IMG/VR virus record: IMGVR_UViG_2811995254_000001
Span: 1 to 64,000 of that record
Direction: 5' to 3' (one strand)
From: a virus
Taxonomy: Duplodnaviria; Caudoviricetes
DNA: 64,000 nt
Shown here: positions 1-64,000 of the stretch, piece after piece
Layout of the letters: every line of letters starts with the position of its first letter
Numbering within the stretch: position 1 is the first letter of the stretch
The notes under the pieces: model-generated
The model's database searches: none
What the model was told of the DNA's origin: nothing
Seen by the model: the letters and a program-made list of their open reading frames with translations, nothing else
Made by a program: the position numbers and the translations under genes

Positions 1-402
1 ATGTTTAATGCTCGTGTTTTAAAAGAAGAAGATTACCTAGAATTAGTTTCTTGGTGGACTTGGTGGAGATTCCCCTCTCCTTTGCAGGAACTATTGCCTA
101 ACAATGGAACATGCAGAATTATGCTTTCAAAAGAAGGTATTAATATCAGTGCAGGATTCATATACCATACTAATTCAAAAATGTGTTGGATTGAGTTTGT
201 TGTGTCGAATCCAGACTACCGCGAATCAGACAGAAAAGAAGCATTATTAGCTTTAATAAATGAACTTGGAGAAATAGCTAAAAGCCAAGGTTACAAAGTA
301 GCTTATACCAATCTTAAAAACGCTTCTTTAATCAATCACTTTTCAGATTGTCAATATGTTAAAGGTTCTGTCCAAACAATAGAGATTGTTAAGATATTGT
401 AA
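1..402 (+). CDS. GNAT-like phage protein (copy of prophage gene 41174-41575)
   Basis: 133-aa ORF nearly identical to 41174-41575; GNAT-like pattern (WIEFVVSNPDYR...A...Gy). Confidence 0.75.
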   Translation: MFNARVLKEEDYLELVSWWTWWRFPSPLQELLPNNGTCRIMLSKEGINISAGFIYHTNSKMCWIEFVVSNPDYRESDRKEALLALINELGEIAKSQGYKVAYTNLKNASLINHFSDCQYVKGSVQTIEIVKIL

Positions 403-408
403 TAAAAA

Positions 409-432
409 ACCCCTTTTACAAATAAAAGGGGT
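409..432. terminator. Intrinsic terminator between convergent genes
   Basis: ACCCCTTTTA-caaa-TAAAAGGGGT hairpin. Confidence 0.7.
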
Positions 433-438
433 AAGGGG

Positions 439-1098
439 TTATAGAAAAATAATTTCTTGTATCTCTAAAGTAGGGTTAGCACTAGAAGGAAGCTGTAAAA
501 AAGTTTCTCTAATATTAAAGGATTGACTTACTGAAATGTCATGGTATGTATGGATATGATCTAGACCTTTTGCTATTAAATAATCTACTCCATTAGTTGG
601 TGTAGATCCTTGATTGGCAACTTTAAATCCTCTGAACATAGCACGTGGGCCAAGTGAACTAGGTAGTTGAGGAACTTCATTACATTTAACTGTTTTATAT
701 GAAGACACAGGGTACTGATATGTAGGAATACTCCACTGAACATCAGAAGTAGGTAAATAAGGAAACAATGGTGGTAGAGGACCACCACCAGGATGCAGCG
801 GCTCTGGATTACGTATCATTGTATATTTACTTGATGGAGCAGGACAATAATTAAATTCATTTATATCAGTAGGATGAAAATTACTAAATGTAATAAATTC
901 ACCAGGTTTTAATTGAATATAATGACCGACAACAACATGAAGATATCGTCCTGGGTTTATAGTTGGGTCAGAAAATGTCATCTCTAGTGCATAAAGATTT
1001 TTAATAACAGTAGAAGAATTTCGTATAGTTAATATTCTAGTTGCAAAACTTGTACTAGTGAATGCAAGAACAAATAATAGTGTTATAATTTTTTTCAT
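439..1098 (-). CDS. Secreted Pro-rich hypothetical protein (cargo, unit 1)
   Basis: Signal peptide MKKIITLLFVLAFTSTSFA; paralog of 2901-3539. Confidence 0.85.
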   Translation of the reverse strand: MKKIITLLFVLAFTSTSFATRILTIRNSSTVIKNLYALEMTFSDPTINPGRYLHVVVGHYIQLKPGEFITFSNFHPTDINEFNYCPAPSSKYTMIRNPEPLHPGGGPLPPLFPYLPTSDVQWSIPTYQYPVSSYKTVKCNEVPQLPSSLGPRAMFRGFKVANQGSTPTNGVDYLIAKGLDHIHTYHDISVSQSFNIRETFLQLPSSANPTLEIQEIIFL

Positions 1099-1103
1099 AG
1101 CTG

Positions 1104-1448
1104 TTAACTGTTTGTTATTTCTAAATATTTTGTTAATGCGTAGGTCATGATATCTTCTTGTGTGGTATATCCTCCCATGCTATACTCTCCTATAGAAAGT
1201 AAAAATGCCACAGCAGTATTAAAGCTTTCGGTAGAGTATAAAAATTGCTTGATATCAATTCTACCATGAATAAAGTCTATATAAAGTTTATCAAAGTCTT
1301 TGTATTCTGTACTCTGTCTTATACTAGAATTTGTATTCAATTCAGTTTTATTATGGCTATCATTTAGATTACCAATATTTTCAGGTTCATTACTACAACT
1401 AATAGTAAAAAACGCGCATCCTATGGCTAGGAATAAGATTTTTTTCAT
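1104..1448 (-). CDS. Lipoprotein (cargo, unit 1)
   Basis: Lipobox TISC-SNE; paralog of 3545-3889. Confidence 0.85.
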   Translation of the reverse strand: MKKILFLAIGCAFFTISCSNEPENIGNLNDSHNKTELNTNSSIRQSTEYKDFDKLYIDFIHGRIDIKQFLYSTESFNTAVAFLLSIGEYSMGGYTTQEDIMTYALTKYLEITNS

Positions 1449-1599
1449 AATAAATAATTTTAAAGTTGGTTTGTTAAATATAACAAATGTTAATTTAACT
1501 TAAAAAAAACAAATATAATAATTAACATTAAATACACTTTAACTATACTATATCAAAAAAATACCTAACAACTATTCTCACATTATATATTTCAGAAAT

Positions 1600-2025
1600 A
1601 AACAACCCCTAAAAGAAAGTTTTGAAGTAAGACAACATCAACCACCAAATGGTTTAAACCCTGATGAAATAGACAAATGGGATAATAATTATGATGACTT
1701 TTCGTATGATGAAGGGAAAAATAGAATAATGAAGTATTTTAAAGGAACATTTAAACCAACAAAAAGAATAATTAAACAAAAAGCATCTTTTTTTAAACAA
1801 CTAAATACAATTGAAGAGATATTTATTTCTGGGCATTCAATGTCGAAGGTAGATCTTCCTTATTTTAAGGAATTAGATAAACATATAAACACTCATGTTA
1901 AATGGACAGTGTCATATTATAATAATGAAGAATATAACAGACATGAAGAAACACTTAATAGTATGGGGATATCAAGTACTACTATAAATTTTGTTAAACT
2001 TGATTATTTAAAAATAAACAATTAA
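1600..2025 (+). pseudogene. 5'-truncated AbiH-like (SIR2-like) abortive infection gene fragment
   Basis: GHSMSKVDLPYFKEL...KWTVSYY motif; reading frame stays open upstream of the called ATG (1729) to about 1600. Confidence 0.65.
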
Positions 2026-2071
2026 GTTTATTTACACCTTAGATAAAAAACATTTGACAAGATAAATTCTT

Positions 2072-2355
2072 CTAATTTTTCCAAACCCAAAGCACTTTCA
2101 CTGTTTTGGGTTTTTCTTTTTTCATTCAGCTTTTCAATAATTTATGCCTTAATCAAATCGCTTTTAGAAGCTTCTTTTGGATTATATAATTCAACTGGTA
2201 ATCTACTCTCCCGACAGCATTTCGCGCATTTCTTAGCAAATTTGACATGCTTTTGCAGTCATAGTATAAAGATGCTCATTTTTATTTTCATCTTTAGCAG
2301 CACCCGATATATATCCCATTCGAATTAAGCGATCTACGTTCTAATAGGTATATTG
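2072..2355 (-). pseudogene. 3' fragment of a homolog of prophage gene 15311-15889
   Basis: CCCAAAGCACTTTCACTGTTTTGGG and TTAATCAAATCGCTTTTAGAAGCTTCTTTTG shared with 15325-15597. Confidence 0.9.
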
Positions 2356-2357
2356 TA

Positions 2358-2467
2358 GATGGAGGAGAAATATATCGTATTATACAGATATAGAAATAAT
2401 AAATAATGATGATAAGCCAATTGAATTATTTGCTATTAACTCCAATATCGTAAAAAGTTATGTTTAA
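2358..2467 (+). pseudogene. 3' fragment of a homolog of prophage tail gene 40462-41181
   Basis: GATGGAGGAGAAATA...GAATTATTTGCTATTAA...AAAAAGTTATGTTTAA matches 41071-41181. Confidence 0.9.
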
Positions 2468-2861
2468 TGCTCGTGTTTTAAAAGAAGAAGATTACCTAGA
2501 ATTAGTTTCTTGGTGGACTTGGTGGAGATTCTCCCCTTCTTTGCAGGAACTATTGCCTAACAATGGAACCTGTGGAATTATGCTCTCAAAAGAAGGTATT
2601 ACTATCTGTACAAGATTCATATATTATACTAATTCAAAAATGTATTGGATTGAGTTTGTTGTGTCGAATCCAAACTATCGCGAATCGGATAGAAAAGAAG
2701 CTTTAGTTTCGCTTATCAATGAACTTGGAGAAATAGCAAAAGTACAAGATTACAAAGTACCTTATACTAATCTAAAAAATACTTCTTTAATCAATCACTT
2801 TTCAGATTGTCAATATATTAAAGGCTCAACACATACTACAGAAATGATTAAAGTGCTATAA
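2460..2861 (+). CDS. GNAT-like phage protein, copy 2
   Basis: Full-length 133-aa copy. Confidence 0.7.
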   Translation: MFNARVLKEEDYLELVSWWTWWRFSPSLQELLPNNGTCGIMLSKEGITICTRFIYYTNSKMYWIEFVVSNPNYRESDRKEALVSLINELGEIAKVQDYKVPYTNLKNTSLINHFSDCQYIKGSTHTTEMIKVL

Positions 2862-2862
2862 T

Positions 2863-2897
2863 AAAAAAACCTTTCTAAAGTTTAGAAAGGTTTTTTT
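2863..2897. terminator. Bidirectional intrinsic terminator
   Basis: AAAAAAACCTTTCTAAA-g-TTTAGAAAGGTTTTTTT palindrome. Confidence 0.8.
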
Positions 2898-2900
2898 ACA

Positions 2901-3539
2901 TTATTGAAATATAATTTCATGTGATTCTACAATTCCGGGGTTAGGAAGACTTGGCATTCTAAAATATTTTTCTTTGATATTATGTGGTGTATGTACATAA
3001 CCATCAATAAATACAGGTTCAAAATAATCTATTGCGTGAATATTGCCGTTAACGGGGTCTTTTTCACAAATTTTAAATCCTCTAAATTCTAATCGATTAC
3101 CCAATGTTGCAGGTAGTGGTGGTACAACGTCACAATTCTCTGAAATATATGGATTGTAATCTTCATCAGGATTGTATGGATCATATATATAATTTATCCA
3201 TCTAAACGCATAAGTATCAGGAGGGATGATAGGAATAGGAGGGTCTGGATATTCAGAATGAATAACTTTATGAGTACTATCTGAAGATGGACAGAATTCA
3301 AAACCATTTATGCCAGATTGAATATAACTAAACGTAATAAAATCTCCAGGCTCTAATACAATATAGTCTAATATCGACCTATATGTATGGTAGATTGTTG
3401 TTTGGACTGAATCGTATTGCATCTCTAATGCAAAAAAATATTTAGTTTCGTTAGATAGATTTCTTATTGTTAAAACTCTACCTGCAAAAGTTGTGGTAGT
3501 GAATGCTAAAAGGAATATAAGTAGTGTTATTTTTTTCAT
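2901..3539 (-). CDS. Secreted hypothetical protein (cargo, unit 2)
   Basis: Signal peptide; shares LTIRN, LEM, PG.FITFS, FRGFK and EIIF blocks with 439-1098. Confidence 0.85.
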   Translation of the reverse strand: MKKITLLIFLLAFTTTTFAGRVLTIRNLSNETKYFFALEMQYDSVQTTIYHTYRSILDYIVLEPGDFITFSYIQSGINGFEFCPSSDSTHKVIHSEYPDPPIPIIPPDTYAFRWINYIYDPYNPDEDYNPYISENCDVVPPLPATLGNRLEFRGFKICEKDPVNGNIHAIDYFEPVFIDGYVHTPHNIKEKYFRMPSLPNPGIVESHEIIFQ

Positions 3540-3544
3540 AGCGA

Positions 3545-3889
3545 TTAACTGTTTTTGATTTCGAAATATTTTGTCAAAGCATAGGCCATAATTTCTTCTT
3601 GAGTTGTATATCCACCGAAACTGTATTCACCAATAGACAGCAAAAAAGTTACAGCAATATCAAAGCTATCATTAGAATACAAAAACTGCTTAATATCAAT
3701 TATCTCATAAATATAGTCCATATAGAGTTTATCGATTGCCTTATATTCATCGCTCTCTTTTATAACTGAATAATCAGCTAACTCAGTTTTATTATGGCTA
3801 TCATTTAGATTACCAATGTTTTCTGGTTCATTACTGCAACTAACAGTCAAAAACGCACATCCTATAGCTAGGAAGAAGATTTTTTTCAT
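3545..3889 (-). CDS. Lipoprotein (cargo, unit 2)
   Basis: Lipobox TVSC-SNE. Confidence 0.85.
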   Translation of the reverse strand: MKKIFFLAIGCAFLTVSCSNEPENIGNLNDSHNKTELADYSVIKESDEYKAIDKLYMDYIYEIIDIKQFLYSNDSFDIAVTFLLSIGEYSFGGYTTQEEIMAYALTKYFEIKNS

Positions 3890-4044
3890 AATATATAATT
3901 TAAAAATTGGTTAGTCTAAATATACATAATGTTAATTTAACGTAAATAAACAAATAGAACTAATTAACATTTAATACACTTTAACTATACTATATCAAAA
4001 AAACATACTTAACAAATGCTCTCGCACTACATATCTCAGAAATA

Positions 4045-4468
4045 AACAACCCCCAAAGAAAGTTTTGAAGTAAGACGACATCAACCACCAAATGGTTTAA
4101 ATCCTGATGAAATAGACAAATGATATAATAATTATGATGACTTTTCATATGATGAAGGGCAAAATAGAATAATGAAGTATTTTAAAGGAACATTTAAACC
4201 ACCAAAAAGAATAATTAAACAAAAAGCATCTTTTTTTAAACAACTAAATACAATTGAAGAGATATTTATTTTTGGACATTCACTGTCAAAAGCAGATCTT
4301 CCTTATTTTAAGGAATTAGATAAACATATAAACACTCATGTTAAATGGACAGTGTCATATTATAATAATGAAGAATATAACAGACATGAAGAAACACTTA
4401 ATAGTATGGGAATATCAAGTACTGCTATAAATTTTGTTAAACTTGATAATTTAAAAATAAACAATTAA
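4045..4468 (+). pseudogene. AbiH-like fragment, copy 2
   Basis: GHSLSKADLPYF motif; in-frame TGA upstream at ~4121. Confidence 0.6.
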
Positions 4469-4514
4469 GTTTATTTACACCTTAGATAAAAAACATTTGA
4501 CAAGATGAATTCTT

Positions 4515-4907
4515 CTAATTTTTCCAAACCCAAAGCACTTTCACTGTTTTGGGTTTTTCTTTTTTATTCAGCTTTTCAATAATTTATGCCTTAATCAAAT
4601 CGCTTTTAGAAGCTTCTTTTGGATTATATAATTCAACTGGTAATCTACTCTCCCGACAGCATTTCGCGCATTTCTTAGCAAATTTGACATGCTTTTGCAG
4701 TCATGGTATAAAGATGCTCATTTTTATTTTCAACTTTAGCTGCACGCGATATATATCCCATTCGAATTAAACAATCCACGTTCTAATAGGTATATCGTAG
4801 ATAGAGGAGAAATATATGGTATTATACAGATAGAAACGATAAATAATGATGATAAGCAAGTTGAATTATTTGCTATTAACTCCAATATCATAAAAAGTTA
4901 TGTTTAA
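4515..4907. pseudogene. Second copy of the fused 15311-15889 / 40462-41181 gene fragments
   Basis: Matches 2072-2467. Confidence 0.85.
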
Positions 4908-5300
4908 TGCTCGTGTTTTAAAAGAAGAAGATTACCTAGAATTAGTTTCTTGGTGGACTTGGTGGAAATTCCCCCTCCTTTGCAGGAACTATTGCCTAAC
5001 AATTGAATCTGCGGAATTATGCTTTCAAAAGAAGGTATTAATATCTGTGCGGGATTCATATACTATACTAATTCAAAAATGTGTTGGATAGAGTTTGTTG
5101 TGTCAAATCCAAACTATCGCGAATCGGATAGAAAAGAAGCTTTAGTTTCGCTTATCAATAAACTTGGAGAAATAGCTAAAAGCCAAGGTTACAAAGTAGC
5201 TTATACTAATCTTAAAAACGCATCTTTAATCAATCACTTTTCAAATTGTCAATATATTAAAGGCTCAACACATACTACCGAAATGATTAAGATATTATAA
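4900..5300 (+). pseudogene. GNAT-like gene copy 3, frameshifted
   Basis: 1-nt loss near 4971-4978 plus GGA>TGA at ~5005; split into ORFs 4900-5091 and 5019-5300. Confidence 0.85.
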
Positions 5301-5301
5301 T

Positions 5302-5336
5302 AAAAATATCAGAGTTTAACTACTCTGATATTTTTT
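5302..5336. terminator. Bidirectional intrinsic terminator
   Basis: AAAAATATCAGAGT...ACTCTGATATTTTTT. Confidence 0.8.
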
Positions 5337-5358
5337 GATATTTGTAGTGATAATATAT

Positions 5359-5709
5359 CTAATTATCTGAAGGTATGGATGGTTCTATTATAAGGCAGTT
5401 TGATATATTTGAAATATTATATCCATGTAATGACATGTATCCGTTGCCATTCTGATCAATATCTGTTGGATATAATTGATACAACTCCTGAGATCTTTGG
5501 TAAGCCCCTGCTTCTGTATATCTACCATATTCAACATAGCTTGTTGTATACTTTGTAGGATTGTTATTTATCCATTGAGTTCTATGAACTTCAAATTTAT
5601 AACAAGCTTTTATTGGCTGAATAATTTGATCATCTTTAATAATTTCGCCTGAATTAGCAAATGTTCCTAATGACATCGTCAATGCTAATCCTAATAATAA
5701 TTTCTTCAT
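5359..5709 (-). CDS. Small secreted protein (cargo, unit 3)
   Basis: Signal peptide MKKLLLGLALTMSLGTFA, shared start with 41620-41946; two Cys. Confidence 0.85.
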   Translation of the reverse strand: MKKLLLGLALTMSLGTFANSGEIIKDDQIIQPIKACYKFEVHRTQWINNNPTKYTTSYVEYGRYTEAGAYQRSQELYQLYPTDIDQNGNGYMSLHGYNISNISNCLIIEPSIPSDN

Positions 5710-6279
5710 AATAAATAATTTTAAAATTGGTTAGTCTAAATATACGTAATGTTAATTTAACCTAAATATACAAGCGGAACTAATTAACATTTAATACACT
5801 TTAACTACACTATATCTAAAAAAACATACCTAACAACTACTCTCATACTACATATCTAATTTAACTAGATAGAACATCCAAATCTAAAACAATTCAATAT
5901 AGTCCATAAAGCCTTTATGCGGCATTATTACAGCTATACTACATACTACACTATTATAATGACAGTAGGGCCGATACCTCTACTGGGTCTTTTCATTCTA
6001 AAATCAAATACTTTAGAATGATGTATAGGGGAGTTAGAGATAAAGCATTCTTTCTCTTTAGATTGACTAAACTTTTTACCTAAGAAAATATAAATGCAAT
6101 AGGGTGTATAGGATGCGACCCTTCTCCTTCCTTCGTCAGGATGACAAAAATGGAAGAGATTTTTTTATTCTTCAGGACATACGAATCGGAAAAGCTTACT
6201 TAAAAAAAACACTCTTTTTTATGCTATCCCCAAGTTTTGTACTTGATCCGAAATCTACAATTTGGCTTAATTGTATAAA

Positions 6280-6307
6280 AAAACCCTACACAAATGTGTA
6301 GGGTTTT
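6280..6307 (-). terminator. Terminator downstream of the tRNA 3' remnant
   Basis: AAAACCCTACAC-aaat-GTGTAGGGTTTT. Confidence 0.8.
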
Positions 6308-6314
6308 CTTTTTT

Positions 6315-6331
6315 GTGACGATGACAGGATT
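6315..6331 (-). other. Putative prophage att site (tRNA 3'-end duplicate, possibly tRNA-Arg)
   Basis: Reverse complement AATCCTGTCATCGTCAC resembles the 3' half of a T arm plus acceptor end; followed by a terminator; phage genes start immediately to the right. Confidence 0.6.
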
Positions 6332-6477
6332 ACTTTTAATTTAATTAATCAAGTCATAACCAATATATTACAAGTAAAAAAGCTTCACTTTGCACGACTG
6401 TTGCACAACAAAGATAAAGCTTATTTTATGGTATTTTACGTTGATTAACTACAATAAACAAAATACAATTCATTTAT

Positions 6478-6690
6478 TTACTTGTTTTGCAAAATTAAAT
6501 TCATCTGCAAAGCTTCCAAAAACAACTCCAAAGTATCTAAGGAAAAAGCTCTTTTCCCATTTTCATAGTTTGATATTTGAGCTCTCTTGGCAGGATCTCC
6601 CCAAACAAGTATCGCGAGTTCCTCCATCGTGAGACCAAGTTCAATCCTACGAGCTTTTAATTTTTGAGCTATTTCTTCTTTTAACGACAT
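6478..6690 (-). CDS. XRE-family HTH regulator
   Basis: LKARRIELGLTMEELA...ISNYENGKR; start MSLKEE preferred. Confidence 0.85.
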   Translation of the reverse strand: MSLKEEIAQKLKARRIELGLTMEELAILVWGDPAKRAQISNYENGKRAFSLDTLELFLEALQMNLILQNK

Positions 6691-6799
6691 AATTTCTATA
6701 ATTTTGTAGTTGCAAATTTTTAATAGGGTTAAAAAAATGCAGACATATTTTCCCGTTGGTGTGTGGTAACCCAACGGGATTTTTTTTTATTAAGTAAAA

Positions 6800-7186
6800 C
6801 TAAAGATTAATTTCTAATTCTTTTCCTGTAAGGGCGAAATAAAGGTTTTGGAGTTGGTGGAGGTAATGTACTTCTATTTTACCCAGTCCTATAATAACTA
6901 ATACACTACACTTTTCAGTTACATCGAAAACAGTTGATTTGAAAAATATTCCATTGTGATGATATTCTGCAAAAGCATCGTCATCCTGTGTTCTAATAAT
7001 GAACCCACATTGCAGCAACCTTTCTTCTGTCAGTTCGATTGGTTTTATATTATTCCAATCAACAACACCTATCCCAAATTCTCCAGTATTAAGTGTTGGA
7101 AAAACTTCTGCAATTGTGTCTATTTGAAAAAATCTATTATCATATTCTATCCAGTTACCTATACGTACTTCATTTGCTTGTATCAT
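6800..7186 (-). CDS. Hypothetical phage protein
   Basis: C-terminal YLHQLQNLYFALTGKEL, typical of Bacteroidetes phage proteins. Confidence 0.8.
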   Translation of the reverse strand: MIQANEVRIGNWIEYDNRFFQIDTIAEVFPTLNTGEFGIGVVDWNNIKPIELTEERLLQCGFIIRTQDDDAFAEYHHNGIFFKSTVFDVTEKCSVLVIIGLGKIEVHYLHQLQNLYFALTGKELEINL

Positions 7187-7332
7187 ACTTCAAAATTTAA
7201 ATCATCCATAAATTCAAAGTGCACGTCTCCGTTAGGGAAAATCACTTTCATTTCTTCTTGTCCGTACAAATCCCTTGTTTCATCTGTTAGCTGTACTATC
7301 TCTCCGGTTGGAATGTATATTGCTGTTTTCAT
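7183..7332 (-). CDS. Small hypothetical protein (49 aa, not in ORF track)
   Basis: MKTAIYIPTGEIVQLTDE...LNFEV; overlaps both neighbours' start/stop codons. Confidence 0.65.
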   Translation of the reverse strand: MKTAIYIPTGEIVQLTDETRDLYGQEEMKVIFPNGDVHFEFMDDLNFEV

Positions 7333-7754
7333 TAGTATAGTGGTTTTTTATGTTTTACAATAGGTTTGTAATGTGTTATCACTCCACAAGACCATCCTTT
7401 TGCTAGAGATTCACGTGGCATTTGATATTCTTCTCTAGGGATTCCTTTTTCACATACCATATAACTCCCGCCATTATCTATTGGCAAATCATCTTTGCTT
7501 TCAATACGAATCCAACCGTTATTATCTTCAATACCTTGTAATGATTTTGGTCTGATTTTATAGAACCATTCATCAAAGTGATAGCATTCGAATTTACTAT
7601 CGTATTTAGGGTTTGAAACTTCTTCTATGTCTATATCAGACATATCCGTAATTATCCACCCATCATTTTTTAGACAGTGTTCTCTATTTTTATCTCCTAT
7701 ACAATTAAAATGTATTCCCCACGCTTCTTTAATTACTTGTTCTTTTGTTTTCAT
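7332..7754 (-). CDS. Hypothetical phage protein
   Basis: RPKSLQGIEDNNGWIRIES motif. Confidence 0.8.
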   Translation of the reverse strand: MKTKEQVIKEAWGIHFNCIGDKNREHCLKNDGWIITDMSDIDIEEVSNPKYDSKFECYHFDEWFYKIRPKSLQGIEDNNGWIRIESKDDLPIDNGGSYMVCEKGIPREEYQMPRESLAKGWSCGVITHYKPIVKHKKPLY

Positions 7755-7887
7755 AATAAATAGAGCAGTTTAACGACGTGCCCAGGTGCTTTAATAGGGT
7801 TAAAAAAATATTCTTGATACTTGGAAAGTGAAGTAAACTAGTGCGAATACTATCAATTGATAGCTTAGTCGCTTGCTGTGTTTAGTA

Positions 7888-8115
7888 TTACTCATTGCCT
7901 AGATAGATTTTGTTTCCTTCAATCTCTTCAATGATTACTTTGTTTCCTGCTGAGGGAAGTCCCCCCGGATCATCATTCCAAATGAACATGTAGTATTGTT
8001 CATTGGCTTGTTCTAATTTTTCGATTTGCTTAGTTATACTATGGAAAGTAAAAACAGCTGATACAGTAAGTACCAAGCACACCCCCGCAAGGGCAAGGAT
8101 AAGATTGTATTTCAT
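7888..8115 (-). CDS. Small membrane-anchored protein
   Basis: N-terminal hydrophobic helix. Confidence 0.7.
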   Translation of the reverse strand: MKYNLILALAGVCLVLTVSAVFTFHSITKQIEKLEQANEQYYMFIWNDDPGGLPSAGNKVIIEEIEGNKIYLGNE

Positions 8116-8174
8116 TTTTTAATAGGGTTTAAAGAAAGCCCTTACGTTGTGGTAAATTGTAAGGACTTATTTTT

Positions 8175-8354
8175 TTAGTAATTAAGTAAGTTGTATATGA
8201 TTTTGGGAAGCTCCCAATCTGTGACGTCTATCCATGTGTGAAATAGTTTGCCTTGCTTAGTGTATTCTTCTTTAGCTAGAAGCCTGTTGTTTTTCACTTT
8301 AGTTTCTATTCCGTGGCTTTCTATTATTTCTTGTATATCAATTCTTTTTTTCAT
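8175..8354 (-). CDS. Small hypothetical protein (59 aa, not in ORF track)
   Basis: MKKRIDIQEIIESHGIETK...LLNY, preceded by the AACCCTATTA motif. Confidence 0.65.
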   Translation of the reverse strand: MKKRIDIQEIIESHGIETKVKNNRLLAKEEYTKQGKLFHTWIDVTDWELPKIIYNLLNY

Positions 8355-8550
8355 GAGATTATTATTTTAATAGGGTTATTTAATATTTGTGGTAACGGCT
8401 TGCATAGTGGTAATTATCAAGCCTGATTCGCTTAGTTATAATTTAAGAACTACAACCAAGACTCAAGAGAGAGAGCAGACAGTAAGTCAAAGAACACCCC
8501 TAGGGGGGAATCAAAAAAAAGAAGTATTACTTCCTTTCTTTTATGTTATA

Positions 8551-8558
8551 CAAATGTA
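8551..8558 (-). promoter_or_regulatory. Bacteroidetes -7 promoter element for the leftward small-gene operon
   Basis: TACATTTG on the minus strand matches TAnnTTTG. Confidence 0.5.
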
Positions 8559-8898
8559 TAACAACTATTTTATATAAAAAAGCATTAATTAAAAAGTTTT
8601 GATACGTAATTTCTATAGTAAAACACAATGCAATAGATAATCGTTATAGTTATTGATTTCCCTTTGTTTTAAAGGCTTTAATTAAAGTTTACGCATACAA
8701 TGTTAGAAGAGGATAAATAATTGAACTGTGGTAAAATTTAATAGGTAATGAATCGTATTGACATGAATGAAGGGTGATGAAAAAACAAACACAAACGCGC
8801 TGTCGTGTAGATCTCTTTTATTGTTTACATACATTAAAGAATAAATACACACAATTCTGTATCTTAGCACGGAGAAAAAGTACATAAATCTGTATATT

Positions 8899-9054
8899 AT
8901 GATAAACGAATTAATCAATGTAGCTGAACTAAGCAAGGTGTTATCAGGCAACAATCAATCGATAAGAAAAAAGAAAGTACCAACGAAGTACAATGCAGCA
9001 GTTCAGGAACTTAACGACCTTTTAGAGTACTGGAAGAAGCGCCACAATTTGTAA
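8899..9054 (+). CDS. Small putative DNA-binding protein (51 aa, not in ORF track)
   Basis: MINELINVAELSKVLSGNNQSIRKKKVP..., HTH-like pattern. Confidence 0.55.
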   Translation: MINELINVAELSKVLSGNNQSIRKKKVPTKYNAAVQELNDLLEYWKKRHNL

Positions 9055-9582
9055 TGCGTTGTGCAATGGTCGTGCAGAATTCACACACACAAACCTCAAC
9101 GCGTTGTTTTACAACGTATTACACTAAATAGTTCGAATCATACTAAGATTACACTTTCCTTTTGAAGTAGTTTACTTCCTAGAAAATCAATAAAGCCAAA
9201 AGACTAATACTGAAATTAGTTGCTGATTAAAATCAGTTATGAATGCCTGGATATAAAAAGCTAAAATGTTTTTGAACTGAAAAGCAAATCGACCCCCAAT
9301 ACCCTTTTGAATCGCGTTTTCCTTTTGCGGTCCGTTCGCTCAGAAACATGTATATCATCCCAAACACTCTATCATATCTCACTTTTATCATTTAATACCC
9401 TTTTCCTTGCTTCTAAAAGACTTTTTTCTTTTTAAAAGCCCAATTATCATTTAATCTATTTCAAAGGCTTAAAACAAGCTTATTTACAATTACCCAAACG
9501 AAGATATATCCGCTTTTTATTCTAGCTAAAAACTAACTAAAATATTTTATATAAATTACATACAATTGTATTTAAAATTTTA

Positions 9583-9590
9583 TATATTTG
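9583..9590 (+). promoter_or_regulatory. Bacteroidetes -7 promoter element
   Basis: TATATTTG just upstream of ORF 9604. Confidence 0.6.
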
Positions 9591-9603
9591 TCATGTATCA
9601 AAA

Positions 9604-9918
9604 ATGAAGAATATGAACAAGGCAATCTTTATTTCGGTAATTGAATCGATCAAAGAGCAAACGACAAGGGATTATGAAATCTCAAACAGTTTAGCGCAGG
9701 TGTATAGAACACAAGTTCCTGTTTATGACAATTCATTTTTGTTGAAAGCAATTAAGGATATAATGCTTTTTCATTTCAATAATCAGGCAGAAGCTTTGAG
9801 TGAAATTGATCACTATTGTTTCTTCTGCAATTTTGGGCGAATTGAAAAAGACGGAGATGTGTTAATTGAAACTGCTTCTGAATTATATGACCGATTGGCT
9901 TTGGAATTTTTAAAATAG
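9604..9918 (+). CDS. Hypothetical phage protein
   Basis: ORF with promoter and A-rich initiation region. Confidence 0.75.
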   Translation: MKNMNKAIFISVIESIKEQTTRDYEISNSLAQVYRTQVPVYDNSFLLKAIKDIMLFHFNNQAEALSEIDHYCFFCNFGRIEKDGDVLIETASELYDRLALEFLK

Positions 9919-9956
9919 ATCATTGACATTTTTGGCATTTGTGTATAGAAAATATA

Positions 9957-10084
9957 TAAACCATTCGCTGCGAACTTGATTCGCTGAGGGAATGACAACC
10001 CAACGTGGCGTAATAATAGCATACGCGTAGGCGGTTTGAACGGGCTTTTTGACGTCTTTATTGCACGGCTGGCGGGTGGTTTTA
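9957..10084 (+). ncRNA. Candidate structured ncRNA A
   Basis: Ends pair (AAACCATTCGC / GCGGGTGGTTT, G-U on + strand); three internal hairpins. Confidence 0.5.
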
Positions 10085-10089
10085 TTTAA

Positions 10090-10160
10090 GCGCATGTGGT
10101 GTAGCGGTAGCACAACAGTCTCCAAAACTGTTTGCAGAGGTTCGAATCCTTTCTTGCGTG
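10090..10160 (+). tRNA. tRNA-Trp (CCA)
   Basis: ACAGT-CTCCAAA-ACTGT anticodon arm; GGTTCGAATCC T arm; acceptor GCGCATG/CTTGCGT with one mismatch. Confidence 0.85.
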
Positions 10161-10166
10161 CAAACT

Positions 10167-10478
10167 ATGAAACGTTTGTTTGTGCTTTTTACAATGCTGT
10201 TTTGTTTCAGTATTGCGGGAATCTGTAAAACTACAATAGACCTGAGCGAAAATTCAAAACAGAAAACAGAGGTTGCTTCTTTTTCTGATGTAGTAAAAGT
10301 TGATGCGGTTTTCGCTTCAGTTGATTTAAAAGCTGATGTAGGTAGTCAGTATGTTTTTTCGGTCCCCAGTGTATTGACTGATAAAAAACATATTTCTACT
10401 TATATTATTTCGCTAAATTTGGAACCGCTGCAATCTGAGGTTATTATTTGCATTCGGGATAAAATTAGGATTACCTAG
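10167..10478 (+). CDS. Putative secreted protein
   Basis: MKRLFVLFTMLFCFSIAG signal-like N-terminus. Confidence 0.6.
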   Translation: MKRLFVLFTMLFCFSIAGICKTTIDLSENSKQKTEVASFSDVVKVDAVFASVDLKADVGSQYVFSVPSVLTDKKHISTYIISLNLEPLQSEVIICIRDKIRIT

Positions 10479-10601
10479 CTTTTATAATAAACAACAAACC
10501 ATTTTAAAAAAGCCTTTCTAATCATTAAGTATTTATATGCTTTATTGACGTTCTATGGAAAGGCTTTTTTTTCTTAAACAAACACTTCATTTTTACTTTT
10601 T

Positions 10602-10675
10602 AGTCTATTAGCTCAGTTGGCTAGAGTGCTTGCTTGTCACGCAAGAGGTCGCGAGTTCGAATCTCGTATAGACTG
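10602..10675 (+). tRNA. tRNA-Asp (GTC)
   Basis: Acceptor AGTCTAT/ATAGACT; CTTGC-TTGTCAC-GCAAG; GTTCGAATC T loop. Confidence 0.92.
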
Positions 10676-10736
10676 CAATTCATATTTTATGGTTTTTGGT
10701 TAATAACCAGTTTGTTACTTCTGTAAAAAGTAATGG

Positions 10737-10871
10737 TAAGTAGTGGCGGAATTGGTAAGACGCTAATTGAATAAGTATTTAGGAGACATAGAAGTGGAAT
10801 TCTATGCCGCCTGTCAGATAATTTCAGAAAGATATTCAATACCATTTCAGGTTCGAGTCCTGACTACTTAA
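10737..10871 (+). ncRNA. tRNA-like RNA with a 59-nt insert replacing the anticodon loop
   Basis: Acceptor TAAGTAG/CTACTTA; Leu-like D arm GGCGGAATTGGTAAGACGC; T arm TCAGG-TTCGAGT-CCTGA; ATTGAATA/TATTCAAT stem. Confidence 0.75.
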
Positions 10872-10889
10872 CAATATTCTTTTTTTCAT

Positions 10890-11069
10890 AAAAACACTTC
10901 AACGCTGAGCCAAGTCAGCAAGTATCTGCAAAGGGTTTAAGGAAACATCCCCACCATAGTACTAAATATTCAAGCAGGCGATATTTGAGAATTCAGATCG
11001 TGTAACGTTACATATAGTGAGTGTATACGTAGCTATATTTTATAAAAAACTGAATGTTGAAGTGTTTTT
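10890..11069 (+). ncRNA. Candidate structured ncRNA B
   Basis: Perfect 14-bp closing stem AAAAACACTTCAAC/GTTGAAGTGTTTTT enclosing several hairpins. Confidence 0.5.
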
Positions 11070-11083
11070 TAAATCAATGTATC

Positions 11084-11266
11084 ATGGCGAAACAGACAAA
11101 AACAACATTGCTTCCTGATAACACAGTTGTCGAGGTTGTGATGAGAAAAACTATGACACTTGCCGAATATGAAAAAATGATGCCAATTAGTAAAAGTAAA
11201 GGTTGGAGTGTACAAGCTTATCAAGAAGGTGCGTATTCCGATGGATTAGGTAAAAAGGTTGAGTAG
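11084..11266 (+). CDS. Hypothetical protein
   Basis: ORF; ATG start MAKQTK preferred. Confidence 0.6.
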   Translation: MAKQTKTTLLPDNTVVEVVMRKTMTLAEYEKMMPISKSKGWSVQAYQEGAYSDGLGKKVE

Positions 11267-11586
11267 TGATAAAAGTAAATATCAAACCGCTTTCAGTAAA
11301 TGAAGTTTGGCAAGGTCGCAGGTTTAAAACTCCAGCGTATCAATCTTACGAAAAAGCAGTTTTACTAATGCTGCCAAAGCGAATTGAAATCCCTCCCCCT
11401 CCTTTTTCAATCACTTTTGAATTTGGAGTTTCCAGTAAACTTTCGGATTGGGATAATCCTATAAAGCCTTTTCAAGATATACTATGCAAGAAGTATGGTA
11501 TTGACGATAGGGATATTTACAAAGGAACTGTTTCAAAGGTCCTTGTAAAGAAAGGCGAAGAGTATATAAAATTTAAAATTGAGTAG
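11266..11586 (+). CDS. RusA-like Holliday junction resolvase
   Basis: KPLSVN...SDWDNPIKPFQDIL...IDDRDI acidic motifs. Confidence 0.85.
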   Translation: MIKVNIKPLSVNEVWQGRRFKTPAYQSYEKAVLLMLPKRIEIPPPPFSITFEFGVSSKLSDWDNPIKPFQDILCKKYGIDDRDIYKGTVSKVLVKKGEEYIKFKIE

Positions 11587-11588
11587 GT

Positions 11589-12287
11589 ATGCGTGTACTA
11601 GGTAGTGATTCAAGTGTAGCTTTTTCATTGAATTATATTAGATGTGCTTGTGATATAGTTATGAGTCCTATTAATTATTTTCAATTAATTAAAAACGGTT
11701 TTAGACCAAAGGAATTCATATACAACAATAAAGTAAAAATTTTAATTGAATTAAGTCAAATGGATGATGTTGACAATATTAGTTCTAATATAGAAGATAA
11801 GCAAAATGTAACAAATATTTGGTTTCATTTTGATAATGAATCGAAATTTGACGATTTAGTAAAATTTACAGATGGAGCTGTATTCAAGGATTCTATTGGA
11901 TACTGCCTTAGATATGGAAATAAGATTGGATATTTTAATATTGGTGATTATATAGGAAAAAGAGAAGATGGATCTCTACTTGTTCTATGTGCTCAGTTTA
12001 GATCAAATATAAATGAAGTAGGCATTTTTCCCATTATGCACGTACAAATTCCTGAAATTAAATGTCACTCTTTTATAAAAGAACATTGGATAAATAAATT
12101 TGATTATTTCCCTGATCTTTTAAACAAACCAAAACGAATCCGCACTCAAGATGAATTAGACAACGAACGTTTAACTGAAATTGTTGACGCGATTGTACGT
12201 TATAGAAAATCAGAAATGGCTGTTCCTACTGAATGGATTCAAGAATACAATACGATAATTGAAAGAATTAAAAATAACACTAAATAA
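11589..12287 (+). CDS. Hypothetical phage protein
   Basis: 232-aa ORF in operon. Confidence 0.7.
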   Translation: MRVLGSDSSVAFSLNYIRCACDIVMSPINYFQLIKNGFRPKEFIYNNKVKILIELSQMDDVDNISSNIEDKQNVTNIWFHFDNESKFDDLVKFTDGAVFKDSIGYCLRYGNKIGYFNIGDYIGKREDGSLLVLCAQFRSNINEVGIFPIMHVQIPEIKCHSFIKEHWINKFDYFPDLLNKPKRIRTQDELDNERLTEIVDAIVRYRKSEMAVPTEWIQEYNTIIERIKNNTK

Positions 12288-12294
12288 AATTGCT

Positions 12295-12708
12295 ATGTCA
12301 GATTTTAAAACACGTTTAGAAAACGAAGTAAAAGAAGAAACAGAAAAGTTAGGTAAATTAAAAGCGTTTCTTGAAAGCGAAAAAGTAAAAGAATTGGATA
12401 ATGAAATGCAATGCTTGATGTGTGAACAGTATCATTATCAAAAAGGATATGTGAAGGTAATTAAGAAGCGATTAGATATCCTCGAAGACAAGGCTCAATC
12501 AGGTACCGAAACTCTTGGTATGAAACGTGTAGGATTGAAATTTAATCCTTCTGGACATGTAAATGTTCATGTTGCAAAAACCATTCAAGCCGATTTTATT
12601 GATTTTGCAGAGTTTTTAAAATCACATGGTGTCGATCAAAGATGTGCTTCTATTGCGCAAACTGAAGCAGAAACAGCAGCAATGTATTTAGTAAAATCCA
12701 ATTTCTAG
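12295..12708 (+). CDS. crAss001_48-like domain fused to an Acb2/Tad1-like helical-hairpin domain
   Basis: N-half FKTRLENE...KLKAFL...Q...Y..V.KKRL; C-half RVGLKFNPSG...R.ASIAQTEAETAAMYLVKS. Confidence 0.6.
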   Translation: MSDFKTRLENEVKEETEKLGKLKAFLESEKVKELDNEMQCLMCEQYHYQKGYVKVIKKRLDILEDKAQSGTETLGMKRVGLKFNPSGHVNVHVAKTIQADFIDFAEFLKSHGVDQRCASIAQTEAETAAMYLVKSNF

Positions 12709-12861
12709 CTATGAAAAAGGGAATCGATGAATTAAGTGATAATTTGATTTTTGAAGATGTAATAATCGGATTGAAAGACTACGATGGTATTTAACCTGTA
12801 ATATTAGTTGTGTTGTTAAAGGCTGGTTTCTCGTAAGCCAGCTTTTTTATTTTGAAATGTT

Positions 12862-13059
12862 ATGAACGAGAAAGATTTAAAGAAAATAGAAAAACACTTT
12901 GCCAAGGCCAAAGCAATTCACTGTTTGAAGCTAAACAAAGAAGTAAACGTAAGCAACGTTCCTCGATTGCAGTATAATCCGGATGAAGATACAGTAACAA
13001 GTCCTTCCGGTATTATTTGCTTTTGGAAACAGGGCGAGTTTGCGAGAATCATTAAGTAA
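12862..13059 (+). CDS. Hypothetical protein
   Basis: ORF. Confidence 0.65.
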   Translation: MNEKDLKKIEKHFAKAKAIHCLKLNKEVNVSNVPRLQYNPDEDTVTSPSGIICFWKQGEFARIIK

Positions 13060-13079
13060 CCTATTAAATTTAATAAAGC

Positions 13080-13334
13080 ATGCAGTTATTAGGACATAGA
13101 ATTTTATGCACTCGCATAGTTGAAGAAAAACAAACCACAAGCGGTTTAATCTTACCCACAAACTACCAAAGTGAAGATGAATACAAGGTGGTTGATATAG
13201 GGGTAAAAGTGAAACACATCAAACCAGGTGATCGCGTTAGGAAGTTTAAATATTCGGATGGATTACAAGTTGTAGATGATGGAGTCGAATATCTTGTCTT
13301 GAGTGAAAAGGATGATGTTGAGTTGATTGTATAA
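13080..13334 (+). CDS. groES: GroES-like co-chaperonin
   Basis: LGHRIL...EEKQTTSGLILP...KVVDIG...IKPGDRV...GVEYLVLSEKD. Confidence 0.9.
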   Translation: MQLLGHRILCTRIVEEKQTTSGLILPTNYQSEDEYKVVDIGVKVKHIKPGDRVRKFKYSDGLQVVDDGVEYLVLSEKDDVELIV

Positions 13335-13670
13335 CAAAAAAAAAGGCCCCTAACCGGTTAGCCTTTTTGTAAAATAAAATTCAATTATGCGATATAAAGA
13401 AGCCCTTTATCCGCATGGTAGCATACTGCGACAAATCCGTTTCTACCATTTCCCCCAATTTTGTAATAATACCTGTCTGGGGATCCAGCTCTTCCTACCC
13501 ATTCTCTGAACAAGGAAGAAAAAAAACTTTTTAAAACTGAGAAGAATAAACTTCTTGAAATTTTTAAAGTCATAATATGAATGTGTCCTTGGATTAATAT
13601 TCCAACGTTATTGTTAGAACCTGACAAGGTACAGAATTGCATTAAATATACGACTTTTGTTTTTGTAATA

Positions 13671-14324
13671 CTAATTTTCTTCATTTATTAATTTCAGGTA
13701 GTCTTGTTCTGTATGTATTATACCTGGAGATATACCTACCTTACCATCGTAATTTTCACTAAACACTTTTAAAAATTGATAATATTTTATACCATGATTT
13801 GTGATATATGTTATTTTAAATTCATAATAAAGAGGAATATTGTCTTCTTTTAGTGGATTAAAGCTATACCCAAATATGTATTTACCGTTGTTTAATGCTA
13901 AATTTTCTTTCATTACGCCCACACCACAATTTGCATTATCGACTGAAAAGGATTTCATATTACTGTTAGTATTTGTATTGTAAATAATAATTTTGTATTT
14001 ATACCCCAATTCTCCAGATGTTATATACATATCTATTATTGGCAACATTAATAATTCAACTTTATTTCTGTCATTTAAAGATATTTCTTTTAGATATTCA
14101 GCAATATTTTTAAGTTCAGATATTTCATTTTGTTGATTAGTAACCATTGTAATTAAACTTTCAGAAGCCGAAACAAGGCTGTTTATTTGTTTCTGTTTAT
14201 CTTTATCTTTTTTGAATAATAGTATAAATGCTATTATAGCGCCAGGAATTGAAATTACAGCAGCTATCCCTTGTAACATATCTGTCCAAGAAGGATTACC
14301 TATATTTAAAAAATTTTCAAGCAT
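13671..14324 (-). CDS. Moron: N-terminal TM plus coiled-coil protein
   Basis: TM helix, AT-rich, opposite orientation to flanking operon. Confidence 0.75.
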   Translation of the reverse strand: MLENFLNIGNPSWTDMLQGIAAVISIPGAIIAFILLFKKDKDKQKQINSLVSASESLITMVTNQQNEISELKNIAEYLKEISLNDRNKVELLMLPIIDMYITSGELGYKYKIIIYNTNTNSNMKSFSVDNANCGVGVMKENLALNNGKYIFGYSFNPLKEDNIPLYYEFKITYITNHGIKYYQFLKVFSENYDGKVGISPGIIHTEQDYLKLINEEN

Positions 14325-14496
14325 ATTGTGTTGTCAATATTGTGTAAATATATCACTTGTATTTAAAAGTACTAAATAAAAAATTTAATGATCCTTTATT
14401 TTTTGTTTGTGTTAATTAAGTTAAAATAAATTATATTTGCTTTATTACGAAACGACAATATCCCTAGCTATTTTATTAAACTACTCCGTAAATTAA

Positions 14497-15144
14497 ATGG
14501 AAATATCAGAATTAACATTAAAGCTAATAATACTTTTAACACCTGGTATTTTAGCAACTACCATATATAAGCGGCTGACAATTAGACATAAAGAACAATC
14601 AGATTTTATGTTTGTTGTTATCTCAATCATGTTTGGTATGTTCTCTTATTTAATTCTTCAAATTTTTAATTATTTGATCTCTTCGATAAATAATTTTTGT
14701 TCCAAAAGTTTGGTAAAGTTTGAAACTATTAAAACTTTCTCCGATTTATCAAATGGAAACTCAATTCCATATTCAGAAGTAATTTTGGCATGTGTTATAA
14801 GTATAATTTTAGGATTCTCAATTTCAAAGCTTGATCACTCGAAATTAATTAATACTTTAGCTAGAAAATGGAAAATTTCAAACAAATATGGTGATGAGAA
14901 CTTATATTCATATTTCTTAAATTCTCCCGATATTAATTGGGTTTATGTTAGAGTAATTGAAAATTCAATAACTTATCTTGGTTGTGTTGAATCATTTTCT
15001 GAAACTCCAGATAATAAAGAAATTGTATTAGGTCAAGTAACAGTTTATACTTATCCTGACAGTAAAAAAATGTATGAAATAGATCGTATATACCTTGTGT
15101 TTCCTAAAGATAAAGTAATTATTGAACAAGCAAACCTTAAATAA
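14497..15144 (+). CDS. Moron: multi-TM membrane protein (DUF6338-like)
   Basis: LLTPGILA...three TM helices...YLGCVESFSE; TATATTTG upstream. Confidence 0.7.
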   Translation: MEISELTLKLIILLTPGILATTIYKRLTIRHKEQSDFMFVVISIMFGMFSYLILQIFNYLISSINNFCSKSLVKFETIKTFSDLSNGNSIPYSEVILACVISIILGFSISKLDHSKLINTLARKWKISNKYGDENLYSYFLNSPDINWVYVRVIENSITYLGCVESFSETPDNKEIVLGQVTVYTYPDSKKMYEIDRIYLVFPKDKVIIEQANLK

Positions 15145-15145
15145 A

Positions 15146-15280
15146 ATGGCAAATAAAAGACCAGATTCGAGAAAACCTTTAACAGAAGGAACTGTGAAGA
15201 ATAATCAAATTAAATCAGATCCTAAAATTGAGAAAAAAGCTATTTTAAAACCACCGGCAGCTAAACCTAAAAAAAAATAA
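15146..15280 (+). CDS. Small Lys/Pro-rich peptide (44 aa, not in ORF track)
   Basis: MANKRPDSRKPLTEG...KPPAAKPKKK, starting 1 nt after the upstream stop. Confidence 0.5.
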   Translation: MANKRPDSRKPLTEGTVKNNQIKSDPKIEKKAILKPPAAKPKKK

Positions 15281-15310
15281 ATTCTTGTGTTATTAACTAT
15301 AGTATAAACA

Positions 15311-15889
15311 TTACCTCACACGAGCCCAAAGCACTTTCACTGTTTTGGGCTTTTCTTTTTTATTGAGTTTCTCAATGATTTCTGATTTAATCAAATCGCT
15401 TTTAGAAGCTTCTTTTGAGTTGTAAAGTTCAATAGGTATATCTATCTCCCCAGCTAACATTTCGTGCATTTCTTGGCAAATCTGACGTGCTTTCACAGTC
15501 ATTGTATAAAGGTGCTCGTTTTTATTTTTGCCTTTAGCTGCACGCGAGACATATCCCATTCGGATTAAACTATCGATGTTCTTGTAGGTATATCGGATTT
15601 GGGCGATTTCTTTTAGATCGCCTGTCATGAAATAGTTTTTAGGAACCAAGTATAAAATGGTTTCGAGTAACGTAACGCTGATATCGTACTTTCGTTGTAA
15701 GGCATGACGCACATATCCAAAGTTCTCGAGTAGATCATAACCTTTGTAAATCCTCGCATACTGTAGCCTGGTATATACTTCCTTTTCTTGTCCTTTGTGA
15801 AAGGCTTCTACAATTTTTGTTTTATCATTCTCCATTCTTTTCTTAGCCAATGGAGGAAGTTTGAACATCAAATCTAATCGCTTGCTCAT
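15311..15889 (-). CDS. Phage protein with winged-helix-like region
   Basis: IDSLIRMGYVSR...LYTMTVKARQIC. Confidence 0.65.
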   Translation of the reverse strand: MSKRLDLMFKLPPLAKKRMENDKTKIVEAFHKGQEKEVYTRLQYARIYKGYDLLENFGYVRHALQRKYDISVTLLETILYLVPKNYFMTGDLKEIAQIRYTYKNIDSLIRMGYVSRAAKGKNKNEHLYTMTVKARQICQEMHEMLAGEIDIPIELYNSKEASKSDLIKSEIIEKLNKKEKPKTVKVLWARVR

Positions 15890-15892
15890 AGT

Positions 15893-16720
15893 TTAGAAAT
15901 GTCTAATTATTTCGTACAATTTTATATTCAATCGGTCTAGTTTGGCTTGGTGAAGTGTTGTTTTGTACCTCAACAAGGCGCGTTGTTTTTCATTGGCAGG
16001 AACATTTCTTCTTCTTTCAATACAGGCATAGTAAATCCAATTCTGAAGAGTCTCTTTTAAGTCCTTGTGAATGGTTATTTCTTCTTCGTTTAGTTCCGCT
16101 TGCAAACCGTCTGAGATATACTCGATAACTACTTCCTTGTCCATTAAATCGGAACTGAATAGTATCTTTCCTTTTCGTTCGTCGATTGCAAACTCACCGT
16201 ATTTTGAAACCTTACTTGTGTCTAAATATTTACCTTGACCACAACTACCCAAATCAGAAACTTTGTATCGCTTATACGGATGCGCATAGGCGTTAGAAGA
16301 ATCGGAAGTCAATATCATTCCGTTGTTATCAAACAACAAATCTCCTTTATGGTCTTGCAAATATCCGATTGCCGTATTTATGTTTCGGTTTTCATTTAGT
16401 GGTTGAAGCATAAATCCGTTTGTAATTGGATCTCGTGTAACTAAGGAGATACGAACCCAATTCACATAATCCTTTGGAACTACAACAACCAAGTTATCAG
16501 GTACGGTAATTTCAAAAGCAAGAATATCGTTAGCTGCTTCTTGATTTAGGTTTCTGATTCCCTCTTTCGCGTATTGAATAAATCTAAAACGCGGAGTGTT
16601 CTTTAAATAACTATCATCATCTAATGATTCCGTTACCATATCGTTGATAACTTTACTTAAAGGCACATACTGATATGCTCCATGGCCATCTTTATTGTCT
16701 ATGTATTCTAAATCTGTCAT
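15893..16720 (-). CDS. Head-tail ring/adaptor protein
   Basis: VPKDYVNWVRIS...EYISDG, crAss-like ring protein pattern; position. Confidence 0.7.
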   Translation of the reverse strand: MTDLEYIDNKDGHGAYQYVPLSKVINDMVTESLDDDSYLKNTPRFRFIQYAKEGIRNLNQEAANDILAFEITVPDNLVVVVPKDYVNWVRISLVTRDPITNGFMLQPLNENRNINTAIGYLQDHKGDLLFDNNGMILTSDSSNAYAHPYKRYKVSDLGSCGQGKYLDTSKVSKYGEFAIDERKGKILFSSDLMDKEVVIEYISDGLQAELNEEEITIHKDLKETLQNWIYYACIERRRNVPANEKQRALLRYKTTLHQAKLDRLNIKLYEIIRHF

Positions 16721-17409
16721 TAGCTTTGCATTTCTTGGTTGAACTCAATGTTTTGTTGTTGGGTCATTACTGCTTGTAGGTCTTGTTCTTTCAAGTTGAT
16801 TCCCACCTTTTGTAATGTTTTAATAATTACGTTAGACACCTCGCTTTGGTGGATATCCAAATCTTGAAAATCATTAGCATCTGGGTTAAATACTTCTGTG
16901 CCATTTACGACAAAATAAGTCCAATTAGGAACTTTCGGTTTTCTCAAATAACTTAGTACTGCTTCATTATAACCGTTTGGGTATACAACAATAGTGTTTG
17001 CATCAATTTTATACCCTATTGGGTATGTTTTGTTTGCTGTGTTTTTAACTACTTGGAACTCTCTAAGGCTTTTTAATAACTCCACCCCTACCTCGTCTAC
17101 AAATACATCATCAAGGTACCTAACATCGCTAGGAAGCGTTATTTTGCTATCTAACAAGCTTACTTCTTTTGATTGTAAGTAATGGTTTATTTTATCCCTA
17201 ATCAAATCAGGGATATTATCTAATCCATTTCCAACTAATCCTTTGTTTTGACGATTGAGCATTCGGTTTAGTTCATAGAAATAGGATTCGTATATTTCTT
17301 CAACTGTTGTGTTGATCAATAATCTAATATCTGATGGTTTTACATTACCACGGACTTCTGAATTCGCGATAGTTAAAACAGTTCGGTAAACTAAATCGAT
17401 TAAATACAT
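16720..17409 (-). CDS. Head-tail ring/tail tubular protein
   Basis: LPSDVRYL...YLRKPKVPNWTY; position. Confidence 0.7.
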   Translation of the reverse strand: MYLIDLVYRTVLTIANSEVRGNVKPSDIRLLINTTVEEIYESYFYELNRMLNRQNKGLVGNGLDNIPDLIRDKINHYLQSKEVSLLDSKITLPSDVRYLDDVFVDEVGVELLKSLREFQVVKNTANKTYPIGYKIDANTIVVYPNGYNEAVLSYLRKPKVPNWTYFVVNGTEVFNPDANDFQDLDIHQSEVSNVIIKTLQKVGINLKEQDLQAVMTQQQNIEFNQEMQS

Positions 17410-17478
17410 AATAAAAAAAATCTATCATCTTACTCAAAGATAATAGATTTTTACTATACTGTAGTTATTTAAAATAAA

Positions 17479-18183
17479 CTATTGTATTCCAATATTCGAT
17501 TTAACCCAAATTTTAATAGCTTCTTTCACTCCTTCTTGAACCAAGATTCGCACAAGGTTCCCTCCTTCTTTAGTCATAAAACCAAACAATCTTGATATTT
17601 TTTTAGATATCGTCTTTTTAGTTGATTTATAAATAGTTTGCCTTATATCTTGAATTCGCTCTTCTATCTCTTCTACTACTTTAGGAGAACTTTGTTCAAT
17701 AATTTTCTCCTTATCTTTTTCTATTTTAGTTTGTATTTCAGTCAATAAAAACTCTATTTTCTCTATTTGATGTAAGGGATATGGGTTAATTTCAGCATCT
17801 TCATCAATAATTTCGAAAGTATCATAATATTCTTCTGCAAATGATTCAACAATAGGGTCCTCTAAATCATCTATATATTTAAGTTGATTATACTTTGACA
17901 TCATAATCATCCAGCTTTCTAAACATTTCTTTAGATCAGAGATATCCATCCTTCTCTTATCTATTCCAATTATTGAATTTTCCTTAAAAGGTTTATAACT
18001 CACTTCCAAAATGTGATTGCTGCCATTTATTTCTTCCTTTTCTATTTTAAAATAGAAATCTGAATTAGGATCTATATCTACAAATTTTACTATACCCTCT
18101 TTCTTAATAGTATAAATATCTTTTCCTCTGCTATAGTACTCTTGAAGTACTTCCAAAAGTTTGATGGATGTATTTTTTTTCAT
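17479..18183 (-). CDS. Moron, hypothetical protein
   Basis: AT-rich ORF between a terminator and a late promoter. Confidence 0.75.
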   Translation of the reverse strand: MKKNTSIKLLEVLQEYYSRGKDIYTIKKEGIVKFVDIDPNSDFYFKIEKEEINGSNHILEVSYKPFKENSIIGIDKRRMDISDLKKCLESWMIMMSKYNQLKYIDDLEDPIVESFAEEYYDTFEIIDEDAEINPYPLHQIEKIEFLLTEIQTKIEKDKEKIIEQSSPKVVEEIEERIQDIRQTIYKSTKKTISKKISRLFGFMTKEGGNLVRILVQEGVKEAIKIWVKSNIGIQ

Positions 18184-18241
18184 ATTACATTTATAATAAA
18201 TGTAAATGTATAAAAAAAAGCACCCTTTCGAGTGCTTTAGA

Positions 18242-19264
18242 TTATTCTTTAAGTTTTTTCAAGATCCACTCTAAATCTCCTTTCACAGTCGGCCCAGGTT
18301 CTTTATTAAACTTTTCAATGTACTTCGCTGTAGCTTCTTCCAAAGTCATTTCTACTTTATTAGTAGCTTCTGCTTGAGTAGATGGAGTGTTTATTTCATG
18401 AACACTTCCTTTGTTAGCAGCTTCTAATTCAGCTCTCAACTTTGCAATTTCATCGTCTTTCGCTTGAAGTTCTTTTTCAGAAACTGTATTAACTGGGACA
18501 GAAGGAGTTTGTTCTTCTTGTTGAGTGCCAATACCTAGTTTTTGAGAAATAATCTGTAACATGTTGTAACTTTGCTCATTGTTTTGAGATAACAATCTTG
18601 CCAACTTCTCTACTCCAATTTCACCAGTACCCAATGTTAATATTAGGTTCTCAGTATCTGACCAAACCACAGCAGTATGTCCAAGATTTGTTTTTACAAT
18701 CTTATCAATAAATGCTTTAGCAGCTATAAATTGAGATTCGTAATCCATACCTTCAATTTTAGAAATAACTTGTGTAGGATTACTAAAGGCTAATTCTTTT
18801 AACTTAGCTATGGCCACAGTAGGTAAATAATGCATAGCATCTACACCTAATACAACGACACCTTTAGCTCTTACTTCTAAATCATTTGCTGACTCAATCA
18901 GTTTTAAAGCTTTCTCAATGTTGTTGTACTTAGATAAAGCCCTCTCACTTTCAATTTCTTCACTGAAGATTTCAAACTTTTTACCATAATGCGGATGTAA
19001 CTTTAATAGGGTAATTAAGTTTACATCTGTATTAGGAACAGTTAATTCAGTTTTGTTTGTTGAAGGATTAAATTCAAAAGCGGGAATCAATTGTGGCTTT
19101 AAATCTTTATTCTTGATATCTTCGACAAAGATAGAATCTTGACCTGGGTAGTATGCAGCAAATTTTAACCCAACTCCTTTTTTCTCAATCATTAAGCCAT
19201 TTTGCTTAACACTCCAACTTGTAGGACTTCCTTTTAATAAAACGAATGTTGTTGTATTTGACAT
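18242..19264 (-). CDS. Phage protein downstream of MCP
   Basis: 340-aa ORF. Confidence 0.75.
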   Translation of the reverse strand: MSNTTTFVLLKGSPTSWSVKQNGLMIEKKGVGLKFAAYYPGQDSIFVEDIKNKDLKPQLIPAFEFNPSTNKTELTVPNTDVNLITLLKLHPHYGKKFEIFSEEIESERALSKYNNIEKALKLIESANDLEVRAKGVVVLGVDAMHYLPTVAIAKLKELAFSNPTQVISKIEGMDYESQFIAAKAFIDKIVKTNLGHTAVVWSDTENLILTLGTGEIGVEKLARLLSQNNEQSYNMLQIISQKLGIGTQQEEQTPSVPVNTVSEKELQAKDDEIAKLRAELEAANKGSVHEINTPSTQAEATNKVEMTLEEATAKYIEKFNKEPGPTVKGDLEWILKKLKE

Positions 19265-19326
19265 GTTTTTATTTTTTACAGTTAAAAAAACAAGTAGGGA
19301 GACTAACTCCCCACCTTTATTTTATA

Positions 19327-20688
19327 TTACAGATAGAAACTATCTGATTTTCTTCCCACAAAGAAGTTATTTGCAGCAGCAATATCTACAGTTCCCTCAG
19401 TCAAATAAGTAACGAAAGATTTATCATCCTCTACTTGTTGACCAAATTTACCAAAGAACTTAACCTCTTTTTCTCTGTTTACTAATTCGTTTTTACGGTA
19501 ACGTAATTCTAAGTATGACTTAGAAATTGTATTACCGTTTTCAGTTACATAAGTGTTTCCAGAAGGAACAGCTACATAGGCAAAAGATGTTTTATCAAAA
19601 TTAGATGCACCTAATAATGTTGGATCATCTAAGATTGCCCAAGACACAAAATGGAATTGAACTCCATCAATGAAAATAGAAACGAAATCTAAATTCAAAG
19701 CCATATCCTTACTGTTGTTGAATGCTCCATAATTAGATCCATTCACAAAAGAAGCATTGATACTAGATGCTAATTCTCTAATTTTAGCCATCTGTTCATG
19801 CCCCATCCATAAAGTAAGTTCACGACAAGTTCCTTGTTTCTTTAAACGTAAAGCTAAGTTTGATAAATCAGCTAATGATAATATGAAGTCATTAGATACA
19901 TTTCCTCTTGATTCAATAATCGGGATAACCCCATTCATACCTTGAGCAAATCCAGCTTTAGTTGAAGCTGCATCATCATCTGCTCTTTCATGAGTTAAGA
20001 ATGTTAACTCATTCTTGTTATCATACAAAGTATTTGTACGTTCCATCTCAAGATTTACCCAACGAGGACCTTCTGGGGTATTAATCCATGTTTTGTGAGC
20101 CAAATCAGAATCAGCAATACCATAATACTCTTTAAAAATATGAGTATGGTTTGTGTAAATTGTAGGCTTCCAATGTTTGCCTTCTTTAAATCCTTTATCT
20201 CCCTTTAAGAAACGAGATGAAAAATCCGCATTTACTGTAACAGCAACAGTAGGAAAATCCCCCACAGCGTCATTTAATCCAATAAATTTCGTTTTGGAAA
20301 TAATTTGAGAAACAATTGCTTGATACTCATTTTCTCCATCAGAAATCTTCACGACATCGTTAACACGTAAGTTATGGGGCTTAGGGCAAGTAAACTCATT
20401 GTTTACAATCGTTACACCCGTAATAGAATTATGTAAACGATTCATTTCTGCATGTTGAATCATATCTGATTCATATCCACGACCTGTTGTTCCTGCAGTA
20501 GCACGTAAAAACCCTAAGATAGATCCTTTACCATTAGCAAAAACAAGTTCTGGAATTAATTCAGGTTGATAGTGCATTGCGAAATCATACAAATTGATAA
20601 AGTTATATGGAGTAGCCACTAACTCATTATTTGTATTCTCATTAATAGACAACCCTGATAAGTTATTTATTTGTAATTGATAAGCCAT
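19327..20688 (-). CDS. Major capsid protein
   Basis: 453 aa after scaffold; NHTHIFKEYY, GMNGVIPIIESRGN. Confidence 0.8.
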   Translation of the reverse strand: MAYQLQINNLSGLSINENTNNELVATPYNFINLYDFAMHYQPELIPELVFANGKGSILGFLRATAGTTGRGYESDMIQHAEMNRLHNSITGVTIVNNEFTCPKPHNLRVNDVVKISDGENEYQAIVSQIISKTKFIGLNDAVGDFPTVAVTVNADFSSRFLKGDKGFKEGKHWKPTIYTNHTHIFKEYYGIADSDLAHKTWINTPEGPRWVNLEMERTNTLYDNKNELTFLTHERADDDAASTKAGFAQGMNGVIPIIESRGNVSNDFILSLADLSNLALRLKKQGTCRELTLWMGHEQMAKIRELASSINASFVNGSNYGAFNNSKDMALNLDFVSIFIDGVQFHFVSWAILDDPTLLGASNFDKTSFAYVAVPSGNTYVTENGNTISKSYLELRYRKNELVNREKEVKFFGKFGQQVEDDKSFVTYLTEGTVDIAAANNFFVGRKSDSFYL

Positions 20689-20691
20689 TTT

Positions 20692-21732
20692 TTACCTATT
20701 TTGATTAAAAAATTCTTTAATAGTCATCGTTTTAGGCTTTTCTTGACTTGACAAATCATTTGATTGAGTTTGGTAATTAACGTTACCACGTTGTTTCATT
20801 ACTTCTTCAATTGCTTCAGCTCTCGCTTTATGCATTAAAGAAGAAATTGCAGTCTCTCTGTTTTTAGGGTTTAACCAAAAAACATCTTCAGCGAATTGCT
20901 TGTGGTTAAAACCTTGTTCGCTTTCATAGGTGTCTTGAACATACTTTCCTAAATCAGAAACTATTGACACAGCACTGCTCCTGTCGTTATCTGAATAGTT
21001 ATAGTCATAGTTCAATTCTTTTTGCTCTCCATTATCGTCAACCATAACTTTAAATGAAGTTGCTGTAACACTGTTCACAGCTTCTTGTACCATTTGGTTG
21101 TGTTTGACTTTGGTTTGTTGAGCAATTTCAAAATCAGATTTTTTCATATACGTACCATTGGCCAATGCTACATATTCATCTTGATTTGTATTTTGGTTCT
21201 GAGGAACTTCTTGTTTAGGGATTGGTTGTCTGTATTTTGACTGTTCTTCTAAGCGGGCATCTTTGATAGACTTTCCGTATTTTGACAACTCAATTAAATC
21301 ATTGGTAGTTAGGTTGTCCATATCATCAATGCCTAGTTTGCTTTGTAGGTAATCATTGATTTGATCATTAGATACTTTCATTCCTGATTCCTTAGCAACT
21401 TGAGCTCTTGCGAATTCAATAGGATGAATATCATCTAGATTCGTGCGTAAAGATTCAAACTCTTGACGTCCTCTTCCCGTTTCTTTTTTGTATTGAAAAA
21501 AGGCTCTGTCCTCATCATCCATTAAATCCTCATACGGATTCACTTCTTTTGTTTCAATCACCTTTTCAGGTTCTTTAAACAAGTCATCAAGTGAGTAAAC
21601 CTCTCTACCTTGTTCTTTAAAGTAATTCAACACAGCTGTTTCATCAACTGTATTTACTACTGGTGTTTCTTGTTCAGCAGGTGGATTCCCATTTACATCT
21701 GGTAAGTCATTAGTATTATTTCCTTCGTTCAT
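20692..21732 (-). CDS. Capsid scaffolding protein
   Basis: Acidic; between portal and MCP; FFQYKKETGRG motif. Confidence 0.7.
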   Translation of the reverse strand: MNEGNNTNDLPDVNGNPPAEQETPVVNTVDETAVLNYFKEQGREVYSLDDLFKEPEKVIETKEVNPYEDLMDDEDRAFFQYKKETGRGRQEFESLRTNLDDIHPIEFARAQVAKESGMKVSNDQINDYLQSKLGIDDMDNLTTNDLIELSKYGKSIKDARLEEQSKYRQPIPKQEVPQNQNTNQDEYVALANGTYMKKSDFEIAQQTKVKHNQMVQEAVNSVTATSFKVMVDDNGEQKELNYDYNYSDNDRSSAVSIVSDLGKYVQDTYESEQGFNHKQFAEDVFWLNPKNRETAISSLMHKARAEAIEEVMKQRGNVNYQTQSNDLSSQEKPKTMTIKEFFNQNR

Positions 21733-21831
21733 AGCAATTTTGTTAATAGATTAAAACTATCAAGTAGTTCAAAGATAATAAATAAAACTTATTTTACATG
21801 TAATTTATATAAAATATTACATGTAAAAATA

Positions 21832-24216
21832 TTATTCAAGCCAACTACTTTCCTCAAAATCAATTGGTGCTAAATTATTATGTCTTTGAGTAATCATTTT
21901 TGATTGTTGAGAAGCTTGTATTTTGGTTCGTTCATCTTTTTTTGATTCCTTATAAGCTTCCAAGTTTTCTTTTCCTTTAGCAGCAATCTGTGCTAAATAC
22001 ACATCTTGTTGAAACTTCTCGTCTTCTTTTGGTTTGTTAACCTCATTCATCGCTTGCTGTTTCATCACTTCGATTTGTGCCATTTCGGAAGCGAATTGTA
22101 GATCAATCTGTTTCTTATATTGGTAAGCTTCAGTTTCAGATTGAACTCTAGATTGAGCAGCCATTGCATCAGCTTGAGATTTAACTTGAAGCATTCTCTC
22201 GTTTTCATCTGCTTTCATCTGCATATTCTTTCTACGGCGATACGCTAAGTATTGTTTTGCTAGTTTTGGATTAGTTTTAAAGATGTTCATTGCCTCGGAT
22301 TTTTCTTCAACCGAAATAGAACCTTCTTGTAAAGCAATATTCATATCTTCTCTAAATTCTTGCATAGCTTCCATTGCAGGGACGATATTGAATGTAAATC
22401 CAAACTCATGAAGATGTCTATTCTTTAAAACAGATAAATGATCATTGAAGTGCTTTGAAATTACGTTATCATATAATTTTCGAATATGAGAAGCTTCTGA
22501 ATAGTTGTAGATCGATTGAATACGTGTAGAAATCAATTCGCTTAATTTCAATCGGAATCTTACCCAAGTATCTACGATATCTTTTGTTGCACGGTTACCT
22601 GCTAATCGGTTCATTTCAGAAACTCCAACTAGTGCGTTTGAACCGATAGAGCCATCTACAGCTGGGTTAATACCAGTATTCTCACGAATTAAATTATAGT
22701 CATTTGCCCAACTGTTCAATAAGGTGGTTATTTGATTCCCTTGGCCAGCAGGTTTTACATTTACTGCTCCAGCATCTTTGATTCCATCTTCACCAAGATT
22801 AATTCTTTTTTTAAGTACAATACTTTTAGTTTCGAATAAATCAAATGCTTCTTGCCAGGCTGCTCTTTTAGTCCCTCCTTCACTTGGTAATTCTGCTAAT
22901 GAATCTAAATCTATCTCAATTACATCCGATCTCAACTCGTTCAATAACTGTTTAATCTTTAAAGCTGTTAACTGCATTCCATCTGCGATAACTTCTATTT
23001 CATCAGTAAACGAATACAGCTTGTTGTTATAGATATCAAGTGCATGTGTTAGGAATGGCGACATCGCTTTGTTCATCACATCGTCATACATATTCTCACA
23101 TTCTTTCCACCCATATAAATAATCAGTACCAATAACATAGTTACCTTCAAACCAAGTGTCAAATGTTTTTTCTAAAGTTCCTGCATCAATTCTGTTTGGT
23201 GCTTCAAAATCTTCATTTCGTTTAGATAATTTTACTACTTCTCCTTTTCTTATTTTTTGCTTGTACTTAATTGTTTTGACTGTTTTCCAAGCGAATCGAA
23301 GCACATCAACCTTATGACCTTGTAGTTTGTCATAGTTTTCTGCAGGAGTCAATCCTGTATTCCAATTATAACCATATCCTTTGGCTACATCTCTAGCTTT
23401 TTCTAAACTAAGTCCGCTCTCTCTAATCAAATCAGAAACAGTAATCGTATCAACAACCCCTTCGTAGAACTTGTCATCGAAATTATTTTTCTTGACAAAA
23501 GAGTGCACATAGTTTTCAGGGTCCACATAAGCTAATTTTACTCCATCGCTTTTGTCGGTATAAACACGAGTAATCATGATACCACAGTTGACTAAATCTG
23601 CACGAAGTTGGGCATCAAGTTCTAGCCAATCATTTGTTTTAAGAATCCAATCGATTAGTAGCTCTTCAGCAATTTCAATTTTTGGTCTGTCTTTTATTGC
23701 AACAAATAATTCAAGTTCTTCTTCGTCTTCAGGTACAAATGAATTAGGCATTAAATCGATTCCTAATTCTTTTTTTGCTTTGTTTAATAGACCAGAGCTT
23801 GTCATGTATTTTCGATACTCATTCATCTTCTCTTCATTCATTTTAACCGTTATCTTATCGGTTGAACGAATATCAAGGGAATAGTTCTCAGGCGACATGC
23901 CATTGATCACAATGTTACAGAATTTTCGAGCGATATTGATATATCGGAAGTCAATGTTTAGATACTTTAAGCTGTTTTTATTACTCGCTAAAAGCTTTTT
24001 GAATTGATTAACGTCTTTCTCCCCACGAACAAACTTTCGTTTATTTACAATAGACTCTCGTCGAGTATTGAAAGCGCAATTACCACTTCCTATAATTCCA
24101 CCTGCAAACCATTGGCTAGAAATGAATCTTGCCACATTAAGTCCGCACTCTTTATCTTTCTTTTGCTCAAATGGAACAAAAGGATCTATCGGTTTTAAAT
24201 TGTTATCTTGTTTCAT
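21832..24216 (-). CDS. Portal protein
   Basis: 794 aa after TerL; YVDPENYVHS, IRENTGINPAVDGS, coiled-coil C-terminus. Confidence 0.85.
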   Translation of the reverse strand: MKQDNNLKPIDPFVPFEQKKDKECGLNVARFISSQWFAGGIIGSGNCAFNTRRESIVNKRKFVRGEKDVNQFKKLLASNKNSLKYLNIDFRYINIARKFCNIVINGMSPENYSLDIRSTDKITVKMNEEKMNEYRKYMTSSGLLNKAKKELGIDLMPNSFVPEDEEELELFVAIKDRPKIEIAEELLIDWILKTNDWLELDAQLRADLVNCGIMITRVYTDKSDGVKLAYVDPENYVHSFVKKNNFDDKFYEGVVDTITVSDLIRESGLSLEKARDVAKGYGYNWNTGLTPAENYDKLQGHKVDVLRFAWKTVKTIKYKQKIRKGEVVKLSKRNEDFEAPNRIDAGTLEKTFDTWFEGNYVIGTDYLYGWKECENMYDDVMNKAMSPFLTHALDIYNNKLYSFTDEIEVIADGMQLTALKIKQLLNELRSDVIEIDLDSLAELPSEGGTKRAAWQEAFDLFETKSIVLKKRINLGEDGIKDAGAVNVKPAGQGNQITTLLNSWANDYNLIRENTGINPAVDGSIGSNALVGVSEMNRLAGNRATKDIVDTWVRFRLKLSELISTRIQSIYNYSEASHIRKLYDNVISKHFNDHLSVLKNRHLHEFGFTFNIVPAMEAMQEFREDMNIALQEGSISVEEKSEAMNIFKTNPKLAKQYLAYRRRKNMQMKADENERMLQVKSQADAMAAQSRVQSETEAYQYKKQIDLQFASEMAQIEVMKQQAMNEVNKPKEDEKFQQDVYLAQIAAKGKENLEAYKESKKDERTKIQASQQSKMITQRHNNLAPIDFEESSWLE

Positions 24217-26446
24217 ATGCTTTAGAAATGTAACCTGAGTTATCGTATGTAGTGAATGGATTTATATCTAGTGGTTTTTCGGGTTCTTCTAGTTGGACTT
24301 TTACCCTACTTTGATTTGCAAGTAATGCGAGTGAGGAAGAGATGTAGGCATCATATTTGGTTCTCTTTGTTGTGTCAACTTCCTTCCATTGAATTAATGT
24401 TCTAGTAAAGGGCATGTTTCCCATTTCTCCAATTGACCTGTTTGAACTATCCCTTGCTACTCCTATATGATCTTCAATAAAAGCTTCTACAGCGTAAAAT
24501 TGTTGTTCACCTATTTTACCATCTTGTGGAGGAACACCTCCAAACTCTTGTTCAGTTGCAGATAATTCTTTCCATTTCTTGAAAGGATTATTTAATACAA
24601 AATGTCGATACCCCCTATCTTTGATATATTGTAGAAACTTTTCATTCGAGAGTTCTGGTAAGAAAGGCATTGAGTAATAAACATGAACCATAATTACATC
24701 CTCAAAGAATAGTTCTACTTTCTTTGCTCTATCAATGTATTCTACAATAAATGCGTAATTGGGAAAATAGGTATTGTATTTAGTGACAATATGTATTGAA
24801 CCTTGAGAACCTCTGCCATCTACTGTTTTACTACGGTTATAAGGATCCACAGCTCCAGCGCCTATATGAGAATTTTTAGGAGCCCAAGCTAAAATCCCAT
24901 GAAACATTCTCTTCTCTTTCAAGTTTCGTATTTCTTGAGGTGGGTGGCATCCTTTTCTGATCCAGAATCTTCCATTTATTGGGTCTGGTCGCCAAATAAC
25001 TTCAGTATCTTGAATACCATCTTTCCATGTGAAATTACCTCTCTCAATATCATCATTGACATAAGTGTTCGCATCCTCGTCAAGTTCTTCTGAATTATGT
25101 TCTATTTGTTCTGTTAGATGTACAATATTGAAATCACAGTCATCACTTTCGTCACGGAAAGCATCTGATGGAGAGTCTGGAAATTGACGTTTAAATTCAT
25201 ATTCTTTTTCGGGATCATCTTTTAAAGCTTCAATTTCTTGTTTCAAGAATGTATCTGCACCAATTGAAACTTTTTTCCCAAGGTCATTTGTAGTAGGTTC
25301 TTTCGGGTCCTCAACAATACTAAATCCATATTCGTCAAAGAAACCTTCTAAACAATATTTAGCAGCAATAAATATTCGATATAATCCTGACTTGGTTTGA
25401 CCGTTCTTGTTTCGGTTTGATATATTGCTATCATCCCAAATTTTCTTGAATCCTGCACCACCTTTTTTCATTGCGTTTACAGTAGAAACAACCATCGATT
25501 TACCGACGATATTACTACCTAGTCTGTGGGCTGTTTTTACAATTTGCCAATATTCATCAAATGGTACTTCTTTAGGGTATTTTCCTGATTCATCCAAGAG
25601 AGAACGGAATATTTCCTCACCATCCATCGCGTTCATCTCTGTATTATGCCAGGAGATAGAAGTGTCAAGTCCTTGGCCTTCTTCTACTGTTTCGCCTTGC
25701 TTACGTTTTTTGGTTTGCTCAGTGAATACAAGTTCTGTTTTTGGAGTATTGGTACCGTCTGTTTCCGGTTTAAAGAAAGGAGGATAACGTTTAAAGGCAC
25801 GTACTAAGCGATTGAAAATCTTTTTAGCATCACTACCTTTCTTGGAAATCATACCAAGTATTTTATTTTCATGGATAGAACCGCTTTCAAGCATTTCATT
25901 ATTACCAAGTGCGGATGCTCCAAAACGTCTATTCTTAACGTACTGCATTCCATAACAGCGTTCATCAGCTTTACAAGCCTCCCAAAAAATCATTAATTCA
26001 TTTTGAATAATACGAAGCTTTGGATAATCAGAACCTTCACGAAACCATTGTAGAAAATGCCAGTAGGTACCAGTCATGTAAACTGGATTGCCATTTAAGT
26101 AAATCCAAACCCCTTCATCACGGTACTTGAATTGCCGTTCTACAAATTCAGTAAACTTTGCATCCCAACAATTTTCAGCATTCATTCCTTTGGGTAATTC
26201 TTCTCGTACCCATTTTTGAAGCTTTTGAGGTTTGTCAAAATTGATTATTTCTTTTTTATCAGGTATTTGAGGTAACCCGATTGGTATGCCATAAACATCA
26301 AATATTTCGCCAAGAGTACCATCTTTTGAAATAATTACAACATCTATAATAGCGTTATAACCATACTCCCAAGATTTTGTTTTATTCTTGGCAATACGGA
26401 GTTTTTCATCAACTCTATCTTCAATCTTGGTACCTAAGTAATACAT
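24203..26446 (-). CDS. Terminase large subunit
   Basis: KNRRFGAS Walker A-like, LLDESGK Walker B, VSTVN, GAVDPY nuclease motif. Confidence 0.92.
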   Translation of the reverse strand: MYYLGTKIEDRVDEKLRIAKNKTKSWEYGYNAIIDVVIISKDGTLGEIFDVYGIPIGLPQIPDKKEIINFDKPQKLQKWVREELPKGMNAENCWDAKFTEFVERQFKYRDEGVWIYLNGNPVYMTGTYWHFLQWFREGSDYPKLRIIQNELMIFWEACKADERCYGMQYVKNRRFGASALGNNEMLESGSIHENKILGMISKKGSDAKKIFNRLVRAFKRYPPFFKPETDGTNTPKTELVFTEQTKKRKQGETVEEGQGLDTSISWHNTEMNAMDGEEIFRSLLDESGKYPKEVPFDEYWQIVKTAHRLGSNIVGKSMVVSTVNAMKKGGAGFKKIWDDSNISNRNKNGQTKSGLYRIFIAAKYCLEGFFDEYGFSIVEDPKEPTTNDLGKKVSIGADTFLKQEIEALKDDPEKEYEFKRQFPDSPSDAFRDESDDCDFNIVHLTEQIEHNSEELDEDANTYVNDDIERGNFTWKDGIQDTEVIWRPDPINGRFWIRKGCHPPQEIRNLKEKRMFHGILAWAPKNSHIGAGAVDPYNRSKTVDGRGSQGSIHIVTKYNTYFPNYAFIVEYIDRAKKVELFFEDVIMVHVYYSMPFLPELSNEKFLQYIKDRGYRHFVLNNPFKKWKELSATEQEFGGVPPQDGKIGEQQFYAVEAFIEDHIGVARDSSNRSIGEMGNMPFTRTLIQWKEVDTTKRTKYDAYISSSLALLANQSRVKVQLEEPEKPLDINPFTTYDNSGYISKAYETR

Positions 26447-26491
26447 TCCTATTTAAGCTTTTAAACTTCAATAGGCTTTTTGTTTTGACAA

Positions 26492-26851
26492 TTATTTTTT
26501 GGTGTGCCTTTTTAATGGGTTTTTATTGGCTGGTGTAGATTTCGCTTCTTCTTCATTTTCTACAACATCCCAAAATGTAGGATCGTGTAATTCTCTTTCT
26601 AATTCGTTTATTTTACCTAAAATACCATTTGCTCTATCCAAAGCAGCATCTCGTACGCCAATAAATGAGTAGAGTTGTTGTTCTGCTGTTCTGATAGTAT
26701 TCCCATCTTCATCGTCTTCATCTTCAAAATCAGGAAGTTTTTTAGAAACAGCCTCAAAAGTCATATCAACCAATTTTTGATATTTTTCAATAAGCTTTGG
26801 TATTTCTTCCTCTCTTTGCTTTTGTAATTTTCCGTTACTCATACTATCCAA
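26492..26851 (-). CDS. Putative terminase small subunit
   Basis: 119-aa helical ORF immediately upstream of TerL. Confidence 0.55.
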   Translation of the reverse strand: MDSMSNGKLQKQREEEIPKLIEKYQKLVDMTFEAVSKKLPDFEDEDDEDGNTIRTAEQQLYSFIGVRDAALDRANGILGKINELERELHDPTFWDVVENEEEAKSTPANKNPLKRHTKK

Positions 26852-27437
26852 CTTTAGCTAAACAATCTTTTGTTCTAATCCAAGTATATTCTTTACCATC
26901 GATATACACATCAACTCCGTAGTAGTCATTATATCGGATGGTGTCGCCCTTACTTACTTCATCCCTAAGCAAATCATCATTTGGAATTTCGACAATAGCC
27001 ACTCCTTTTAATGCTTTAGGTTTTGAAATTTCAGTAATTATTAAACCGGATTTCTTTTCTTCTCCTGAATCCATCACTTTAGAAACGATTACATTTTCAT
27101 TAAAACCCTTCCATTCGCTATTTTCATCCTTTCGGATAGCAAGTATCATGTTTGCTTGAACTTTAAAGAAACCTTTGTGTCCTGATATTTCATTATTAGC
27201 TCCTTTCCCATGGTCATAAAGGTTTTGAAAATAAATAGTCGGATCAATAAAAGCTTGATATCCTACAATGTCCTCGTCTTCATAGTTTAATGGCATTGCT
27301 TTAATTTCTACTTCTCTTTGAGCCAATCTCTTTTGTAGGAATCGGTTATCTCCAAAAAGTTCTAATCCACTTTCTGTTTTAAAAGTTTCATTAAAGACAA
27401 TGTCTGTATAAACAATAAAGTCATGTATTGATTTCAT
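26844..27437 (-). CDS. Tandem GroES-like domain protein
   Basis: KTESGLEL and EKKSGLII mobile-loop motifs; KGDTIRY...IDGKEY. Confidence 0.65.
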   Translation of the reverse strand: MKSIHDFIVYTDIVFNETFKTESGLELFGDNRFLQKRLAQREVEIKAMPLNYEDEDIVGYQAFIDPTIYFQNLYDHGKGANNEISGHKGFFKVQANMILAIRKDENSEWKGFNENVIVSKVMDSGEEKKSGLIITEISKPKALKGVAIVEIPNDDLLRDEVSKGDTIRYNDYYGVDVYIDGKEYTWIRTKDCLAKVG

Positions 27438-27528
27438 AGATAAAAACTATTACAAGTTAATTCAAAGATAGAAAAATTCTATGTAAATTTTATACAAATT
27501 CAATACAAAACAATAAAACCGATTATTA

Positions 27529-27966
27529 TTATAATCGGCTTAGTTTTTTTAAGGGTTTCCTAAATATGTAAATAAGAAATACTACTATAATTAAAGGCAG
27601 AATAATCCCCCACCAATTGAACTGCTTTCGGTCAGTTATTTTATCTTTTGTTGTGCTCTTATCCTTGGTGCTTTCTTGAATATCCTCTTCTTTTTTATTT
27701 TCTTTTTCAACACTTTCTTCTTTTCCTTTTTCCTTTTCTTCGGAACTTGGGTTATAGATTGTTCGTTTACCGTTTTGTTCAACTATCGAATCGGCTTTAA
27801 AAACTCTTGAAGTCTCGTATATTTTAATCTTACTTCTTTCAATTTCAAGCTCTTTTATTTTTACACTAAGATTGGTTTCGATATCATTGATTCTCTTTTG
27901 TAATTCTACTTTACGCGAACCGCAGTTCATTAAAAGAATTGAGAGTAGGATGATTGAATACTTCAT
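27529..27966 (-). CDS. Putative spanin (lipoprotein with C-terminal TM)
   Basis: LMNC lipobox, coiled coil, C-terminal TM; follows endolysin. Confidence 0.65.
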   Translation of the reverse strand: MKYSIILLSILLMNCGSRKVELQKRINDIETNLSVKIKELEIERSKIKIYETSRVFKADSIVEQNGKRTIYNPSSEEKEKGKEESVEKENKKEEDIQESTKDKSTTKDKITDRKQFNWWGIILPLIIVVFLIYIFRKPLKKLSRL

Positions 27967-27968
27967 GA

Positions 27969-28511
27969 CTATTTATTTTTATCCCATTTTATTAACCACT
28001 CAAGCACAATCTCAACCAAGCAATCTTCATTATCGTGGAATGCTTTCATATCTCCAGTATTGGTAATAAAACAAAACTCAATAAGAACAGTAATACCTCC
28101 TTTTGACAAAATACCTATTTTACCTCTTGCGGTTTGTGATTCTTTTCTAACACCTCTATTGGGAATTCCCATAGATTTAGAACAATTATCAACAAGTTCT
28201 TGGGCGGCAATTAAGGTTTCAACGCTTGCATTGTCATGAACAAATACTCCACAACCAGTTGCAGTAGGTCCTGCTGCGTCAAGGTGCATATCTAAAAGTA
28301 CGTCCCCTTTTACAGGTCTTATTCTAGATTGGTATTGTGAATTTGTTTCATGATTTTGGTCAGTAATATACTTATGACCTTTTTGTTCAAGTCTTTTGAT
28401 AAGTTTGTTTCTAAACCTATCCATTTCTTTCATTTCGGTAAATCCATTTGCGACTGCTCCAGGATCTTTGTCGTGATGTCCCGCACTAGGATAAGACATT
28501 TCGTTTGCCAT
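27969..28511 (-). CDS. Endolysin, N-acetylmuramoyl-L-alanine amidase (Amidase_3)
   Basis: SAGH..DPGA..E, DMHLDA, VLIEFCFITN. Confidence 0.92.
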   Translation of the reverse strand: MANEMSYPSAGHHDKDPGAVANGFTEMKEMDRFRNKLIKRLEQKGHKYITDQNHETNSQYQSRIRPVKGDVLLDMHLDAAGPTATGCGVFVHDNASVETLIAAQELVDNCSKSMGIPNRGVRKESQTARGKIGILSKGGITVLIEFCFITNTGDMKAFHDNEDCLVEIVLEWLIKWDKNK

Positions 28512-28551
28512 TTCAATTCTATTAAAAGTGAAAGGCTTTTTGTTTTGACAA

Positions 28552-29004
28552 TTATTTTTTTGAGTTTTTCAATTCCTCGATTAACTCTTTATTATCATTA
28601 AAGAATTTTATTAGTTCTGCTGGATTATGCTTTAGAGCATATCGAAACTTTTCATTAGATTTTTCCTTAACAGATTTCCATTCCGTATAAACTAATACAA
28701 TAGCCCCGAAGATAGACAGTAAAGGCAAAGTAATAATTTCAAAGTAAGCGAACATTGGATTCAACACATCTAAGAACAACATAAATAACATAAAGGCTAA
28801 ATACTCTACAACTTTTTTAGAAGTCATTCTAAGACCATAAGAATGAGTATAAACACCTTGTTCTTTTGATTTTCTAATTCCAAAATACAAGTCAACACCA
28901 ATTGAAAATAAAACAATTAACCATGCAGTGAAAACCAGTATTAATTGAATAAAGATTGAATCAAAATCTTTCGCTAGTAAGTAATGTATCATATCGAATA
29001 GCAT
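28552..29004 (-). CDS. Holin
   Basis: Three TM helices, DLYFGIRKS...SYGLRMT..K; upstream of endolysin. Confidence 0.8.
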   Translation of the reverse strand: MLFDMIHYLLAKDFDSIFIQLILVFTAWLIVLFSIGVDLYFGIRKSKEQGVYTHSYGLRMTSKKVVEYLAFMLFMLFLDVLNPMFAYFEIITLPLLSIFGAIVLVYTEWKSVKEKSNEKFRYALKHNPAELIKFFNDNKELIEELKNSKK

Positions 29005-29013
29005 ATTGTTTGA

Positions 29014-29312
29014 TTATTCCATGTTTTGAAATTCCCCAGTCATCGGATTGATATTTACTCTACCGTATGTTTGTGTAAACTCGTTTATTAGCTTTTGCCT
29101 TTCAAAAAGAACTTCTGAATTGGAGCCATCTAAAACGTTTTTTGCTTGTTTCAGTTCGAACTCACGTTGATATAATTCCGCGGCTTGTTGGTTGATTTGT
29201 TCCAACTTCTGATTAGATTCTTGCAGCTTTGCCAAATGTAATGGAGAGATCTTGTTTACTGTTTCTTCAACTTTATCCTCTACTGATGTTTGTGTTTGTT
29301 TTTCTTTGTTCA
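29014..29312 (-). CDS. Coiled-coil protein
   Basis: Ends YGRVNINPMTGEF; start MNKEKQ preferred (approximate). Confidence 0.65.
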
Positions 29313-29329
29313 TTTTTTCTATTTTTAAA

Positions 29330-30256
29330 TTAAAGATTGTTTTTTCTAAATATTCCTGTATCAATTACGCCGTAGTACACGTCTAAAATTGGAGGATTGT
29401 TTTCATCATACATTGTCATATCTACCCAAACTTTGTTCTCTTTGAAAGCGTGAATAGGTATTTTTTGTCCTACTGATATTAGAGTGTCAAAATATTTTAT
29501 GCAATTAGTTCCTCGAATATTTTCAACATATACTTTGTAAGGGGATTTGTCTCCTGAAAATAACTGTGTGAAATAATCATGAGCTTCTGTATCTTGTGAA
29601 TATCCATGAAAATCTAAATTTGTACTTCTAGTATTCCATCCCATATTTTCTAATAACTTACTATGGGAAATGTATCTTCTCACTCCAGATTCATTGAGAT
29701 TAATCAAATTGATTGCATTGAAATTAACTAGCGGAACATTTACAGGAATGTATGATAGCTTTCTTGTAAAGTAAATTTTGATTCTCTTTCTAGTATCTTC
29801 TGTATAATTTACTCCATCATCTGAGTATGTGAAATCAATACTTGATTCAAGAACATGGTTGTCTTGAAACCCGCTGCCATATGAATTTTGAAATGTATAA
29901 TTGAAGTTTTCAAAATCACTTTTTGTAATTATAGTTCCAATATTCACATCCCCAATTAGAGTGCCATTTAGTGAGTATTTTCTTAAGTTCCCATTTCCTA
30001 TACTTGCTAGTTTTACACTATGAAATTCCCTTCCTGCGTTTGCCTTATAGGGTGGATAGGTGTCTGTTGTAAGGTCATTGTAACCTAAGCGGTATCCTTG
30101 TCTTCTATCAACAATAGCATCCTGAATACCTTCAATACTAGGCAATTCATTAATATTGTTTTTGAAGGCGTCCCAACAATAAATAATTGAGTTATCACCA
30201 ACTCTGAGTGAACTACTTTCCTCTTGTCTTACTGCTATTAATCTAATCTCTGCCAT
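29330..30256 (-). CDS. Putative tail-associated protein
   Basis: Start MAEIRL; shares the T.PPY motif with 30258-31055. Confidence 0.65.
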   Translation of the reverse strand: MAEIRLIAVRQEESSSLRVGDNSIIYCWDAFKNNINELPSIEGIQDAIVDRRQGYRLGYNDLTTDTYPPYKANAGREFHSVKLASIGNGNLRKYSLNGTLIGDVNIGTIITKSDFENFNYTFQNSYGSGFQDNHVLESSIDFTYSDDGVNYTEDTRKRIKIYFTRKLSYIPVNVPLVNFNAINLINLNESGVRRYISHSKLLENMGWNTRSTNLDFHGYSQDTEAHDYFTQLFSGDKSPYKVYVENIRGTNCIKYFDTLISVGQKIPIHAFKENKVWVDMTMYDENNPPILDVYYGVIDTGIFRKNNL

Positions 30257-30257
30257 A

Positions 30258-31055
30258 TTATAAACCTGAATATTGACCACTTCCAACGTCTGCGACATCG
30301 AATTTGATAGTTGTTACAACACCTTCTGCTGTCCCTGGAGGGTAGAAAGCTTTTATCTCTCCAGATTCTAAATTAGTCGCGAAAAACTCTTGCCCATTTA
30401 TAACTCTAATCCCGTTGAATGTTACAATCGCATCACCTTGAATGTTTGGTATTATTATTTTTAAGGGCGCATCACCTTCAGGATCTCCATAAGGTGGTGT
30501 TGTATCCACGGTGAATACGTTTATGTTCAACGGTACAAGCATTCCAATTGGGCAGTCTATGGTATTATTTCCGATAGAATTCGGTGGTTGATTTACAGCT
30601 GATACAACATTGATAAATAACTTTGCCGATTCGTTAATGTAGCCCGAAATTGTATTAGCTATGCTATTAAATGCTGATGCGGTGTATTCCACGTAGTCAG
30701 TACCAATTGAATTGCCTTTTACTTTAAATAAGGACGCATCAAGAATTTCTTTATCTATAACTCCATTTTGTACTTCGTCACTAACATATCTAAGGATTTG
30801 ATTATTATTCGTTAATGTTGCTATTGTTGCGGTACCTGAAGGACGTAAAATGTTATTTACTTCTATTCCTGGTGCAAGTATTTTGATTCCAGCAATAGGA
30901 CGATCAAATTCATGATGATAACTTGGAGTAGAATTAGTTAATTCTGCCCTAGTTATACTTACTGTTTGTCCAACAACAACGCGAATTCTTACATCTCCAA
31001 TTCGTTCTGGTGGGATGTTACTATTAGTTGCAATTATTTTTACTTCTGCTGACAT
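30258..31055 (-). CDS. Putative tail-associated Ig/cadherin-like protein
   Basis: VNQPP...TTPPYGDPEGD; internally duplicated domain. Confidence 0.65.
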   Translation of the reverse strand: MSAEVKIIATNSNIPPERIGDVRIRVVVGQTVSITRAELTNSTPSYHHEFDRPIAGIKILAPGIEVNNILRPSGTATIATLTNNNQILRYVSDEVQNGVIDKEILDASLFKVKGNSIGTDYVEYTASAFNSIANTISGYINESAKLFINVVSAVNQPPNSIGNNTIDCPIGMLVPLNINVFTVDTTPPYGDPEGDAPLKIIIPNIQGDAIVTFNGIRVINGQEFFATNLESGEIKAFYPPGTAEGVVTTIKFDVADVGSGQYSGL

Positions 31056-31058
31056 AAT

Positions 31059-34000
31059 TTATCTTTTAAACATCCATGGATTAAAGTAAGCAACTTCAGA
31101 ATTGATGGAATATCCAAATACTCTTTCTGTGAAACTTGTAGAACTACCTGCCATCAATGTACCTTTGTTGATGCTGTGAAACATATTCCCATTTTTAATA
31201 TCACCAACTAAGTTTTGTAATTCAACAGACATCTTGCCAAGATAATATCCTCTAAGTAATACAGATTTCATATCAGATAATGCAATTCCTAAAACTGCAC
31301 TATTAGAAAGATTTCCTTGTTCAGCATTTGCACTGTTATTCCATTTTCTCCAGATGCCATCATTACCTAAATAAACTAGTGTAGGTTTATCAACATTAGA
31401 GAATTTCTGATCGGCTAATATTTCACCCGTACCCTCATAAGGAGAATCTCCTAAATGCTCGTTAGCTTTTGATTCAAGAAAAACACTTATTTGAGATCCA
31501 TAATTTGAAACCCAATCTTCTGAACCATTACCATCTCCACCGCCAATATTATCTTGAATGAATTTCCAGTTTGGAATATCTAAGTCGTTAAGACTACTAG
31601 GTTGTGTTTTATATGATTGAACGTTTGCAAATTCTCCTTTACCATCTGAAAACATCGCATACGCATTGCTACGTATAGAAGCTGACTTTCCATTTCCAAT
31701 AATGAATAGTGGTGAATAATTATTGATTGTATTGGTAGTAGCATTTTGAATAGGATGATTATAGCGACCAGTTACAGTACATCCTCTTTGGTTATTTTGT
31801 AAAAAAGGACCAGTTACAACTCCTTCCATTGCTGTATTTACAGAATAAGGACCTACTACTGTACCATAAGTTCCAAGATTAACGCTTAATGGACCTACAA
31901 CTATACCGTCATTCCCATCTGAATTAGAAGATGTACCTAATGCGATTGCATTCAGCTTAGTCGCTCCACTACTACGACCAAATGCAATTGAGCCATCTCT
32001 AGTGGCTAATGAATCATAGTTAGTGACTCTAATTCCACCACCTGATGTATGTTCCCAAATCGAATCAGCTCCTTGTGCGATCTTTGATATAACATAATCA
32101 GCTATATCTTTTGTTTTCCATACTCTATTAGAAGTATCGGTTCCAGTATTAAGTAATGCTAATGTTCCAGCTGAATATGTTGTATCGGTAGGTAGTGTTT
32201 GTGTTGATAATGTTCCGCTAGAATTAGCAACAACCATTCTGTTTCCAGTACCTGCTAAATTTGTTATTTGAAATTGGTCACCATTACCGGCAAAACCAAA
32301 GAACCCATCCTGACCATTTTCAGTCCTATCATTTAAAAATCGGTATATACCAAAAGCCGACATACTACCGGAAGTAGAACTACCTACACCACCTAATACA
32401 TAAGTTGTATTATTTGCAGTCCAGTTTTGTCTTACTACGCCAGATGCAACATTAGAGTTTGATATTACATTGTTATATAAACTATGACCATCTCTTATTG
32501 ATAATATATTACCTATTTGAGCACTAATTCTTACAGCTCCATTAACATCTAGAATTTCTTGTGGTGACGTAGAAGCCCCTAAACCTATACCAACTTTACC
32601 ATCAGATGTCCATCTAATAGCATTAACACTATTCCAATTTGTTCCTCCTATATAACCATATGTTAACGAACCATTGTTTCCATAATGTCCAATAATATCA
32701 ATAACGTTATCATTATGTTTGGTTCTATGCATGGTTCTAGCCCAAGCACCACTAATTGTAACCATATCTCTTTCTAATAGAGCATAGGTATCAGTTTTCA
32801 TTATTAATCCCGTAGAAGCTGAAGAAATTAAAGGACCTGTCATAGTATCTCCAATTTTCTTAACATAATCATTAGGATTAACATCTGCCTCTGTTAATAA
32901 TTTTATCCATGTTGGGGTACTTCCAACTGTCACCAATCTGTTTGATATCCAAGCTTCTCCACCGTGAACTCGTATTAAGTTTGTTCTCGCTGTTTCCCCT
33001 GAACCATCATAAGGCATTGATAAAATACTCCCTCTATGATTAGCATCTGTTGAATATCTAAACAATCTACCTAATTGAATATCTGCAGAAGTTATGTCTG
33101 TAAAAGGAACAGCTATTCTGCCAATACCATATTGGTGATAGTCTTCCATATTACCTGTATGCCATAACTCATGCCATTTATTATAAGTTGCTGCCTTAGT
33201 TCTAAACGCTAATCTACCACCTACGCCGCCTGAATTATGCCCATTTTCATAATGAAACTGAATATTTAAATTATCAGAGTGTGATGCAAATTCAATTAAA
33301 CCACCATATCCAGAGAAGGCTCCATTTTGCAACCAACCACTGGTATTATAGTTTGAAATATAACCTCCAGTATTATTAAAATATGTATCCGCATCTCCTA
33401 ATGCAGACTTTGCTTTAATATAAGAATTATACCAATACCCCTTAGATTCAACCCATGATTGATAAGCAATCTCTTCCCAATCAGTCCATGTTGAAGTACC
33501 TGTTTTTGTTCTAATACCAAACCCACTATTTCTAGTTGGTGATTTTCTTAATTGCCAATTGAATGTTGAGTTAGTTCCAAAATTCAAATGGTGATAGTAG
33601 TCTAATGAACCTACTGTATTATTCTGTGTGTAGAAAGCAATATTACCTTTAGCATCATCTGCGTTAACTGATGATTTCTGAGCATAATATTTCCCAAGAA
33701 TTGTATCTGTAGAGGTAGGCAATAAAGCAAAAGCATAATCATATTTTTGTTCCACAACCCAATCTTTAGTTGCAGGATTTACTAAATTACTACTATGCCA
33801 AAAAGAGCTCCAGTTTCGATAAGTACCCGCTTCTAAACTTCTAAACCAGATGTTCATGTTTCTAGCAGCTATTTGAAAACCATAATCAGCTAAACCAGAT
33901 AGTGTGATGATTGTAGAGTTTATATTAGAAGGTCTATTGTCCCCAGTGGCATAAATAACAGAATCACGCTGTAAGTCTACATCAGCACCTACTGATTTAC

Positions 34001-34448
34001 TTATAAAGGTTCTATTATCTCCTAAGTTTAAATATTTTCCTAGATGATTACCCCAACCAAAGGACGTGTCCCAATTTGATATTCTAGGATCGTCAGAAAA
34101 TAAAACTGTTGCATCTGTCAAATCTGTTTTTACTATTCTCCTAAAAGCAGGTGTACCATTCATCGCTGTAGGTGCCAGGAATGCTGTGCCTTGTAATTGG
34201 TTTTTTAAGGATACAACTAAACTACGGTTATTGTAATCTAAGCTTTCAGTATTTAGATTAAAGATAGAAGGAAATGCAACTGATAAACCAGGGATATACG
34301 ACTCCTTACTTGCTGTACTAATTGTACCAAGTTCACGTTTATACAAATTGCCCTCAGTTTGGACAATAGCAGAAAGACTACTATTTGAAATTGGCAGATT
34401 CTCAATAGTAGCAGTACCTTCTATTACTACATTATTGCCTATTTTCAT
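31059..34448 (-). CDS. Tail fibre / receptor-binding protein
   Basis: Repeated W..W knob-end motifs, GKVGIG...LDVNG, YadA-head-like SIAFG/AIALG repeats. Confidence 0.85.
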   Translation of the reverse strand: MKIGNNVVIEGTATIENLPISNSSLSAIVQTEGNLYKRELGTISTASKESYIPGLSVAFPSIFNLNTESLDYNNRSLVVSLKNQLQGTAFLAPTAMNGTPAFRRIVKTDLTDATVLFSDDPRISNWDTSFGWGNHLGKYLNLGDNRTFISKSVGADVDLQRDSVIYATGDNRPSNINSTIITLSGLADYGFQIAARNMNIWFRSLEAGTYRNWSSFWHSSNLVNPATKDWVVEQKYDYAFALLPTSTDTILGKYYAQKSSVNADDAKGNIAFYTQNNTVGSLDYYHHLNFGTNSTFNWQLRKSPTRNSGFGIRTKTGTSTWTDWEEIAYQSWVESKGYWYNSYIKAKSALGDADTYFNNTGGYISNYNTSGWLQNGAFSGYGGLIEFASHSDNLNIQFHYENGHNSGGVGGRLAFRTKAATYNKWHELWHTGNMEDYHQYGIGRIAVPFTDITSADIQLGRLFRYSTDANHRGSILSMPYDGSGETARTNLIRVHGGEAWISNRLVTVGSTPTWIKLLTEADVNPNDYVKKIGDTMTGPLISSASTGLIMKTDTYALLERDMVTISGAWARTMHRTKHNDNVIDIIGHYGNNGSLTYGYIGGTNWNSVNAIRWTSDGKVGIGLGASTSPQEILDVNGAVRISAQIGNILSIRDGHSLYNNVISNSNVASGVVRQNWTANNTTYVLGGVGSSTSGSMSAFGIYRFLNDRTENGQDGFFGFAGNGDQFQITNLAGTGNRMVVANSSGTLSTQTLPTDTTYSAGTLALLNTGTDTSNRVWKTKDIADYVISKIAQGADSIWEHTSGGGIRVTNYDSLATRDGSIAFGRSSGATKLNAIALGTSSNSDGNDGIVVGPLSVNLGTYGTVVGPYSVNTAMEGVVTGPFLQNNQRGCTVTGRYNHPIQNATTNTINNYSPLFIIGNGKSASIRSNAYAMFSDGKGEFANVQSYKTQPSSLNDLDIPNWKFIQDNIGGGDGNGSEDWVSNYGSQISVFLESKANEHLGDSPYEGTGEILADQKFSNVDKPTLVYLGNDGIWRKWNNSANAEQGNLSNSAVLGIALSDMKSVLLRGYYLGKMSVELQNLVGDIKNGNMFHSINKGTLMAGSSTSFTERVFGYSINSEVAYFNPWMFKR

Positions 34449-34451
34449 CTA

Positions 34452-35654
34452 TTAACCTTTTGGAATGATTACTACTTTAATTTTATTTAAACCTGGTGGT
34501 CTTCCAAGCGACACCAAAATTTGAGTATTACTAATAATTTGATAATCTACTAGGTATTTTATCTTAGAAGGCATTTCGAAAAAATCTGCAATCAAATCTT
34601 CTGTATTCAAACCATGTTCAATTGTGAATTTACTATTAGTAGCATCACCAAATAAAGCTGAATATCCTTTATTTGAAGCAGCATCCACAACAGCCTTAAC
34701 CTTAGCAGGTGTCATAATTGTTGTGTTGTCTGTGCCTTCTAAAGCTTCTGCGTTTGTAGCTATTTTAGCAAGACCTGTACGAGATTCAGTAGCTGTTCTA
34801 GCAGATAATCCAGCTGGAGTAATTGCTTTAGTGTTGTTTGTTCCTGTTTGAACTTCGGCATTTGTTGCTAGCATAACCATTCCTAGAATAGTAGCAGTCG
34901 CTTGGTCCGCATTAGTCTGCAAGAAAATATAATCATTCGCATTAGTATTGCTAGGATTATCCTTATTTGCAATAATTACATCCCCCACTTGAAAAGGAAC
35001 TCCTTGGATTGAACCTGCAACAGTTACATACCAAAAATCTGCTTTCTTTGTATTAGTGCCCCCAGGAAAGTTTGTATTGGCAGCCGCATCATAACCACCT
35101 ACTAATTTACCTAATCCCGCTACTGCAGAATCAACATAAGCCTTTACAGCTCCACTTGTTACAAGTGAAGTTCCATTTGCCCCTGATAAGTCATTTGCAT
35201 TAATAATTGGAATAGCTGAGGATACACCTGTACCTGCAGCAGTTCGACCAATAACAGTCATTGTAGGAATATCATTAATCTTAGCGAATGTGATATTCTT
35301 ATCAGTCACCTTAACTGTTGTTACTGAATTCGAAGCTAATTTTGCAGTAGTAACACCTGCATCTTTTATTCGTACAACACCTGCTCCAATTTCGATTGTG
35401 GCATTATCAAGATTTAAATTTATTGTTGCTATTCCATCTGCCTGTGCAACATTTAAACCTCCATCTGTATTCTCTACTTTATCTAAAGAACCTAACTTAA
35501 CCCATCTTGTGCCATTCCAAAACAAAATAGCTTTATCTGTTGTGTTAGTATATATCTGACCTTCAACAGGGCTAGCTGGCGGTTGAGGGCGAGGATCTAA
35601 CGGTATATTGATTACCGCATTTTGATCAGCATTTAAAGTGTTTCCTATTATCAT
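34452..35654 (-). CDS. Tail fibre protein
   Basis: LATNAEVQTGT...ITPA repeats; HGLNTED C-terminus. Confidence 0.8.
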   Translation of the reverse strand: MIIGNTLNADQNAVINIPLDPRPQPPASPVEGQIYTNTTDKAILFWNGTRWVKLGSLDKVENTDGGLNVAQADGIATINLNLDNATIEIGAGVVRIKDAGVTTAKLASNSVTTVKVTDKNITFAKINDIPTMTVIGRTAAGTGVSSAIPIINANDLSGANGTSLVTSGAVKAYVDSAVAGLGKLVGGYDAAANTNFPGGTNTKKADFWYVTVAGSIQGVPFQVGDVIIANKDNPSNTNANDYIFLQTNADQATATILGMVMLATNAEVQTGTNNTKAITPAGLSARTATESRTGLAKIATNAEALEGTDNTTIMTPAKVKAVVDAASNKGYSALFGDATNSKFTIEHGLNTEDLIADFFEMPSKIKYLVDYQIISNTQILVSLGRPPGLNKIKVVIIPKG

Positions 35655-35656
35655 TC

Positions 35657-36088
35657 TTACTTGATTAATACAATTCCAGTTTGGGGCTTTCCAAAAATGA
35701 CAATGATTGTATTTAAATCTTCTTCGTAATGTATAGTAGTTAAAATCTTTTCTGTTCCAATTATTATTGTTGGTTCTACATATCTGCCTAGGTTGTGAGG
35801 AATAACAACTTCAGATAAATTACTGAATTGGTAAGTTTTGCCTGCAATATCCTTTGCTGTAGCGAACTTGTCAACTCCATTTTCACCATCATTAATTAAA
35901 TCAGATGTTTTTTTGGGTACCTCAAAATCTATTTCAACCTCCTTTTTAATTACTTCAGTTAAACTCTTAACTGAAAAGGTTTTGGTTTGAAGCACTTTTT
36001 TATTAGCGGAATCAGTACCTATAAGGTAATCTTCAAGAGTTACATTGTAATCTTCAGGGTAGACCTCTTTATTACTAATTTTTGCCAT
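35657..36088 (-). CDS. Tail-associated protein
   Basis: DYLIGTDS...TKTF; IPHNLGRY. Confidence 0.7.
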   Translation of the reverse strand: MAKISNKEVYPEDYNVTLEDYLIGTDSANKKVLQTKTFSVKSLTEVIKKEVEIDFEVPKKTSDLINDGENGVDKFATAKDIAGKTYQFSNLSEVVIPHNLGRYVEPTIIIGTEKILTTIHYEEDLNTIIVIFGKPQTGIVLIK

Positions 36089-36184
36089 TATAAATAAAAT
36101 CTATTATAAAATCAAAGATAATAAGTTTTATCTATTATTTGTATATTTGTTATATAAAAACTGCTGATTATAAAACTTTTAATT

Positions 36185-39100
36185 ATGCCAAACATCAGAA
36201 GAACATTTGTAAAAGGAGTAATGAATAAGGATGTTGATGAACGTCTTTTAGATGATGGTTACTACCGACATGCTGAAAATATTATAATAAATACATCTGA
36301 AGGAAGTGATGTTGGTGCAATTGAAAAGTGTTTGTCCAACAAGCAACTCATAAATTTTTCAGGTTTGTTTAGCCTTGGAAGTAATATAGAAACAGTTGGT
36401 TCATACAGTGATGAAGCTAAAAACAAACTTTATTGGTGGGTAATTTCTAGTAAAGGTTGTTACCTTTTCGGGTACGATTTTAATACAAAAACTATTGAAG
36501 GAATACTACTTGATTCTAGGCCTTTATCAACAAGAGTGCTTAAGTTAAAAAGGAATACCAAAATCACAGGGATAGCTAAGATTATTTCAGAGGATGATTC
36601 AAAAGACATGTTGTTGTGGACAGACAATAATATGGAAATTTGCTGTATTAATATTCAGCGCGCAAAGTCATATTACGCAAATGAATTTCAAAAGGAAGAT
36701 ATTTATTTAATCAAGAAACCGCCAACTAAAGCACCAAGAATACAAAAAACATTTGATAGACTTTCTTCTAATAATATAGAAGAAAAATTCATCTCTTTTT
36801 CCTATCGTTATAAATATCTTGATGGAGAATTTTCTGCTATGGCCCCGTTTACTGAATACGCTTTTGAACCAAAAGAATTGGAAATCGATTTTTCTACTCA
36901 AGATAACTTGAGTATGATCAATAAGTTTAATTCGGTAAAGGTTTTTTTTAATACTGGAGATAAACGTGTAAAAGAAATCCAGGTTCTTGCAAAAGAATCA
37001 AATTCTAACAATGTTTATATTGTTGAAACTTTCAATAAGAAAAAAGAAAGTATTGGTCATAATCAAGAGAAAAGTTTGAGTTATTCAAATAATAAACTTT
37101 ACAAGGTTTTGTCTGAAAAAGATTTTTTCAAGCAGTATGATAATGTACCAAGAAAAGCAAAAGCCCTTGATGTTATTGGTAATCGTGTCGTATTAGGCAA
37201 CTACACAGAAGGTTATGATTTAAAGGATAACCAAAAAAAAGATATTAATATTGATTTTAGATTAAGTAGTACTTCATCAGAAATTGATAAAGGCTTAATA
37301 ACTTCCGTTAATTCAGGAAGACAGCAATTGAAGTTAAACAACAGACTAAATCTATATAAAAAAGGGTATGGAATTAAAGTCTTTTTAGACGTTTTGAATG
37401 ATTATTATTCTGAAAGTAATCCGAATTATGGAGCTACCTTAATTTCAGAAACATTTTTATTTACATTATATAAAGATTTCTCTAGTCTAAATGAAATATA
37501 TAATGACAATGCTTTTTCTGATTTTACTAACAGTATTAATTATTATATAGAAGCAAATATTGCCAATTGGAAACTAAATCCAACTGATACTATAAATGAG
37601 TATCCAAAAGTAAGTTTTCGATTTTTAGGCAATGATTTGTTGTTAAATATTAGCCATGGATTGCTTACACAAGGACCAGCAGGAGGAGGCCAATTATGGA
37701 CTAAGTTTTCCGATGAAGCCTATTTTTCAGTTGTTGAGGCTGGGAAAGGACAATCCTTAAAATCAAATCGAGATTATGAAGCAGCAATTGTCTATGCTGA
37801 TGAATTTGGGAGATGTTCAACTGCTATAACTTCTTTAGAAAATTCGATTTATATTGATCCAAGCAAATCAGCATCAATTAATAAGTTGCAGATAGAGATA
37901 AAAAACAAAGCCCCTTATTGGGCAACCTCTTATAGATTTGCTATCAAATCGGCTCCCTTAAATTATTCAAATATAATTGTAAGTAGGTTTTATGTTGAGG
38001 ATGATTTTGTATGGTGTAAACTAGAAGGAAGCTCTAAGGATAAAGTCAATGAAGGGGATATTCTTATTCTAAAAAAAGACACTTATGCTGAAGCAACCAA
38101 ACTTACAACTATCCCTATCCTTGAAAAAAAGAATCAGCCCAAAGATTTTATTCAAGGAAATAAAGATGCTAGTGGAAATGATATCATAGAAGAAGCAGGT
38201 ACATACATTCGGATAAAAGCAGAAGGTTTCGTAATGAATGAGAATAACTATAAAATATATCAAGATTCAAAAAGTGACACACGAAAAACAAGAGGTAGAT
38301 TTCCTGATGTAACATTAGTTTTGCCAATTGAAGGTAGGTGGGTGGATTTAGAGTTGACAGAAGGATCAAGTGTTTATTTATGGATGTATTCTAGAAATCA
38401 TTTAGACGCAGGATGGCAGGAAAATACATTTGAAAAGGAATGGTTAATCAATAAAGAGAATTACAACCTTCAAAAATGGTATGAAGAGTATATCCACGAA
38501 AAAGATTTGTGGGGAACTTCAGGAAATGATATTCAAAACTATAGAAGAAAAGTAAAAAAGGTAGATTCAAACGGTAAAGATGGACTTTATATTGATGGAA
38601 CTCATAGTGCTTCATCTGGTGGAAGAAGAGGATATTTAGATGCGAAAATGGTAGTTAGGACAAATACTGGGTATTACATTTTTGAAACAGAAGAAAAAAA
38701 GAATTTAGATACTGGTATTTTCTATAAGACATCCCAATCATTTGATATTGTAAATGGATTACACCAAGGAAATATTTCTAATCAAACAACGACATCAGCT
38801 GCTAAAATTGAATTAGATTTCTTTAACTGTTTTGCTTTTGGAAACGGATTAGAATCATATCAAATAAAAGATAAGTTCAATGCGAATGCTTTGAATATTG
38901 ATTTGCAACCAACTTCAACAAGTGAAGAGGATTATTCGGAAGTTACAAGGTATTCAGATTTAACTTATTCCGAATCATTTATAGAATCTACTGGATTCAA
39001 TGGGATTAGTTCCTTTAATCAAACCTTAATCAATTGGAAGGAATTAGATAAAGGGAATGGACCCATTCAAAAGATAGTTGCAAGAGAAGGTAATTTACTT

Positions 39101-40465
39101 GTCTACCAAACAGATAAGGTATCACAAGTACTGTATGGAAAAGATGTGATGTATAATGCTGATGGCACCTCAAATGTAGCCAAAGTTCCTTATGTATTAG
39201 GTGAATCCGTTCCTTATGCAGGAGAATATGGAATGTCACACCCAGAATCATTTGAAAAAGAAGGTAATCGATGTTATTGGGTAGATGCTAAGCGTGGGCA
39301 AGTACTTCGCTTATCAAATAATGGAATTAGCCCAATTACCTATGGTTTGGAAGGATGGTTTAGAGATAATTTAACCAATAAACAAAATGCTAAAATACTC
39401 GGAGGATATGATCCTTATACTAAACTATTTAATTTGACAATTGGAGATACACCAAATTATATCTCTCAAATAGTTAGTGGTTCTGAATTGGCAAGATATC
39501 GAGTAAGTGATGAATTTGTTTTTGAATTAGCCTTGTCTAGACGAGTTGGTCAAACTATTTTTGAATATGATATTACAGAGGGTAGAGCTACAATTTCTGC
39601 AACTTACGCTGGACGAGAATATGTAGAATCCAATGTGACCGGAATCGGACAACTTATTATCAATGTTGACGAAACAGAAACTGCAGAAATACAAACAACA
39701 GTAGTTCCTACAACAGAAACTGCGACATATTCTATTCGCTCATTTTCCCCTGAAGGAATTTCACAACGAATCACATTTATTACCTTGTCAAATGATATGG
39801 TTTATGGACTTAATGTGAATCATAGTATTTCTATAAATGGCGGACCAGAATTCTTTGATCAATTACTTATAGAAGATAATAACATAAATCAGTTTTCAGA
39901 AGAAATAGGCATCCAAGGAGAAGGTAAGTTCCCTAAGAAATCTGATACTATAACATTGAGAAGTTATAGTGATAGCGATATAGCTGATTTAGCCATTGGT
40001 TATGTTATATCAGATGAAAATTATTCAGAATCAGATTTACCTAAACTTATTAGCCAGGTTGTTCCATTAAAAACTATAAGCGGAAAAGAGATTGAGGGTT
40101 CATTTGATTTTACTTCTGAAGGTAATATTTATGTTGTCTATAATTATGGAGGATACAATCCTAATTATGAAAAAGTGTTGCCTCCCTCTTATTTTGAATT
40201 AGGAATTGGGGCAGATAAATCCTCAATCGATATTAAGTTTAAAAACGAGCAAGATAATTCCATTGTGAAAGGAAATGAAATCTCATATAGAAACTCAAAG
40301 GAAACACAATGGAGTGAAATTATATTTATTCCATATGTTGATAGTACTGAGCAAAATCACACTATTTCTGATTTATCCAATGGGTCAGAATATGAGGTAA
40401 GAATTAGAACAATAGGTATTGATAATAGTACTTCTGATTATTTAATTGAAACGATTGCACTATGA
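36185..40465 (+). CDS. Tail stabilization / muzzle protein (crAss-like) with C-terminal FN3-like domain
   Basis: GVMNKDVDERLL..G.Y..AEN, FSYRYKY.DGE.S, YAGEYGM..PESF. Confidence 0.85.
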   Translation: MPNIRRTFVKGVMNKDVDERLLDDGYYRHAENIIINTSEGSDVGAIEKCLSNKQLINFSGLFSLGSNIETVGSYSDEAKNKLYWWVISSKGCYLFGYDFNTKTIEGILLDSRPLSTRVLKLKRNTKITGIAKIISEDDSKDMLLWTDNNMEICCINIQRAKSYYANEFQKEDIYLIKKPPTKAPRIQKTFDRLSSNNIEEKFISFSYRYKYLDGEFSAMAPFTEYAFEPKELEIDFSTQDNLSMINKFNSVKVFFNTGDKRVKEIQVLAKESNSNNVYIVETFNKKKESIGHNQEKSLSYSNNKLYKVLSEKDFFKQYDNVPRKAKALDVIGNRVVLGNYTEGYDLKDNQKKDINIDFRLSSTSSEIDKGLITSVNSGRQQLKLNNRLNLYKKGYGIKVFLDVLNDYYSESNPNYGATLISETFLFTLYKDFSSLNEIYNDNAFSDFTNSINYYIEANIANWKLNPTDTINEYPKVSFRFLGNDLLLNISHGLLTQGPAGGGQLWTKFSDEAYFSVVEAGKGQSLKSNRDYEAAIVYADEFGRCSTAITSLENSIYIDPSKSASINKLQIEIKNKAPYWATSYRFAIKSAPLNYSNIIVSRFYVEDDFVWCKLEGSSKDKVNEGDILILKKDTYAEATKLTTIPILEKKNQPKDFIQGNKDASGNDIIEEAGTYIRIKAEGFVMNENNYKIYQDSKSDTRKTRGRFPDVTLVLPIEGRWVDLELTEGSSVYLWMYSRNHLDAGWQENTFEKEWLINKENYNLQKWYEEYIHEKDLWGTSGNDIQNYRRKVKKVDSNGKDGLYIDGTHSASSGGRRGYLDAKMVVRTNTGYYIFETEEKKNLDTGIFYKTSQSFDIVNGLHQGNISNQTTTSAAKIELDFFNCFAFGNGLESYQIKDKFNANALNIDLQPTSTSEEDYSEVTRYSDLTYSESFIESTGFNGISSFNQTLINWKELDKGNGPIQKIVAREGNLLVYQTDKVSQVLYGKDVMYNADGTSNVAKVPYVLGESVPYAGEYGMSHPESFEKEGNRCYWVDAKRGQVLRLSNNGISPITYGLEGWFRDNLTNKQNAKILGGYDPYTKLFNLTIGDTPNYISQIVSGSELARYRVSDEFVFELALSRRVGQTIFEYDITEGRATISATYAGREYVESNVTGIGQLIINVDETETAEIQTTVVPTTETATYSIRSFSPEGISQRITFITLSNDMVYGLNVNHSISINGGPEFFDQLLIEDNNINQFSEEIGIQGEGKFPKKSDTITLRSYSDSDIADLAIGYVISDENYSESDLPKLISQVVPLKTISGKEIEGSFDFTSEGNIYVVYNYGGYNPNYEKVLPPSYFELGIGADKSSIDIKFKNEQDNSIVKGNEISYRNSKETQWSEIIFIPYVDSTEQNHTISDLSNGSEYEVRIRTIGIDNSTSDYLIETIAL

Positions 40466-41181
40466 AAACATTAGGGTTTAAAGAAAAAGAAACTGGATGG
40501 GTGTCATTCTTTAGTTTTTTGCCTGACGCTTATTTACGACTTGGCGGAACTGCCTTTGTTATTAAAGACGGAAACCTTTGGCAGCAGAATGATAAATCTA
40601 ATCCAATTACCAATACTTTTTTTGGTGTAAAGTATCCATCAAAAATAAATACAGTGTTTAATGAGGTCCAAACCGATGACAAGATTTTCAAAACATTTGT
40701 AATTGAAGGTAGCTCGTCTTGGGATGTTGAAATAAAGACTAACCTTACAAAAACTTCTTTAAAAGCTACGGACTTCAATAAAAAGGAAAGTAGATACTTT
40801 GCTTATTTGCGAGGAAATGAACAAGAAGGAGATTTGAACGGAAACGCACAAGGAGTCGGAATTTGTCAAAGTAATAATTCTGATACTTTGTTCTTTAAAA
40901 GAGTTTCAGAACTTACAAATGTTGGGGATCAACTATTTAAATTAGATGGGGATCAATCACTTTTAATTGGAAATATAATTGATAAATCAGAAACTTCTAT
41001 TCGAGTTGATGTCAACCTAGTGGACAGTTATAATGGGTTCTTTATCCTATCTAGCAGAAACGCTAGAATTGATGGAGGAGAAATACGCGGTTATTATGCG
41101 GATATAGAAATGATAAATAATGATGATAAGCAAGTTGAATTATTTGCTATTAATTCTAATATCGTAAAAAGTTATGTTTAA
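40462..41181 (+). CDS. Tail structural protein
   Basis: GWVSFFSFLPD...KKE...IRGYY; coupled to muzzle gene. Confidence 0.75.
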   Translation: MKTLGFKEKETGWVSFFSFLPDAYLRLGGTAFVIKDGNLWQQNDKSNPITNTFFGVKYPSKINTVFNEVQTDDKIFKTFVIEGSSSWDVEIKTNLTKTSLKATDFNKKESRYFAYLRGNEQEGDLNGNAQGVGICQSNNSDTLFFKRVSELTNVGDQLFKLDGDQSLLIGNIIDKSETSIRVDVNLVDSYNGFFILSSRNARIDGGEIRGYYADIEMINNDDKQVELFAINSNIVKSYV

Positions 41182-41575
41182 TGCTCGTGTTTTAAAAGAA
41201 GAAGATTACCAAGAATTAGTTTCTTGGTGGACTTGGTGGAGATTCCCCCCTCCTTTGCAGGAAATGTTACCTAACAATGGAACCTGCGGTATTATGCTTT
41301 CAAAAGAAGGTATTAATATCTGTGCAGGATTCATATACTATACTAATTCAAAAATATGTTGGATAGAGTTTGTTGTGTCAAATCCAGACTATCGCGAATC
41401 GGATAGAAAAGAAGCTTTAGTTTCGCTTATCAATGAACTTGGCAAAATAGCTAAAAGCCAAGGTTACAAAGTAGCTTATACCAATCTTAAAAACGCTTCT
41501 TTAATCAATCACTTTTCAGATTGTCAATATATTAAAGGCTCTACAGAAACAACTGAGATGATAAAAGTGTTATAA
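41174..41575 (+). CDS. GNAT-like phage protein (intact prophage copy)
   Basis: Lies between tail and ejection genes, as GNAT-like genes do in many podoviruses. Confidence 0.75.
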   Translation: MFNARVLKEEDYQELVSWWTWWRFPPPLQEMLPNNGTCGIMLSKEGINICAGFIYYTNSKICWIEFVVSNPDYRESDRKEALVSLINELGKIAKSQGYKVAYTNLKNASLINHFSDCQYIKGSTETTEMIKVL

Positions 41576-41619
41576 TATTAAAAGCGACTTCAAAAAGTCG
41601 CCTTTAATATTATAAACTA

Positions 41620-41946
41620 TTAATTTCCTATTGTTCCCTTAGCAGGAGTAAAACTTGCAATCTTAACACCGTTCGGTAGTTCTTGATACTCACATAGGTG
41701 GTCAAATATCATTTGTGTAATTTGATCAGGATGTTGACTTAGAAGTGAATTGCAAACTGAAAAATGAAAAGTACCTGCTGCCCCATAATAAACGGATGAA
41801 AAAGGCCAACAGTAACTAGATAAATTTTCACTAATAACACTAATTTCTACACAAAAATCAGGATTAATATCTGGCGGTGTATTCCCTGTTTGAGCAAAAG
41901 CTCCCATTGAAAAACAAAACGCTAATCCTAATAATAATTTCTTCAT
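41620..41946 (-). CDS. Moron: small secreted Cys-containing protein
   Basis: Signal MKKLLLGLAFCFSMGAFA; antisense to late genes; hairpin at 41579-41607. Confidence 0.8.
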   Translation of the reverse strand: MKKLLLGLAFCFSMGAFAQTGNTPPDINPDFCVEISVISENLSSYCWPFSSVYYGAAGTFHFSVCNSLLSQHPDQITQMIFDHLCEYQELPNGVKIASFTPAKGTIGN

Positions 41947-42136
41947 AATATATAATTTTAAAAATTGGTTAGTTTAAATGTATATAATGTTAATTTGATT
42001 AAAAATTAAATACCCTACATTTAACTTAATGTACAGTTTTACTATACATTAAAATAGTTTTCATCTATCGAAATATAAATTACAATAGATTTTATTTATT
42101 ATCTTTGAGTAAAGTGATAACTAAAATCTATTTTTT

Positions 42137-42910
42137 ATGGCAGCAGCGATTACAAGTGCGGCACTGGGTGTTGCAGTAGCAGGAGCTTCAATCTATCAAG
42201 GAGAACAGCAAAAAAAGAAAGCAAAAGCAGAACTTAATGCTTATGAACGACAAGAACTTAATAATTCTCTTGAGAATGTAGGTATCTCAACAGTTGGGAC
42301 TGATTTAATGAGGGAAGAAGCTCAACGAACCACTGCTAATATCGTTGATGCTTTACAAGGCGGAGGAAGTAGAGGTTTAGCCTTGTTACCAGCTGTACAA
42401 GCCAATACTAACCAAGTTAATCGACAGATTCAAAAAGATATTGATGACCAGATCATCCAACGAGAATACGCAATCGCTGGAGAAGATTCTCGTATTATGG
42501 GAATCAAAGAACAACGAGATAATCAAAATATTGCTGCTCTTGGAAGTCAATATATGGCTGGAGAGCAAAACACCTGGAATGGAATAAATGGAGCGATTGC
42601 GGCGGCTGGTTCATTAGGTAGTGCTATTGGTTCAAGTCCTAATACTAGTCCAACCCCACAGTCGGCCAATGAAATTCCTACACCGCAATCAAGAACTAAC
42701 ATGTCTCTAGCAGGTTCTATTTCACATCCTAGTTTTCAATCATTATCCCCAATGACAAATAGCAGTGGACGAAGAATGGAAACTTCATTATCTAATTCAA
42801 TAACTCCTTCTTACATGGGTTATGATCCTTTCTTCAACACAAGGTTCCAACTTTCTCCAATAGTTCCTTTTACCACTGAAAATAATATGAATTATAAAAT
42901 TAATGTATAG
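42137..42910 (+). CDS. Internal virion / ejection protein
   Basis: Ala/Gly-rich N-terminus, Gln-rich coiled coil. Confidence 0.7.
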   Translation: MAAAITSAALGVAVAGASIYQGEQQKKKAKAELNAYERQELNNSLENVGISTVGTDLMREEAQRTTANIVDALQGGGSRGLALLPAVQANTNQVNRQIQKDIDDQIIQREYAIAGEDSRIMGIKEQRDNQNIAALGSQYMAGEQNTWNGINGAIAAAGSLGSAIGSSPNTSPTPQSANEIPTPQSRTNMSLAGSISHPSFQSLSPMTNSSGRRMETSLSNSITPSYMGYDPFFNTRFQLSPIVPFTTENNMNYKINV

Positions 42911-42912
42911 TT

Positions 42913-44355
42913 ATGGCAGGAAATCATACTAGCGTTTATGCTCCATCACAAGCTTCTGGTTTTAATCTTGCTGATACTATTGGTCAACAAGAAAGATTAA
43001 GCCTAGCACGTAAGGACCAACAAATGCGTGAACAACAACTAGAAGAACATCGTCGAGATAAACAACTTGTTCGTGATGAAAAACTTCGCGAACGTCTTTT
43101 AAAAAGCATACAAAACTATGATACTGGTTCTGCTTCATTAAACGAACTACAAGGGCGTATGATTATGCAGGCTGTTAACCGTAAAGGGGAAATATACAAT
43201 CAGCTACGCAAGGGGAATTTGAGTGATTCAGAAAGGATTAAACTCGAAATGGAGAACATGAACTTAGATAATCTTCCTTCAAACCTAAAAGTGGCTACTC
43301 AAAATTTCACTAAAATGAATCAAGACTACATGGAAGGAGTGAAAAAAGGCTCTCTTTTCAGAAACCTTGACTTTGAAAAAAAGGTATTGAATGGTTTTGA
43401 AAACTATTTGGGTGGCATAGACGAAAACGGATTTCCGTTAGTTGGTTTTAAAGATATAGACGGTGATGGTAAAATAGATCTAATGCCATGGGATAATTTA
43501 AAAGACGGTATTGGTGTTTGGGAGTTTCAACCTAAAATGGATTATGACAAAATGATTACTGAGATGTCGGAAGGATTGGGAACTGTAAAAACTAAAGACC
43601 GAGAAGGTTATGATATCATAACTGAAAAAGGAATTCCTCTTGATGTGGCTCAATCTTCCGCCCAATCCATGATGTATGATTCAAATGGATACTTAACAAA
43701 CTTCGCAAAATCAAGACTTACAGAGCTTGGCTATGATTATAGAAACCCCAACGAAGAAACTTTAAAAGGTATAGAACGAGATGTAGCTGAAAGAATTCTT
43801 AATTCAAAGGACCGAGAAAGTTTACGTGAACGCGATACAACTTCAGAGCAAGGAGCGCTGAATCGTGCTCAACGTGAAAGAATTCACCAAGACAATAAAA
43901 CAAAGGAAACTAATACAGGTATCGGAGAAGCAGTTGAGCCAACAACAAATACTTGGGGAAATCATTACAAAGAAATTGCACCTGGCGCAATGAGTGTTCC
44001 TATTGATGGTAAAGTGAAGTTGGAAGCAATCGATTTAAAGACTGGAGATAATACTAAAACATTATCTAATGTAAGTATTGATAATTATACTTATTCAAAA
44101 GATGGAAGAATGATTGTGACTGGAAGTTATCCTGAAGGAAAAACTACAGTAAATCTTGGTAATTATGGAGAAGGAGGTAAAAGCACTTCCACTGAAAACA
44201 AAAAAATGAAAACCATTGTTTCAAAAGAAACAGAAAGCCGAATAGCAAAGATGCTTAATGCTACTACTGAGGAATTAAAGCAGCGCGCGAACTACACTAA
44301 ACAAAATATGTCAACCAAAGAATTGCCCGATTTTAATGAACTACCTGATTTATAA
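42913..44355 (+). CDS. Internal virion / ejection protein
   Basis: 480 aa, helical; position. Confidence 0.65.
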   Translation: MAGNHTSVYAPSQASGFNLADTIGQQERLSLARKDQQMREQQLEEHRRDKQLVRDEKLRERLLKSIQNYDTGSASLNELQGRMIMQAVNRKGEIYNQLRKGNLSDSERIKLEMENMNLDNLPSNLKVATQNFTKMNQDYMEGVKKGSLFRNLDFEKKVLNGFENYLGGIDENGFPLVGFKDIDGDGKIDLMPWDNLKDGIGVWEFQPKMDYDKMITEMSEGLGTVKTKDREGYDIITEKGIPLDVAQSSAQSMMYDSNGYLTNFAKSRLTELGYDYRNPNEETLKGIERDVAERILNSKDRESLRERDTTSEQGALNRAQRERIHQDNKTKETNTGIGEAVEPTTNTWGNHYKEIAPGAMSVPIDGKVKLEAIDLKTGDNTKTLSNVSIDNYTYSKDGRMIVTGSYPEGKTTVNLGNYGEGGKSTSTENKKMKTIVSKETESRIAKMLNATTEELKQRANYTKQNMSTKELPDFNELPDL

Positions 44356-44358
44356 TCG

Positions 44359-47300
44359 ATGGATAATAAAAAATACAGTTATAACGGAAAAGAATACTCC
44401 TATTCAGATTTACAATCAAAATATGGAGATAAAACAGATCAAGCTATTTCTAAGTTTGGCTTTAAAGAAGTAATTCCTGAGCCAAAATACACATTTAATG
44501 GTAAGGAATATTCTCGTTCACAACTACAAGACAAATATGGAGATAGGACTGATGAGGCTATTTCTAAATTTGGATTTGAACAAGTAGGTTCAAAAAAAAA
44601 AGACATTTCCGCTTCTTCTACTCCTCAGCAAAGTTTGGAATCCAATTCAGGCAATGGTTCTTCGGTTTCTCAAAACAATAAAGTAATTAATCAAAGTAAT
44701 TCAAAAATAACGAAGCTGGCTCAAGACACTGAGTCAGCTAAAGTTGTTTCTAATGAAAAAATAAAGGAGATTACACAATCAGTTGATGATGAAATAAATC
44801 AAGTAGGGATTATAAATAATACCAAGGCTTATGCAAAAAAGGGGTTTAATAAATTAATTGATGGAATATTAACTATTACTCCCTTACATGATTCTGAAAG
44901 AGTCGCATTTAAAAATAGATTTGGTTTAGAAGAAAGTCCTTTATCTGATGAGCTCAAAGAAATAAAAAAACAAGAACAAGACGAAATTATCTTAGCCAAA
45001 AAAGAAAATAGACCTGCTCGAACATTAACTGATGAAGAGAGAATATCTAAAGCTAGACAGTTAAAAATAGATAAGAGAATAAAGTCTGAATCTGATAGTC
45101 AGGTTAGAGCATTTATGAAAGATGCAGAAAACAACATTGATGAATATGGAGTAAGTGACAAAGATAAATTACTTATTTACAATAAAAGTAAGGAGCAATC
45201 TATTTCGTATAAGGATAAAGACCTATTAAAAAGGGCAGATCTATTTAGTAAAGTAGTCTTAAACACTGAAAATGAAATAAAAGAAGTGCGTGATTCTTTT
45301 AGAAATGGAAAAATGACTAAAGATGAGGCACAAAGCAAATTAGACTTCTTAAATAGAAGAAGAAACAACTCCATAGCAGAGGGTATTAGAAATCTAGAAG
45401 AATTTAATAGTAAAGATGATGAATTAGGTACTGTTAAGGATAATATTGATCTACTCAAAAGAAATTACAATTGGATAACTAATATCACAAGAAGTGTTGA
45501 TGCTGGAGTAGATAAAATGGCATCAGGAATTATTGACTCTGGACGTTGGTTAAATGAAATTGTAGGCCAAGATCAATATTCTGCGGACAACATCATGTTT
45601 ATGTCTATGTCTAATGATTTTAAAAAATCATATCAGGCAAAAACAGAAAGTTTAATGAAACCTATATCTGTTGATGATATTGACTTTGATAGCGAACATC
45701 TTTTATCTGATTTTGGTAGTTATGCTTCGACTTTATTAGGACAACAACTTCCTATAATGGCAGCCGTTCTTACGGGAGCACCTGGTATAGCTTCTTTAGG
45801 ATTTTCTTCCGCTGGGGAAAAATATGATGAAATGATAATGGAAGAGGCAAAAGGCGAAGAAAACTATAGCCATACACAAAAAACATTTGCCCCATTAGGT
45901 TATGGTTTATCAGAAACGGGATCTGCATTAATAGATCGTATGATTATGATGAATACCTCTAGAGTGATTAGAGCGGCAACATCATTAGAGAAAAAAGAGA
46001 TTGCTAAAGGGTTTGCTAAGAATGTTTTTATAAAACCAACTCTTCATACATTAAAAAGTACAGCTATTGAAGGACTTGAAGAGGGGGCAACAGAAATTGC
46101 TCAAAATCTTATTGATATTTATTTTCTAGATAAAAAAGATGTTGATGTTTATGACAATGTAAAAGACGCAGTAGTTGCTGGAGGACTAATGGGAGGAGCT
46201 ATGTCTTCACCTGCATTAGTATTCTCTCCATATGGGAGTATTAGAAATTCAATTGAAAGATTTTCGACTGAACAAAATTTAAGACAGGCACAAAACATAG
46301 TTTTTAAACTTAGTGAAGCTCTGAATAGTGATAATATATCTGAAACAGAATTTGGAATTATTAAAGACCAATTCGATAAAGCTACAATTAAAACTATTGA
46401 TATTGCAAAAACAGAAGCTAGTAAAATAGCTCAATTATCCAATGATGAATTTAATGCAATAAATGAAATTGAACGAGGTAAAAAAGAAATTAAATCAAAA
46501 GCTCAAGAGATCCTAGATGGAGAATTAAGTCAAGAATTGAAAGATGAAGTTTTAAAGGGATTAAAAGATGAATATTCTACACTAGAAAACCAACGTATAG
46601 GTATTTTAAACAGAGATTCTAACGCTTTACTTAATCTACTTCCACAAGAAGAAGTTATTCGCTTAAAAGACGAAGCAAGTAGAGAATTGATGCAAGAGAA
46701 AAATCCTGATGGTACCAAAAACATTACCATTGAGGATAAAGAAATTTCTGAACGTGCTTTAGAAAATTACATAAAACAAAGTTTACCAAATGAAACAGTA
46801 CAAACAGAAGATATTGTTGATGATGGAAACATTCGACCTTCAAATGAACAGTTGGACTCAGTACAAGGAGAATTTGAGAACGGGAAGAAAGGAGATAATC
46901 AAACACAAGAGATACAATACACCGAAACAGCTGAACGACCTCAAGTAATCAAAGCTTCTGATAATGGTCGAGAATACACCATTTCAAATGAAGAGGGCAG
47001 AATAGTGTTTAAAGACAGAGATGGTAATACCCCAAGTAAAAGAACATCAAATAGACTTGCTTTAGAGTATGCTAAACAAACTAACTTAACAGAAGGCAAA
47101 CGTGCCCATGAAGTTGAAGGCGTTATTGATAGTAGCGAATTAGCTAATATGACAGTTAAGGAAGCAAATAAATTCATTGCAGAAAAGTCTGAAAGTCCAA
47201 TTGAAATTGCTGAAACTATCCTTGGTAATGAGATTGAAGATTATAGAAATGGAGTTGATTATAAGCAAAAGGTGATTGCAGAAAACCTAGGCCATGTTAG

Positions 47301-50300
47301 TCGTGAAAGTTTTATCCAAAACTCTGACGAGGTACATGCAAAAGAAGGAGGAAGTATTCCCATTCAGTACCTACGTAAAGATGGAACTCCACTAGATACT
47401 AAAGCAAAAGAACTAAGCGAAATCGCAGGAATTGAAATTACAGAACAAGATATTGTCGATTTTATTCTTGAAAATCCAACCGGTTCTCAAACATTTTTGA
47501 ACAATGGTTTCCATTCTGATATTAATTCGTTAAAAGCAAGATTTGAAGAGTTAACAGGACTTCCTGCAACTAATGAAGTTATTCAGGAAATTGTAAATCA
47601 GAATGAAAGAAAACTACAACTTCAAGAACAAATGACTTCTATAGATTTTATGTCTGATGAAGAATTACTACATTTACTTAATCAAAGAGAACAATATGAG
47701 CAAGAAACAGCTAACGCCAGCACAAAGGGAGTACGTGAAATTGCAGATAGCAAAAACAATGAAGGAGAATCCAGAGTACAACAAGATGGTTCAAGAGAGA
47801 ATCAAGGAACTGAAAGCTCAGGAAGCCGAGAAGCCGAAGGAGAACGAGTAAACCTACCAAAGTCCACTTTCAATAAACTAGTACAAACGTTCCAAAAATT
47901 CTTTGGAGCAGGAAATGTACATAGTGATTCTAACAAACTTGCCAAAGTATTAGGACAAGATCCTAATAGTGTATTTTTCCAAAAACAATGGGAAGGGATT
48001 AATGATACATTTAATTCTGAGTTAGAACAACTTCAAAAAGGTACCTTGCCTAAAGGTCATATCTTCCAATTAGGCTCACCTACTAGAATACTTCAAGCAG
48101 CAGGTATTCCTAACTTACCTATTGAATTAGCTGCAAGTAGATTGAAAGATAAGTCTAAACAAGATAATCACCCTTTTGAATTATCAGATATTAAGGATTT
48201 GGCAATTGCAGTTCAAAATCCCCTAGCTGTATTTGATAGTTCTACTCAACTTGGAAGTTTTGTAGTACTTACAGAATTAACTCATAACGGAAAAAATTTC
48301 ATTGCTGCTATTGAAGCTAATAAGAAAAAAGAGCTTATTGAGATCAATGACATTAGAAGTGTATATCCAAGAAATAATATGCAGATTGTATCAGCAATAA
48401 ACGATAACCTAACAAGGTACGCTGATAAACAAAAAATGAGAGAATGGTTCTCTAAACAGCGGTTCAATTCCGCTGAGGTTAAAGGCTTATTCTCTCGTGC
48501 TTCAAATTTAGTACAAAAATTTGAGAATCCAAAAGTTAATGATGTTGATTTTCAGGTTGATTACAAAAAGTTAGCATCTGATAATAAATACACTCAACCA
48601 AAAGTACCAACTCAAAACATTTTCTTTAATGATGTAGAAGTATTAAATAGAGAAACAGAAAATATGGTAGGTAAATTGGTGGATGAAGGCAAAAATGTTT
48701 CTGTTCAATCTGTTGATGTGGTTAATATTATACCTACTCAAAAAAATGTAAACATCAATAATTTAAAAGAGGTCCAAGATGTAAGAGATCGACCATTATT
48801 ATTTAAACAAGGTGATAAGTATTATGTAATTGATGGACACCACAGAATCTCTAATGAAATTCTAGAAGGTGAGAAAAAAGTGGAAGCGGATGTATATGAT
48901 GCAGATGTTCAATTTATGCAAACTCCTGATGGAACCATTTGGGGAGCAACCTTTTTGAATGAGCAAGGACAGCGCGAAATCTACATCAATGAATCAGCGT
49001 TAAGCCCTGAAACCTTATTGCATGAAGTTTATCACCCATTTGATGACATGATGAAACAGGCGTCAGAAAATAGTGATGTACACGCTCTAGTCGCTATTGG
49101 TAGACTTGATAAACTAGCAAAAGAAAATGGGTATTTAGAAGCCGTTCAAAGCAATCCTAACTACGCGAATAAGCCATTAGAACAACAACAAGCCGAAGCT
49201 AGAGTTCAAATGATTGGCGAAATCGGGAATAAACAATTAGATAAGTCTTTCTACGAAAAATTAGAAGCAGCCGTTATCGATGCTATTGAATGGTTAGCCA
49301 AACAGTTTGGAGTATCGCTTAAAAATTATTCTCCTGAGCAAATTATCAATCTAAAACTTGAAGATATTGTAAAAGCGAGTTTGGCCAGTGCTCAAAAAGG
49401 AGAGTTTGAAACTAAAAACACTTCTCCTGTTAAGATAAAAGATAATATAATGTCCGAATTAGAAAGCGGTAAAATAAATATAGATGATGCTATATCTAGA
49501 GAATCGGAAATATTAAGTAACTATAATGATGTTTATGGAAAAGACAGTAATCAAGTTTCTGAACAAAAGAAAGTTGTTGAATCTCTTAAACAATTTAAAT
49601 CAGAATCAAGTAAACCTAGGGTGCAATTTTCTATAAGTTCTAAAGTGAAAGATTCTTTTGATAAGTTAAATAACAAAATAAATAAAAGTATAGGGCGTGA
49701 TTTAACCTTATCATTAGAGAGTTCAACAAAGGCAAATAATGAAGTTATTTCAAAAGTAAAAAGATTATGGAATAACACATTTAAAAGCAGTGCTGGTCTA
49801 AGTTCTTTTAATAAACAAAATGTTGATTTTTTTGAAATTATTAAAGGGTTAGAAAGAAGTGAATCTAGTGTTATAGATGGTCTAAAATATGAAACAAAAC
49901 AATTTAAACTGATACTTAGTAAAATAGGAAATAAAGACACATTAAAAGTTAAAAACGCAAAATTAAGATTGGTAAATGACTATATGTCTGGAATGGATGT
50001 AGATCTATCTTTTCTTGATGCAGAAACTATTTCTCAAATAGATTTTTTCAGATCTAGAATAGATAATCTATCTAATAATATTATAGGAGTATTGCTGAAT
50101 AAAGCTTCGAAATTAGAAGATAGTTTATCAAAACAAAAAGAAAACTCTTTAACTTCTGATAGAATAAAAGAATCTATTATCAATGTCTATAAAGTCATTG
50201 AAAAAATAGAAGATAATAAAGGTAAATACATTACTCGTTCATATCAAGCCTTCCTAGATAACAAATATATAGATAGGCTTACTGTTTCTAGATCGAATAT

Positions 50301-52506
50301 GAGTGAATCGAATAGAAAAAAGATAGATAAAGCTGTGGAATATTTAATTAATGAGGAAGGATTATCTAAAAAAGAAGCAGAAACTAGTATATATGAATAC
50401 CTTGACACTATTAAAAAAGGGTTTGATTCAAAGGGATATGCATCATCTAATAATGGAGCTGCCAAAGCACCTTTTTTAAAGAAAAGAAAAGATTTGTCAA
50501 AAGAATTTAGAGAATTACTAGGTGAAGTACAAGAGCCTTTATACAACTATATAAATACTATTTATAGTATGAGTAACTATCTCTCTAGTCTTACATATCA
50601 AGAGAAATTATTAGAAGGGTTAACCAACAGTGGTGTTGGTTCTTATGAATCAATTTCAGGATATACTAAATTATCTTCTAATTCAGAAAATTGGACTGTT
50701 TTATCAGATTTATATGTGCCGAATGAATTTGCTCAAGCATTAAATGATATACAACCTGAAGGAAGAATTAAGGAAGATTGGGCAAGAGTATTAGTAGGAT
50801 TGACGGCTATTGCAAAGGTTGGTAAAACAGTATGGTCTCCAACAACAACAGCCAGAAACGTACTTAGTGGAGTGTTTTTAGGGGTAAATTCAGGTCATTT
50901 AACTTATAATGCAAAATATGTATCTAAGGCATTGAATCAAGCTTTTAGTGCAAAATCAGTGTTTACAGAAGCAAATGCAAAACAATTAAGAGCAGAACTT
51001 ATTGAACAAGGAGTTATAAATGATGGTGTTAATTCTGGAGAGTTAAGAGCAACCTTAAATGATTTTAAAAGAAACATAGATAGATTAGTTAAAACTAATG
51101 CTATAGAAAAATCAGCTGAATCTGTTCAGACGTTATATGCTTTTGGCGATGACTTTTATAAAGTTATAGGTTACCTTACAGAGAAACAAAGATTTGTAAA
51201 GTCAGGTATGAGTGAAACAGAAGCAGCTACTAAAGCAGGTTATAGGATTAGAGGTGGATACCCTACGTATTCTTATCTATCTCCTATGATGAAAAAATTA
51301 CGAAGATTTCCTTTAATGGGGACATTTGTATCTTTTCCATACGAGACTGTGAGAAGTACTAAGAATAATGCCTTGTATGTTTTGGAAGATCTTAGAGACG
51401 GTAGAATATCAATGGCGATGAAAAGATTAGCTGGGATGATTGTTGCTAGTGCATTACCCGCAGTGCTTTCTGTTTATACTAGATCCTTAATTGGTTGGAG
51501 CGATGATGACGAGCAAGCATTAAGAAAGACGCTTCCTGATTGGCAAAGGAATAGTCTATTAATATATTCTGGAATAAAGGACGGGGAACCTTCTTTTTTT
51601 GATGCCACAGCCCTATTCCCATCAGAAGTATGGTTAAAACCTATAATGACAGCTATTGGTCAGAGAAAAGATTATAATTCTGCATTAGAACAGCTTTCTA
51701 TTGGTATGGATGAATTTTTAAGTCCTTACTATGATGCTGATTTAACAGTAAAAATGATGACTGAGCTATATTCTAATAAAAATCAGTATGAACAAAAAAT
51801 ATATGAATCAGATAATTTATTTGAAGCAATATTTAAAGACCCTGTAAAAGTAACTAATCATATAATGAAAGGAGCTGGACCAGGTGTTTATAATAATATT
51901 TCTGAATTTGCTAGAGCTAATGACATTATGCCTGAGTTCTTTGGAGATAAAATAACAAGTTATGGACGTGAATATACTAATGAAGATGCCTTACTTGCTT
52001 TGGCGGGGTTTCGATTTAGTACTATCAACTTTTATTCTTCAATGCTTTATATGGGTTATGATTTAAAAGATGATTCAGCTAAAGTAAGATATGATCTAGC
52101 TAAAAAAGAAAAAAGAAAAAAAGCTTTTAATGAAGAAGAGATTACTGATATTATTTCTGATTATAATAAGGGTTATTCTAAAGTAGAAAAGGATTTAACT
52201 AATATGATTAATACTGCCAGAAAATTAAATATGAGTGAATCTAAAATACAAGACGCTATTTCAACCTCTTTTGCGCTATCTAAATCTGATTATCAATTTT
52301 ATTTGCAAACAGGGAGACTTCCTTTGAAACCAATATCTGAAAAATCATACAATGACTATTTAAATAAAATGGGGAATATTTACAAGGATGAAAGAATCAA
52401 ATCTGATATTAAAACTTTCTTTGAGAAAAATGTAGAAAAAATTAATAGGTCGATCTATAAAGAGAATTTAAAAAAGTTAGAGAAGAAACAGCGCGGGCGC
52501 GGTTAA
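44359..52506 (+). CDS. Large polyvalent ejection protein (MuF-C-like, ParB-like, HExxH metallopeptidase, LPD38-like)
   Basis: LGSPTRIL..AG...HPF...NPLAVF...INDIRSVY; IPTQ...VIDGHHR; TLLHEVYH; LPDWQRN. Confidence 0.8.
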   Translation: MDNKKYSYNGKEYSYSDLQSKYGDKTDQAISKFGFKEVIPEPKYTFNGKEYSRSQLQDKYGDRTDEAISKFGFEQVGSKKKDISASSTPQQSLESNSGNGSSVSQNNKVINQSNSKITKLAQDTESAKVVSNEKIKEITQSVDDEINQVGIINNTKAYAKKGFNKLIDGILTITPLHDSERVAFKNRFGLEESPLSDELKEIKKQEQDEIILAKKENRPARTLTDEERISKARQLKIDKRIKSESDSQVRAFMKDAENNIDEYGVSDKDKLLIYNKSKEQSISYKDKDLLKRADLFSKVVLNTENEIKEVRDSFRNGKMTKDEAQSKLDFLNRRRNNSIAEGIRNLEEFNSKDDELGTVKDNIDLLKRNYNWITNITRSVDAGVDKMASGIIDSGRWLNEIVGQDQYSADNIMFMSMSNDFKKSYQAKTESLMKPISVDDIDFDSEHLLSDFGSYASTLLGQQLPIMAAVLTGAPGIASLGFSSAGEKYDEMIMEEAKGEENYSHTQKTFAPLGYGLSETGSALIDRMIMMNTSRVIRAATSLEKKEIAKGFAKNVFIKPTLHTLKSTAIEGLEEGATEIAQNLIDIYFLDKKDVDVYDNVKDAVVAGGLMGGAMSSPALVFSPYGSIRNSIERFSTEQNLRQAQNIVFKLSEALNSDNISETEFGIIKDQFDKATIKTIDIAKTEASKIAQLSNDEFNAINEIERGKKEIKSKAQEILDGELSQELKDEVLKGLKDEYSTLENQRIGILNRDSNALLNLLPQEEVIRLKDEASRELMQEKNPDGTKNITIEDKEISERALENYIKQSLPNETVQTEDIVDDGNIRPSNEQLDSVQGEFENGKKGDNQTQEIQYTETAERPQVIKASDNGREYTISNEEGRIVFKDRDGNTPSKRTSNRLALEYAKQTNLTEGKRAHEVEGVIDSSELANMTVKEANKFIAEKSESPIEIAETILGNEIEDYRNGVDYKQKVIAENLGHVSRESFIQNSDEVHAKEGGSIPIQYLRKDGTPLDTKAKELSEIAGIEITEQDIVDFILENPTGSQTFLNNGFHSDINSLKARFEELTGLPATNEVIQEIVNQNERKLQLQEQMTSIDFMSDEELLHLLNQREQYEQETANASTKGVREIADSKNNEGESRVQQDGSRENQGTESSGSREAEGERVNLPKSTFNKLVQTFQKFFGAGNVHSDSNKLAKVLGQDPNSVFFQKQWEGINDTFNSELEQLQKGTLPKGHIFQLGSPTRILQAAGIPNLPIELAASRLKDKSKQDNHPFELSDIKDLAIAVQNPLAVFDSSTQLGSFVVLTELTHNGKNFIAAIEANKKKELIEINDIRSVYPRNNMQIVSAINDNLTRYADKQKMREWFSKQRFNSAEVKGLFSRASNLVQKFENPKVNDVDFQVDYKKLASDNKYTQPKVPTQNIFFNDVEVLNRETENMVGKLVDEGKNVSVQSVDVVNIIPTQKNVNINNLKEVQDVRDRPLLFKQGDKYYVIDGHHRISNEILEGEKKVEADVYDADVQFMQTPDGTIWGATFLNEQGQREIYINESALSPETLLHEVYHPFDDMMKQASENSDVHALVAIGRLDKLAKENGYLEAVQSNPNYANKPLEQQQAEARVQMIGEIGNKQLDKSFYEKLEAAVIDAIEWLAKQFGVSLKNYSPEQIINLKLEDIVKASLASAQKGEFETKNTSPVKIKDNIMSELESGKINIDDAISRESEILSNYNDVYGKDSNQVSEQKKVVESLKQFKSESSKPRVQFSISSKVKDSFDKLNNKINKSIGRDLTLSLESSTKANNEVISKVKRLWNNTFKSSAGLSSFNKQNVDFFEIIKGLERSESSVIDGLKYETKQFKLILSKIGNKDTLKVKNAKLRLVNDYMSGMDVDLSFLDAETISQIDFFRSRIDNLSNNIIGVLLNKASKLEDSLSKQKENSLTSDRIKESIINVYKVIEKIEDNKGKYITRSYQAFLDNKYIDRLTVSRSNMSESNRKKIDKAVEYLINEEGLSKKEAETSIYEYLDTIKKGFDSKGYASSNNGAAKAPFLKKRKDLSKEFRELLGEVQEPLYNYINTIYSMSNYLSSLTYQEKLLEGLTNSGVGSYESISGYTKLSSNSENWTVLSDLYVPNEFAQALNDIQPEGRIKEDWARVLVGLTAIAKVGKTVWSPTTTARNVLSGVFLGVNSGHLTYNAKYVSKALNQAFSAKSVFTEANAKQLRAELIEQGVINDGVNSGELRATLNDFKRNIDRLVKTNAIEKSAESVQTLYAFGDDFYKVIGYLTEKQRFVKSGMSETEAATKAGYRIRGGYPTYSYLSPMMKKLRRFPLMGTFVSFPYETVRSTKNNALYVLEDLRDGRISMAMKRLAGMIVASALPAVLSVYTRSLIGWSDDDEQALRKTLPDWQRNSLLIYSGIKDGEPSFFDATALFPSEVWLKPIMTAIGQRKDYNSALEQLSIGMDEFLSPYYDADLTVKMMTELYSNKNQYEQKIYESDNLFEAIFKDPVKVTNHIMKGAGPGVYNNISEFARANDIMPEFFGDKITSYGREYTNEDALLALAGFRFSTINFYSSMLYMGYDLKDDSAKVRYDLAKKEKRKKAFNEEEITDIISDYNKGYSKVEKDLTNMINTARKLNMSESKIQDAISTSFALSKSDYQFYLQTGRLPLKPISEKSYNDYLNKMGNIYKDERIKSDIKTFFEKNVEKINRSIYKENLKKLEKKQRGRG

Positions 52507-52802
52507 CAACGAAGTATGGTTTGAATATGAGAAGTTGGTGAAGTAATAATTAACTTTTGAATTATAAAATACTCAATACAAGCAAATTACACAACTACAA
52601 CATGCATAAATAACAATAATTAACTATATTTTATCATAATATAACAAAAATGCATGATTACTTTTCTTTAAATAAAGAAAAAACAAATGCAGTTTTAAAT
52701 AATTAATTTTATCATAAAAATAAATATTTATATGATAAAACAATTGCTTTTAAATACCATTTTTTAATAGTTTTGGTAATTATTAATATTTAAAATGAAA
52801 AA

Positions 52803-53855
52803 ATGAAAAAAATTACACTTTTAGCTTTATCAATTTGGTTTCTAGGAGCTTCATGTGAAAAAAGTGACAATGTTGAAAAGTTAACTTTCAGTCAATCTAA
52901 TGAAATAAGTAATTCTGAAAGTGACTACCAAAATATTAAAAAACAGATATATAATGATTTAGAGAGTAATTGGTCTAAAAATTTAGACGAAAATGAAAAA
53001 TATTTTATTGAAGCTCTAAATACAAATGAAGATTTTATTAGAACAAAAACTATCAATGAAGATAAATTGATAACAGTTGATATAAAATTTAAGTTTGATT
53101 ACTCAGATGAAGCGATTTCATTATTGTCAGGTTTATATAGTGCTATTTACAATGCACCTGTATACGAATTGAAAAATATTTTTAATAATCAAAAAAATAT
53201 TTTAGTAAAAAATGAAAAACTAACACAAAAAGATTTTGATGTACTATACCCTATATATGCTTCTTTAGAGGCTAATATAGAATTTATTGAGAAAGAATAT
53301 CAAAATCTAACTAATAAATCAGAAAGATCATCTATTATCAAAACTCCTTTATTTCAACAAAGACAAGGAGGACAATCTTGGTTAGACTGTATGGCAGGTG
53401 AAGGTAAGAACATTAGTAGAGGATTAGTTGATGGTGCCATTAGTGGTGCCATTGGAGGTGCTATTAGTGGTGCAGCTGGAGGTACTGTTGTAATACCAGG
53501 AGTAGGTACAGCAACAGGGGCTGTTGGTGGTGGTGTATTTGGAGGAGCAATAGGTGCAGGTACAGGAATGTTAAATGCATTTATATGGTCAAGCGTAGAC
53601 TGTTTTACAAAGACTCAAGGAGGAAGTCAAAGCTCTGGTGGTTGTGCAATAACAGTTCCTATTGATCCTAAGGATCCAAGATTTAGAGGGATAAACCGTA
53701 TGATAGTTATAAAGAGCAAAAGCATGTCTTTTAAGCAAAATAATATGCAGAGTTCACTTGAGGATGAATATTTTGAAGCTATTAACAAAAATTTACCTCA
53801 ATTAATGGAAACCTCCCTTAATAGTGTTGTTACAATTAAATTAAATAATAAATGA
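52803..53855 (+). CDS. Lipoprotein with glycine-zipper bacteriocin-like segment
   Basis: GASC lipobox; QGG-QSWLDC...GAISGAIGGAISGAAGG...PGVG...DCF. Confidence 0.75.
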   Translation: MKKITLLALSIWFLGASCEKSDNVEKLTFSQSNEISNSESDYQNIKKQIYNDLESNWSKNLDENEKYFIEALNTNEDFIRTKTINEDKLITVDIKFKFDYSDEAISLLSGLYSAIYNAPVYELKNIFNNQKNILVKNEKLTQKDFDVLYPIYASLEANIEFIEKEYQNLTNKSERSSIIKTPLFQQRQGGQSWLDCMAGEGKNISRGLVDGAISGAIGGAISGAAGGTVVIPGVGTATGAVGGGVFGGAIGAGTGMLNAFIWSSVDCFTKTQGGSQSSGGCAITVPIDPKDPRFRGINRMIVIKSKSMSFKQNNMQSSLEDEYFEAINKNLPQLMETSLNSVVTIKLNNK

Positions 53856-54043
53856 AAAAAACAACCATACTTATTATTGGCACACTTGTATTTGTTTTTA
53901 TGACTTATTTTAAGCGTAGTTTAGAATATTTAATATCTGTAAAAGATTGTTTTTATAAGGATTACATGTTTTACGTAGCTTTATTAATAGCTTTTTTATG
54001 CAGTTTTATTTTTACAAGATTTATAAAATTTGAAAATAAATAA
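53852..54043 (+). CDS. Small two-TM protein, possible immunity protein
   Basis: Immediately follows/overlaps the end of 52803-53855; terminator at 54069-54093. Confidence 0.6.
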   Translation: MKKTTILIIGTLVFVFMTYFKRSLEYLISVKDCFYKDYMFYVALLIAFLCSFIFTRFIKFENK

Positions 54044-54101
54044 GTATTAATATATTATACTTAAATAGAAAAGCCCCTTAATTGGGGCTTTTCTTGTTTT
54101 A

Positions 54102-54314
54102 TTACTTTTTAGGTAAATAATGCTTTATCATTGGAAGTACTGCTTTATGTAACATTCTCTCAATAACGTAAAGCCCATATATATTAATATAAGGGTTTGT
54201 TAAATTTTCAATTAAAATAGTTAGAGAATATAACCAAGCAGCTAATAACGATAAAACGATTGTTGCTTTCAAAATAGAATCCAGAATTTTAGATTCCGTT
54301 TTATTAGATTCCAT
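54102..54314 (-). CDS. Small membrane protein
   Basis: TM helix. Confidence 0.5.
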   Translation of the reverse strand: MESNKTESKILDSILKATIVLSLLAAWLYSLTILIENLTNPYINIYGLYVIERMLHKAVLPMIKHYLPKK

Positions 54315-54440
54315 TAAATTTTTAGGGCTTAGTACCTTTTAGTAGGCGAAATATAATAGCCAATTTGACTAAAGCAAATATAACTAATTACAGTATAATT
54401 TCAGAATAAATACTATTTTTAGTAATTAATAAAAATCAAC

Positions 54441-54962
54441 ATGTTGACCATGAAAACTGAAACAATTTTATCGCTATTTGCCTTAGGTGTTTCTATAACC
54501 ACGCTTATTGTAACTTATATTCAAAATAGGAGATCTAGAATATCTCAGATACAAACGGCAAAGTTGGAAGAGCTTTTAGAATGTATTTACGAGCTTTCTA
54601 AATTCTACAAGACTTTTAAACAACTCGAATCCGAAGTTGAAAGAGTAAAAACTGGTGGCTATGATAGACAAGAATATTTTAAAACTTACTACCATGAATT
54701 TCTTCAAAAAAGAATGGATAAAATAGATCGTCTATTATCTAGAATTGAAGTACTTTATAAAGCATACACAGATAAATACACTAGAAATGAAGTTGAAAAA
54801 TATTTTAAAATGATGGAGTGTTTTTATATGTATGTTTTAAATACAGGAGATTTGTACAAAACTAAATATTATCCTAATGGGTTTCCTACTTATGAAGAAT
54901 TCAATACTATAATTACAAGTATTGAAAGGGATATATTAATGGATATCAATAAGTATAAATAA
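54441..54962 (+). CDS. Moron: N-terminal TM helical protein
   Basis: ORF followed by terminator 54964-54986. Confidence 0.7.
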   Translation: MLTMKTETILSLFALGVSITTLIVTYIQNRRSRISQIQTAKLEELLECIYELSKFYKTFKQLESEVERVKTGGYDRQEYFKTYYHEFLQKRMDKIDRLLSRIEVLYKAYTDKYTRNEVEKYFKMMECFYMYVLNTGDLYKTKYYPNGFPTYEEFNTIITSIERDILMDINKYK

Positions 54963-54990
54963 CAAAAGCCCCAATAAAGGGGCTTGTTGT

Positions 54991-56046
54991 TTATTTAGTC
55001 TCTTTGTTATAGTATAGAAGATAATAATACATCTGTCTTTCTTCATCCCATCCACGCTCAATAAATTTATCCGCGCTTTCAGGATTCACAAAATCAAGTT
55101 TGATTGTGATGTTTGTATCCAGGTTGATCACATTTTTAAATTTCTTGCGCGCTTCGGTTACAGCCTTGTTTGAAATTGGAAAGGAGCTAACATCTTCGAT
55201 ACTGTACTTCTCCCCTTTGTCTACTTTGTAGTTTTTGAACTCGGAAATTAGGTCGGGGTTATCGAGTACTTCGTTTAAGAAATTCGTTTCTTCGAAATCA
55301 TCGTTCTTTGCGAAGTAATCTACTGAGCGATTCAAAAACATTACTTCTTCTTTTTTATCTTCAGCCGGAAGGACCACTTCTTTCGCGAAGTCTTGGCAGA
55401 ATTTCAAATACTTTTTGGTGTGGAAGTTTTCATCTTCAAAAATATCTAGTCCAAGGAAGTGTTCTAACCAATAACGCGCATCGTAACGATTGCTGTCGAT
55501 TGTCAAGATTTTGTAACCTTCTTCTTTTTTGTAATTGAAGATTAGAACTCCTTTATCCAGCTTGCCTAGGTTTACCCCCTGCTCTAGTCGCATCTTTAGG
55601 TTTGATTCTTCCTTGTCGAATTGGATAAAATCAGTTTTGATTTCACTTTTAAAGATACCGATTGCATCAACTATATTGTTGTCGATTGATACATTGGTTA
55701 GGTAAGTAACATAAAGCTCTCCACTTTTGATATGAGGGTGTCCAGATTGATCATAAAGATGGCGAGCGATTTCTTTTGATTTATCATGAGCCGAATTAGG
55801 ATTTTGGAAAATGCTCGTTGCGATATTATACATGGTGTGAAATTCTAAATCAACATCATGTTCAAATCGGAAATAGTCTTCGTCTTTCTCTCGGAACGGT
55901 TTAAAGAAATACTCTTTAAGTAAAGGCGCGATTTCGTCTGTTAATGTATAAGGGTTCTCAGTTAAGAAAACGTCCTCGTTTCTTGCTTTGTTGTTTACTT
56001 GGTGTACAGATAATGTTTCAATCTGCGTGTTGAATAAATTAATCAT
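54991..56046 (-). CDS. Nucleoid-associated protein (YejK/NA37-like)
   Basis: HPHIKSGELYV, AIGIFKSE, KLDKGVLIFN, YWLEHFL. Confidence 0.85.
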   Translation of the reverse strand: MINLFNTQIETLSVHQVNNKARNEDVFLTENPYTLTDEIAPLLKEYFFKPFREKDEDYFRFEHDVDLEFHTMYNIATSIFQNPNSAHDKSKEIARHLYDQSGHPHIKSGELYVTYLTNVSIDNNIVDAIGIFKSEIKTDFIQFDKEESNLKMRLEQGVNLGKLDKGVLIFNYKKEEGYKILTIDSNRYDARYWLEHFLGLDIFEDENFHTKKYLKFCQDFAKEVVLPAEDKKEEVMFLNRSVDYFAKNDDFEETNFLNEVLDNPDLISEFKNYKVDKGEKYSIEDVSSFPISNKAVTEARKKFKNVINLDTNITIKLDFVNPESADKFIERGWDEERQMYYYLLYYNKETK

Positions 56047-56232
56047 TGTGGTAAATTTTTAATAGGGTTTGTAATTATTTCTTTTTGATTATTATTTCTA
56101 CTGTTCTTTTTTTGAATCCATAGAAATAAGTTACATGTTCGTATGTTGGCTCCCCTGCTAACTTGATAATACCCCAAGTCAACATTCTGATTATTCTTAA
56201 TGTGATGCATACTCTCATAACTACTCTTGTTT

Positions 56233-56487
56233 TTAATTTAGAATCCTTTTTTTAAACGTAACTTCCACATCAATACATTCGTTGTCTAATTGAAATAAAG
56301 AAGTGATTACGATATTTTTTAAATCTAATTCATTCCAACCTTTAGGTAGATTAACTGTAGCTTGTATTCTTTCACCTTTCTTATCAGTTAATATCATATC
56401 TAAAGTGTATGTTTCACCCATCTTAAAATCATTGGGAACGGAATAACAAATATTTGTATTTCCTATTTTTTCATTTATTTTTTGCAT
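56233..56487 (-). CDS. Hypothetical protein
   Basis: ORF. Confidence 0.6.
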   Translation of the reverse strand: MQKINEKIGNTNICYSVPNDFKMGETYTLDMILTDKKGERIQATVNLPKGWNELDLKNIVITSLFQLDNECIDVEVTFKKRILN

Positions 56488-56489
56488 AT

Positions 56490-56888
56490 CTACTCTTGAT
56501 TTTCGTGGATGTTTCCAACTATTTCTATTTCATCAAACCTTTTACTAAAACTATTGAACTCAGGATCTACATCAATAATCTTGTCTATATTAAATTCTCG
56601 TATCAAAACAGTTATAAATCCTGATGATTTTTCATCAAAAACAACTTGCCAATAATCAACAAATTCAGGATGTTTTTTACTAAAATGTCTAATTCCTATA
56701 TCTCCTTCAAAAATCTTTGTTCCGTTTTTGTCATCTTTGCTTATGTATTGTTCATAAGTGATTTTATTTTCTCCTTCGATACAATGTTCACAAAAATGAA
56801 AGAATTCAGATAGGCTTTTATAATTTTCAGAATAGTAATAACATGCATTAAAATGATCATAAGCTCTAAATAACATTTCTCTACTCAT
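56490..56888 (-). CDS. YopX-family protein
   Basis: FRAYD...DKNGTKIFEGDI...EIVGNIHEN. Confidence 0.88.
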   Translation of the reverse strand: MSREMLFRAYDHFNACYYYSENYKSLSEFFHFCEHCIEGENKITYEQYISKDDKNGTKIFEGDIGIRHFSKKHPEFVDYWQVVFDEKSSGFITVLIREFNIDKIIDVDPEFNSFSKRFDEIEIVGNIHENQE

Positions 56889-57190
56889 CTTGTTTCTTTT
56901 TTAAGTTCGTGTTTAGAACAATTTTTTCTAATAAAATCAAAGTCTTTGTGTGCAGGTACTCCAAGTCCTGAATGTTCGCAATTATTAGTTTTCCAAGTCT
57001 CTAAAAATTGTGGTTCGTCTTCCATTCCATTACTATCGTTAACTATACATTGATTAACACAAGTAAGGCAAGTTTTAAATTTTGGATTCTTCCAACATTT
57101 ACAATTTTCATCATGTGTCATAGCTTGGTGTTTTTTCCAAAATCCACGTCCACAATCAGAATAATATCGTATTACTTTTTTAGAGTACAT
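56885..57190 (-). CDS. Cys-rich putative zinc-binding protein
   Basis: CGR...H...CKC...CLTC...C...C. Confidence 0.7.
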   Translation of the reverse strand: MYSKKVIRYYSDCGRGFWKKHQAMTHDENCKCWKNPKFKTCLTCVNQCIVNDSNGMEDEPQFLETWKTNNCEHSGLGVPAHKDFDFIRKNCSKHELKKETR

Positions 57191-57192
57191 TG

Positions 57193-57744
57193 CTATTCCT
57201 TTTTATAAAACGCGACTAATACAATGCGCTTTCCGTTATGAATTTTTGCAGGGAACTTGCTGTGAAACAAGTTTGATTTGTAAGTAACTAAGCGATTCGG
57301 CTCGCTGAAAAGTATTTGCTGAATACTCCATTTCTCCCAATCGTTCGCGTCTTCTGTAATCAGCCTATCAAACTCTTCGTTTGTAACATCTTCAGGAAGC
57401 TCTTCTCCGTGAATGTGATGCTTCCAAAATGCGGTGCCGTTCTCCGTAGTTCCGTCTTTTGGGTTGATGTATAATACCTTGGCAAGTGCTGTTTTTTCGC
57501 CTTGGATGATGTTGTCTGCATGAATTCTGAGGTCAGTATCAAATTTGGACGTTGCTTGCCTAATGAATGTTGTAATTAATTCGTATCCTTCCGTTTGTAA
57601 ATAAGGGAGGATTTTAATTGGAGTTTCCAAAATATCGAACTCCTTCTCGCCTAGTTTGATTCGTTGAAAATCTGTGTTTAGGCAATAGTTTTGCAGCTCC
57701 TCAAATAACGCTTGAGGAAGAAAATTGTCTTCGGTATGTTTCAT
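57193..57744 (-). CDS. 2OG-Fe(II) oxygenase-like protein (DUF6445-like)
   Basis: IHAD...GTAFW...PNRLVTY...LFHS...R. Confidence 0.8.
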   Translation of the reverse strand: MKHTEDNFLPQALFEELQNYCLNTDFQRIKLGEKEFDILETPIKILPYLQTEGYELITTFIRQATSKFDTDLRIHADNIIQGEKTALAKVLYINPKDGTTENGTAFWKHHIHGEELPEDVTNEEFDRLITEDANDWEKWSIQQILFSEPNRLVTYKSNLFHSKFPAKIHNGKRIVLVAFYKKE

Positions 57745-57830
57745 AGTATGTGGTTTAAGAAAAGATGTAATTCAGTACGATGATTGCAGTAACTAAAGCA
57801 ATCAATAGAGCCGTTTCTAAGGATGGATAT

Positions 57831-58250
57831 TTAGTTTTTGGTTTCATCATCAATGCTTTTAAAAAAAATTCTCTTTTGTTCTATAGTATTTTTAAAATGA
57901 AACAATTGGTTCTGATTCATGATTTTAAGTAAGACAGATTTTCCACCGCTCAATTTGCCTGATTTTATTGTTGGTTTATGACTTAGGTATTTTTTATAAT
58001 TTTCTGATTTATGTTTTAAATTAAAAATCAATTCATTTTCTCCATCATACCTATTATCAACACTTCTAATAGGTTTGAATACGTCTTTTAATACTAATAC
58101 CTTGATTAGAGTATTTCTCTTTATGATTTCTTCCTGAGATTTAGTGCTAAAAATTTCTTTAGCATAGGCAGGAGAAATTCCTTGTATATAAGCTAGTTCT
58201 AAATAGTTTAGCTCAATTTCTAATATTTGCTCTATATTCATTTTAAACAA
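57831..58250 (-). CDS. Hypothetical protein
   Basis: ORF. Confidence 0.6.
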   Translation of the reverse strand: MFKMNIEQILEIELNYLELAYIQGISPAYAKEIFSTKSQEEIIKRNTLIKVLVLKDVFKPIRSVDNRYDGENELIFNLKHKSENYKKYLSHKPTIKSGKLSGGKSVLLKIMNQNQLFHFKNTIEQKRIFFKSIDDETKN

Positions 58251-58306
58251 TAGTTTAGTAGTCCATGGTGTTGGACTATAGATTTTACAATAAGTTTTCT
58301 TGGTTT

Positions 58307-59209
58307 TTATTTAAGCCAATCCTCGATTGATTTGTTTTCGTTGATTCGCTTTTGGAATACTCCCTCTAAGATAATTTGCTGGAGTTTTAACTCTATTTTC
58401 TCGTGTTCACTTTGCTGTACCTGGGCGAGTATTTGGTGTAAAACGGCTTTACTCTGAACGCGATCAGGATTTAAAATTTCGTTTTGAATTTCTTTTTCGA
58501 CCAATTCCTGAGCTGATCGTCTTTTTTCAGAATACCATTCTTTGAGTTTAGGCGATGATTTTTCATTCGGGTAAGGGATAACTCCTCTTTCGACTAATTC
58601 TTGAAATACGTGACTAAAAGGCGGTAAAAAAGCCTGATTTGATTTATATTCTTCAAACAGTCTTTCGATAGCTTGGTTCATAATCTCCGTTTTCTGACTT
58701 TCTGAAACGGCAGGCAGTTGGTTTTGAATAGTAATTACACTTTCACGAGTAATGTTGTGTTTTTGCTTTAATTCAAGCTTCCAAGCTTCGTATTTTTGAA
58801 GTATTTCAGCAGCGTATCCCGTATCGAAAAGTTGATAGTGTTCAGTTTTACTTTCATACATCCGCATTCGCTCTAGTTCAAAAGCTTTGTAAATTTCTTC
58901 TGGTGTCAGGTGAGCATAAGCCATCATGAACATTCTCATGATTTCACTCATGGTCAGCTGATCAGTTTTTTCTTTCATTCCACTTAACGCAATTGATTTG
59001 GTCAAAACTTGAGTTAACACCATGGACAGCGTTTCGTCATCCAAGCGTTCCCGAATCGTTTTGCTTAGGTAAGTTTTTTTCACAAAACTAATTGGTGTCG
59101 TTAAGCATCTGTTTTCTAACTCGTTCAGCTGCTTCGTAACCAACATTGGCGTTGTGTTGGATTGTGTCGATTGATTGGCGACCGACAAACCTTTCTTGCT
59201 GTTGTCCAT
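58307..59209 (-). CDS. Replication-associated protein (possible helicase loader)
   Basis: Overlaps the 3' end of the initiator; YAHLTPEEIYKAFE. Confidence 0.6.
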   Translation of the reverse strand: MDNSKKGLSVANQSTQSNTTPMLVTKQLNELENRCLTTPISFVKKTYLSKTIRERLDDETLSMVLTQVLTKSIALSGMKEKTDQLTMSEIMRMFMMAYAHLTPEEIYKAFELERMRMYESKTEHYQLFDTGYAAEILQKYEAWKLELKQKHNITRESVITIQNQLPAVSESQKTEIMNQAIERLFEEYKSNQAFLPPFSHVFQELVERGVIPYPNEKSSPKLKEWYSEKRRSAQELVEKEIQNEILNPDRVQSKAVLHQILAQVQQSEHEKIELKLQQIILEGVFQKRINENKSIEDWLK

Positions 59210-59960
59210 TCTGATTCTGATTTTTGTTGTTGCTATTTCTCTCCCAAGTGCGAACCGCAGCTTTCCAATCTTTCATTTTGGTTTTTCCAACCATCCAACC
59301 ATTGCTTTCGTAATGGTCAAAAAATCTTTGTGCATCGATTCCGTTGTTTCGTTCAAAACAGTATTCATGAATTTCTTCAACTGTCGGTTTTGAAAACCTT
59401 GTTTTTCGCGCAACTTTTTTTTGGAAAGATTCTTCGGCTTCTAATTCAACTGAATCGAATTCTTCAATTTTTTCATTTTGCCCTAAATATTCTTTTGTTT
59501 CTTTTTCTAAAAGAATATCATTAACACTATCACTTACACTAACACTTACATTATCACTAACACTTACAGCGACGTTTGCGAGTGTTTGCGAGGTTTTGTT
59601 ATCGCTATTGTCGCTAGGCGATGTTTTGCGATGGCTTGCTATTTTTTCAGCTTCGTCTATTGTAATTTGATTATCAGTGACTTGTCTGTGTAAATCAGGA
59701 TTATACCTTTTTAGATTTCCCATTCGTCCATTTAGTGACCTATCAGCTTTTGTTTTTTTATACTTATTCAAATCTCTTTTTAATTGATTTTTTATCGGCT
59801 CAAAAACAAGATCTAATATTTCGTTTTCAGGAGTGGGACTTTGGTCGTTTACATATCGTAATATGTGTTTGAATAGTTTTCCTGCAGTTTCATCACTGAG
59901 TTTCTCAATAGTGCTAATCATATCTTTATATAGAACAAAGGAGTTTTTATTCTCTGCCAC
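59088..59960 (-). CDS. Replication initiator (DUF6291-like N-terminus)
   Basis: NSFVLY...LSDETAGKLFK; FSKPTVEEI...FFDHYESNGW..GKTKMKDWKAAVRTW. Confidence 0.85.
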   Translation of the reverse strand: MAENKNSFVLYKDMISTIEKLSDETAGKLFKHILRYVNDQSPTPENEILDLVFEPIKNQLKRDLNKYKKTKADRSLNGRMGNLKRYNPDLHRQVTDNQITIDEAEKIASHRKTSPSDNSDNKTSQTLANVAVSVSDNVSVSVSDSVNDILLEKETKEYLGQNEKIEEFDSVELEAEESFQKKVARKTRFSKPTVEEIHEYCFERNNGIDAQRFFDHYESNGWMVGKTKMKDWKAAVRTWERNSNNKNQNQNGQQQERFVGRQSIDTIQHNANVGYEAAERVRKQMLNDTN

Positions 59961-60156
59961 TGTTATCTATTTTTAAAAGTTTACGTGTCCTTTCATCCAC
60001 TTGTACCCAAGTGTGACCTTCATTGAGCATTTTCTGTTCTCGTTCTTTATTCTTCTGAGAAAGTGTCTTTGCTTTATCTTTCAATTCAGCTTGTTCTTCC
60101 CAGATAGAAAGGGGCTCTTTTTCAAGAACCCGCTTCTTTTTGGTTTGCTTAGTCAT
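59947..60156 (-). CDS. Hypothetical protein
   Basis: ORF. Confidence 0.65.
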   Translation of the reverse strand: MTKQTKKKRVLEKEPLSIWEEQAELKDKAKTLSQKNKEREQKMLNEGHTWVQVDERTRKLLKIDNSGRE

Positions 60157-60158
60157 GG

Positions 60159-60848
60159 TTAATAATCTTCTCTATACCATTCAACACCTATAGAGTCGTC
60201 GTAATCTGTAATCTGAACTTGAGCAGAGTAAAGTCTAAATATCTTAGCTTCAATGCCTCTAAGACTAACCATTTTACTTGGCGTTACTTCTGATTGTTTG
60301 TTGTCAAAATATCTTTCTTTCATTTTGAATGAAAATATTTTACCTCTTTCTGTACTAAATATGAATCTTACTGCGCAATCTGATTCTTTTTGATTAGAAT
60401 CTATATCTGCATTTACTTCTATCCGTGAATGCTCTTCATTATAAACTACATGAAATGAAATTTCCCCACTATACTCATGACTATCTTCCATAGCTGCGAT
60501 TTTAAATAAATCTGCTATCTCGTCAAGTGTGATTGTTTTCTCATTCACAAATCCAATGATGTCTTGTGTCATATCTAGGATTGGTTGTAAGTTCACTTGC
60601 TGTAAGAGGTTTTCATTAATGGTTTTTGCAATCAAAGAATTGTAGTCTATTAAATCGAACTCTTGAAGATTTACATTGATAGATTCTTCAATTTTTTGTT
60701 TGATTTGCTTAGATACATCACCATAACTTCGAAATGTATCTTTTACAATATCTTGTACCATTTCTGATACGTATTTAGTTACCATTTCAGGTAATTTTTC
60801 TGCTACTACTGTTTTTACAGCTTCTTGTGTTACTTTATTAAAGTCCAT
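60159..60848 (-). CDS. Hypothetical phage protein
   Basis: ORF preceded by AACCCTATTA. Confidence 0.75.
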   Translation of the reverse strand: MDFNKVTQEAVKTVVAEKLPEMVTKYVSEMVQDIVKDTFRSYGDVSKQIKQKIEESINVNLQEFDLIDYNSLIAKTINENLLQQVNLQPILDMTQDIIGFVNEKTITLDEIADLFKIAAMEDSHEYSGEISFHVVYNEEHSRIEVNADIDSNQKESDCAVRFIFSTERGKIFSFKMKERYFDNKQSEVTPSKMVSLRGIEAKIFRLYSAQVQITDYDDSIGVEWYREDY

Positions 60849-60885
60849 TATATTGTTTTTTAATAGGGTTAAAAATTAGTTTTGA

Positions 60886-61320
60886 CTAAAAAGGGAGGTT
60901 ATCGTTATCGTCTTCCTCGTATTGTGATGTTGGAGGAAATTGATTACCTGGTGCAGGTTGGCTTTGTTGATTTTGTTTCCATTGTTGATGAGCATCTGCT
61001 GCCGAACCTTGGCCGTGGTAAGTGCCGTCTTGCATTTGTGGTTGGTTTACAGCTGCAGTAATTTTCCAAGCTTGAATCGTATTGAAGTATCTTACTTCGC
61101 CTTGTGGTGAAGTCCAACTTCGTCCTTTAAGATTTAAGTCTACCTTTACGTAAGTTCCGACTTGGAATCCGTCTAGTAAATTCACTCTATCTTGCGTCAC
61201 TTCGATTAGAATGTCTTGTGGGTATGTTTCGTCAGTAGTGATAACAAACTCTCGTTTTTTAAAAGAAGAGCTAATATCTTGAGTGCTTCCTATTAGTTTT
61301 ATACGTCCTTGTATGTCCAT
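60886..61320 (-). CDS. DUF3127-family SSB-like protein
   Basis: FKKREFVI...YPQ...LKGRSW...YFNTIQAWKI; acidic DDNDNLPF tail. Confidence 0.9.
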   Translation of the reverse strand: MDIQGRIKLIGSTQDISSSFKKREFVITTDETYPQDILIEVTQDRVNLLDGFQVGTYVKVDLNLKGRSWTSPQGEVRYFNTIQAWKITAAVNQPQMQDGTYHGQGSAADAHQQWKQNQQSQPAPGNQFPPTSQYEEDDNDNLPF

Positions 61321-61322
61321 GG

Positions 61323-61490
61323 TTAAATATTTGGTGGTGAGATTGTTTGCCCATTTTCGTTATAATGAACACACTTATACCATTCGTTTTTTAGTTTCTC
61401 ATACTCTTTTGATTTATGATCATTCCAACCATAAATACTAGCTTCTTTTTTAAGAGTTTCTATTTCTTTTTTAATCGTTTCTTTACTCAT
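61323..61490 (-). CDS. Small hypothetical protein (55 aa, not in ORF track)
   Basis: MSKETIKKEIETLKKEASIYGW...PPNI. Confidence 0.55.
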   Translation of the reverse strand: MSKETIKKEIETLKKEASIYGWNDHKSKEYEKLKNEWYKCVHYNENGQTISPPNI

Positions 61491-61646
61491 ATTATTTTGC
61501 CGATTCCTACAATCGGGAAGTTTTACTTATTATATTTACACTATACTTAACAATAAGTACTTTTAAGTATTATTTTAACTATAATTAAATTATTTATCTC
61601 AATAAAATCAGTAACTTTATTATCATAAAAACAGGTTTCAACAAAA

Positions 61647-61985
61647 GAAAGCAAGCACAGTCTGTTTTTCATAATACAATTTTCAATCTAAATTTTATTT
61701 TATTGCTACTAGGGCTGTGCTTTGCTTTCATATAAAACATGAAAGAGGGTATAGGGACTTTTCTGCATCAATAAAAACAAAATGTTTTTATAAAAGTGGG
61801 GACTTCATTGCAGATTTTTAAACATATACAACCTAGACCTCTTTCTACTATTTTAAAGGAAAGGAGTAGAAAATTTATTAAGTAGTCGATTGTGTATTAA
61901 ATTAATTAGGTGTAGATTCAGTCACAATGATTACAATCAATGGTAGTTTTAAATAACATTACAAAAATTAATTAATACTCCTTTC
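61647..61985 (+). ncRNA. Three tandem stem-loop units, each GAAAG...CTTTC
   Basis: Long-range stems at 61647-61729, 61741-61845 and 61859-61985. Confidence 0.5.
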
Positions 61986-62006
61986 TCTTTTTCATCTTCC
62001 ATCATC

Positions 62007-62402
62007 CTATAATTTTTCAATATCTACATCCCAAATACCTAGTTTGCCTTTTACATTTAGAATCGGTTTTTCATAAAAAACAGCATCTTTTAAAACCCAA
62101 TGCCAAATGCCTTGGCCTTTATCTGCCCAAATTGATTTGTGGTTTTGAACACAATCTACAATGGTAACTTCGCCGATAATTGCTGAATTTTTAAATTGAA
62201 ACTCGTCAATATTATCTGTGACTTCTTCTCTTTCTTTTGAAAGTCGATCGCTCTTATCTGGATGCATTGACGCATGTATGTAAACACGTCCTCTGAATCT
62301 AGTTCGCCAAGTTCTGTTCTCAATGTCCTTAACCCCTAGGCAGATTAACTCTGCCCAAGGTTGCTTAACGGATAGTGCTTTAGTTATTTCTTTGCCAGCC
62401 AT
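62007..62402 (-). CDS. ASCH domain protein
   Basis: ALSVKQPWA...GVKDIENRTW...RGRVYIHAS. Confidence 0.92.
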   Translation of the reverse strand: MAGKEITKALSVKQPWAELICLGVKDIENRTWRTRFRGRVYIHASMHPDKSDRLSKEREEVTDNIDEFQFKNSAIIGEVTIVDCVQNHKSIWADKGQGIWHWVLKDAVFYEKPILNVKGKLGIWDVDIEKL

Positions 62403-63360
62403 CTGCGATTTGTTTTAGGGTTTCACGTTCTTTATTTACAAGCCATTCACGAGCCATTGTAACTCGTCTAGTCATGTGTTTGATGTCTTCTTCTGTAAGG
62501 GTTACATTGAATGATTTAAGACGCATATGTGGAGGTATTGAAAAGTCTTGAATCGGGTTGTAGAAGTCGTAACCAGGATATTCTTTTTTAAACTTCGATA
62601 CGTCAAAAATCATGTTTCGCTCTAGTTGAGCAACTTTATAACGAAATTCTTCGTCTGTGTCGTCAGGTTGTCCCATTTGAAACCACATTCTTCTCTTTTC
62701 ATCTTCAATTAGATGAAGAGGAGCGTTAACTAAACAATACACAAGTTCAGATTCTGTTTTGGTTTCTAATTCAGGTAAGTCATAGCTATGAACAATCCAC
62801 ATATAACCTTTCAATTGCCATTCGTACAATGTTTTTAGTTCTGCGTTGTCAAATGATTCTAAGTCCCAATTGGTCTTAGTATCTTTAGTCTTCTTTTGAA
62901 GATTATCTGGGGTTCCTTGGATAAAATCATTACTTAGATGTTCATCGTTCTTTCGGTAGAAAAACTCATCGCGTTGAGATTTTAAATCGAGAGCATCCTC
63001 TTCACAGATTGTTCCCTTGCTTAGGTATTTGTTTTCAAGGAATCTTCTACGTTTCCAAAATAAATGGCGAAACACTTCTTCTAAGTGGGTAATTGCGCCT
63101 GTCGGAAGTTTATCTTTAGGCTCTATTCTTTTGACAATGTTTTGGAGTTGTTCTAATTCCTTTTCTTTAGTATCATCCCATTTATTAGGCCTATTTGTCT
63201 CAGGATTCTTTCCTGTTCTTTTAATATCAAGTAGTGTTTGTATTCTTACACTGTCTTCTTCTGTTGCTTCTCTTAAGGGTTCTGGAAGGTTTGTCAATAA
63301 CTTTCCAAGTGAAGAACATCTTTCTTTCCAATTGGTGAATATTAGGTTTTCTGTTTGCAT
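62380..63360 (-). CDS. YqaJ/lambda-exonuclease-like recombination nuclease
   Basis: RCSSLG, KGTICE, GTPD...DTK, YEWQLKGYM. Confidence 0.8.
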   Translation of the reverse strand: MQTENLIFTNWKERCSSLGKLLTNLPEPLREATEEDSVRIQTLLDIKRTGKNPETNRPNKWDDTKEKELEQLQNIVKRIEPKDKLPTGAITHLEEVFRHLFWKRRRFLENKYLSKGTICEEDALDLKSQRDEFFYRKNDEHLSNDFIQGTPDNLQKKTKDTKTNWDLESFDNAELKTLYEWQLKGYMWIVHSYDLPELETKTESELVYCLVNAPLHLIEDEKRRMWFQMGQPDDTDEEFRYKVAQLERNMIFDVSKFKKEYPGYDFYNPIQDFSIPPHMRLKSFNVTLTEEDIKHMTRRVTMAREWLVNKERETLKQIADGWQRNN

Positions 63361-63365
63361 GGTTG

Positions 63366-64000
63366 TTAATTAAAATGTTCTTGGATTTTTGACCAACCAA
63401 ATTGATTTTTAAGTAAATCAAGTGCTTTGGTTAATGGGTAGGTAGTCTCTGTAAGATTGTATTGCCTCATAAAACTTTCGCATCCCATTTTACAAGCTCC
63501 AGTTAGTAATCTGAATTCAGAAACAGAGATTGTTTGTTTTTCTTTAATCTCTTTGACAAGATCTTGCACCTCTAAGTTTTCTTGTAAGTATTTAAAGTTT
63601 ACATCTTCAATTGCTTGTTTTATAGTTTCTCCGTGGGCATAGTATTTATCCCTTTTCGCTACAAAACACTTTTCTTTTCTGTTGAATAACGATCCTTCAT
63701 AAATCGTGAATTCGTCTCGTTTCTTCTTTGAGCGTATAATCGTAGCGATACTATCAATCATTTGGATTTTATGATTTGCTTGTGTGATAATTACACTTTC
63801 TTCAAACGCCCAATCGCCGATGTGAGTAACTGAACTAGGAATCTCTACCGATGTAAGCTGATTGTTTTCAAACGCCCAATCGCCGATGTGAGTAACTGAA
63901 CTAGGAATCTCTACCGATGTAAGCTGATTGTGACGAAACGCCCAATCGCCGATGTGAGTAACTGAACTAGGAATCTCTACCGATGTAAGCTGATTGTGAC
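63366..64000 (-). CDS. BspA-type leucine-rich repeat protein, 5' end off-window
   Basis: Frame of 63366-63761 stays open to the edge: (NQLTSVEIPSSVTHIGDWAFxx)n-ESVIITQ... Confidence 0.88.
   Translation of the reverse strand, partial: HNQLTSVEIPSSVTHIGDWAFRHNQLTSVEIPSSVTHIGDWAFENNQLTSVEIPSSVTHIGDWAFEESVIITQANHKIQMIDSIATIIRSKKKRDEFTIYEGSLFNRKEKCFVAKRDKYYAHGETIKQAIEDVNFKYLQENLEVQDLVKEIKEKQTISVSEFRLLTGACKMGCESFMRQYNLTETTYPLTKALDLLKNQFGWSKIQEHFN
63804..64000. repeat. 66-bp coding tandem repeat (22-aa LRR units)
   Basis: AAACGCCCAATCGCCGATG at 63804, 63870 and 63936. Confidence 0.95.

Follow-up and report, generated by a model that had tools for sequence, protein, structure and literature searches.

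The gene order muzzle, GNAT-like gene, virion proteins and giant protein is known from Cellulophaga phage phi18:3. The same order is found in the prophage studied here, whose TerL is 60% identical to those of Cellulophaga phages phi46:3 and phi18:3. This resident phage, a Pachyviridae-like prophage of ~69.5 kb, carries an integrase, and the phage closest to it is G003 (95% complete, 68,950 bp). A related prophage, G002 (96% complete), is bounded by a 21-bp direct repeat. That core is single in G001, the attP form of the same phage (99.96–100% identical), in which both arms are joined through it.

The window, that is, the whole stretch of 64,000 nucleotides that was analysed, belongs to a 75,802-bp record cut as a provirus at gene borders from a 4.17-Mb Myroides chromosome. 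One end of the record is a gene start and the other is the integrase start codon (75802). We propose that positions 1–5860 of the window are probably the remains of a second, related phage that were amplified in tandem in the chromosome, with swapped cargo genes that the host has retained. The coordinates of all features are given in Table 1.

Table 1. Features of the tandem array, the att region and the resident phage in the window.
Feature	Position	Strand	Remarks
GNAT-like gene, unit 1	1..402	+	ORF intact; 2/22 phage-invariant positions changed; record begins at ATG
Terminator-like hairpin, unit 1	409..432		between convergent GNAT copy and cargo
Unit-1 cargo, 219-aa secreted protein (signal peptide)	439..1098	-	sec family found only in Myroides
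Unit-1 cargo, 114-aa lipoprotein (lipobox TISC)	1104..1448	-	co-occurs with sec family on same contigs
Leader copy 1 (conserved upstream region and 5' UTR of cargo operon)	1445..1590	-	
AbiH fragment, copy 1 (C-terminal part only)	1600..2025	+	frame open to leader junction; 98-aa ORF 1729-2025
Terminator-like hairpin	2083..2113		between convergent AbiH and phrog_17028 fragments; shared with phage from 15323
phrog_17028 3' fragment, copy 1	2086..2353	-	83% identical to 15325-15593
Muzzle-C 3' end, copy 1	2358..2459	+	matches 41071-41173
GNAT-like gene, unit 2	2460..2861	+	ORF intact; 4/22 invariant positions changed
Unit-2 cargo, 212-aa secreted protein	2901..3539	-	42% identical to unit-1 paralog
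Unit-2 cargo, 114-aa lipoprotein	3545..3889	-	76% aa identity to unit 1
Leader copy 2	3886..4036	-	
AbiH fragment, copy 2	4045..4468	+	ORF 4172-4468; 96.6% nt identity to copy 1
phrog_17028 3' fragment, copy 2	4529..4797	-	
Muzzle-C 3' fragment, copy 2	4800..4899	+	junction as in copy 1
GNAT-like pseudogene, unit 3	4900..5300	+	1-nt loss in C run near 4970; in-frame TGA near 5004
Terminator-like hairpin, unit-3 cassette	5302..5335		
Unit-3 cargo, 116-aa secreted protein	5359..5709	-	Myroides-only family; tandem paralogs in other strains
Leader copy 3; end of array	5706..5857	-	
Spacer between array and att	5858..6263		unique; dispersed multi-copy element at ~6098-6233
Piece homologous to integrase-side (P') arm of related phage's attP	6264..6312	-	includes terminator hairpin 6280-6307
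att core-like sequence	6313..6335	-	resembles tRNA 3' end; related to 21-bp G002 core
Resident Pachyviridae-like prophage	6336..64000		continues to contig position 75802 (integrase start codon)
phrog_17028 gene, resident copy	15311..15889	-	3' end recurs in array
Muzzle-C gene 3' end and GNAT-like gene (phrog_17252; distant GNAT), resident	41071..41575	+	
480-bp moron cassette, resident phage	41576..42055	-	hairpin, 108-aa secreted cargo (41620-41946), leader (41943-42051)

The region 1–5860 comprises 2.4 or more units of ~2.44 kb in tandem, the first of which is cut by the record start, and the units start 2459 and 2439 nt apart. Self-BLAST aligned 875–2867 with 3319–5306 (88% over 2000 nt, E 0), 2358–2869 and 4800–5302 with resident 41071–41583 (90–92%), and 1–404 with resident 41174–41577 (90%). 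An earlier sequence-only reading had described a tandem array whose units repeat phage segment 41071–42050, and both spacing and self-BLAST agree with it. The layout that it gave (tail-gene end, GNAT, terminator, cargo, leader) holds, but the AbiH and phrog_17028 fragments had been missed: a unit contains an AbiH fragment, the 3' ends of phrog_17028 and muzzle-C, the GNAT-like gene, and a terminator–cargo–leader cassette. The scaffold, described there as near-identical between units, is similar but not uniformly so (78–99%). Between units 1 and 2, identity falls from 97% to 78% across the GNAT gene, is 37–63% in the sec genes, 73–79% in the lipoprotein genes and 81–86% in the leader, and is 94–99% in the other parts.

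Because the repeats lie at a record edge and short-read contigs break within them, a spurious duplication by the assembler has to be considered. However, the copies diverge by about 1–60% over their length and do not hold the same genes, the 4,167,722-bp contig carries all array proteins, and perfect (100%) matches to the unit-specific cargo sequences occur in contigs from other public runs, although one of these runs may represent the source sample. The gene order also recurs in another strain. Consecutive accessions of Myroides sp. TSA_177.3 encode a sec protein (224 aa), one unlisted gene, an AbiH fragment, a lipoprotein and a sec protein (219 aa), and in an M. odoratus assembly the 116-aa gene is found two accessions away from a GNAT fragment. 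An assembly artefact is thus effectively refuted already, and the array is not private to one strain.

As had been suggested earlier, the array sits next to the att site; it lies just outside the resident att core, directly beyond the XRE-side att junction. Window positions 6264–6865 align with the G001 attP at 79%, spanning the core. The record does not reach the resident prophage's att junction on the integrase side. The spacer between array and att gave no match to related phages, and neither an integrase nor any further relic was detected in it. Left of the core, the sequence resembles the P' arm of an attP form, and the provirus caller placed the array inside the record. It might then be supposed that the array belongs to the packaged phage genome, between the integrase and attP, rather than to the chromosomal flank. 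We regard this as highly improbable, since the integrase start is just 183 nt from the core in G001, joining the record ends would abut two start codons without a spacer, G003 and G002 lack the array and possess one GNAT copy each, and 5.9 kb of broken duplicate genes is unlikely to last in a phage.

The scaffold pieces match phage genes, in accordance with the suggestion that the array is phage-derived and amplified. At about 2353/2358, the phrog_17028 fragment meets the muzzle-C fragment (junction GTAGAT|GGAGG). This junction corresponds to a simple deletion of about 15594–41070 (~25.5 kb) in a phage arranged like the resident one, and it is identical in both copies. The relic was therefore formed once and duplicated afterwards.

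The scaffold genes are decaying, with truncations, a frameshift plus stop, and changed invariant residues. The AbiH fragment is 5'-truncated, covering positions 197–260 of 260 in one profile or 256–338 of 343 in a second. The reference positions used for the GNAT copies (Table 1) are those 22 that are invariant in 8 phage homologs, and dN/dS was 0.20–0.26 among the array and resident GNAT copies versus 0.04–0.06 among phage orthologs.

This decay, together with a dN/dS of 0.62 for sec219/sec212 and the lack of any match for the cargo proteins in family, defence and structure searches, would suit a neutral remnant whose functionless cargo genes are merely unbroken so far. However, all five cargo ORFs are intact, whereas one GNAT copy is broken, two are altered, and only fragments remain of three other genes. 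The lipoprotein genes of units 1 and 2 show a dN/dS of 0.12 at a dS of 1.10. Full-length cargo homologs with 43–98% identity are present in several Myroides assemblies and species; each cargo family searched gave seven homolog clusters, all of similar length, and every named one was from Myroides. Neutral decay of the cargo is accordingly very unlikely, and the expectation that the cargo rather than the scaffold is preserved was borne out. A hint of expression comes from one RNA library, possibly with DNA in it, in which a related strain is represented by short contigs. Superinfection exclusion, antagonism and immunity, proposed in the earlier reading, are candidate functions of the cargo. The cargo set itself was largely as first described, namely lipoprotein/secreted pairs, a 116-aa and a 108-aa protein, but the last two are not wholly unrelated, as they share a signal peptide and the first cysteine.

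Judged from synonymous divergence, the cargo alleles are far older than the scaffold (dS 1.10 for the lipoprotein versus 0.076 for the AbiH fragment). Together with the fall in identity toward the cargo from both sides, this indicates that the cassettes were replaced by homologous recombination. The hairpin at the GNAT/cargo boundary also differs from cassette to cassette. Array leaders are 75–79% identical to resident 41930–42047. A sigma-70 scan gave no excess of sites over shuffled sequence (40 versus a mean of 42.3).

A stronger proposal was that the array is a maintained library, exchanging cargo in both directions with resident or incoming phages, with the GNAT gene and the leader as sites of recombination. 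Differing cargo between the same flanks, the identity profile described above, and the presence of another allele (the 224-aa protein) in the neighbouring unit of TSA_177.3 are consistent with such exchange. So are the greater similarity of the resident GNAT to the unit-3 copy (93.3%) than to its ortholog in G003 (88.1%) and an 86-nt exact tract common to the resident copy and unit 1. However, no longer exact match links the slot region to any of the units, and identical phage/unit tracts are short (47–86 nt). The right-hand homology is just ~110–165 nt at 75–82%, and a PHI test on the GNAT gene gave no significant sign of recombination (p = 0.28; 45 informative sites, 6 sequences). An ongoing trade of cargo with the resident phage was thus not borne out. 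Searches of INPHARED and IMG/VR revealed no phage with the array's cargo alleles or its AbiH fragment.

The resident 480-bp cassette is missing from G003, which is 96–100% identical nearby. The resident slot lies inside a ~1.65-kb recombinant patch (about 40800–42455). This patch exceeds the array content on both sides, as 40800–41070 and 42056–42455 are missing from the array; the donor was therefore another phage, and the array cannot be taken as the source of the resident cargo. Nor does the slot behave as a generally variable one: the three closest Myroides phages have nothing in it, and it is likewise empty in 72 of the 74 loci analysed (73 related loci and the resident one, which is one of the two occupied). 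A library in active exchange is consequently quite unlikely.

The cassettes may be native chromosomal genes that were later copied by phages. In its fullest form, this explanation holds that a native Myroides family of exported-protein cassettes lay in tandem near att, that phages copied one, and that recombination dragged GNAT and muzzle DNA into the chromosome, where it was later duplicated. In the host flank of G002 beyond att, two leader-plus-cargo units stand in tandem without the GNAT scaffold, and adjacent paralogs (HX004_09650 and HX004_09655) occur in Myroides sp. 1354. Among the loci examined, the leader was confined to Myroides-linked records, with 0 of 80 related viral loci and none in G003, and the cargo families were found in Myroides only; the sec family was detected in 0 of 401 Flavobacteriaceae genomes, in a search without a positive control. 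However, the deletion that brought the AbiH and phrog_17028 fragments up to the muzzle end is sensible only on a whole phage genome, and the phage order and orientation are retained outward from att, starting with the P'-like arm. The leader also precedes a different lipoprotein at a second site within phage G002. We therefore consider such a native origin of the cassettes unlikely.

The preferred reading remains a relic of a second phage. It would have started as a tandem second lysogen, as suggested by the phage gene order kept outward from att and by the first 47 nt past the core, which resemble the integrase-side attP arm; these 47 nt could alternatively belong to the host and lie natively downstream of the target. 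The ~25.5-kb deletion joined the phrog_17028 3' end, with the neighbouring AbiH fragment, to the muzzle-C 3' end, leaving beside the junction the GNAT-like gene and then a moron cassette (terminator, opposite-strand exported cargo, conserved leader). Head-to-tail duplication of this ~2.44-kb relic gave at least 2.4 copies. Cassettes were swapped when homologous recombination crossed over within the GNAT gene and within the leader, with other phages or other array copies as donors. The cassettes would act as lysogenic-conversion genes that are self-promoted and encode envelope or secreted proteins, and the host would have kept them after the death of the phage. Their most likely role would be in altering the cell surface toward phages or neighbours.

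Direct-repeat search and self-BLAST both confirmed the repeated units of the array, and the cargo agrees with what the sequence-only reading had described. The units are about 2.44 kb long, with start-to-start distances of 2459 and 2439 nt. The parts that this reading had listed for a unit proved to be real, but it had overlooked two others, namely a 5'-truncated AbiH fragment and the 3' end of the phrog_17028 gene. The frame of the AbiH fragment is open into the leader junction, and the array copies cover only the C-terminal part of the profile, so they do not count as full-length AbiH. A supposed third copy (157 aa) elsewhere in the chromosome turned out to be the unit-1 locus, annotated with an upstream start.

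In both copies, the phrog_17028 remnant is joined to the muzzle remnant at the same base (GTAGAT|GGAGG). This common junction indicates one deletion followed by tandem duplication, and not the parallel decay of several prophages; it matches the simple loss of a single segment from a phage with the resident gene arrangement. The earlier description stands, and the origin can be stated more precisely as a single deletion relic that was then duplicated. The array is a defective remnant in that it holds AbiH, phrog_17028 and muzzle-C fragments together with GNAT-like copies in phage order, and no capsid, terminase or replication genes were found in 1-6263.

The gene beside phrog_17028 varies among relatives, with 215 aa in the resident phage, 273 aa in its closest related record (G003) and 197 aa in a related provirus (G002). 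It is therefore plausible that an AbiH gene lay there in the array ancestor, and this place is a second variable position. We found no phage with an AbiH gene beside phrog_17028, and the AbiH fragment had no match in INPHARED or IMG/VR. Array DNA and the DNA of the phage slot region gave no match in INPHARED, and a scan of metagenomes for the junction pattern gave none.

Features of the array, the att region and the resident prophage, with identities between units 1 and 2 (window positions unless stated otherwise)
Feature	Position	Match or identity	Remark
Array repeat, self-BLAST	875-2867 and 3319-5306	88% over 2000 nt	
Phage segment recurring in units	41071-41583	90-92%	
AbiH fragment, 5'-truncated		Pfam PF14253 positions 197-260 of 260, E 5.8e-15; PADLOC 256-338 of 343, E 6.4e-10	
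phrog_17028 gene 3' end in unit		83-85% identical to 15325-15595	
Variable position beside phrog_17028	13341-15322		convergent
Segment whose simple loss matches the junction	~15594-41070		
Unit 1 vs 2, 5' end of GNAT		97%	
Unit 1 vs 2, 3' end of GNAT		78%	
Unit 1 vs 2, sec gene		37-63%	
Unit 1 vs 2, lipoprotein gene		73-79%	
Unit 1 vs 2, leader		81-86%	
Unit 1 vs 2, AbiH/phrog_17028 part		94-99%	
Slot insertion in resident prophage	41576-42055		480 bp
Recombinant patch around slot	40800-42455		within otherwise 96-100% identical G003 match
Segment aligned with G001 attP	6264-6865	79%	across core
att core-like sequence	6313-6335		minus strand
Sequence beyond core resembling attP arm	6264-6312		47 nt, with terminator hairpin
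Dispersed multi-copy element	6098-6233		
attP form in G001	G001 1-5000 (L019)		isolate-derived
G002 host flank with two leader copies	G002 72271-74721 (L016 12271-14721)		
Leader copy with lipoprotein and membrane-protein genes inside G002 phage	G002 24524-25618 (L014 4524-5421)		
Inverted structural block	15893-36152		~20 kb
Nucleoid-associated protein homolog	54991-56046	PF04245, E 1.4e-55	
tRNA-Trp	10090-10161		inside prophage
tRNA-Asp	10602-10676		inside prophage
66-bp tandem repeat	63801-64000, on to contig 64890 (L018 1-890)	95% matches	13.5 copies
541-aa ORF with 66-bp repeat in frame	63366-64991		minus strand

The record is one contig of 75,802 bp, and the window is its first 64 kb. 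Its first base is the ATG of a 133-aa ORF, and it ends exactly at the start codon of a minus-strand tyrosine integrase, which is 40.6% identical to gp37 of Cellulophaga phage phi18:3; such ends fit a provirus trimmed at gene borders. Exact look-ups placed all array proteins and the resident slot proteins on one 4,167,722-bp contig, and those cargo homologs that bear a name are from Myroides in every case. This makes the setting a Myroides chromosome that carries an integrated phage. An initial reading as a free crAss-like genome, prompted by the crAss muzzle domain, is excluded by the integrase, the att analysis and the 4.17-Mb contig.

The Cellulophaga phi18:3/phi46:3 group has been proposed as Pachyviridae, with integrases in some environmental members (PMC8776804). 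Besides a portal gene, the resident phage has genes for virion proteins, for the large terminase and for a muzzle C-domain of the crAss type. Identity to phi46:3 and phi18:3 is 60% for TerL (portal, 43%), and in all three the muzzle gene is followed by those for a 239-aa protein, the GNAT-like protein, two virion proteins and the giant protein. Using tblastn, 16 different gene products matched phi18:3 in conserved order, plus two array GNAT copies. Core structural proteins and gene order as in the phi18:3 group would place the resident phage in the Pachyviridae, an assignment drawn from these features. Like phi18:3 (record NC_021794), it has homologous portal and virion proteins, a tyrosine integrase and a genome of 71-76 kb, and phi18:3 too has small convergent genes behind its GNAT-like gene (three, one with a signal peptide). 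Unlike the described Pachyviridae, from which no array is known, it has a Myroides host and an integrated state, and a structural block of 20 kb is inverted.

This block (virion proteins, portal, terminase and tail fibre) has the inverted orientation in the resident phage and G003 relative to G002 and phi18:3, and self-BLAST detected no inverted repeat at its ends. The phage also encodes a homolog of the 37-kD nucleoid-associated protein, and towards the end of the window a 66-bp tandem repeat runs in frame within a long ORF. Two tRNA genes are phage-borne, since both recur in G002 and the tRNA-Asp gene also in G003.

The att site could be located with two related records. In G002, a provirus about 80% identical to the resident, a 21-bp direct repeat lies just upstream of the integrase and just beyond the XRE-type repressor gene. 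G001 is the same phage (99.96-100%), with both arms joined via a single 21-mer copy, which is the attP form of the phage integrated in G002. This points to an excised or circular form in the G001 assembly and hence to a probably active phage. The window has a corresponding core-like sequence, and it resembles a tRNA 3' end (T-loop and acceptor strand). No intact tRNA was called near the att site, relaxed settings gave only a degenerate tRNA-like call in G002, and no Rfam family scored above chance at the att region or in the array. The core position and the attP alignment show that the array lies beyond the resident prophage, at its XRE side.

The 47 nt beyond the core resemble the integrase-side attP arm, not the host flank of G002. 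Outward from att, the array runs leader, cargo, GNAT, muzzle end, phrog_17028 end and AbiH end, which is the phage's own order and orientation. With these two features, it is fairly likely that the array is where a second phage begins, one that had integrated in tandem and has since lost most of its genome. Against this, the resident integrase-side junction lies beyond the record end, and no phage-like sequence was found in 5858-6263. As to att sites that would bound the remnant, the record holds one att core and P'-like arm (6264-6335), and the far end of the array lies outside it.

The dispersed multi-copy element near the att site had at least twice the usual depth in four of four sequencing runs, with variant letters and with loose ends at either side, and its depth was very high in the RNA library. 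Rfam gave no match for it, and 6090-6240 folds no better than shuffles. Cover was low over 6294-6500 in one public run (X4) and absent from parts of the array in three (X3, X4 and X19); this weak evidence was kept out of the argument.

The slot of the resident prophage has two properties of a moron: it is extra DNA between genes that are adjacent in close relatives, and it has its own terminator. The insertion is missing from G003 at the same point (34530|34530), G001, G002 and a fourth related record, G004, have an 80-nt intergenic gap there, and the slot is empty in the three closest Myroides phages. Between the resident and G003, identity is 96-100% over 39200-40800 and 75-90% from there to the insertion; the 400 nt behind the insertion are 80% identical, and beyond them the level is again 93-100%. 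This drop indicates that the slot came in as part of a patch of about 1.65 kb, flanked by a phage arm at either end, and the array has no such arms, so the donor was another phage. We screened 80 related IMG/VR loci for the slot and left out 7 that were too short. In 72 of 74 loci (73 related ones and our own), no more than 150 nt separate the GNAT stop from the start of the next forward ORF. By a homology-based count, the slot was empty in 15 of 18, the exceptions being the resident, L028 (853 nt) and L033 (374 nt, with a 42-aa signal-peptide-like ORF).

Immediately behind the GNAT stop lies a hairpin that differs from cassette to cassette; these hairpins are terminator-like in units 1 and 3 and in the phage, and a hairpin is visible in unit 2 (terminator-like hairpins, 10 sites vs 2.1 expected in shuffles). 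A leader of about 110 nt precedes every cassette. A sigma-70 scan showed no enrichment, and expression is represented by short RNA-library contigs from a related strain only.

With a leader profile we found four copies in the resident contig (one per array unit and one in the slot) and three in G002. Of the G002 copies, two are chromosomal, in the flank beyond att, where each precedes a gene of the 116-aa type; the third lies inside the phage before a 264-aa lipoprotein gene. None was found in G003 or in the 80 related loci. The G002 flank encodes a 350-aa membrane protein and two tandem secreted paralogs (121-126 aa, 54% identical), each with a leader. The internal copy precedes the lipoprotein gene (Cys then SDD) and a gene for a 65-aa membrane protein, beside an NA37-type gene. 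About 35 nt before the ATG, the leader has a TAnnTTTA box, which we take to be near the Bacteroidetes -7 consensus. The leader is thus an upstream module for exported cargo that is specific to this lineage, and it fits a moron promoter region. The main rival, that a native Myroides gene family was copied by phages, fits the leader distribution equally well, and the leader and cargo copies without phage scaffold in the G002 flank speak for it.

Three of the four scaffold genes of the array are reduced to fragments. At 22 positions that are invariant in eight phage homologs, the GNAT-like copy of unit 1 has two changes and that of unit 2 has four; in unit 3, the loss of 1 nt and an in-frame stop have disrupted the copy. 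In the proposed comparison of dN/dS between cargo and scaffold, the values point to a cargo that is kept (0.12 for the two array lipoproteins) and to decaying GNAT copies (0.20-0.26 among array and resident copies vs 0.04-0.06 among phage orthologs, in which dS is saturating). All five array cargo ORFs are intact.

The "GNAT-like" label used before is reasonable. The family has 2654 representatives at E <= 1e-3, and a profile of 52 members matched 1mk4_A in PDB (E 5.8e-4), as well as the acetyltransferases 3f8k (0.018) and 2eui (0.16). PF00583 was reached by 5 of these 52 members, and the Atlas cluster of the family is auto-named GNAT. The window protein itself had no Pfam match, and a scan of genome contigs with a GNAT copy returned a single unrelated MAG locus.

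Units 1 and 2 are most alike in the 5' end of GNAT and in the AbiH/phrog_17028 part. Their dS is 0.076 in the AbiH fragment but reaches 1.10 in the lipoprotein gene, a gap that concerted evolution of the AbiH/phrog_17028 part could exaggerate. Unit 3 has other cargo between flanks as in units 1 and 2. The simplest reading of the identity profile and the dS contrast is that cargo cassettes were replaced when homologous sequences recombined, the crossovers falling within GNAT and within the leader. For GNAT by itself, a PHI test gave no significant result (p = 0.28).

Going further, the array could be a maintained chromosomal store of moron cassettes, with the decaying GNAT and the leader as homology arms for the repeated trade of exported-protein cassettes between Myroides and its Pachyviridae-like phages. 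We regard this as improbable; if true, host and phages would share a system comparable to silent cassettes but based on homologous recombination. The exchange of cargo with the resident phage, suggested from the sequence alone, remains a minority reading; the longest exact match between the slot region and any unit is 86 nt, so no recent exchange is seen. The array cargo alleles that were to be sought in related phages were not found: the cargo proteins had no match in INPHARED or IMG/VR, where an alignment-based scan returned only the G002 flank.

Full-length cargo homologs occur in several Myroides assemblies (seven clusters for each of the three families searched). The lipoprotein family and the 219/212-aa secreted family (sec) co-occur on contigs of 210,317, 16,066 and 19,650 bp, which indicates that they travel as a pair. 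In Myroides sp. TSA_177.3, accessions MGQ8868396, -398, -399 and -400 are sec (224 aa), the AbiH fragment (172 aa), the lipoprotein and sec (219 aa); this is the order of the window units, with a different allele of the neighbouring sec. In an M. odoratus assembly, the accession of the 116-aa gene is two away from that of a GNAT fragment, and the AbiH fragment lies on the same contig. Contigs of runs X2 and X3 contain unit-specific sequences at 100% identity, and X4 contains them in pieces; one of these runs may be the source sample. One X4 contig joins the unit-3 leader to the AbiH segment, which suggests another unit order. With these gene orders and the intact, conserved homologs, the array is neither strain-private nor an assembly artefact, either of which would have spoken against the earlier reading. 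The sec family had 0 matches in 401 Flavobacteriaceae genomes, a search without positive control that carries little weight, and its alignment had no match in metagenomes.

The five array cargos and the slot cargo had no match in Pfam, NCBIfam or PADLOC, and hence none to a known superinfection-exclusion or defence family there. The sole PHROG match was a weak one of the 116-aa protein to phrog_4895 (function unknown; E 1.6e-5). Cargo profiles gave no match to PDB sequences, and in Atlas the lipoprotein matched only unnamed Bacteroidota clusters. The cargo has signal peptides, one lipobox and conserved cysteines, and the sec family has conserved ends and a variable proline-rich middle. We infer from these features that the cargo may consist of exported, envelope-modifying lysogenic-conversion proteins kept by the host, for which phage exclusion or interference with neighbours would be the likeliest roles.

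P2/P4 hotspots hold variable accessory genes at fixed phage or satellite positions. The present slot is similar in having interchangeable cargo between conserved flanking genes, but its position is rarely occupied in this phage family and its cargo has no match to known defence proteins. Integron and rAID-like arrays consist of tandem small variable genes separated by repeated conserved sequence, as does our array. Unlike integrons, it has no adjacent integron-type integrase, the only recombinase being the phage tyrosine integrase 70 kb away, and it has no attC-like sites, its repeats being the upstream leader and decaying phage gene fragments. Moreover, the exchange proposed for the array would be homologous, not site-specific.

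Morons are accessory transcription units between conserved phage genes (PMC3594210). The resident unit is like such morons, as 480 bp with its own hairpin and conserved leader lie between two virion-module genes and encode an exported product; it is missing from a 96-100% identical relative, and the same leader precedes other cargo elsewhere in a related phage. Unlike such morons, the slot persists outside a functional phage as a tandem relic with several allelic cassettes. Cryptic or 'grounded' prophage remnants retain useful genes (PMC6379469). The array likewise has truncated phage genes by the att site and accessory genes retained as phage functions decay; it differs from such remnants in being cut to about 2.4 kb and then amplified head to tail, and in cargo alleles much older than the scaffold. 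Our search of the literature on Myroides prophages and tandem moron relics found no such array described. To our knowledge, accounts of prophage decay do not usually include cargo older than its scaffold.

The locus combines known things, namely morons, prophage relics and tandem paralog arrays, and it is real and neatly dissectable. For Myroides, a poorly studied opportunistic bacterium, the prophages on record so far come only from listings by automatic tools (PMC6391281). The present analysis adds Pachyviridae-like phages that are integrated in Myroides and probably active, and it defines their att core. Accessory genes that outlive their phage are seen here in unusual detail: a 2.4-kb remnant around a moron slot was amplified, and its cargo would have been replaced by old divergent alleles while the surrounding phage genes rot. 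The locus is thus a testable place for selection on lysogenic-conversion genes, for cassette replacement by homologous recombination and for small exported proteins of Myroides.

Follow-up and report, generated by a model that had tools for sequence, protein, structure and literature searches.

A common leader and signal peptide before dissimilar small secreted proteins in a prophage of a Myroides-like flavobacterium and the phage remnant beside it

Positions 5359–5860 of the window, by which we mean the whole stretch of 64,000 nucleotides analysed (bases 1–64000 of a 75,802-base record of the IMG/VR provirus class), would be the front end and the cargo of a phage moron cassette. The reading that we favour, with a probability of roughly 0.68, is that several such cassettes are present in a resident prophage and in an adjoining phage remnant, and that their cargo and terminator have been replaced by recombination across shared flanks. 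Each cassette would begin with a promoter/5′UTR leader of about 110 nt and an 18-codon signal peptide, followed by a small secreted mature domain and a hairpin terminator of its own. One cassette, whose cargo belongs to a protein family referred to here as family B, would have been inserted in the structural module of the prophage, where close relatives have only an empty spacer; three further cassettes would lie in a 2.44-kb tandem array (1–5860) just outside the att core. Leader and signal peptide would serve as a reusable expression-and-export front end. Together with a conserved 133-aa gene on the other side, they would also supply the homology on either flank through which recombination with related phages brings in a different cargo and terminator. 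The observations behind this reading are the anatomy of the cassettes, the limits of the homology between them, the mosaic divergence of their segments and the fact that close relatives have nothing in the slot. The two cassettes at the centre of the comparison, unit 3 of the array and the cassette of the prophage slot, are made up as follows.

4900..5300, plus strand: unit 3 copy of the 133-aa gene (phrog_17252), frameshifted where one nucleotide is missing near 4970
5301..5358: unit 3 spacer with a bidirectional hairpin terminator (5302–5335; −16.0 kcal/mol, z −6.6)
5359..5709, minus strand: unit 3 cargo, a 116-aa secreted protein of family A; signal peptide residues 1–18 (5656–5709)
5710..5860, minus strand: unit 3 leader, a promoter-like region and 5′UTR with the blocks AAATTAACATT, TAnATTTA and AACCAATTTTAAAATT
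41174..41575, plus strand: prophage copy of the conserved 133-aa gene (phrog_17252), the last gene before the slot
41576..41619 (about 41570–41615): terminator hairpin of the prophage slot (−20.2 kcal/mol, z −8.2)
41620..41946, minus strand: prophage cargo, a 108-aa secreted protein of family B; signal peptide residues 1–18
41947..42060, minus strand: prophage leader

The prophage slot and the array beside the att core

Terminase, portal and virion genes are present in the record (PHROG matches), as are two tRNA genes and, at its end (74507–75802), a tyrosine-integrase-like gene of 431 aa; Pfam places the crAss muzzle-protein C-terminal domain PF25729 on a 239-aa structural protein. Around the 133-aa gene, the Cellulophaga phages phi18:3 and phi46:3 (Pachyviridae) have the same gene order as the prophage: a large structural protein, a 239-aa-like protein, the 133-aa protein, a slot for reverse genes and structural proteins. 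Judged by this order, the resident, integrase-bearing prophage is Pachyviridae-like. Integrases have been noted in some environmental Pachyviridae genomes (PMC8776804). The host is probably Myroides, since every homologue of the cargo proteins that has a source name comes from that genus; the prophage and the adjoining decayed phage remnant would belong to a Myroides-like flavobacterium.

The 133-aa gene, which the original prediction took for a GNAT acetyltransferase, corresponds to phrog_17252 (E 1.5e-61 with PHROG profiles) and has homologues at 42–44% identity in 80 GenBank phage records, which are those of Flavobacterium elemo phages and of Cellulophaga, Tenacibaculum and Maribacter phages. 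No Pfam family was detected on the protein at E ≤ 0.1, and a profile built from 12 homologues retrieved only 1mk4 (YqjY) from the PDB, weakly (E 0.45). The nearest Atlas cluster is automatically named GNAT, and PF00583 was found on 12% of the members of one cluster. The protein may accordingly be called GNAT-like at best. All cassettes run antisense to this gene.

In alignments with relatives, the terminator, 108-aa gene and leader together form an insertion of approximately 485 bp (41576 to about 42060) that has no counterpart. The slot is empty, with no ORF and a spacer of about 80 bp or less, in six of six related loci for which downstream sequence is available (L013–L018, with 133-aa proteins 42–93% identical; two of these, L013 and L014, come from separate assemblies of one phage), and at one of these, L017, there is no spacer at all. 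The slot of phage elemoE is likewise empty. In phi18:3 and phi46:3 it is occupied by three small reverse genes, the first of which encodes a 67-aa secreted protein with two Cys.

The statement of the original prediction that all four slots have different terminators is borne out: the four spacers contain four distinct, strong hairpins (−12.7 to −20.2 kcal/mol), none of which was equalled in stability by any of 200 shuffles, and a terminator scan independently recovered three of the four. Across copies, nucleotide identity is 87–93% in the 133-aa gene as compared with 28–51% in the spacers. For unit 3 and the prophage the values are 93% for the gene and 34% for the spacer, which agrees with the earlier placing of the limit of similarity at the stop codon, except that the decay is spread over the last ~35 nt of the gene.

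The array itself has the following parts; the pieces that belong to unit 3 are given above.

1..1590: unit 1, with the 133-aa gene (1–402, plus strand), a terminator (409–432), a 219-aa secreted protein (439–1098, minus strand), a 114-aa lipoprotein (1104–1448, minus strand) and a leader (1449 to about 1590, minus strand)
1555..2025, plus strand: C-terminal fragment of AbiH (abortive infection), whose open frame abuts the leader; second copy at about 4000–4468
2460..4040: unit 2, with the 133-aa gene (2460–2861, plus strand), a terminator (about 2863–2897), a 212-aa secreted protein (2901–3539, minus strand), a 114-aa lipoprotein (3545–3889, minus strand) and a leader (3890 to about 4040, minus strand)
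4529..4797, plus strand: 3′ fragment of a phage 192-aa gene, like 15325–15595 (84.5% identity); unit 1 copy at about 2089–2357
4797..4899, plus strand: degenerate 3′ fragment of the phage 239-aa gene, like 41071–41173; also before unit 2, at about 2357–2459
6264..6331: att-like region, comprising a phage-type terminator arm (6264–6310) and a core-like stretch (about 6311–6331), TTTTGTGACGATGACAGGATT

With a period of approximately 2,440 bp, the repeat unit opens with ~270 bp of the 192-aa gene (3′ part) and ~103 bp of the 239-aa gene (3′ end), after which come the 133-aa gene, a cassette and the AbiH fragment. The fragment of the 192-aa gene is matched in relatives at G003:9282–9554 and G001:12025–12303. 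The AbiH domain in units 1 and 2 is not full-length and retains only some 140 C-terminal codons (PF14253 positions 197–260 of 260, E 5.8e-15; PADLOC AbiH positions 257–340 of 343). In an intact phage these pieces lie far apart, and, read leftwards from att, they follow the phage map in order if two large deletions are allowed for; the junctions are identical in those units that have them. The simplest history would be that units 1–3 are a single deleted phage remnant that was later tandemly amplified, and not parallel phage slots; an earlier related prophage is the most likely origin of the array. Since the record begins exactly at the ATG of unit 1, the array may extend further to the left.

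Homology with the early region of related phages begins at the att-like region. The 21-nt att core was delimited by comparing the relative G001, in which int lies beside XRE, with the relative G002, in which int and XRE lie at opposite ends; in G002, a tRNA-like 3′ end lies directly against it on the int side. Sequencing runs X4 and X5 cover the array side at a likeness of at least 90%, and contig coverage ends at about 6346. In X5 a family A unit is followed directly by the AbiH fragment (joint 5776->3957); X4 has one unit-3-like copy, whose 133-aa gene has the C absent at 4970. It is moderately supported by these sequences that the array adjoins the att core outside the current prophage and varies between strains, the support being moderate because gaps in contig coverage prove nothing.

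Mosaic divergence of the repeat units

The comparison of units 1 and 2 reveals segments of very different age. Synonymous divergence (dS) climbs from 0.076 for the AbiH fragment and 0.39 for the 133-aa gene to 0.84 for the 219/212-aa gene and 1.10 for the lipoprotein gene, a difference of more than 10-fold between adjoining segments. The same mosaic is apparent in nucleotide identity, which amounts to 97.4% and 93.8% in the backbone as against 79% in the lipoprotein gene, 55% in the 219/212-aa gene and 51% in the terminator. Such differences in age point to the import of diverged alleles (or to homogenization of the backbone) and not to fast protein change alone. The ratio dN/dS is 0.12 for the lipoprotein, 0.22–0.25 for the 133-aa gene and 0.64 for the 219/212-aa pair; purifying selection on the lipoprotein and the 133-aa gene indicates that both were functional genes through most of their divergence.

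The 133-aa gene also bears traces of exchange. Twelve sites are informative, of which two group unit 1 with unit 2, six group it with the prophage and four with unit 3, and the partner changes in positional blocks. Recombination would be the mechanism by which cargo was imported. The earlier proposal that the exchanged module is the cargo plus its terminator is supported by the empty slot in relatives, the more than 10-fold contrast in dS and the switching of partners within the 133-aa gene. Its crossover sites, placed at the 3′ end of this gene and in the leader and signal-peptide region, also agree with the limits of homology, but the second boundary has to be moved from nucleotide +26 of the coding sequence to the cleavage region at about +57.

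Front end and cargo, and other explanations for their likeness

That boundary follows from the comparison of the two cargo genes, 5359–5709 (116 aa) and 41620–41946 (108 aa), both on the minus strand. They start with ATGAAGAAATTATTATTAGGATTAGC, and 26 of their first 27 coding nucleotides are identical, so that the common start reported in the original prediction stands; the homology does not end there, however, but runs on through the whole signal peptide. Over nucleotides 28–57 the unit 3 and prophage genes have 18 of 30 positions in common, as compared with 5–10 of 30 for unrelated signal peptides of the record, and for families A and B together the figure is 16–19 of 30 across five genes from three genomes. 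The constant part therefore extends beyond +26 to the signal-peptidase site. Comparison of full-length profiles of the two families (hhalign) is in keeping with this limit, only residues 1–26 being aligned (probability 95.6%). The leaders of unit 3 and the prophage are homologous, but not identical as had been claimed: 77 of 111 positions agree over 110 nt (100 of 110 between units 2 and 3), and the last ~58 nt before the ATG contain about five differing positions and one indel.

Beyond the signal peptide, the absence of similarity noted in the original prediction is confirmed. The mature domains of families A and B, single domains of 90–98 aa, gave a Smith-Waterman score of 23, below the mean of 25.3 obtained with shuffled sequences (z −0.54; the score was reached in 212 of 300 shuffles), and the profile comparison proposed as a check on their homology was negative, with an hhalign probability of 0.35%, or 0.6% with wider alignments. 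The mature domain of family A, 98 aa long, has two conserved Cys, the first at residue 36 of the protein; that of family B has four, the first at residue 32. In both families the signal peptide ends in ...FA|N/Q with no Cys at +1, i.e. without a lipobox, and the 114-aa proteins of units 1 and 2 have the lipobox L-x-S-C. The cargo of families A and B would thus be exported to the periplasm by way of a type I signal peptide.

Alternatively, a single ancestral secreted-protein gene may have kept its leader and signal peptide as its mature domain diverged under diversifying selection into family A, family B and a 132-aa protein found in the prophage of MAG G005. We regard this as unlikely, albeit by no means negligible. 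Family B itself offers a precedent: it consists of eight close relatives and a few remote ones, all of about 100 aa, and the signal peptide is their most conserved segment, even among members that are only 27–35% identical, so that a mature part may change fast behind a constant signal peptide without any swapping. Two proteins, P0007 and P0003, which locus tags suggest to be neighbours in one Myroides genome, likewise have a common signal peptide and are only ~40% alike overall. In both families there are pairs of apparently adjacent paralogues in Myroides, to judge by consecutive identifiers (MGQ8868566/67 and HX004_09650/55). The signal peptides of A and B are of equal length and fit a single consensus, the two proteins are similar in total length, and the dN/dS of 0.64 in the 219/212-aa pair shows that fast protein evolution does occur at this locus. 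What tells against a common ancestor is the near-zero probability of homology between the mature domains in hhalign, the different Cys frameworks (two versus four) and the unrelated terminators. Moreover, one and the same leader precedes genes with non-homologous signal peptides, namely the lipoprotein of units 1 and 2 and a 264-aa lipoprotein of G002, and the uneven dS between units 1 and 2 requires imported segments and cannot be produced by fast protein change alone. Divergence of a single gene nevertheless is the main remaining rival, because of what the structural models allow. The AF2 model of family A has a core (residues 30–110) at pLDDT >95, with two long strands, a helix and a third strand; that of family B is poor (pLDDT 43.7), and strands and helix follow one another in a similar order in the two, with the first Cys at a comparable place.

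The original prediction had likened the cassettes to those of polymorphic effectors, in which a constant delivery region is joined to exchangeable toxic C-terminal domains that are kept together with immunity genes. The constant N-terminus, variable remainder, alternatives in tandem and phage or mobile context seen here would all be expected of such toxins. The likeness is not supported, however, and we consider the explanation very improbable. The constant part of the protein is nothing but a cleavable signal peptide of 18 residues, and the cargo is a single domain of 90–98 aa. Unit 3 and the prophage slot each have a single ORF between leader and terminator, with no immunity partner. The six cargo proteins found no family in Pfam, NCBIfam or PADLOC, whether of toxins or, more generally, of defence or exclusion proteins; the sole PADLOC match is the AbiH fragment. 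The fold predicted for family A gave no Foldseek match at E ≤ 0.001, and its best VIA match (PurS, Z 5.6), like those to Dmd, AcrIC9 and p56 (Z 4–5), is within noise.

Both families appear to be narrowly distributed. Family A comprises seven homologues, all of those with a source name being from Myroides, and has a weak match to phrog_4895 (E 1.6e-5); an Atlas search gave no usable feature match, and tblastn against the GenBank phage collection gave none. Profiles of families A and B found no confirmed relatives in viral contigs among 79 and 210 candidate stretches, respectively. The family A profile had no match in 2 MAGs, nor in 61 genomes of the genus group of G005; since that group evidently is not Myroides, this negative carries no weight. 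The family B profile matched in 2 of 401 genomes of the family group, one of the matches being to the signal peptide only. The base composition of the cassettes is not odd (GC 0.29–0.34, against 0.325 for the record).

With an nhmmer profile, the leader is detected exactly four times in the 75.8-kb record (E 4e-24 to 4e-17) and is therefore common to all four slots, not just to the two that were first compared. The same leader stands before the 264-aa lipoprotein gene at another slot of G002 (nhmmer E 6e-18), where the homology stops at the ATG; the boundary is also the ATG where it precedes the lipoprotein of units 1 and 2. In the prophage of G005, the 5′UTR core AACCAATTTTAAAATT is found before a family B gene (104 aa) and before the gene for the 132-aa protein, whose signal peptide is of the family B type; both lie antisense among early genes. 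This 132-aa protein was considered as a bridge between the two families and was rejected, its mature part scoring only 0.5 bits against family A and 4.9 bits against family B. Two family-A-like genes (126 and 121 aa) have weaker leader-like sequences ahead of them; by the comparison of G001 with G002, these genes would lie in host flank next to the att site.

The leader may have promoter activity. A consensus of TAnnTTTG has been given for the flavobacterial sigma-A −7 box (PMC9723704). In our own reading, by eye, the TAnATTTA box found in the leaders about 23–30 nt upstream of the ATG resembles this element and is a putative counterpart of it. A scan for sigma-70 sites, which does not model Bacteroidota promoters, gave 40 sites against 42.3 expected, i.e. 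no excess. The RNA run X24 had no reads anywhere on the window and so bears neither way on transcription of the cassettes. A search for the leader pattern in viral contigs gave no match, and its nine metagenome matches are chance products of AT-rich sequence, with neither extended homology nor a secreted gene after them; the generality of the leader therefore rests on three related phages.

It is hardly credible that AT-rich Bacteroidota promoters and MKK-type signal peptides came to resemble one another here without common descent: the genome is indeed only ~32% GC, MKK starts are common in the record and the degenerate pattern does hit AT-rich metagenome contigs by chance, but the 32-nt degenerate pattern has three matches in the window against 0.00 expected (100 shuffles), nhmmer E-values reach 4e-24, and unrelated signal peptides do not approach the 18 of 30 nucleotides common to the unit 3 and prophage genes.

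Comparison with known systems

If the moron reading holds, the locus would be a compact example of how accessory genes are packaged in temperate flavobacterial phages, with a fixed front end reused for unrelated cargo and with a decayed prophage that retains several alternative cargoes beside the integration site. Three small exported families that appear restricted to Myroides, namely family A, family B and the 219-aa family with its partner lipoprotein, would then be candidates for lysogen protection. Our guess, by analogy, is that the lysogen makes the cargo as periplasmic proteins for its own protection, whether they act by superinfection exclusion or confer immunity to attack in the periplasm; this is possible, and we would put it at clearly less than an even chance. 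One may go further and imagine leader and signal peptide as a plug-in adaptor, through which Myroides phages and att-side remnants trade small periplasmic protective proteins. The array would then be a cassette reservoir, integron-like in effect, in which homologous recombination at the 133-aa gene and the leader swaps cargo with each incoming phage, and the range of phages or attackers that the lysogen resists would keep changing. In this extended form the idea is doubtful and should be taken as speculation. To our knowledge, the biology of Myroides phages is almost undescribed, and among the papers listed that hold both Myroides and prophage, none concerns such cassettes, to judge by title and abstract.

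The concept of the moron was built on lambdoid examples. Morons have been described as independent transcription units inserted between phage genes (PMC3594210). The cassettes resemble them in being inserted between genes that are adjacent in relatives, in having their own terminator and apparently their own promoter, in lying on the strand opposite to the late operon of a temperate phage and in carrying cargo unrelated to virion function. They differ in that several with unrelated cargo use one leader, and some of them one signal peptide, in that a decayed remnant retains copies in tandem, and in that their composition is not anomalous.

Phage proteins that exclude superinfecting phages at the envelope, such as T5 Llp, phi80/N15 Cor and T4 Spackle, are often encoded next to tail or receptor-binding genes, with a promoter of their own. 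Ltp of the Streptococcus thermophilus phage TP-J34 is a prophage-encoded member of this class (PMC3952083). The cargo considered here is likewise small, exported and phage-encoded, and the slot follows muzzle-like structural genes. In contrast to Llp, Cor and Ltp, however, families A and B have no lipobox, and no match to these proteins in sequence or fold was found.

With the modular exchange of lambdoid phages the locus has in common that short conserved flanks bracket non-homologous inserts and that divergence is mosaic; the flank, however, is here a putative promoter–export module and not a linker at a gene boundary. Families of secreted proteins with a constant signal sequence and a hypervariable mature part show the pattern seen here, including what appear to be adjacent paralogues in Myroides. 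From these, and from the immunity arrays of Bacteroidales, the locus differs in the distinct Cys frameworks of families A and B, and no recombinase-linked sites were seen. Taken together, these comparisons describe ordinary phage mosaicism with an unusually tidy common front end.

Broken and partial genes in the tandem array

The copy of the 133-aa phage gene in unit 3 of the tandem array is frameshifted by a missing C at window position 4970. From sequence comparison, this break is judged to be strain-specific, because the C is present in a contig of the public sequencing run X4. The array also holds two copies of a C-terminal fragment (~140 codons) of the abortive-infection gene AbiH, and the cassette leader is fused to both:

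window 1555-2025, AbiH fragment
window about 4000-4468, AbiH fragment

In the intact prophage, the matching position (14497-15144) is occupied by an unrelated 215-aa gene, for which no family match was found.

Attachment core and its flank

The att core region was compared across four loci:

window 6264-6331
L032 2673-2740
L043 796-863
L030 about 1197-1217

The related genomes G001 and G002 look like one phage, in unintegrated and integrated form, respectively; they share a 21-nt core that adjoins a tRNA-like 3′ end. Because the core in the window has diverged from theirs and the integrase of the window record has just 68% DNA identity, the tRNA target of the window phage may differ from that of its relatives. 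Immediately outside the att core of the related prophage, in the G002 flank (locus L030), lie two tandem genes for secreted proteins resembling the family A cargo, with signal peptides identical to each other and a 347-aa membrane protein as neighbour:

L030 2599-2979, 126 aa
L030 3360-3725, 121 aa

Other genes and related phages

Further genes of the prophage record are as follows:

window 10090-10161, tRNA-Trp, early region
window 10602-10676, tRNA-Asp, early region
window 44359-52506, 2,715-aa ORF, structural module
G000 71282-72287 (full record, outside the window), 108-aa lipoprotein and 222-aa secreted protein, among regulator genes near the integrase end

The last pair are candidates for additional lysogen-expressed envelope proteins. 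In the related Flavobacterium phage elemoE, the annotation of the counterpart of the 2,715-aa ORF reads structural protein with DUF3293. The ORF may encode a giant protein that is ejected, like those of crAss and N4 phages.

The slot that holds the cassette in the prophage, after the 133-aa gene, is filled by reverse genes in two Cellulophaga phages, phi18:3 and phi46:3. The gene that comes first is conserved in both and encodes a 67-aa secreted 2-Cys protein; the next two slot genes differ between the two phages:

L010 (phi18:3) 3374-3577, reverse
L011 (phi46:3) 3469-3672, reverse

Follow-up and report, generated by a model that had tools for sequence, protein, structure and literature searches.

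Three tandem stem-loop units with a common helix base in an exchangeable non-coding cassette of a Flavobacteriaceae provirus

A 516-nt non-coding gap (61491-62006) in the window, that is, the whole 64,000-nt stretch analysed here (positions 1 to 64,000 of IMG/VR record IMGVR_UViG_2811995254_000001), contains three tandem stem-loops, units A, B and C, each of which begins with GAAAG and ends with CTTTC. The three-unit observation is real, lies beyond chance and is statistically strong. The array belongs to no described family and is for the present best filed as phage-borne structured non-coding cargo. Tentatively, we read it as the payload of a moron-like non-coding cassette that gives one three-domain RNA or three small RNAs, a reading that we consider possible and prefer to those weighed against it below.

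Architecture and folding of the array

Unit A (61647-61729, plus strand, 83 nt) is closed by a 16-bp helix between GAAAGCAAGCACAGTC and GGCTGTGCTTTGCTTTC, with one bulged T and one G-U pair, around a 50-nt loop. The 11-nt linker ATATAAAACAT (61730-61740), which together with the adjoining arms makes up the palindrome CTTTCAT-N7-ATGAAAG, leads to unit B (61741-61845, plus strand, 105 nt). The helix of unit B consists of 8 bp between GAAAGAGG and CCTCTTTC plus 4 bp between TAGG and CCTA, and its structured 76-nt interior includes two GGGACTT repeats 45 nt apart. After the 13-nt linker TACTATTTTAAAG (61846-61858) follows unit C (61859-61985, plus strand, 127 nt), closed by a 10-bp helix of GAAAGGAGTA and TACTCCTTTC that is extendable by AAAG/CTTT, with a structured interior of 107 nt. 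Arms, coordinates, unit lengths and linker lengths all agree with the preliminary description of this sequence, which had also claimed, correctly, that the stems differ except for the common terminal 5 bp and that the loops are unrelated (pairwise local-alignment z –0.43 to 0.85). Since the units have no likeness beyond their 5-bp termini, simple duplication does not explain them. GAAAG and CTTTC each occur three times in the gap, every time at a helix end, and 76 and 124 times in total in the 64 kb. On each strand the array is flanked by a helix and then a U-rich tail: TCTTTTTCAT (61986-61995, plus strand) stands directly 3' of helix C, placed like a terminator and 11 nt short of the ASCH stop codon, and TTTTGTTG (61639-61646, minus strand) directly 3' of helix A. 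This arrangement counts in favour of an RNA payload.

When the gap was folded, the MFE and centroid structures of either strand retained the three closing helices, with units A, B and C as three separate domains and a pairing probability of 0.89-1.0 for the outer six pairs of each helix. The stability of the single units was compared with 200 dinucleotide shuffles per unit. The plus-strand folds reached –24.3 kcal/mol (z –5.06) for unit A, –26.3 kcal/mol (z –3.96) for unit B and –25.2 kcal/mol (z –3.83) for unit C, and the minus-strand folds –19.0 (z –3.29), –21.6 (z –3.11) and –18.1 kcal/mol (z –2.09), respectively. All three units are clearly more stable than their shuffled controls, none of which matched the plus-strand fold of any unit (0/200). 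In a comparison of 16 window gaps between 150 and 600 nt long, on both strands and with 20 shuffles each (two longer gaps being left out), the lowest z of the 32 strand-gaps (–4.45) fell on the plus strand of the 61491-62006 gap. The second-best folding gap of the window is located at 8355-8702 on the minus strand (z –4.15, 20 shuffles).

The combination of termini and stems is also rare. GAAAG..CTTTC units with a perfect stem of at least 8 bp occur three times in the 64-kb window, all in this array, and those found in other loci comprise six in copies of the same cassette (L010, L089) and two unrelated ones, in L045 (within an ORF) and L046. A scan of 136 phage sequences totalling 785,508 bp, with duplicate copies of this locus left out, returned this triple and one AAAAA pair as the tandem arrays with a common terminal 5-mer. 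Plain long-range perfect 8-bp stems are frequent (2185 in 687,312 bp), so that units B and C alone would be unremarkable.

The plus strand folds all three units 5-7 kcal/mol better than the minus strand, with lower z. A G-U pair had been taken earlier as favouring the plus strand; such a pair is present in unit A, but G-U counts separate the two strands poorly (2 versus 2 in unit A, 0 versus 1 in unit B and 5 versus 2 in unit C). Units A and B are stable as single-stranded DNA too (z –3.66 and –4.27). The plus-strand preference is modest, and the helices form also on the minus strand and as DNA; both points weigh against an RNA payload.

Genomic setting and exchange of the cassette

The record is a 75.8-kb Flavobacteriaceae provirus with a tyrosine integrase at its right end (domains Arm-DNA-bind_5 and SAM_5). 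A long minus-strand early operon is headed by a Rha/ANT antirepressor gene, a Cro/CI-type HTH gene and an HTH_17 gene, and includes, in this order, a gene for a BspA-type leucine-rich-repeat (LRR) protein, an exonuclease gene (62380-63360), an ASCH-domain gene (62007-62402, minus strand; Pfam ASCH 1.2e-4, phrog_3193 2.9e-43), the gap, a 55-aa ORF (61323-61490, minus strand), a DUF3127 SSB gene (60886-61320) and further replication-region genes. Relatives of the exonuclease are found in Flavobacterium genomes and one Flavobacteriaceae MAG. The LRR protein (541 aa, 63366 to ~64991, minus strand; L118 367-1992) is unusual cargo for an early operon. The early region ends with the gene for a 37-kDa nucleoid-associated protein, NA37 (1.4e-55; 54991-56046, minus strand). 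Elsewhere in the window, a 149-aa protein (12259-12708, plus strand) has matches to crAss001_48 (9.8e-17) and to the Acb2/Tad1 hairpin domain (4.1e-7), and is a candidate sponge for the cyclic nucleotides of defence signalling.

The whole array is contained in an exchangeable cassette of 493-494 nt (61526-62019), bordered on the left by a leader hairpin and on the right by the ASCH gene. In a contig from an RNA library (X16), position 61525 is joined to 62019 across 622 other letters that replace 61526-62018. In L009, whose ASCH is 91% identical, similarity ends at 62020 and resumes at 61533, and the slot is filled with ~1.9 kb of small same-strand ORFs. In L010, the cassette gap is 516/516 identical, yet the flanks are 88.8% identical, and the DNA contigs of runs X3, X4 and X5 show zero differences over the units. 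Relatives that do without the cassette altogether are L009, L108 and the X16 contig. Its complete identity in L010 despite diverged flanks, together with its replacement elsewhere, indicates that the cassette moves as a block. It is known as one sequence version only; every copy being identical, there is no covariation signal, which weighs against an RNA payload.

The slots of relatives L108, L012 and L063 hold cargo with its own signals, a finding in favour of the cassette carrying a payload. In L108, a Flavobacteriaceae MAG, an antisense 132-aa ORF with a signal-peptide-like N-terminus (5406-5804, locus minus strand) lies in the same slot and resembles a protein moron in the position that the hairpin units have in the window; a two-way terminator hairpin at 5340-5365 adjoins the ASCH gene of this locus. 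The antisense slot ORFs of L012 and L063 are HTH-regulator-like by eye only. The structured gaps of two further relatives, L033 and L067, have an architecture unlike the three units. In L033, the non-coding gap downstream of ASCH (3872-4571) has ~29-bp inverted repeats around ~380 nt (z about –5), and this repeat-bounded gap may be an inverton or a MITE.

The leader at the left border (61500-61524, minus strand) consists of AAAACTTC and the hairpin CCGATT-GTAGG-AATCGG; the ATG of the 55-aa ORF follows 9 nt downstream. The leader is present as one copy in the window, and it recurs upstream of small genes in metagenomes and in genomes of Myroides, Paenimyroides and Flavobacterium, some loci having two copies. 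A scan matched 7 viral, 9 metagenome and 5 genome loci, and in at least 12 of the 16 loci examined the leader was directly before a gene; none of these 16 leader-bearing loci contains a homologue of units A-C. Two copies each are seen in L009 (4276-4300 and 4886-4915) and L126 (615 and 938), and further examples in L113, L116, L119, L121-L125, L127, L128 and L130-L132. In its general form, AAAACTTC is combined with a hairpin of 5-6 bp whose loop reads GTAGN/TTAGG, and the ATG of a small early gene of a Flavobacteriaceae phage or prophage follows after 5-9 nt; in one of the L009 copies the stem is doubly compensated (CACTT..AAGTG). The shape of the leader hairpin recalls a boxB-type hairpin. 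Like the PeSL promoter/stem-loop cassettes of T4-type phages (PMC2839356, PMC4122927), the leader hairpin (and not units A-C) is a short conserved intergenic motif before small hyperplastic-region genes, and it marks module-exchange joints; it differs from them in sequence, phage group and its Bacteroidota host, and a promoter role of the leader is putative.

Homologue searches, coding potential and expression signals

Over the window, only two tRNAs reached the gathering threshold in Rfam 15, and a tRNA check ruled out the units as tRNAs. At E-values up to 10 in the region 61300-62100, the best matches of the units were MIR156 with 16 bits (threshold 62) and Ysr35 with 10 bits (threshold 428). 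The units belong to no Rfam 15 family, including self-cleaving ribozymes, Y RNA/YrlA, CRISPR repeats and Flavo-1. Distant-mode searches of the INPHARED phages gave zero matches, flanking genes included. Among 80 ASCH loci and 12 SSB loci only the same cassette was recovered, and relatives of the 55-aa ORF were limited to 2 loci, one of which has the same cassette. A 20-mer search of IMG/VR found the units only in the same cassette, with no homologue beyond one IMG/VR record. An 18-mer of unit B had 5 matches in genome contigs, all due to chance. In 401 Flavobacteriaceae genomes, 25 had short AT-rich matches at E ≤ 1e-3, none of them across a unit, and in 401 Flavobacterium genomes there was one match at E ≤ 1e-5, 46 nt long (802 genomes in total, with 2 candidates per genome scored in both searches). 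The 75.8-kb provirus contains no further unit copies. That neither an Rfam family nor a homologue in these collections matches the units counts against an RNA payload.

ORFs of at least 20 aa in the cassette are 23-41 aa long, among them overlapping 23-aa and 41-aa mini-ORFs on the operon strand; the largest, of 41 aa, has no homologue. The cassette thus has no supported ORF, a point in favour of an RNA payload. A type I toxin–antitoxin system was rejected, as on reading these 23-41-aa ORFs have no hydrophobic stretch of transmembrane length. Retron and DGR non-coding RNAs were rejected for want of an adjacent reverse transcriptase; RVT_1 had no match in the 75.8-kb provirus and was positive in control genomes. 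A CRISPR or type III antitoxin-like array was likewise dismissed, there being no direct-repeat family across the units, whose pairwise similarity is at chance level. SD-like 4-mers precede 1 of 88 provirus ORFs versus 8.3% of random windows. Being rarer than background before ORFs, such motifs do not make GAAAGGAG and GAAAGAGG ribosome sites.

The loops had been proposed to act as antisense guides, on the grounds that loop A contains TTTTTCATAAT, which we located at 61665-61675, and that this stretch is complementary to a start region such as that of the cargo lipoproteins. The complementarity holds over 12 contiguous AU-rich bases, but its context is generic and can be read either way. The start motif ATTATGAAAAA is seen 4 times in the window versus 0.51 expected: at the starts of two paralogous 114-aa lipoprotein ORFs, inside one large ORF and on the minus strand of loop A. 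There, the ATTATGAAAAA stretch resembles ordinary Flavobacteriaceae gene starts and begins the 41-aa ORF, itself unsupported, whose ATG overlaps the stop codon of the 23-aa ORF. Nothing else of note emerged as a complement in the provirus, the longest runs on both strands being 15-17 nt with G-U pairs included and no shuffle control, and the BLAST E-values 0.118 or worse. The guide-loop idea is weak, with one generic 12-nt match behind it. The lipoprotein ORFs lie in a part of the window (1-4468) where ORF sizes of 133, 219/212, 114 and 98 aa are repeated, which suggests a tandem duplication of ~2.4 kb; each copy has a 114-aa lipoprotein ORF starting with ATTATGAAAAA and a 98-aa ORF whose match to AbiH is confined to the C-terminal end of that protein.

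An AT-rich segment of 121 nt (61526-61646, 16.5% GC) separates the leader hairpin from unit A and is a candidate site of divergent promoters. An inverted repeat in this segment (61543-61570, ATACTTAA-N12-TTAAGTAT), centred on AAGTACTT, has an operator-like shape. The –7 box consensus of Flavobacterium sigma-A is TAnnTTTG (PMC9723704). The cassette has no canonical TAnnTTTG box on either strand, which speaks against an RNA payload; near-consensus TAnnTTTA boxes are found on the plus strand at 61531, 61558 and 61612, with one more on the minus strand. A scan for Rho-independent terminators, confined to loops of 3-8 nt, found no site in 61491-62006. Helices A-C enclose interiors of 50-107 nt, unusual for intrinsic terminators, and this too tells against an RNA payload. 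Intrinsic terminators were also rejected as an identity for the units: U-tracts are present, but the interiors measure 50-107 nt, versus loops of 3-8 nt in the compact, GC-rich hairpins of terminators. None of the RNA-library runs contains this cassette; the sole run with related sequence, X16, has a different cassette and gives no cover over units A-C, which likewise weighs against an RNA payload.

Possible roles of the array

In the reading that we prefer, a protein-free accessory cassette would have been dropped into a hyperplastic slot of the early operon of a Flavobacteriaceae prophage. Its product could be a single transcript of ~340-380 nt with three independent domains, or three small RNAs cut in the AU-rich linkers, and a processing or binding factor would recognise the shared GAAAG:CUUUC helix base. 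The sense strand is more likely the plus strand, antisense to the early operon. Plus-strand transcription might then start in the 121-nt AT-rich segment and end at helix C and the U-tract before the ASCH stop codon, while helix A with its U-tract would stop or pause the incoming minus-strand early transcript, so that transcription would be convergent. Transcription, the strand used, processing and any target of the array are all things that we infer. The processed guide array of the preliminary description is neither supported nor refuted by the present data.

Small RNAs in moron positions of E. coli prophages include DicF, IsrK and AgvB/AsxR. The cassette resembles these in being non-coding cargo between phage genes, dispensable to the backbone, variable among related prophages and potentially expressed from the prophage. 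Known prophage sRNAs are compact molecules made up of a seed plus a small terminator hairpin, with demonstrated transcripts and chaperones, whereas the array consists of three large end-paired domains and belongs to no family. The host phylum is not known to have Hfq or ProQ, the classical sRNA chaperones. The Pas sRNAs are also reported to be small RNAs encoded by prophages (bioRxiv 10.64898/2026.05.13.724894).

The minus strand carries genes on both sides of the array, and the units might instead act in cis on that strand, as structured elements between cistrons of the polycistronic early mRNA, an explanation that we regard as rather unlikely. They would be processing stalks, 3' stabilisers of the exonuclease–ASCH message, or a block (helix A with UUUUGUUG) at which transcription ends or pauses and which uncouples the upstream genes from the 55-aa ORF, the SSB gene and the replication genes, which would be restarted from the AT-rich segment and the leader hairpin. 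The three helices do form on the minus strand (probability at least 0.89, z –2.1 to –3.3), where a U-tract follows helix A, and in L108 the corresponding position after ASCH is occupied by a terminator hairpin and the next gene is again preceded by the leader. However, the plus strand gives the better folds for all three units, the terminator scan finds no site at the array, three differing large hairpins in tandem exceed what a terminator or stabiliser needs, and relatives do without the units. RNase III hairpins between the early-mRNA genes of phage T7 and the processing stalks of rRNA are cut at the helix base, which frees the enclosed RNA. The units resemble these in being irregular helices formed by sequences that flank a segment of a polycistronic transcript, but T7 sites are single and compact, whereas the units are in tandem with non-coding sequence between, and two of their helices have only 8-10 bp. 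It is unlikely that the cassette has no present function. It would then be filler left by cargo exchange, for instance remnants of small genes, promoters or terminators, and its hairpins would not yet have been lost in so young a sequence. An orphan cassette known in identical copies only, in a slot that relatives fill with unrelated DNA, would fit this, as would the overlapping 23-aa and 41-aa mini-ORFs on the operon strand and the likeness of the loop A minus strand to a generic Flavobacteriaceae gene start and promoter region. Against it stand the 16-bp helix and the triple of shared termini, which are far beyond chance, the rank of the gap as the best-folding one of the window, and the consideration that decay would erode such helices and not create them.

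It is quite unlikely that the units are DNA-level palindromes, that is, MITE-like insertions or attC-type hairpin recombination sites captured successively, with the GAAAG..CTTTC ends as the recognition site of a transposase or recombinase. Unrelated units with only inverted 5-bp ends in common do suggest a mechanism that acts on ends; the slot of the cassette is prone to recombination, units A and B are also stable as single-stranded DNA, and attC sites and MITEs share sizes like the 83-127 bp of the units, conserved outer ends and a variable centre. However, the 75.8-kb provirus, the 802 sampled genomes and IMG/VR, the cassette itself apart, contain no other unit copy, and the flanks (CAACAAAA/ATATAAAAC, AAAACAT/TACTATT and TTTAAAG/TCTCTTT) show no target-site duplications. 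The provirus lacks a reverse transcriptase and a serine recombinase, the terminal tyrosine integrase being the only recombinase seen, and for inversion the loops, with 50-107 bp, are short. The orientation is identical in G000, L010 and the X3-X5 contigs, and no inverted orientation appears in the three DNA runs and two records, which are represented by contigs only, and contigs drop rare variants. Integron attC sites are imperfect palindromes of ~57-141 nt, conserved only at their outer ends, with extrahelical bases, and they occur in arrays. The units are likewise imperfect palindromes in an array, with conserved ends and a variable centre, but they have no gene cassettes between them and no integron integrase nearby. 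As an integron attC array they were rejected, since the termini GAAAG/CTTTC do not fit the attC core consensus and the terminal phage integrase is the only recombinase seen. MITEs such as Correia and ERIC are multi-copy units of ~100 bp with terminal inverted repeats, long RNA hairpins and target duplications. The units share the size of ~100 bp, the terminal inverted repeats and the long hairpins, but they are single-copy in the provirus, IMG/VR and the 802 genomes searched (in the host chromosome they may be multi-copy), their arms differ and there are no duplications.

An RNA payload in a moron-like cassette remains the reading that we prefer. A more specific proposal, which we hold to be improbable, is a phage RNA array in which the shared helix base, with its purine-rich 5' arm and pyrimidine-rich 3' arm, marks units for excision or binding by one factor. 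The unrelated interiors of 50-107 nt would then be exchangeable payloads (decoys, sponges or antisense guides), and such an array would invert the logic of CRISPR, with conserved closing stems and variable loops that are acquired unit by unit in a hyperplastic slot.

Hardly any regulatory or anti-defence RNA is known from phages of Bacteroidota, and a non-random, non-coding cassette at a place where relatives carry protein morons is a cheap test case for RNA cargo. If nothing is transcribed, the array shows how far structure statistics alone can mislead in AT-rich phage DNA. If the helix base is a processing or recognition signal, it provides a searchable signature for more arrays.
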